Source: Lepidodermella squamata (Eukaryota > Animalia > Gastrotricha). Taken from it: a DNA stretch of 25,995 nt. The notes below the pieces were generated by a model, which was given only the letters and a program-made list of their open reading frames with translations, did no database searches and was not told where the DNA came from. Both the position numbers and the translations under genes were made by a program. This document shows positions 1-25,995 of the stretch, in pieces; the stretch's first letter is position 1; each line of letters starts with the position of its first letter. The stretch is taken from contig JBLDXI010000131.1 in assembly GCA_047495785.1 (NCBI GenBank), forward strand, positions 1 through 25,995, read 5' to 3'.

Positions 1-1726
1 ATGTTTCAAAGAAGTTATCTGGCTTCTTGAGGAACAACACAATGATTAGTAGAGTAGAAACGGAAAAGGCTCCAAAAGCTCCAGAAGAGAACAGAACCTT
101 CAGAATACAAATCTCTCCACTGTCTGAACCTAGGACGAAACTTATAGAAGCGGCATTACTCGCGATGAGAGCAAGCAATAGACCGAGTTTGAAGATTATC
201 TGTTTCCTCATCTCACTCTTTCGGCAACTTGACCGATGAATGATGATAGCTACCAGGAAATAGGTAAGGATTTGAACCAGACTGAAAGCTGCAGCAGTAC
301 ATTGGATGAAAGATACAAACTGACTTGGAGCATCGAGTTTCTTCACAAATGTTGGCGGAAAAGCTATCGGTGGTTTGCCAGACTGAGTCGCCCAGGGTAT
401 CTTATCAACCAATTGGACTAAGGAGTAACTTCCAGGGTCGAAATAGTCTCGAATAGGATCGTGGTTCACCAAAGCTAGAACTTCATACTTTTTCGCTTCT
501 TCAGACCATCGAACAATCGATTGAGGCTCGTCATCTGGCTCTAATCGCCTCGACCACTTCTGAAGACCGACTCGAATTCCTACCGGCTCTAATTCGGCTG
601 TTGTTTGATTCGCGATGCTCGAAACCAGCTCCGGGTAAGTTGCGTAATCACTCAAGGTCATATTGAGATCTTGGAGGTTCTCCTCAGTTTCATAAAGTGC
701 AAGTATCGTATTCATCATCCCATCGTGGCATGAATCCCTTATGGCGAAGTCCTGTGACATGCTAGCATTACGCCCATATCTTGCCCTGATCATTGCTTCG
801 AATCGGTCTTTATCGTAACCAAGGCTGGTCTTCCCGTAATTTTGATGCGCAAACATGTATTGCGATATCATGAAGGTGTATTTCAGCTGTTCGATGAGCA
901 TATCCCGAGTGCAGCCTTTGATTAGATTTGGGAGAACCCCATCTGGGTAAAACATGATGCTAGTTGTGGTTAGGAATACATAACGACTCCCCGTTAGGCC
1001 TTCCAAGTACGAAACGCAAAAGAATCGAATAACAAGCTCCATTGTCGAGGTTTCAATAGCGATAACTCTTAAATCACTTCTCAGTATCGACTGGATAACA
1101 CTTGGGTCGAAATCAGTTACAGCATTGATCCAAGGAACTGCCACTCCATTAGCTTGGAGTAAGTTCTGGAGTTCAACGGCACCCTTATAGTCTCGAAAGC
1201 TTGACGCGGTTGTTAGGATGGCGATCCGATCCCATTGTCCAACTTGCTTGATGAAGACCAACCTCGAAAATATGATGACGTCCGTTGTAGCCCTGATGTG
1301 ATATAGATTTGGGTACATGACCCTATCCCCGGCCATCGCAGAACAAGCCAGTCCGAAATTGTTGATATTCAAGTACTGAAAGGTCGCAGCAGCTCTTTGG
1401 CATCCAGTTGAGTAGTAGGGCCCTACAATGATAGGAGCAGCTGTCTTTTCGTAGTTCCTCAGAAAGTTCGCGATCAATCTAAGAGCGATCAAAGAGTTGG
1501 GGCCCTCGTCTAGGAATACTGGGTTGATATGATAATTCGGTAGGAAGTCAGAGCGGTTATTCGCCACATCAACTGCAACCTTCATTGCAGCCTCACATAG
1601 TTTGCCATCTCTAGGCTCGTTACCAGTGTAAGTTATCAAAGCAAGAACTGATAAATCCTTCGCTTTTCTCAACGCACTAACTGCGAGTGGGAATTGTACC
1701 AACACAAAAATGCTGATGTAATTCAT
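1..1726 (-). CDS. Duplicate copy of the class C GPCR; first ~575 codons (signal peptide, Venus-flytrap domain, TM1-3), running off the window edge
   Basis: Reverse complement of 17301-19026, with the start codon as CAT at 1724-1726. Absent from the ORF track because no stop is reached in the window. Completeness is unknown. Confidence 0.9.
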   Translation of the reverse strand, partial: MNYISIFVLVQFPLAVSALRKAKDLSVLALITYTGNEPRDGKLCEAAMKVAVDVANNRSDFLPNYHINPVFLDEGPNSLIALRLIANFLRNYEKTAAPIIVGPYYSTGCQRAAATFQYLNINNFGLACSAMAGDRVMYPNLYHIRATTDVIIFSRLVFIKQVGQWDRIAILTTASSFRDYKGAVELQNLLQANGVAVPWINAVTDFDPSVIQSILRSDLRVIAIETSTMELVIRFFCVSYLEGLTGSRYVFLTTTSIMFYPDGVLPNLIKGCTRDMLIEQLKYTFMISQYMFAHQNYGKTSLGYDKDRFEAMIRARYGRNASMSQDFAIRDSCHDGMMNTILALYETEENLQDLNMTLSDYATYPELVSSIANQTTAELEPVGIRVGLQKWSRRLEPDDEPQSIVRWSEEAKKYEVLALVNHDPIRDYFDPGSYSLVQLVDKIPWATQSGKPPIAFPPTFVKKLDAPSQFVSFIQCTAAAFSLVQILTYFLVAIIIHRSSCRKSEMRKQIIFKLGLLLALIASNAASISFVLGSDSGEICILKVLFSSGAFGAFSVSTLLIIVLFLKKPDNFFET

Positions 1727-2373
1727 TTTATAATCTATGCTTTATGCGAGATATCCTGTCAGACTGAGCGAGAGCACGCATCTTAAACATCGATCACTTG
1801 TTTGCCCCGGAAATGTCACGTTCACGAGCATAAGTCACGGTTAAATTCGTCTGGGTGTGAGATTGCCGTTGCCAACAAGCACCGACAACATGGAACCGTA
1901 CAAACGATCGATCGATAGCGTGGGTATTCAAAACTCGAAGCTTGTGAACAGTTGGAAGAGCTAGTTACCGAAAAACATAGACGTTCCATTTGATTCATTT
2001 CTGTTTATTCTGAGCCAATCCCAGTCCTCATTCCCATGAAGACTTCAAAGTAACTCGGTTTTGACGTAATGAAATCTCAGAAAAGTGAAAGTCGGAAAGT
2101 GGAGATTAACACCTGAAGAGACCGAGGGAAGAGGGAAACCTATTCAAGTCGCTAGAGCATTTTCATGTTGATTACTAATTACTAGTACCTTGCCTAGTGC
2201 TAAGCTAATAATTTGTACTGCGCGGGGTTACGAAAATCCGTGAATCGCTTTTGTAATTAGTATTATTAGAATTTCAAAGCGAAGTAACCTGCTCTAATCA
2301 TCCCTAATGGCAATTGATTGGCTTTACACCTTATGGTGCCTTATGATCAGCAATTCACCTCACTCTCAAGAAA
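1727..2373. promoter_or_regulatory. Duplicated divergent (candidate bidirectional) promoter region between GPCR and guanylyl cyclase
   Basis: 647 bp between head-to-head start codons. CCAAT at 2015-2019, CRE/bZIP-like TGACGTAA at 2062-2069, and several TAAT motifs near the cyclase side. Function is inferred from position only. Confidence 0.5.
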
Positions 2374-5300
2374 ATGCTCATCGCAATTTTCCTTATCGCC
2401 TGCCGCGCGGTTTCGGTGCACACTCAACTGTTCAAACTGGATGAAGTTTTTCGTATTGCCATCATCCTGGAAGATTTCACGCCTAACGGCACGGCTTGGC
2501 TGATAAATTCAAATGAGACGGTTTGCCATTTTATTTCCTACAACTGAATTGTTCTGCAACTATTTTCTATAGGCTGAGTCTGTGGCGAATCTCGCCATTT
2601 CGGCTGAAAACCGCCAGAACACATTGTTCAGGCTAAATCGAGCGAGAAACATAACTGGGGTACCGGCAAACAAGCACGCTAACATTACGTTCCAATACAT
2701 CAGGTCAGCAAAAGCTGAACGCATGATGGACGCAACCATGGACCCGAAAATTGCGGAGAAAAGTCGTTTGATCGCTATACTCGACACGGCTCGATGTACG
2801 GCTCAGCGGTGCAAGGAGCTGGGTGAACTAATCGAAATTTTACCCAGCTACGTCCTCACCTTATCCGCGTGCTGTTTCCCAGGAACCGGGGCGTACGTCT
2901 CTCAGAAGAAGCCGAAAGTTTCGTTTGATAAGGAAGGGGATGAGGAAAAAGAGGACGATGATGATTTCGACGATGACATTCCTGTAAGACTAACATCCTT
3001 TCCAAGATTAATCTTCAATGGCTTGGAACCTCATTCGACCGTTAATTTTGCCCTGCAGCTGTCAAAACGCTACAACTGGAGGCGATTTCACTTCGTTTTG
3101 ACCCCGAACTGGCCGGCTGCTGATAAGTTTTTCGAAGATCTGAACTCGTACTTCAAGTCGAGGAAGTCGGACTTGGTCATGACAAAATCGTTCCTCTGCA
3201 CAGTCCGCTTAGCCCAGCTGCAAGTTTGCAGCCGCAATAATCAAGTCAGAAGATTGATTCTTTTGAAAGCTACCGTGACCTTTCTTTTGCTCGAGAGTGA
3301 GAGTGATATCTTTGAATTTTCACGGGAATTGAAATCGATTGCGGACAATGACATAGTGCTGGCGAATGGGAAAGCCTTGTTCGTTATTTCCTGGACTGGT
3401 ACAGTCAATACCCTTATCGAACCTTTAATCAAGGATGGTCTGGAAGGTCTGATGATTCTTCGCCAAAAGCGGATGCTATTCGATAACTTCAGAGTAAACA
3501 AACCTCAATTTAATTGATTTTTTCTCATTTTTTAAAAATATTTACAGATAATCAGAAGTCGTGGTATACCAAGTGCTGGTATGGGTACCCAGTTCTACAC
3601 GGATATAAGGGTCCTAGCAAAGGCGGTTGATATCTATGTCAATAACCAAGCTCAACTCCGTAACTTCGCGACGATATTCTGCGGCTCGAGGTTTACATGT
3701 AAGTATAAAGTTCTAATCAGCCCTAATAGCCTTGAAGTTTCGATATTTTCAGTCAGAGAATCACCTGAACCCTTCGTGCAGTTCGGCAACGATTGCGAAA
3801 AGGACGTCATCGCTCTTGAGGCATTCAACCTACAGTATAGTGGAGAAAACGGGCAGATGTCTTTCATCAAGGTTTTCGAGTCGTTTGGCCGGACTCTGAA
3901 CATGACGGAACTACCCCGCTGGATCGGCTCAGGTTTTCAAAGGCCTGAAGAGAATGAGTGTGAACTCGAAGGTAGTGGATCGGGCTGTCCCATCTCACTG
4001 AGAACAATTCTACCACCAGCAATCTCTGGCTCGGCTGTTATTTTAATCATTGTCCTAGCCGTGACAATTATCACGTTTCGCTACTCGCGAAAACAGCGTC
4101 GTTTGAAGGAAACCACGCGGAATGCTGTTCTAGCTGCCTTCAGCGAGTTGGAGTTCTTGAAAGCTGAAAAGGAAGATTGCGACTCAAGGGCTCAAAGTTC
4201 TCAAATTGGTTCTCGGCCGAGCTCAGCCGTAGGATCAGAGAACAAGGAATCCACTACGATTGCTGTGATCGACCCAAATGGTAACCGCCTATCCCATACA
4301 GGCCTGATACCACATTCCCAGGATATGCTGACAGCTGGGAAGATAGTTGGGGCTAAGTTTCGAGGCGATAACGTTCTTGTGACTCTACTGAGCAAGTACA
4401 CGTGCCAAACGGACGATTCTCTGATACAAGAACTGGTTCAACTGAGAGAATTGCGGCACGACAATGTTAACCCATTCATCGGAATTATACCAGATGCGTA
4501 TCGGGTCTGTGCGCTGTACGATTTCTGCGCCAAAGGAACCCTAGCGCAAGTTCTAGCTCGAAAAACTCTCCAACTTAACAGGCTGTTCAAGGTCTCTTTC
4601 GTCAACGACATTGCATCTGTGAGTTTCGAATGCCACTGGTTCAATTTTCAATTTTTTTCTAAGTAGGGGATGGCTTATCTTCATCAATCGGCTGTCGGTT
4701 CGCACGGCGACCTCACCTCAGAAAACGTATTGGTCGACGCTCGCTGGTTCTGTAAAATCAGCAATATACCGATTACATCGCTTCGTTACGTTGAAATGGA
4801 TGAATTCGGCATACAACGACCCCTTGGTTTCGTCCCTCAACATCTGAATGCCACCGCCTACCGCGCAAATCCCTTGATTGCTGATCTCAAAGCTGCCTAT
4901 GATTCAATGCCGCCTCAAGGAAACTACTGGACCGCGCCAGAGCTACTTAAAATTCCTGAAATTCTACGACCACCGCGAGGCACTCAGAAAGCTGATGTCT
5001 ACTCGTTTGGAATTATTGTTTTCGAGGTGCTGACACGACTGATGCCATATAGCCAGTACAACCTGCCGGAAAAGGTTATTCTATCGCGAATTAGAGCTGG
5101 ATCTTACCCGCCTTTCCGACCATACTGCCCGCCTGAAACCTTGCCTGGCGACGTGAGCGATCTCATGGAACTCGCTCGAAATTGCTGGGATGAAGTCTCA
5201 GCGTTTCGGCCAGGCTTCTCAGCAATTGTTCGAATTTTGCAGAAGGTTAGCCATGGAAAGTAAGTTGAATCCATTTTTCGTGGAATACTAGCTCAAAATT

Positions 5301-6109
5301 CTCGAATTTTAGGGAAATATCAGCAGTTCTGGTTGATGAAATGATTGCAACTATGGAGAGCTATGCCGAAAACCTCACACATCTCGTGAGAGTTGGCCGA
5401 GGAACAAAAGCGATCTGAAGATTTGTTGAGCAAAATGCTACCACGATCGATCATTGACGAGCTGAAAAGCGGCCGAGTGGTTGTACCAGAATTTTTTGAT
5501 TCAGTCACGGTCTATTTCTCCGACATTGTGGGCTTCACGAATCTAGCTGCCGAGTCTTCCGCCCTGGATATTGTCAATTTTCTGAACGATCTGTACAGCG
5601 AATTCGACCAGGTTATCGATTTATACAACGTTTACAAAGTCGAAACGATTGGCGATGCCTACATGGTGGCGAGTGGTCTGCCTATCAGGTATAAGACGCA
5701 TGTTGCCGAAATCGCGACTATGGCTCTCGAAATGATGAGTCGAGTTACAACGTTCAAAATACGCCATCGGCCTGAAAAGTTCTTGCAGCTTCGCATCGGA
5801 ATCCATACTGGATCTGTTGTAGCTGGGATAGTAGGTCTCAAGATGCCTAGATACTGCTTGTTCGGAGATACGGTGAATTACGCGTCTAGGATGGAGAGCT
5901 CTGGCCTAGCCCTCAGGATTCATGTCAGTCCTGAGGCTAAAAGAGCTCTGGATGCGATCGGTGGGTTCAAATTCGAGCGAAGAGGCTTGGTATCAATGAA
6001 GGGGAAGGGACAGATTGAGACTTACCATCTGGTTGGTAAGGAAGGGTTTTACAAGCCTCTTCCAGACTTGAGCTTCGCTGCTTCATTGGAAGAGCACGAA
6101 TTCAAATGA
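2374..6109 (+). pseudogene. Frameshifted copy of receptor guanylyl cyclase (exons 2374-2520, 2573-3493, 3548-3698, 3753-4618, 4667-5259, 5313-6109); premature TGA 5416-5418 gives ~927 aa lacking the cyclase domain
   Basis: Same exons as the 12904-16653 copy. The 16 nt at 5377-5392 (ACACATCTCGTGAGAG) replace 30 nt, net -14, so the frame reads ...[18 protein letters not shown]-stop. It could be a pseudogene or an expressed truncated receptor. Confidence 0.85.
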
Positions 6110-6241
6110 TTGAAACAGCAAATTATAATTTATTCTCGTCACTGGAATTATTTTGAAACATTCACGAATCGTCAGTCTCTTACACTAAAAGGAAATCACC
6201 TGGTTTCTAGTCTTTATCACACATTGTTAGAGAAAACTGTG

Positions 6242-7477
6242 CTAATCAGTTAGATAAACATGTTTGGCGCTTAACTGTAGAGTGCGTTTGTCGAAAAGTG
6301 AGGCGCATTGTCTTTTGGTTTTCTCAAGGTGTTCATCCAGCTTCACCATCAATTCATCCATACGACTTGTGAAGCGATCAATCTCATCCTCGAAACCGCC
6401 TGAGAACACAAGTAAAAACAGAAATTCAAATGAAATGGCTCTCACTCTACCTTCTTCCGTGTACAAGAATCTCTTGTCGATATTTAAGGCTGGGGGCCGC
6501 TTTGGCTTCATTCCAAGAGTTTTCATAACTTTATCAATCATGAACTGGATAACTGCTCTTTCGGCCTCTTGAGCTTTTGTATCCATCACAGCATCGGCAT
6601 ACGCGTACACAATGAAGGCGATCAAGAAATTAGTCAAAATAATTGTGACCAGGCAAGAGTAGAACAAAAAGAAAGCAGGACCCAAAGCTGGGTAGTACCG
6701 CCTCAGGCTAGTGTAATCAAAAACACCCATTTGCATACTGAGACAGGTTTCAAGAGAGGAGACGAAGGTCGAGTATGGCTGAAGGGTGTTTCCAAACGCC
6801 AGAAATCCCAACTGAGCGAAGGCTAGGAACAGCGTCATGAAAACGTACGTGAAATTCTTCAAAACAGGCTGTGCTAGGGTTAGGGTATGCAACATCAGCA
6901 TGATGTGATGGTCGAATCTCAACAAGCGAATAAATCGAAGTGTCCCAACTGAGACGATGACTGCGGCAAACACCGAGACCATGAAGTCGTAGACAATTAT
7001 CAAGTCCATGTTTGTGTAGGAATTGATTCGGTTTTTGAAGCCGCCGGCTACATGTTTGAAGGCGAAATAGCGAGCTGCAAACATCCCAGCCCAGACCAGG
7101 CACGAGAGGAGATGGGCGAAATCGACGACTAACCAACCATCTCTCCAGTATTCAAGCTTCTTTTTCCGAGCTTTGATGCATTCTCGGATGAAGAGTACGA
7201 GAACAACGAGGAGGCAAACAAGCTGGACAGCGAGGTTCACCATTTCACCTGGGGTACTGTATGACTGCATCCTGAAAAAAGAAATCGATGATAAAGGAAA
7301 ATATTTAACCGGGCATTCTCACTTGAGGATGTAAAAGTACGGATAAAGGACAATGCCACCCGTCGGAGGAATCTCTAGTATGGTCTGGCTGACAGCGAAA
7401 ATACTTCGACTTGGATTGTATAGATTGAATTCCAAAAACAAGCCCCGCGTCTTCTCATCAAGCCAGCGACTGCTCTT
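6242..7477 (-). pseudogene. Inverted 3' fragment of the PKD1-like gene (end of TOP domain, last TM segments, C-tail), without its own 5' end
   Basis: Reverse complement of 11536-12771, with an identical 342-aa ORF at 6242-7270 and mirrored introns 7272-7322 and 6400-6450. It begins abruptly mid-exon at the junction. Confidence 0.9.
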
Positions 7478-10400
7478 TATTGGGCGCCCTACAAGCAGTT
7501 CCAGCCCAGAGTATCTCCACGGACTTTCAACGGCTGATCCTTAAGGCTTTGGCTCCATCCGTCACTATTTTGTCAAACTACTCGAAAGACATCACTATCG
7601 ATCCGAATGATATGGACTCAGCTGCCAGTGCTTGCGTCAATGCGATGGGAAAGCTATCAGAGGTTATGGAATTTTCCAGAAAATTTGTTGAGCCGGCTAA
7701 CCCTCTCCTAACGACAACCACCTTATCGCCCAGTGATGATCCTTACTGGTCTCCCAAGACAACAACGATCTCTCCTAACGCTAGGCAACTAATGATTGAT
7801 CTTCAGGCCCTTCGTGAGGTATGTTTCCAGTACGGTCTTTTGTTTATCATTGTGTTTACCCTATTGTTAATGCCAGAAAATCATGATGGTAGTCCTTGCT
7901 GGAAAGGGCGTACAAGAGAGTAGATCTGTGATTGGTGGTTCATCCTCGAAAATGTGTCTTTCAGCAGATTTTGTCGGAAATCTTGCCAACGGTGAGTTTC
8001 AAGCCAGGGTCTATGAATCCGGCCTAATCTAATCTTGCATTTCAGCTAAACTAGCAAGTGGTAGCGATGAAGACTGTGGAGCGTTCCAGCTGGGCGATTC
8101 ATCGGCCATGTTTGGGCCTACAATCAGGGAGGGCTTGAAGAAGATTGGAGCTAACCCGAACAATACCGAACTTTTTAATGCCGCTATTATCAAGCTCAAG
8201 GTCGCTTCAGATTCCGGAAATGCCTATTCGAGTCTTCAAAACAGCGAGACGCCTCTCAATTCGATGATCCAGTCGTTGGTGATGGTCGACGAGGACGGCA
8301 ACGAAGTCAGAGTGAAAAATTTGCCATACTACATGGAGATTATGGTGGAGTCTAAGAATGCCGACCCTCCAAAATCGATACTAACAGTGGCCCCTGGTTT
8401 AGACCTGTCTCGCATTATGAAACCCATCAATCTCCCCGTTACTAAAAATTCAGCCGTCTTCCTCACTGTAGATCAAATATTGAACATTTCAACGACTGAA
8501 TTTGCTGTAAATGCAAGCTGTAACGTTACCAAGGACAAGAACTGTAAGGATCCGTATGGGAATGTCACAGCGGCGTTTGGCTCGAAAAACATTACCATAA
8601 GCGAACTGAATGCTACATCTGACGAAGTTGTATTCTTTGTATTCGTGAATCGCGATGGTTTTTTCCCGAAGGAATCGACTGTTTTACCTAATCTTGGTTG
8701 TTTGCTGCCCCGATCAAGGGTCGAAGAAGAATTGTGGGCTATAAGGTATCCTGAAGGCACAACTGGCAGTTTGACCACAACGGCTGCCTCAGGATCAACA
8801 ACGTCTGGCGCCTCAACTTCAGGAATCCTCAGCACGACCCATTCTCTGTCTATGACTACAACAGCGTCTGTGAATGTAACAGTGCCGCCTTCGCAACAGA
8901 AGGACGATGGTTCAGCCAGCTCTTCGAAGAAACAATGCAAGAAAAACCCTGCTTTACCTTCGAACACGTGCTTCTTCGGAAATGAGGCCATGAATATCAA
9001 GTAAGTGAAGTTTTGTCTTCGTGGATCATTGAACAGTGTAATTGATTTACGTTTAGAAATGATACGATGAAGCTATACGTCGGCATCAGAGCGATTCCTA
9101 TGCGAGAGTTTAGGAAACTTCTTCAGAAGCTGCATTCGGAAATTCAATCTGGATTGAACGAAACTATCATCATAAACCGTACCATGTCGTCACTGATCAA
9201 CCAAACCGCTACTGCTTTGATTAGGTACAATTCTTACGCAGCAACTTGCAACTTTTGGGACGCAGACATCAGTGATTGGTCCACAGATGGTTGCTATGTT
9301 GGTCCCCTAACCACGGCCGGGGGTTACCCGAGCCTAACTCAGTGCTTCTGTAACCATCTCACGACGTTCGGGTCCAACTTCAATGTCCCAATGAACACTT
9401 TCAATCCCAGCGATTCAGCTTTCACACGGCTTGATCAGAACCCTGTTTGTTTCACCTTCGGCATTTGCATTTTCATGCTGTATTTCACCGTGCTGATATG
9501 GGCGAGGAAGCAAGATAAAGAAGACGAGAGAATGTGGGGCACCTTACCGCTTATCGATAATGACCCAAGAGATCGTTATGCTTACGAACTCACAATTTGG
9601 ACCGGTAAAAGGAATGGAGCCGGCACAACTGCTAGGGTGACATTCATTCTGACGGGCGATGAAGGAGAAAGCGGGCCCAAGTTACTGGATGGCATCGAAC
9701 GGCCTATTTTGAAACGGGGTCAAGTCGATTCCTTCCTAATGACTGTTCCTCGTTCGTTGGGGAAGCTGTATCAGCTTCACATTTGGCATGATAACTCCGG
9801 CAAGCATCCTGGCTGGTATTTCTCACGAATGATGGTACATGACTTGCAGCGGAACCAACAGTACTTTTTCATCTGCGACCGATGGCTGGCTGTTGAGGAA
9901 GACGATGGTATGATAGAAAGGACACTTTCGATCGCTGACAAACAACAGCTCATCCAGTTCGAACGCGTTTTCATGACCAAGTCTCAACGCAGTCTCAGCG
10001 ACGGTCACATGTGGATTTCAGTTTTCAGCCGACCACCAAGATCCGCCTTCACTAGAACCCAGCGTCTTACTTGCTGCCTATCAGTCCTATACTGCACCAT
10101 GCTAGCAAATATCATGTTTTTCGGTATTAGCAGAGATGGTCCGGATGCAGCCCGTGTTGATATCGGACCTCTGAGTATCAGCAGCCAGAAAATTATGATC
10201 AGCGTAATTTCAGCTCTCATCGTCATGCCGGTAAATCTGGTGATTGTGCAGCTATTCCGGTTGAGCAAGAGAAAGTTGAGCACTAGCGAGAAGGAAGTTG
10301 AAGAGATCAAACGGAAAATCATGCAGAATCACGATAATGCTTTAAATAATTTTAACAAGAAACAGTCGCTCAGTGGTCAGCCAAGCACCGCTTCCCAAGT

Positions 10401-12771
10401 GCCACTAATCGGGGCTTCGACTGTAGCCTCTTCGACCAAACCTAAACGCAAGAGAATGGAAAAGGCGAAGAAAAAGCCCTTCAAGCTACCTTGGTGGTGT
10501 TCTATCGTAGCGTATTGCCTCGCAACTGTCGCTTGCGGTGTTGCTTTTTGGGCAATTGTTGAGTACGGAGGAGCCCTGGGACCTCAGAAAGCTACCGAGT
10601 GGCTGATTGCGATGGTGATTTCTCTTGTGACCGATATATTGTGCCTCCAGCCCCTAAAAATTCTGGCATTGGCCGCCTTCTACGCTTTGATCATAAAAAA
10701 TCCTGGCAAAGACGAGGATATCGATGAATTGATGGCTCTCAAGCAGGACGAGCAGTTCATGCGGCCTCGAACTATGTCTGTATCAGAAAAGAAAGAAGTT
10801 GAGGAAAAACGGCAAGAAGCCAAAGCAATGAGACAAGAGTACATTTTTTTGCCTCCGGACCCTGACGAGCTTCGCCAAGCTAGGGAAATCCGACTGAAGG
10901 AGTTAGCAATGTGGCGAATCATCAAAGAAGTCGGCTCTTACGTCATTTTCTTGTATATGATCATGTTCGTAGCCTACAGCAACATCGACGTCTTCTCGTT
11001 TGAAATGCAAACAACCGCCAGGCGGGCATTCATTCAAGCTAAATTTGTGAATGCTGGCGTAGCTTTAACTGATGTTCATTCCAGTGACCAGTTTTGGGAC
11101 TACGCCAATATCACCTTGCTGCCAACACTCTTCAATAGAACGTGGTACAACGGAAATCCTGAAGAGCTGAAAGGCTCATTTTCAAGGGAGAAGACCCTTT
11201 ACTTGGCTGGAGTTCTGCGCCTCCGCCAGGTCCGAATGAGTAATGAAGGATGTCGAATAGTGAAAAAATTCCGAGGATTCCTTCTGCCCTGTGCATCCGA
11301 GTACAATATCTTAGCACAGGAGACTCGGAATTACACGAAGGGCTGGAAGTCTCTCGATATCAATGGATCAACCGCGAACCAAAGTAGTGCTATCGACAGA
11401 GCCTGGAGTTACAAATCTCCGCTCAAGACTGGATCAAGTCCATCCCAAGGAAATTTAGCTCTGTACGATGGCGGTGGGTACACAGCTGAATTTCCCAAGG
11501 TTTTGGAACAAGCAATAGCTTTGCTGAGTGACCTCAAGAGCAGTCGCTGGCTTGATGAGAAGACGCGGGGCTTGTTTTTGGAATTCAATCTATACAATCC
11601 AAGTCGAAGTATTTTCGCTGTCAGCCAGACCATACTAGAGATTCCTCCGACGGGTGGCATTGTCCTTTATCCGTACTTTTACATCCTCAAGTGAGAATGC
11701 CCGGTTAAATATTTTCCTTTATCATCGATTTCTTTTTTCAGGATGCAGTCATACAGTACCCCAGGTGAAATGGTGAACCTCGCTGTCCAGCTTGTTTGCC
11801 TCCTCGTTGTTCTCGTACTCTTCATCCGAGAATGCATCAAAGCTCGGAAAAAGAAGCTTGAATACTGGAGAGATGGTTGGTTAGTCGTCGATTTCGCCCA
11901 TCTCCTCTCGTGCCTGGTCTGGGCTGGGATGTTTGCAGCTCGCTATTTCGCCTTCAAACATGTAGCCGGCGGCTTCAAAAACCGAATCAATTCCTACACA
12001 AACATGGACTTGATAATTGTCTACGACTTCATGGTCTCGGTGTTTGCCGCAGTCATCGTCTCAGTTGGGACACTTCGATTTATTCGCTTGTTGAGATTCG
12101 ACCATCACATCATGCTGATGTTGCATACCCTAACCCTAGCACAGCCTGTTTTGAAGAATTTCACGTACGTTTTCATGACGCTGTTCCTAGCCTTCGCTCA
12201 GTTGGGATTTCTGGCGTTTGGAAACACCCTTCAGCCATACTCGACCTTCGTCTCCTCTCTTGAAACCTGTCTCAGTATGCAAATGGGTGTTTTTGATTAC
12301 ACTAGCCTGAGGCGGTACTACCCAGCTTTGGGTCCTGCTTTCTTTTTGTTCTACTCTTGCCTGGTCACAATTATTTTGACTAATTTCTTGATCGCCTTCA
12401 TTGTGTACGCGTATGCCGATGCTGTGATGGATACAAAAGCTCAAGAGGCCGAAAGAGCAGTTATCCAGTTCATGATTGATAAAGTTATGAAAACTCTTGG
12501 AATGAAGCCAAAGCGGCCCCCAGCCTTAAATATCGACAAGAGATTCTTGTACACGGAAGAAGGTAGAGTGAGAGCCATTTCATTTGAATTTCTGTTTTTA
12601 CTTGTGTTCTCAGGCGGTTTCGAGGATGAGATTGATCGCTTCACAAGTCGTATGGATGAATTGATGGTGAAGCTGGATGAACACCTTGAGAAAACCAAAA
12701 GACAATGCGCCTCACTTTTCGACAAACGCACTCTACAGTTAAGCGCCAAACATGTTTATCTAACTGATTAG
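7478..12771 (+). CDS. Polycystin-1 family (PKD1L/REJ-like) receptor-channel subunit, 5'-truncated; exons <7478-7818, 7877-7991, 8046-9000, 9057-11690, 11742-12562, 12614-12771 (~1670 aa visible)
   Basis: GPS motif CNFWD...WSTDGC...TQCFCNHL|TTFG (HL|T at 9355-9363), followed by TM1. PLAT domain (YELTIWTG...AGTTARV...WHDNSGKHPGWY...CDRWLAVEEDDG). TOP domain (GVLRLRQVR, YDGGGY, WLDEKTRGLFLEFNLYNP). Channel TMs with pore-like QMGVFDY, and a C-terminal coiled-coil-like helix. All five introns are GT-AG, 51-58 bp, and phase-consistent. Confidence 0.93.
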
Positions 12772-12878
12772 CACAGTTTTCTCTAACAATGTGTGATAAA
12801 GACTAGAAACCAGGTGATTTCCTTTTAGTGTAAGAGACTGACGATTCGTGAATGTTTCAAAATAATTCCAGTGACGAG

Positions 12879-12884
12879 AATAAA
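12879..12884 (+). terminator. Candidate poly(A) signal AATAAA for the polycystin gene
   Basis: Canonical hexamer 108 nt after the stop codon, in the 132-bp gap between convergent genes. Confidence 0.5.
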
Positions 12885-12903
12885 TTATAATTTGCTGTTT
12901 CAA

Positions 12904-15900
12904 TCATTTGAATTCGTGCTCTTCCAATGAAGCAGCGAAGCTCAAGTCTGGAAGAGGCTTGTAAAACCCTTCCTTACCAACCAGATGGTAAGTCTCAATC
13001 TGTCCCTTCCCCTTCATTGATACCAAGCCTCTTCGCTCGAATTTGAACCCACCGATCGCATCCAGAGCTCTTTTAGCCTCAGGACTGACATGAATCCTGA
13101 GGGCTAGGCCAGAGCTCTCCATCCTAGACGCGTAATTCACCGTATCTCCGAACAAGCAGTATCTAGGCATCTTGAGACCTACTATCCCAGCTACAACAGA
13201 TCCAGTATGGATTCCGATGCGAAGCTGCAAGAACTTTTCAGGCCGATGGCGTATTTTGAACGTTGTAACTCGACTCATCATTTCGAGAGCCATAGTCGCG
13301 ATTTCGGCAACATGCGTCTTATACCTGATAGGCAGACCACTCGCCACCATGTAGGCATCGCCAATCGTTTCGACTTTGTAAACGTTGTATAAATCGATAA
13401 CCTGGTCGAATTCGCTGTACAGATCGTTCAGAAAATTGACAATATCCAGGGCGGAAGACTCGGCAGCTAGATTCGTGAAGCCCACAATGTCGGAGAAATA
13501 GACCGTGACTGAATCAAAAAATTCTGGTACAACCACTCGGCCGCTTTTCAGCTCGTCAATGATCGATCGTGGTAGCATTTTGCTCAACAAATCTTCAGAT
13601 CGCTTTTGTTCCTCGGCCAATTCCTTAGTTCGAGCTTGAACAGTTGCCTCGAGGTTTTCGGCATAGCTCTCCATAGTTGCAATCATTTCATCAACCAGAA
13701 CTGCTGATATTTCCCTAAAATTCGAGAATTTTGAGCTAGTATTCCACGAAAAATGGATTCAACTTACTTTCCATGGCTAACCTTCTGCAAAATTCGAACA
13801 ATTGCTGAGAAGCCTGGCCGAAACGCTGAGACTTCATCCCAGCAATTTCGAGCGAGTTCCATGAGATCGCTCACGTCGCCAGGCAAGGTTTCAGGCGGGC
13901 AGTATGGTCGGAAAGGCGGGTAAGATCCAGCTCTAATTCGCGATAGAATAACCTTTTCCGGCAGGTTGTACTGGCTATATGGCATCAGTCGTGTCAGCAC
14001 CTCGAAAACAATAATTCCAAACGAGTAGACATCAGCTTTCTGAGTGCCTCGCGGTGGTCGTAGAATTTCAGGAATTTTAAGTAGCTCTGGCGCGGTCCAG
14101 TAGTTTCCTTGAGGCGGCATTGAATCATAGGCAGCTTTGAGATCAGCAATCAAGGGATTTGCGCGGTAGGCGGTGGCATTCAGATGTTGAGGGACGAAAC
14201 CAAGGGGTCGTTGTATGCCGAATTCATCCATTTCAACGTAACGAAGCGATGTAATCGGTATATTGCTGATTTTACAGAACCAGCGAGCGTCGACCAATAC
14301 GTTTTCTGAGGTGAGGTCGCCGTGCGAACCGACAGCCGATTGATGAAGATAAGCCATCCCCTACTTAGAAAAAAATTGAAAATTGAACCAGTGGCATTCG
14401 AAACTCACAGATGCAATGTCGTTGACGAAAGAGACCTTGAACAGCCTGTTAAGTTGGAGAGTTTTTCGAGCTAGAACTTGCGCTAGGGTTCCTTTGGCGC
14501 AGAAATCGTACAGCGCACAGACCCGATACGCATCTGGTATAATTCCGATGAATGGGTTAACATTGTCGTGCCGCAATTCTCTCAGTTGAACCAGTTCTTG
14601 TATCAGAGAATCGTCCGTTTGGCACGTGTACTTGCTCAGTAGAGTCACAAGAACGTTATCGCCTCGAAACTTAGCCCCAACTATCTTCCCAGCTGTCAGC
14701 ATATCCTGGGAATGTGGTATCAGGCCTGTATGGGATAGGCGGTTACCATTTGGGTCGATCACAGCAATCGTAGTGGATTCCTTGTTCTCTGATCCTACGG
14801 CTGAGCTCGGCCGAGAACCAATTTGAGAACTTTGAGCCCTTGAGTCGCAATCTTCCTTTTCAGCTTTCAAGAACTCCAACTCGCTGAAGGCAGCTAGAAC
14901 AGCATTCCGCGTGGTTTCCTTCAAACGACGCTGTTTTCGCGAGTAGCGAAACGTGATAATTGTCACGGCTAGGACAATGATTAAAATAACAGCCGAGCCA
15001 GAGATTGCTGGTGGTAGAATTGTTCTCAGTGAGATGGGACAGCCCGATCCACTACCTTCGAGTTCACACTCATTCTCTTCAGGCCTTTGAAAACCTGAGC
15101 CGATCCAGCGGGGTAGTTCCGTCATGTTCAGAGTCCGGCCAAACGACTCGAAAACCTTGATGAAAGACATCTGCCCGTTTTCTCCACTATACTGTAGGTT
15201 GAATGCCTCAAGAGCGATGACGTCCTTTTCGCAATCGTTGCCGAACTGCACGAAGGGTTCAGGTGATTCTCTGACTGAAAATATCGAAACTTCAAGGCTA
15301 TTAGGGCTGATTAGAACTTTATACTTACATGTAAACCTCGAGCCGCAGAATATCGTCGCGAAGTTACGGAGTTGAGCTTGGTTATTGACATAGATATCAA
15401 CCGCCTTTGCTAGGACCCTTATATCCGTGTAGAACTGGGTACCCATACCAGCACTTGGTATACCACGACTTCTGATTATCTGTAAATATTTTTAAAAAAT
15501 GAGAAAAAATCAATTAAATTGAGGTTTGTTTACTCTGAAGTTATCGAATAGCATCCGCTTTTGGCGAAGAATCATCAGACCTTCCAGACCATCCTTGATT
15601 AAAGGTTCGATAAGGGTATTGACTGTACCAGTCCAGGAAATAACGAACAAGGCTTTCCCATTCGCCAGCACTATGTCATTGTCCGCAATCGATTTCAATT
15701 CCCGTGAAAATTCAAAGATATCACTCTCACTCTCGAGCAAAAGAAAGGTCACGGTAGCTTTCAAAAGAATCAATCTTCTGACTTGATTATTGCGGCTGCA
15801 AACTTGCAGCTGGGCTAAGCGGACTGTGCAGAGGAACGATTTTGTCATGACCAAGTCCGACTTCCTCGACTTGAAGTACGAGTTCAGATCTTCGAAAAAC

Positions 15901-16653
15901 TTATCAGCAGCCGGCCAGTTCGGGGTCAAAACGAAGTGAAATCGCCTCCAGTTGTAGCGTTTTGACAGCTGCAGGGCAAAATTAACGGTCGAATGAGGTT
16001 CCAAGCCATTGAAGATTAATCTTGGAAAGGATGTTAGTCTTACAGGAATGTCATCGTCGAAATCATCATCGTCCTCTTTTTCCTCATCCCCTTCCTTATC
16101 AAACGAAACTTTCGGCTTCTTCTGAGAGACGTACGCCCCGGTTCCTGGGAAACAGCACGCGGATAAGGTGAGGACGTAGCTGGGTAAAATTTCGATTAGT
16201 TCACCCAGCTCCTTGCACCGCTGAGCCGTACATCGAGCCGTGTCGAGTATAGCGATCAAACGACTTTTCTCCGCAATTTTCGGGTCCATGGTTGCGTCCA
16301 TCATGCGTTCAGCTTTTGCTGACCTGATGTATTGGAACGTAATGTTAGCGTGCTTGTTTGCCGGTACCCCAGTTATGTTTCTCGCTCGATTTAGCCTGAA
16401 CAATGTGTTCTGGCGGTTTTCAGCCGAAATGGCGAGATTCGCCACAGACTCAGCCTATAGAAAATAGTTGCAGAACAATTCAGTTGTAGGAAATAAAATG
16501 GCAAACCGTCTCATTTGAATTTATCAGCCAAGCCGTGCCGTTAGGCGTGAAATCTTCCAGGATGATGGCAATACGAAAAACTTCATCCAGTTTGAACAGT
16601 TGAGTGTGCACCGAAACCGCGCGGCAGGCGATAAGGAAAATTGCGATGAGCAT
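12904..16653 (-). CDS. Receptor (transmembrane) guanylyl cyclase, NPR/GC-family architecture, ~1162 aa; exons 16653-16507, 16454-15534, 15479-15329, 15274-14409, 14360-13768, 13714-12904
   Basis: Signal peptide MLIAIFLIACRAVSVHT, a divergent ANF-type ectodomain and one TM (AVILIIVLAVTIITF). Kinase-homology domain (LRHDNVNPFIG, DIASGMAYLH, WTAPELL, ADVYSFGII) and signalling helix MESYAENLEATVQARTKEL. Cyclase motifs [18 protein letters not shown] and [19 protein letters not shown] carry the GTP-specifying Glu/Cys. Introns are 48-54 bp and the spliced length of 3489 nt is divisible by 3. Confidence 0.95.
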
Positions 16654-17300
16654 TTTCTTGAGAGTGAGGTGAATTGCTGATCATAAGGCACCATAAGGTG
16701 TAAAGCCAATCAATTGCCATTAGGGATGATTAGAGCAGGTTACTTCGCTTTGAAATTCTAATAATACTAATTACAAAAGCGATTCACGGATTTTCGTAAC
16801 CCCGCGCAGTACAAATTATTAGCTTAGCACTAGGCAAGGTACTAGTAATTAGTAATCAACATGAAAATGCTCTAGCGACTTGAATAGGTTTCCCTCTTCC
16901 CTCGGTCTCTTCAGGTGTTAATCTCCACTTTCCGACTTTCACTTTTCTGAGATTTCATTACGTCAAAACCGAGTTACTTTGAAGTCTTCATGGGAATGAG
17001 GACTGGGATTGGCTCAGAATAAACAGAAATGAATCAAATGGAACGTCTATGTTTTTCGGTAACTAGCTCTTCCAACTGTTCACAAGCTTCGAGTTTTGAA
17101 TACCCACGCTATCGATCGATCGTTTGTACGGTTCCATGTTGTCGGTGCTTGTTGGCAACGGCAATCTCACACCCAGACGAATTTAACCGTGACTTATGCT
17201 CGTGAACGTGACATTTCCGGGGCAAACAAGTGATCGATGTTTAAGATGCGTGCTCTCGCTCAGTCTGACAGGATATCTCGCATAAAGCATAGATTATAAA
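16654..17300. promoter_or_regulatory. Candidate bidirectional promoter shared by the guanylyl cyclase and the class C GPCR
   Basis: 647 bp between divergent ATGs (16653 -, 17301 +). ATTGG (CCAAT box) at 17008-17012 and TTACGTCA at 16958-16965. Confidence 0.5.
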
Positions 17301-19700
17301 ATGAATTACATCAGCATTTTTGTGTTGGTACAATTCCCACTCGCAGTTAGTGCGTTGAGAAAAGCGAAGGATTTATCAGTTCTTGCTTTGATAACTTACA
17401 CTGGTAACGAGCCTAGAGATGGCAAACTATGTGAGGCTGCAATGAAGGTTGCAGTTGATGTGGCGAATAACCGCTCTGACTTCCTACCGAATTATCATAT
17501 CAACCCAGTATTCCTAGACGAGGGCCCCAACTCTTTGATCGCTCTTAGATTGATCGCGAACTTTCTGAGGAACTACGAAAAGACAGCTGCTCCTATCATT
17601 GTAGGGCCCTACTACTCAACTGGATGCCAAAGAGCTGCTGCGACCTTTCAGTACTTGAATATCAACAATTTCGGACTGGCTTGTTCTGCGATGGCCGGGG
17701 ATAGGGTCATGTACCCAAATCTATATCACATCAGGGCTACAACGGACGTCATCATATTTTCGAGGTTGGTCTTCATCAAGCAAGTTGGACAATGGGATCG
17801 GATCGCCATCCTAACAACCGCGTCAAGCTTTCGAGACTATAAGGGTGCCGTTGAACTCCAGAACTTACTCCAAGCTAATGGAGTGGCAGTTCCTTGGATC
17901 AATGCTGTAACTGATTTCGACCCAAGTGTTATCCAGTCGATACTGAGAAGTGATTTAAGAGTTATCGCTATTGAAACCTCGACAATGGAGCTTGTTATTC
18001 GATTCTTTTGCGTTTCGTACTTGGAAGGCCTAACGGGGAGTCGTTATGTATTCCTAACCACAACTAGCATCATGTTTTACCCAGATGGGGTTCTCCCAAA
18101 TCTAATCAAAGGCTGCACTCGGGATATGCTCATCGAACAGCTGAAATACACCTTCATGATATCGCAATACATGTTTGCGCATCAAAATTACGGGAAGACC
18201 AGCCTTGGTTACGATAAAGACCGATTCGAAGCAATGATCAGGGCAAGATATGGGCGTAATGCTAGCATGTCACAGGACTTCGCCATAAGGGATTCATGCC
18301 ACGATGGGATGATGAATACGATACTTGCACTTTATGAAACTGAGGAGAACCTCCAAGATCTCAATATGACCTTGAGTGATTACGCAACTTACCCGGAGCT
18401 GGTTTCGAGCATCGCGAATCAAACAACAGCCGAATTAGAGCCGGTAGGAATTCGAGTCGGTCTTCAGAAGTGGTCGAGGCGATTAGAGCCAGATGACGAG
18501 CCTCAATCGATTGTTCGATGGTCTGAAGAAGCGAAAAAGTATGAAGTTCTAGCTTTGGTGAACCACGATCCTATTCGAGACTATTTCGACCCTGGAAGTT
18601 ACTCCTTAGTCCAATTGGTTGATAAGATACCCTGGGCGACTCAGTCTGGCAAACCACCGATAGCTTTTCCGCCAACATTTGTGAAGAAACTCGATGCTCC
18701 AAGTCAGTTTGTATCTTTCATCCAATGTACTGCTGCAGCTTTCAGTCTGGTTCAAATCCTTACCTATTTCCTGGTAGCTATCATCATTCATCGGTCAAGT
18801 TGCCGAAAGAGTGAGATGAGGAAACAGATAATCTTCAAACTCGGTCTATTGCTTGCTCTCATCGCGAGTAATGCCGCTTCTATAAGTTTCGTCCTAGGTT
18901 CAGACAGTGGAGAGATTTGTATTCTGAAGGTTCTGTTCTCTTCTGGAGCTTTTGGAGCCTTTTCCGTTTCTACTCTACTAATCATTGTGTTGTTCCTCAA
19001 GAAGCCAGATAACTTCTTTGAAACATCAAGGCTTCCTAATGTCTTGAATGGAGCTATACTGGTCGATATACCGAATTCTCCTGGTTCACCGCAAGTCCAT
19101 CCCGGTAGACCTCGAGCTATGACAGCTGAAAGAAAAAGCGCTGCGATATCGAACCTTCAAAAATTCCGAAGCGTTTCTCGAAAGTACAGCACAATGATTG
19201 CAAGTCAGCGGCAGTTACCTAGACTACCGATTTTAGGAATTTCATTACTCACCCTTCTTCAGTGTTTCATAACGATATTATGGCTCGCCTTTGATACCCC
19301 TCGATCTAAGACGATCAGCACTACAAATGGGCCTATATACATTTTCGACTCGAATAGAGATTTCTATCAAGATACAACAACTTCAGTTTGCATGAGCAAT
19401 TACTTCACGAAATGGCTTGGCACTCTCTGCGCGATTCAGGGCCTTACCTTCGTCTCATGCATTGTCATTCAGTCGAGAAATAGACATCGGCAGGATATCA
19501 AACCATTGACAATAACCCAGGTCAATTTGACTACGTTATTAGCTGCAGCCATCATGTTGAACTACGTCATATCAAGTCCTGTTCTACAGGGCATAATCAA
19601 TTCGATAATTGCACTCGTGATATCGTGTGTAAGCTATGTTTTGACTTTTGGACGAGAGGCGGCTAGTCACATAAACAGGTCTTTCGTCTCATCTCATTGA
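17301..19700 (+). CDS. Intronless divergent class C GPCR (Venus-flytrap + 7TM, GABA-B-like architecture), 799 aa
   Basis: Signal peptide and ANF-type binding-domain motifs (FLPNYHINPVFLD, PIIVGPYYS, YPNLYHI, WDRIAIL). Stalk IPW...GKPP with no cysteine-rich domain. Seven hydrophobic segments, with Cys at the top of TM3 (EIC) and in ECL2 (VCMS). Confidence 0.85.
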   Translation: MNYISIFVLVQFPLAVSALRKAKDLSVLALITYTGNEPRDGKLCEAAMKVAVDVANNRSDFLPNYHINPVFLDEGPNSLIALRLIANFLRNYEKTAAPIIVGPYYSTGCQRAAATFQYLNINNFGLACSAMAGDRVMYPNLYHIRATTDVIIFSRLVFIKQVGQWDRIAILTTASSFRDYKGAVELQNLLQANGVAVPWINAVTDFDPSVIQSILRSDLRVIAIETSTMELVIRFFCVSYLEGLTGSRYVFLTTTSIMFYPDGVLPNLIKGCTRDMLIEQLKYTFMISQYMFAHQNYGKTSLGYDKDRFEAMIRARYGRNASMSQDFAIRDSCHDGMMNTILALYETEENLQDLNMTLSDYATYPELVSSIANQTTAELEPVGIRVGLQKWSRRLEPDDEPQSIVRWSEEAKKYEVLALVNHDPIRDYFDPGSYSLVQLVDKIPWATQSGKPPIAFPPTFVKKLDAPSQFVSFIQCTAAAFSLVQILTYFLVAIIIHRSSCRKSEMRKQIIFKLGLLLALIASNAASISFVLGSDSGEICILKVLFSSGAFGAFSVSTLLIIVLFLKKPDNFFETSRLPNVLNGAILVDIPNSPGSPQVHPGRPRAMTAERKSAAISNLQKFRSVSRKYSTMIASQRQLPRLPILGISLLTLLQCFITILWLAFDTPRSKTISTTNGPIYIFDSNRDFYQDTTTSVCMSNYFTKWLGTLCAIQGLTFVSCIVIQSRNRHRQDIKPLTITQVNLTTLLAAAIMLNYVISSPVLQGIINSIIALVISCVSYVLTFGREAASHINRSFVSSH

Positions 19701-19739
19701 TTATCTCTCAAGTTACACACGTGATGCAAGTTCATCTTC

Positions 19740-19745
19740 AATAAA
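19740..19745 (+). terminator. Candidate poly(A) signal AATAAA for the GPCR
   Basis: Canonical hexamer 40 nt after the TGA. Confidence 0.55.
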
Positions 19746-19975
19746 ATGGATTTGTTAGAAACATCCGGGATCAGTGTAAGTTAGGGAAAACACTGAAATT
19801 TTCCAAAAAATATCAAAACGTGCACTTATAAATGAACAAAAACGCGCAAAAGCCAAACGTCGCATCTTCAGGCAACCACCATTGGTCGCCGTCATTAGGG
19901 TAAATTCCGATTTTACCGCTGTAATAGCGCAAGAAATATATTTCTATATAATATATAACTCCAGTATTAGTATAT

Positions 19976-21302
19976 GGGTGATTCCACCGTTACGGACAGA
20001 GGTTTCGTGTCAGTTTGAAATTTTCGAAATAATTTCTTGTTTAAACTATAAGCATTCATCACTTGGATTTTTTACCAAGCTTTACAAATGACTTCCTGGT
20101 CATTTAAAAAAAACGTTTGTACTAGTTTGATCATTTTTAATTGGACAGTGACCTAATATATGAGCCCGTTACGGACAGAGGTGCTTTGTACACCGAAAAC
20201 GTACCCCTTTTTTGAAAAAGAATCTGTAATCAAATTGTTGTGTGATTCAGCATTATTTCCTTCCAAAGCATTGGTAATATGATCAAAAAGAAAAAACACG
20301 AATTATTTTGTACTCGACAAACATGGTTATGGCTATAGCTGAGTTGAAGTCCGTTACGGACAGAGATTGCCATTTCGTTACGGACAGAGGTATTTGACAG
20401 TGTCAAATTCGTCTATAAACAAAGTTCTGATCATTATTCTGATTGAAGATTCCGAATCTACGGGTCTGATTACCCTAGGTATAATCAATAAACCGTATCG
20501 CGGGGTCATGGGGAACTCAGGGGTGAGGTGCTAACACCTAACACACCTACCCTAAAACAGGTGTTTTGCACCCAATTGCAAGGGAAACAGCCAAGAATCA
20601 ACATGTAAATTAATTGTTTTTATAATACCGTTAAATGATCCAGCAAAACTCATTGGATATCAATTACTTTAACTAAATCGACCAAGGCGAGTTCAATTCT
20701 TCAATCAGATTTTTATTATCTGTCACCGCCTTCAACCCATCCCATTTTTATAATTTGTCTAATTTTCGTAGAAGGCGCGATTCTCTGTCCGTAACGGGTG
20801 GGTGGGACTCTAACTACGTAGGCTAGTAAAGCTGAAGAGGTCTCATTTGAAGCGTCTAAGCGGCTAGAAATAAGGAAAATTTACTATTCACCGCTTAGCG
20901 CAGTTGTCTTGTCAAAAAAATTGAAAATGTGAGAAAACGTTACGGACAGAGATATTTTGACAGGTTTGTCAAATATTACGCAACGAACAATTTTAAAAAA
21001 CATGACACCGGATGTCACATTGATTTTTGAAGCCTTACGCCCCATGTTAGTCAAAAAACAACTCGCCGGTTAGGGCAGTATGTATGTATTTCAACTAAAT
21101 CGCTCTGAAAAATGTTTAAAATAGCATTGATTTTTGATAAAAATATTGGGTTACGCAATCGTGTCAAAATGTCAAAAAATTGTCCAGAATTCCATAGAAA
21201 TCACACAGCCTGGGTCAAGAGCTATCTGACGATATGCAACACTTGGTCTGAATGTGAAATTTATAAATCGATGAAAAGTGATGTTTTCTCGTGGAATCAC
21301 CC
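19976..21302. mobile_element. Non-autonomous DNA transposon, 1327 bp, 12-bp TIRs, ATAT (or AT) target duplication
   Basis: GGGTGATTCCAC (19976-19987) and GTGGAATCACCC (21291-21302), flanked by ATAT at 19972-19975 and 21303-21306. No convincing ORF; internal repeated motifs. Confidence 0.75.
19988..20951. repeat. Six exact copies of CGTTACGGACAGAG
   Basis: Forward copies at 19988, 20167, 20352, 20376 and 20938; reverse copy at 20783-20796. Confidence 0.95.
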
Positions 21303-24300
21303 ATATATTGGATTCGAAGGAGTACATAACGCGTTATGTTCGACGCGAATCCACTATGTATGTTAACGTTCGGTGGGACAAAACGAGCCGGACCGGGTAG
21401 GATAGCTAGACAGCAAGGGTGAATTTCTAAAATTAAAAATTCATTAAAAATCCATTTATAAAATTAAAAAATATGTTCACTAACGTTTTGCATGCGTTTT
21501 GCAAAAATCATTGCTATTTATTCATTTTTCGATACCGCGATTTAATTCACGCATCATTTTTGCGGTTGCTTTCACGGAAAATTGCTTATATGGGACGCCC
21601 CGCCCCATTAGAACACGTGGCTTCGAAGCTGAAGAAGATGAAGAAGCTGATTAAGAGCGTACGCTGTTCCAGGCAGTCCAGTGTGTCTTGTTGCTGGTCT
21701 TGCTGTTGGACTACAACGCTGTCCGCGCCTAACAATCGGTTTATTTGGAAGAAGTTCAATTCCGAACTGCGAATAGGATCAAAAGAGCGCTCTACAAGCG
21801 TGTGAAGTTATTGGGCGAGCATTCCATTGACGCTTTGGTGAAGAACGCAGTGTCGAGATTAAAAAAATTCTCACCGGTCACTGCGTGCGGAAATGTACCT
21901 GGTGGACTAGCTATGCCCAATGAAGTAATACCAGAAAGAGCGATGCATTAATGAATGCTTCAATTATCGAATGTTGAAGCCGGAGGAGCAGCCTCGCCCA
22001 TGCTTTCCTGGATCGGAGATGGAGGCTTTTGGATGATCCCAGCGCGAGCAATCAACAATGCAAGCTAGTAGTTGAGTCGAACGGAAATGTGAATGCCTTC
22101 ATCCCCCTCTATCAGTTCCGCCCTCCTATGGACCTTGGCCACGATGCCATTACGTTTTGAAAATTACCACTGTCGGCCTGCGGCCTTTGACAGTTGACGG
22201 GGAACTCCGTGACTTTGTCAAGCACATGGGCACGTGTGACCTTGAACATGCACAACCTAAGACCTAAGTAAAACATCCTTGACTTGCTGCCCAGCTTTGC
22301 GCATGATCATGTAGCGTGTCACCCACGTGCGACGAAGGCTTAATTCCCCAATGGAATTGATACTTAATTTGATAGTAACCGCCAACTACACCACTTTAGG
22401 TACCCAACTACATGCAGCACATTTACGGATCCGTGGTGGTTTCCTCCGGCTGCTAAAAACCTCGAAATTGGCCGTTAACGATGAAAATTGTAGCGCACTC
22501 ACGCCATTGGTCGGCCCAAAAATTGGCAAAGCGACAGAAAACCGCGCACTTATGCCAGCCTTCAATAAAACGTCCAAGAACTTGGCTGTTTTTATTTATT
22601 TTCTTGTATTTTCGCGGACACAGGCAGGGACTTGTCGGCTTTCTCGTAATAGGAATTTGTGTAAGCATAATAAAGGTATCGAAATTTGAAAAAATGAAGA
22701 CTTTCTAATTCGTTTCCCGTTCGATTAGCAGAGGAAAATGATGGTTTAATATTGTGTGATAATTTAAATTTGAAACGTTTTTTTGGTTGATGATGAAAAT
22801 ATAAAAGTAAAAAGTCCGCATTTGAGACTTAATAGCTACAGTTGCAGAAGATTATCTATACATCGCTTATTCAATGAGTTTTTCTAGTTTTCTAAAAATT
22901 ATTGCTGGAATTTTGAACATGTTCCCGTGTCTTTTTTCAGTGATCGCGGTTTGCTGTGCTAAAATGCTCTTCTATTAAAAAATGCTCGCTCTGCCGACTG
23001 AGATAAAAACTACAAAGAAGCGAAAAACTAGCAGTAATAAAAGTACTACTATTTACTATCATTGAGTTTTTTCATGTCGCACGTTAATTGCTGTCGATTT
23101 TCATTATTTTATGAGCGAATATTTTCTCAACTGCGGGTAAACAGCCATTTTAAGCCACTGAAGATGCGGAAGGAATTTCATCTACCAGCAATTTTAATCA
23201 ATTTATTTTGAATTATGAAAAATTATTCTACGAATTTTAGATTTTTGTTATCGGATTTTTAGAATGAATGAAATTCATTTTGAGGCAGACAAAACGGGGA
23301 CGAAAACGTCGTCAGTTTTGCCACCTTGCATCGTAGATAATTTGCCGAATTATTTTCAAGAAAAAGCTGTTCTGATGAAGCTAGTTTTCGAATCTGAAGC
23401 CAAGTGGTCGATGAAACTTCGAATGGCAATGGGTTCAGGTGAATGGGCTGGTCTCAAGATGGATCTTGAGCAAACTTTGGACGTGCAATTTAAGGCGGCT
23501 TCTCAAGTTTCTCGTAAACTTAAACAAGTCAAGGTACGGGCTCGAGAAGACTTAGTTTGCGATCATGCAGACCATAATTCCGGTCCTCATTTGTCTAAGC
23601 GTCGAAATGCTACTGAGGGTGAGGTAGCTGTTCGGAAAGCCACTACTAAGAGTGGCGCCCCATTTGCTAGTAAAGTCACCGATTGCGAGTGTTCCATTTC
23701 TTTTATCGAGAAAGCCCCTCTTGTCAATGGCGACGACCCTCGGATTCGAGATGCGGCTAGAAAGCGCCTGCACAACGATCCGCTGCTTCTGAGTCATCCT
23801 ACGGAGATTCAAATCGATTGGCATCACAATCATAATATCGGGACCCTGTCAGCTTTAAGGTGGAGGAGGGTACCACAGACTTTGAAGGATGAGATGGCCG
23901 AATATCTGAAGCAATATGGGACAGTTGCCATGGCTTCAACTGCGTTTCTCAATGCCTTGGAAGAGAAGCACAACGGCGAGGATTGGCTGAAGATCAGCAG
24001 CAATCGATCGATTTGTCCGACCAAAACTGACTGGCATCATTTGGCTACGAGCATTCAAGTCGCTGAACATGGCGGTCGAGGCGGCGAATCAATGTTGGAA
24101 AAATTGCAGGAATTCGCCGATCAGCACCCTGATATTGCTGATTTTTCTAAAAGTCGCACTTCTTCTGGAGAGGATATCTGGTGCCTGATTATCCAAACAG
24201 GACTTATGAAAAGGGTCCTGGAAAATGTGGAGGAGGCTAAGGATACTTTATTTGTTGATTCAACAGCGAGCTGTGAACTACTCAATAAACCCTTGACCTT

Positions 24301-24524
24301 ACTTGTCAGCGGGTCTTCACTCGGGGCCCTGCCTATTGCGACGGCCATTCACTCTTCTCAAACCGAAGACTGCTATAAGTAGGTTGCTCCAACTCACGAA
24401 TCATTTTTAATTTTAATTTTAATTATTTATTAATTTGTTTTCGTGTAATTCAAAAAATCTGGAAATTGTTTTTTAAATTAAATTAAAAAATGATTGTTTA
24501 ATTTTCTGAAAATGCATAAATATC

Positions 24525-24976
24525 TGTTGTACGCCTATACGGTATTTAAGCCTTTAGGGTATGAGCATTGTATTCAACCGAAACAATGGCCAAACCGTGA
24601 GGGTCACCATCGATCATCATATATCAATCGATTGCTGTAATTAAGGGCTATCGATTGGTGCCAAATCGAATTCCGCGCGGAACTTTTGGAAATATGATTT
24701 TTGCCTTCAAAGTTAAAAAAATGCGGAAAATTTGCGTTTTTTGGCCAAAACTTTACCCTGAGTGTGCCGCGCGGAATTCGATTTGGCACCAATCGATAGC
24801 CCTTAATTACAGCAATCGATTGATATATGATGATCGATAGTCACCCTCACGCCTCACGGTTTGGCCGCTATGACAGTTTAAAATATTGCTTATCCCGTAT
24901 AAATTATATCTAAGCTTATACGGTATAGGCTTAAGCCTATACCGTATAAGCTTAGATCCTCTATAGGCGTACAACA
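24525..24976. mobile_element. 452-bp fold-back MITE-like element with TGT..ACA ends, 15-bp TIR and 4-bp TSD (TATC), in the transposase intron
   Basis: TGTTGTACGCCTATA (24525-24539) and TATAGGCGTACAACA (24962-24976), with TATC at 24521-24524 and 24977-24980. Internal inverted repeats 24588-24680 / 24767-24866. Confidence 0.8.
24908..24957. repeat. Perfect 50-bp spacerless palindrome
   Basis: ATCTAAGCTTATACGGTATAGGCTT|AAGCCTATACCGTATAAGCTTAGAT is its own reverse complement. Confidence 0.97.
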
Positions 24977-25461
24977 TATCCATTTTCAAATATTAAGGAT
25001 ATATTCCAATTTTTTTCTCAGTAATTTTCTTAAATTTTTTGCTTTCTCGATGGCAAAAAAACGCGGCATAGACCCGAAAGTTGTCATCACTGATGATAGT
25101 GATGCTGAGCAAGCTGCTCTAGGGTCTGTCTTTCCAAATGCCCGTCGCCTTCTTTGCGCGTTTCAAATCCTTCAGGTAATTTTGTTTGTTTGTTGATGGT
25201 ATATAATTTAACCGGTTATAAAATCAAGGCTATTTGGCGGTGGCTGATTAACTGGAAGAATAAAATTGGAATTGATGACGCCATCACCTTAATTGAACGT
25301 AAATTTTCTCAATTTCCGCAAAATAATTATTTCTCTCTTTCTTGATTATTTCAAATTTCAAGTGGTTCACGACCTTGTTTATGCATCAGACGATGAAGCG
25401 TATCAGAGGGCTAGATCGGCTGTACTGCAGTCCAGCGAGGAAAGTAGGCCGGCCAACCTAC

Positions 25462-25995
25462 CAGGGACGCAGTTTATCTGTAAAAAATTTGCCGTTCGCT
25501 CGCTATGCTCGCTCGCGAACTATTCTCGAGCTATCTCTTATTATCGAGTATCGGATCATTAGTTTTCAATTTTCATTTTCCCCCGATAAGCCTGAAATTG
25601 TCTTTTGATCTTCGAATTCTTTGAACATAGAATTTTACTTCCTAACTGTGTTTTGCGAGCGAAAAGCGAGCTTTAGTTGACGCTATTTTTTGATATTTTG
25701 CCGCAAGAATGGACTGAAAATGGTCAAAATCTCGTTCAAATTCAAAAATAAAAGCTAAATCGACCTGAATTCACCGAATAAGGACTTGAAACTAATCACC
25801 TTTAGATGAATACAACATATTTTTCGAAGTTGGTAACGAACGAAGTTTTCAACCCAAGTTAATACTTCTGTTCTATCCTGAAAGTCGAGCGCAATTTTCC
25901 AATTAGCAAGCGCTATGATCATAGCGAGCGAAGCGAGCTTAGCTAAACATATTTTGCCGTAAATAAGGCTGAAAATAGCCTCTGCCACACTCATT
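25462..25995. mobile_element. Probable second insertion truncating the MULE transposase (possibly hAT-like end CAGGG); other end not in the window
   Basis: Abrupt change from coding to AT-rich sequence at CAGGGACGCAG. Recurrent GCGAGCGAAGCGAGC-like motifs (25495-25519 reverse, 25655-25671, 25924-25938) and TTTGCCG (25488, 25697, 25953). Confidence 0.45.

Follow-up and report, generated by a model that had tools for sequence, protein, structure and literature searches.

Contig C131 of the genome assembly of the gastrotrich Lepidodermella squamata carries a gene-scale palindrome at one of its ends. The question raised by this locus is whether the palindrome belongs to the genome of the animal or was formed in the DNA from which the assembly was made. 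The window analysed was the entire contig (positions 1–25995; 25,995 nucleotides), with position 1 being the contig end.

Structure of the palindrome and comparison of its arms

The presence of a 19-kb mirror-image duplication in the deposited sequence was confirmed. Two perfect inverted pairs were detected with a repeat finder (1–5376 / 13651–19026 and 5390–7477 / 11536–13623), and base-by-base comparison showed positions 1–7477 to be the reverse complement of positions 11536–19026, one complex indel apart, with 0 substitutions in 7,461 aligned bases. The two arms are separated by a spacer of 4,058 bp (7478–11535). A preliminary description of this DNA, made from the letters alone, had reported reverse-complement arms, a 4058-bp spacer and one difference, all of which was borne out by the repeat finder and the base-by-base comparison; the self-alignment and SNP count that it had proposed gave 0 SNPs in 7.46 kb. 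Two other statements made there did not hold. The mirrored ORFs do not all translate alike, the cyclase ORF being, owing to the indel, 238 aa long in the left arm (5393–6109) and 260 aa in the right (12904–13686), and the arm is not a "receptor cluster" but contains one receptor guanylyl cyclase gene and parts of two others. These are the first 1.7 kb of a gene for a multi-pass membrane protein with an ANF-receptor domain and, at the other end of the arm, the final 1.2 kb of a polycystin-1-like gene. The features are listed in Table 1. No other copy of the locus was found in a search of the assembly contigs. As a small control, internal stretches of other contigs totalling 136 kb were examined, and no inverted repeat reached a length of 300 bp with ≥97% identity.

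Table 1. Features of contig C131.
Feature	Position	Strand	Basis or detail
Left arm, inverted copy of 11536–19026, reaching the contig end	1..7477		Complementarity 100% bar one indel
Mirror copy of guanylyl cyclase gene, frameshifted	2582..6109	+	ORFs, domains
Sole arm difference, complex indel	5377..5392	+	16 nt, ACACATCTCGTGAGAG, vs 30 nt at 13621–13650
PKD1L2-like 3′ end, truncated mirror copy	6242..7477	-	ORF 6242–7270 with PKD_channel
Fold-back junction, 7477/7478	7471..7478		Sequence and paralog alignment
Spacer, mid-part of polycystin-1-like (PKD1L2-like) gene, 4,058 bp, single-copy	7478..11535	+	Domains, protein matches
PKD1L2-like gene, 5′ end cut by junction	7478..12771	+	ORFs, domains, paralog comparison
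Right arm, collinear with the remainder of the contig	11536..19026		Arm comparison; two border-crossing genes read through intact
Receptor guanylyl cyclase gene, intact copy	12904..16445	-	ORFs and domains
799-aa ORF, ANF_receptor domain, ~6–7 hydrophobic segments	17301..19700	+	Domain and protein comparison
Interspersed repeats occupying the right end of the contig	19971..25995		Dozens of copies, 75–96% identity, many contigs

The difference between the arms is located in the guanylyl cyclase gene, 2,085 bp (~2.1 kb) from the junction. The intact copy of this gene was shown to consist of an extracellular part (15510–16445), a transmembrane and kinase-homology part (13764–15446) and a linker and cyclase part (12904–13686), with PK_Tyr_Ser-Thr, HNOBA-type linker and Guanylate_cyc (E 2e-67) domains. 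As the indel has a net length of 14 nt, the left copy is frameshifted, and the frameshift sits just ahead of the cyclase domain. Together with its 2-nt flanks, the 16-nt patch forms a 20-nt string that recurs at G000:C104:1757–1776 (chance expectation ~0.014 for the search as run); C104 is not a cyclase paralog. A local source of the patch was rejected, since the window contained no match at three or fewer mismatches and only 8-mers in common. An adapter origin (SMRTbell or Nextera ends) was dropped because the resemblance was partial.

Genes cut at the junction and at the contig end

The PKD1L2-like gene contains exon-like ORFs at 7478–7923, 8033–9004, 9046–11694 and 11695–12771, the last of which carries PKD_channel; GPS, PLAT and Polycystin_dom were found in the ORF 9067–11694. 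The spacer takes in a REJ-like region, GPS and PLAT as well as the greater part of the polycystin domain, the end of which is present in the fragment at 6242–7477 together with PKD_channel. The best named matches of the 875-aa exon were to polycystin-1-like protein 2 from other phyla (36–39% identity). All protein matches to this exon were to distant PKD1L2-like proteins, with no L. squamata sequence among them, and a word-based protein search gave no matches to the junction exon (7480–7920). Within the mirror copy, positions 7322–7483 on the minus strand matched residues 822–875. The junction fuses two mid-exon points within one PKD1L2-like gene, and the gene is truncated on both sides of it.

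Alignment to three paralogs (on contigs C9, C15, and C103) showed that the homology begins exactly at position 7478. Compared to the gene on C131, the paralogs contain ~2,300 further N-terminal residues, or ~7 kb of 5′ coding sequence, and the corresponding ~7 kb of the C131 gene was not found anywhere in the assembly. Ten N-terminal PKD1L2-like loci were found to pair with 10 of the 11 C-terminal ones, the unpaired one being that of C131. The end of a different contig might have carried the missing 5′ half of the gene, but no such orphan was found: each N-terminal locus is accompanied by a C-terminal half of its own. Thus, the assembly is incomplete exactly where the fold-back starts. The final 6–7 bases of the arm encode Cys-Ser, matching the paralogs on C15 (CSLL) and C9 (CAVL), the true upstream DNA being absent from the assembly. 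To judge from these residues, the arm probably ends in a microhomology of ~7 nt (TGCTCTT) with the true upstream sequence.

At its other end, the left arm reaches base 1 of the contig within unique coding sequence, and no second breakpoint or chromosome feature is reached. Inspection of the sequence upstream of the window had been suggested in the preliminary description; position 1 proved to be the first base of the contig. The outer limit given there, position 19026, mirrors the contig end and is no biological boundary. It falls in unique coding sequence within the 799-aa ORF, which spans this outer arm limit unchanged, and the arm ends 945 bp short of the first repeat. Because the point equivalent to 19026 lies in unique coding sequence of an intact ORF, the assembler had no reason to stop there. 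The possibility that the 799-aa ORF encodes a second guanylyl cyclase was rejected, since it contains neither a kinase nor a cyclase domain and is not similar to the cyclase gene. The ANF-receptor family is also represented on contig C11, where a natural, diverged head-to-head pair was found (identity 89% across 1.4 kb; spacer 4.9 kb).

In the left arm, the PKD1L2-like fragment is truncated, the cyclase gene is frameshifted and the ANF-receptor gene is cut. The arms are also asymmetric: the left one measures 7.5 kb, whereas on the right the collinear sequence extends over at least 14.5 kb. In our reading, the left arm (1–7477) is the artefactual part and the right arm (11536–19026) is the genuine locus. 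The same gene content bears on the idea of an old palindrome held identical by gene conversion from arm to arm, like the amplicons of sex chromosomes. The long and nearly identical arms, set a few kb apart, would suit such a palindrome. However, on the inner side the arm boundary falls within an exon and on the outer side none can be seen, nor was a palindrome found to be conserved at the paralogous loci on C9, C15, and C103. As one arm contains only gene fragments and a frameshifted copy, gene conversion has nothing to preserve, and we find this explanation hardly credible.

Origin of the palindrome

The only published L. squamata assembly, described by its authors as the first genome of the phylum Gastrotricha, was obtained from one animal by phi29 multiple displacement amplification (MDA; REPLI-g), 13-kb HiFi reads (mean 13,358 bp; BioProject PRJNA1063365) and hifiasm, and consists of 122 Mbp in 157 contigs with a GC content of 43%. 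The assembly analysed here (121.23 Mb, 151 contigs, GC ~44%) is presumably this MDA assembly, based on the species and the matching statistics (151 vs 157 contigs). The read filter used in the L. squamata study removed only reads with their two ends on different contigs, and nearby inverted chimeras were therefore never filtered from the reads. The species is confirmed by the species-specific microRNA hairpin Lsq-Mir-Novel-6, both arms of which are present exactly in the analysed assembly, at the published spacing of 122 nt. An unamplified short-read data set for this species was mentioned as in preparation in a paper of 2019.

The published heterozygosity of L. squamata is 2.987%, and ~220 differences would be predicted in 7.46 kb between two haplotypes. 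The absence of any SNP over this length contradicts a join of two haplotypes, an option that the preliminary description had raised. More generally, a join made by the assembler, either of two haplotypes or of the same reads in both orientations, and involving no chimeric molecule, is very improbable: although C131 is a small unplaced contig with its right end in repeats, a string-graph walk needs at least one junction-containing read to turn back.

Chimeras formed during MDA have been reported to be inverted in ~85–91% of cases, with the segments usually <10 kb apart. Priming complementarity of 2–21 nt was found in >70% of the junctions, and in 93.5% for inverted segments <10 kb apart, and the length of the overlap peaks at 7 nt. 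Of PacBio reads from MDA products, 42–76% were chimeric, with one event per 2–7 kb. The segments joined in C131 derive from one locus, are in opposite orientation and lie 4,058 bp apart, i.e., <10 kb, and the chimeric part (7,477 bp) is shorter than the mean HiFi read. The lack of SNPs between the arms is what is expected for two copies of one template molecule. Besides, the private indel had been held to speak against a simple copy of one read, which is a weak argument: in long-read MDA data a chimeric event occurs every 2–7 kb, and 2.1 kb separate the indel from the junction.

The palindrome is very probably an in vitro product, namely a strand switch during MDA that was built into the contig end. 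Of the three classes considered in the preliminary description, the MDA or long-read template-switch chimera is thus favored, and the fold-back inversion and the gene-converted palindrome are not; the suggestion of a very recent or actively homogenised duplication is unsupported as biology for a read-sized arm at a contig end from an MDA-amplified animal. During MDA of the single animal, a strand growing to the left would have copied the locus from 19026, or from further right, as far as 11536. The 3′ end of this strand, once displaced, would have re-annealed ~4 kb further on to another displaced strand of opposite sense, by pairing of ~7 complementary nt, and would then have been extended rightwards from 7478. 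The product molecule would consist of the reverse complement of 11536–19026, followed by 7478 onwards, and this chimeric molecule or its amplified progeny may have been sequenced as HiFi reads. With the true sequence to the left of 7478 poorly covered or lost, hifiasm would have extended the contig with the chimeric read or reads, and the contig would stop where the chimeric read stops. The 16-for-30-nt patch may most simply be explained by a further, short switch of template within this molecule. The junction and the indel survived the read correction and chimera trimming of hifiasm, which indicates several supporting reads and thereby requires an early, re-amplified chimera. Early-formed chimeras may attain high depth (bioRxiv 10.64898/2026.06.11.730069).

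A real rearrangement would leave the same pattern of a surviving junction and a private indel, and a microhomology at the junction would be equally consistent with template switching in vivo. A real, very recent inverted duplication could have arisen in this asexual gastrotrich by fold-back or by a microhomology-mediated template switch at replication or repair. Such an event would have destroyed the PKD1L2-like gene and added to the receptor guanylyl cyclase gene a second copy, frameshifted and devoid of the cyclase domain, and the contig would end in the left arm as the assembler failed on the long perfect inverted repeat. We consider this origin unlikely, although the polished HiFi consensus carries both the junction and the indel, the presence of the locus nowhere else in the assembly means that no intact allele is in conflict with it, and the pair on C11 shows that inverted duplicates do occur in this genome. 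Ordinary reads should have covered and extended a true arm, but the arm halts at the contig end in unique sequence, before the first repeat is reached. The asymmetry of the arms, the fact that both duplicated genes are broken, and the absence of substitutions in a lineage with ~3% heterozygosity also argue against a real duplication, as does the use of MDA-amplified DNA, in which inverted chimeras of just such geometry dominate.

If the palindrome is an MDA artefact, the leftmost 7.5 kb should be removed from the contig by trimming, and neither the "second" guanylyl cyclase copy nor its cyclase-less reading represents a gene of the animal. The PKD1L2-like gene of the assembly would then be incomplete and lack ~7 kb of its coding sequence. 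Caution of this kind is also called for in any long-read assembly from MDA-amplified single meiofaunal animals.

Comparison with known inverted chimeras and palindromes

The C131 palindrome resembles the inverted chimeras described for MDA (model of Lasken and Stockwell, 2007; palindromic reads of Warris et al., 2018, and Lu et al., 2023) in that it consists of inverted segments from the same locus. The position of the new template, in front of the displaced 3′ end, agrees with the displaced-5′-strand model (Lasken and Stockwell, 2007). In addition, the second small rearrangement ~2 kb off and the origin from single-animal REPLI-g DNA are shared, and a priming overlap of ~7 nt would be in keeping with such chimeras. 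The palindromic reads were raw reads, whereas the present case is an assembled contig, and the C131 chimera must therefore have been re-amplified or have fallen in a coverage gap.

Misassemblies produced by hifiasm from MDA data (bioRxiv 10.64898/2026.06.11.730069) concern the same library type and a sister data set of the same study. In that independent re-analysis, hifiasm made 1,753 misassemblies on the sister C. elegans MDA data and the duplication ratio reached 1.24; inverted chimeric nodes interrupted or ended linear paths, and duplication was inflated. That benchmark was scored against the C. elegans reference, whereas L. squamata has no reference.

Natural fold-back inversions, which include inverted duplications with deletion and the products of breakage-fusion-bridge cycles, likewise combine an inverted duplication with a single-copy spacer and loss of sequence beyond the junction; a microhomology at the junction would be another common trait. 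They are defined by presence in the organism's own DNA and by a doubled copy number, whereas the C131 palindrome is known from the assembly alone, and its arm differs in ending at a contig end and not at a chromosomal feature. Gene-scale palindromes have reportedly also been described in the assembly of the bdelloid rotifer Adineta vaga, another microscopic asexual animal, where they invited a biological reading, and collapse or mis-joining of haplotypes is said to have been proposed as their cause. Compared to these, the arms of the C131 palindrome are identical despite the heterozygosity of 3%.

Organization of the palindrome and gene content

A repeat search of the window detected two perfect inverted pairs, 1-5376 / 13651-19026 and 5390-7477 / 11536-13623. 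Base-by-base comparison of 1-7477 with the reverse complement of 11536-19026 showed no substitutions and one complex indel, which was the sole difference between the arms: the left arm has 16 nt at 5377-5392 where the right arm has 30 nt at 13621-13650. The exhaustive comparison thus confirmed the arm coordinates of the preliminary description and its claim of a single difference. The possibility raised there of a join of two haplotypes was excluded by the absence of substitutions, as compared to a published heterozygosity of 2.987%.

At both inner borders, the sequence showed no inward continuation of the palindrome beyond 7477/11536. Contig C131 (25,995 bp; assembly of 121.23 Mb in 151 contigs) is entirely covered by the window, so that the left arm stops at the contig end; 19026, where the right arm has its outer limit, merely mirrors that end. 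Position 19026 was found to be surrounded by unique sequence within an intact 799-aa ORF that crosses the arm limit uninterrupted. Interspersed repeats start at approximately 19971 and occupy the rest of the contig to its right end. Near this end (24520-24980), a repeat unit of ~424 bp with internal inverted symmetry was seen, which is dispersed over many contigs and present as four tandem units on contig C33 of the assembly under study, G000 (G000:C33:2482753-2484455). No second copy of the genic part of the contig was present in the assembly, where only paralogs with 66-72% DNA identity were found. No inverted repeats with a length of ≥300 bp and an identity of ≥97% occurred in a small control of 136 kb internal sequence of other contigs.

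Features of the palindromic contig and the species marker locus
Feature	Position	Strand	Description
Single-copy spacer	7478-11535		4,058 bp
Polycystin-1-like gene	7478-12771	+	GPS, PLAT, polycystin and PKD-channel domains
Receptor guanylyl cyclase	12904 to ~16445	-	Kinase-homology region, linker, cyclase domain (E 2e-67)
Intronless 799-aa ORF	17301-19700	+	ANF-receptor domain, then ~6-7 hydrophobic segments
Lsq-Mir-Novel-6 locus	G000:C19:1572615-1572755	-	Exact match of both arms; species marker

The best named relatives of the polycystin-1-like gene were polycystin-1-like protein 2 from echinoderms and a brachiopod (36-39% identity). Dozens of clustered PLAT/polycystin-like matches with 24-28% identity to this gene were found on contig C24 (4.17-4.64 Mb and 2.36-2.60 Mb) and constitute an extensive tandem gene family of the PKD1-like or PKD-REJ-like type. 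On contig C1 (G000:C1:1282553-1308876), guanylyl-cyclase-domain matches (45-47% identity) occur eight times in tandem within 26 kb, each on the minus strand. A distant cyclase-domain match showed the same scores, spans and open-frame length at G000:C138:10178-10537 and G000:C33:1417492-1417851; C138, a small contig, may duplicate part of C33 or be a haplotig of it. The 799-aa ORF was rejected as a second cyclase, as it contained neither a kinase nor a cyclase domain and showed no similarity to the cyclase gene. Its layout resembles that of a class-C GPCR, but the Pfam 7tm_3 model gave no match up to a threshold of E 5.

The left arm contains a mirror copy of the entire cyclase gene, together with the initial 1.7 kb of the 799-aa ORF and the final 1.2 kb of the polycystin-like gene. 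The indel is located in the linker of the cyclase gene, directly before the cyclase domain, and causes a frameshift confined to the left copy; its right counterpart is in frame throughout and matches the end of Pfam HNOBA (residues 8-46, E 3.9e-4) directly before the cyclase domain. An old palindrome with arms kept alike by gene conversion is unlikely, since every gene in the left arm is broken and an exon is interrupted at the inner border.

The junction and the private indel

At the 7477/7478 junction, antisense sequence of the polycystin domain (arm side) meets sense sequence from 4 kb upstream in the same gene (spacer side). Paralogs on contigs C9, C15, and C103 align to the window starting exactly at 7478 and contain upstream ~2,300 more N-terminal residues (6-7 kb of sequence with long ORFs), which are absent from the gene studied here. 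Searching the assembly with 1,319 N-terminal residues of a paralog detected ten N-terminal loci of the close family, and the 875-residue exon of the gene studied here detected eleven C-terminal loci. Each N-terminal locus had its own C-terminal partner, leaving only the palindromic contig unpaired. The missing N-terminal half is nowhere in the assembly, so that the assembly lacks sequence precisely at the point where the fold-back begins.

The reading frame is open through the junction. The arm's two final complete codons specify Cys-Ser, compared to Cys-Ser (C15) and Cys-Ala (C9) at the homologous paralog positions. In the simplest reading, the true sequence upstream of 7478 would also end in approximately the same 6-7 bases (TGCTCTT). 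The reverse complement of this motif is found at 11536-11542, and TGCTCTT may represent a short priming overlap, a probable microhomology. Switching in vivo is equally compatible with microhomology, and both the junction and the 16-nt patch of the left arm survived consensus building, as expected for a real, very young inverted duplication. However, the left arm lies at a contig end in unique sequence, the arms are asymmetric and the DNA is of a provenance that argues against it (see next section); such a duplication is considered improbable.

No source of the patch was found within the window. Extended by 2 nt at either end (20 nt, 5375-5394), it was identical to C104:1757-1776, 1.7 kb from the start of a contig with no cyclase paralog (chance expectation ~0.014 for the search as run). 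The 2-nt identities on both sides are shared by C104 and the two arms. The patch looks like a brief double template switch and is possibly a templated insertion matching the C104 site.

Source of the DNA and comparison with amplification chimeras

The only published genome assembly found for L. squamata (122 Mbp, 157 contigs, 43% GC) was obtained with hifiasm 0.15.2 from HiFi reads (mean 13,358 bp) of one animal after multiple displacement amplification (MDA). The assembly under study has a GC content of ~44%. Lsq-Mir-Novel-6 is a microRNA reported as new for L. squamata (supplement of PMC6468455). Each of its arms had one exact occurrence in the assembly under study, on the same strand of contig C19; their starts are separated by 122 nt, the spacing of the published hairpin. 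From species match and statistics, we infer that the two assemblies are the same. The chimera screen of the genome authors discarded only reads with two ends on different contigs, and inverted same-locus chimeras could therefore not be caught. An independent re-analysis with hifiasm of C. elegans data from the same study reported 1,753 misassemblies and a duplication ratio of 1.24, and stressed that early-formed chimeras are re-amplified to high depth (bioRxiv 10.64898/2026.06.11.730069).

MDA chimeras arise when a displaced 3′ end anneals again, to another displaced strand close by, and is then extended. Inversions account for 85% of them, the joined segments are mostly <10 kb apart, and 2-21 complementary bases are present at priming in >70% of junctions (93.5% of the inverted ones with segments <10 kb apart). 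A later review reported priming overlaps peaking at 7 nt, 42-76% chimeric reads in MDA PacBio data, ~89% of chimeras inverted, and one event per 2-7 kb. Among mitochondrial long reads of a tardigrade amplified with the kit that was used for L. squamata (REPLI-g), approximately one in three was palindromic.

Two paralogs of the ANF-receptor gene on contig C11 (G000:C11:597695-599093 / 603950-605348) form a natural, diverged inverted duplicate, which lends some support to a real duplication. This head-to-head pair is separated by a 4.9-kb spacer and showed 89% identity over 1.4 kb and 69% over another 0.3 kb, whereas the inverted duplicate studied here is perfect. The palindrome is very probably an artefact. 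As in MDA inverted chimeras, two inverted segments are joined, here over a distance of 4,058 bp, the putative overlap is ~7 nt, and the arm (7,477 bp) fits within a single read. The 3′ end has its new template in front of it, as in displaced-5′-strand geometry and not as in self-priming. The second small rearrangement is located 2,085 bp from the first, and because events are this dense in MDA data, the patch is no argument against a chimera; the earlier view that the private indel speaks against a copy of one read is weak. All measurable features agree with an MDA inverted chimera.
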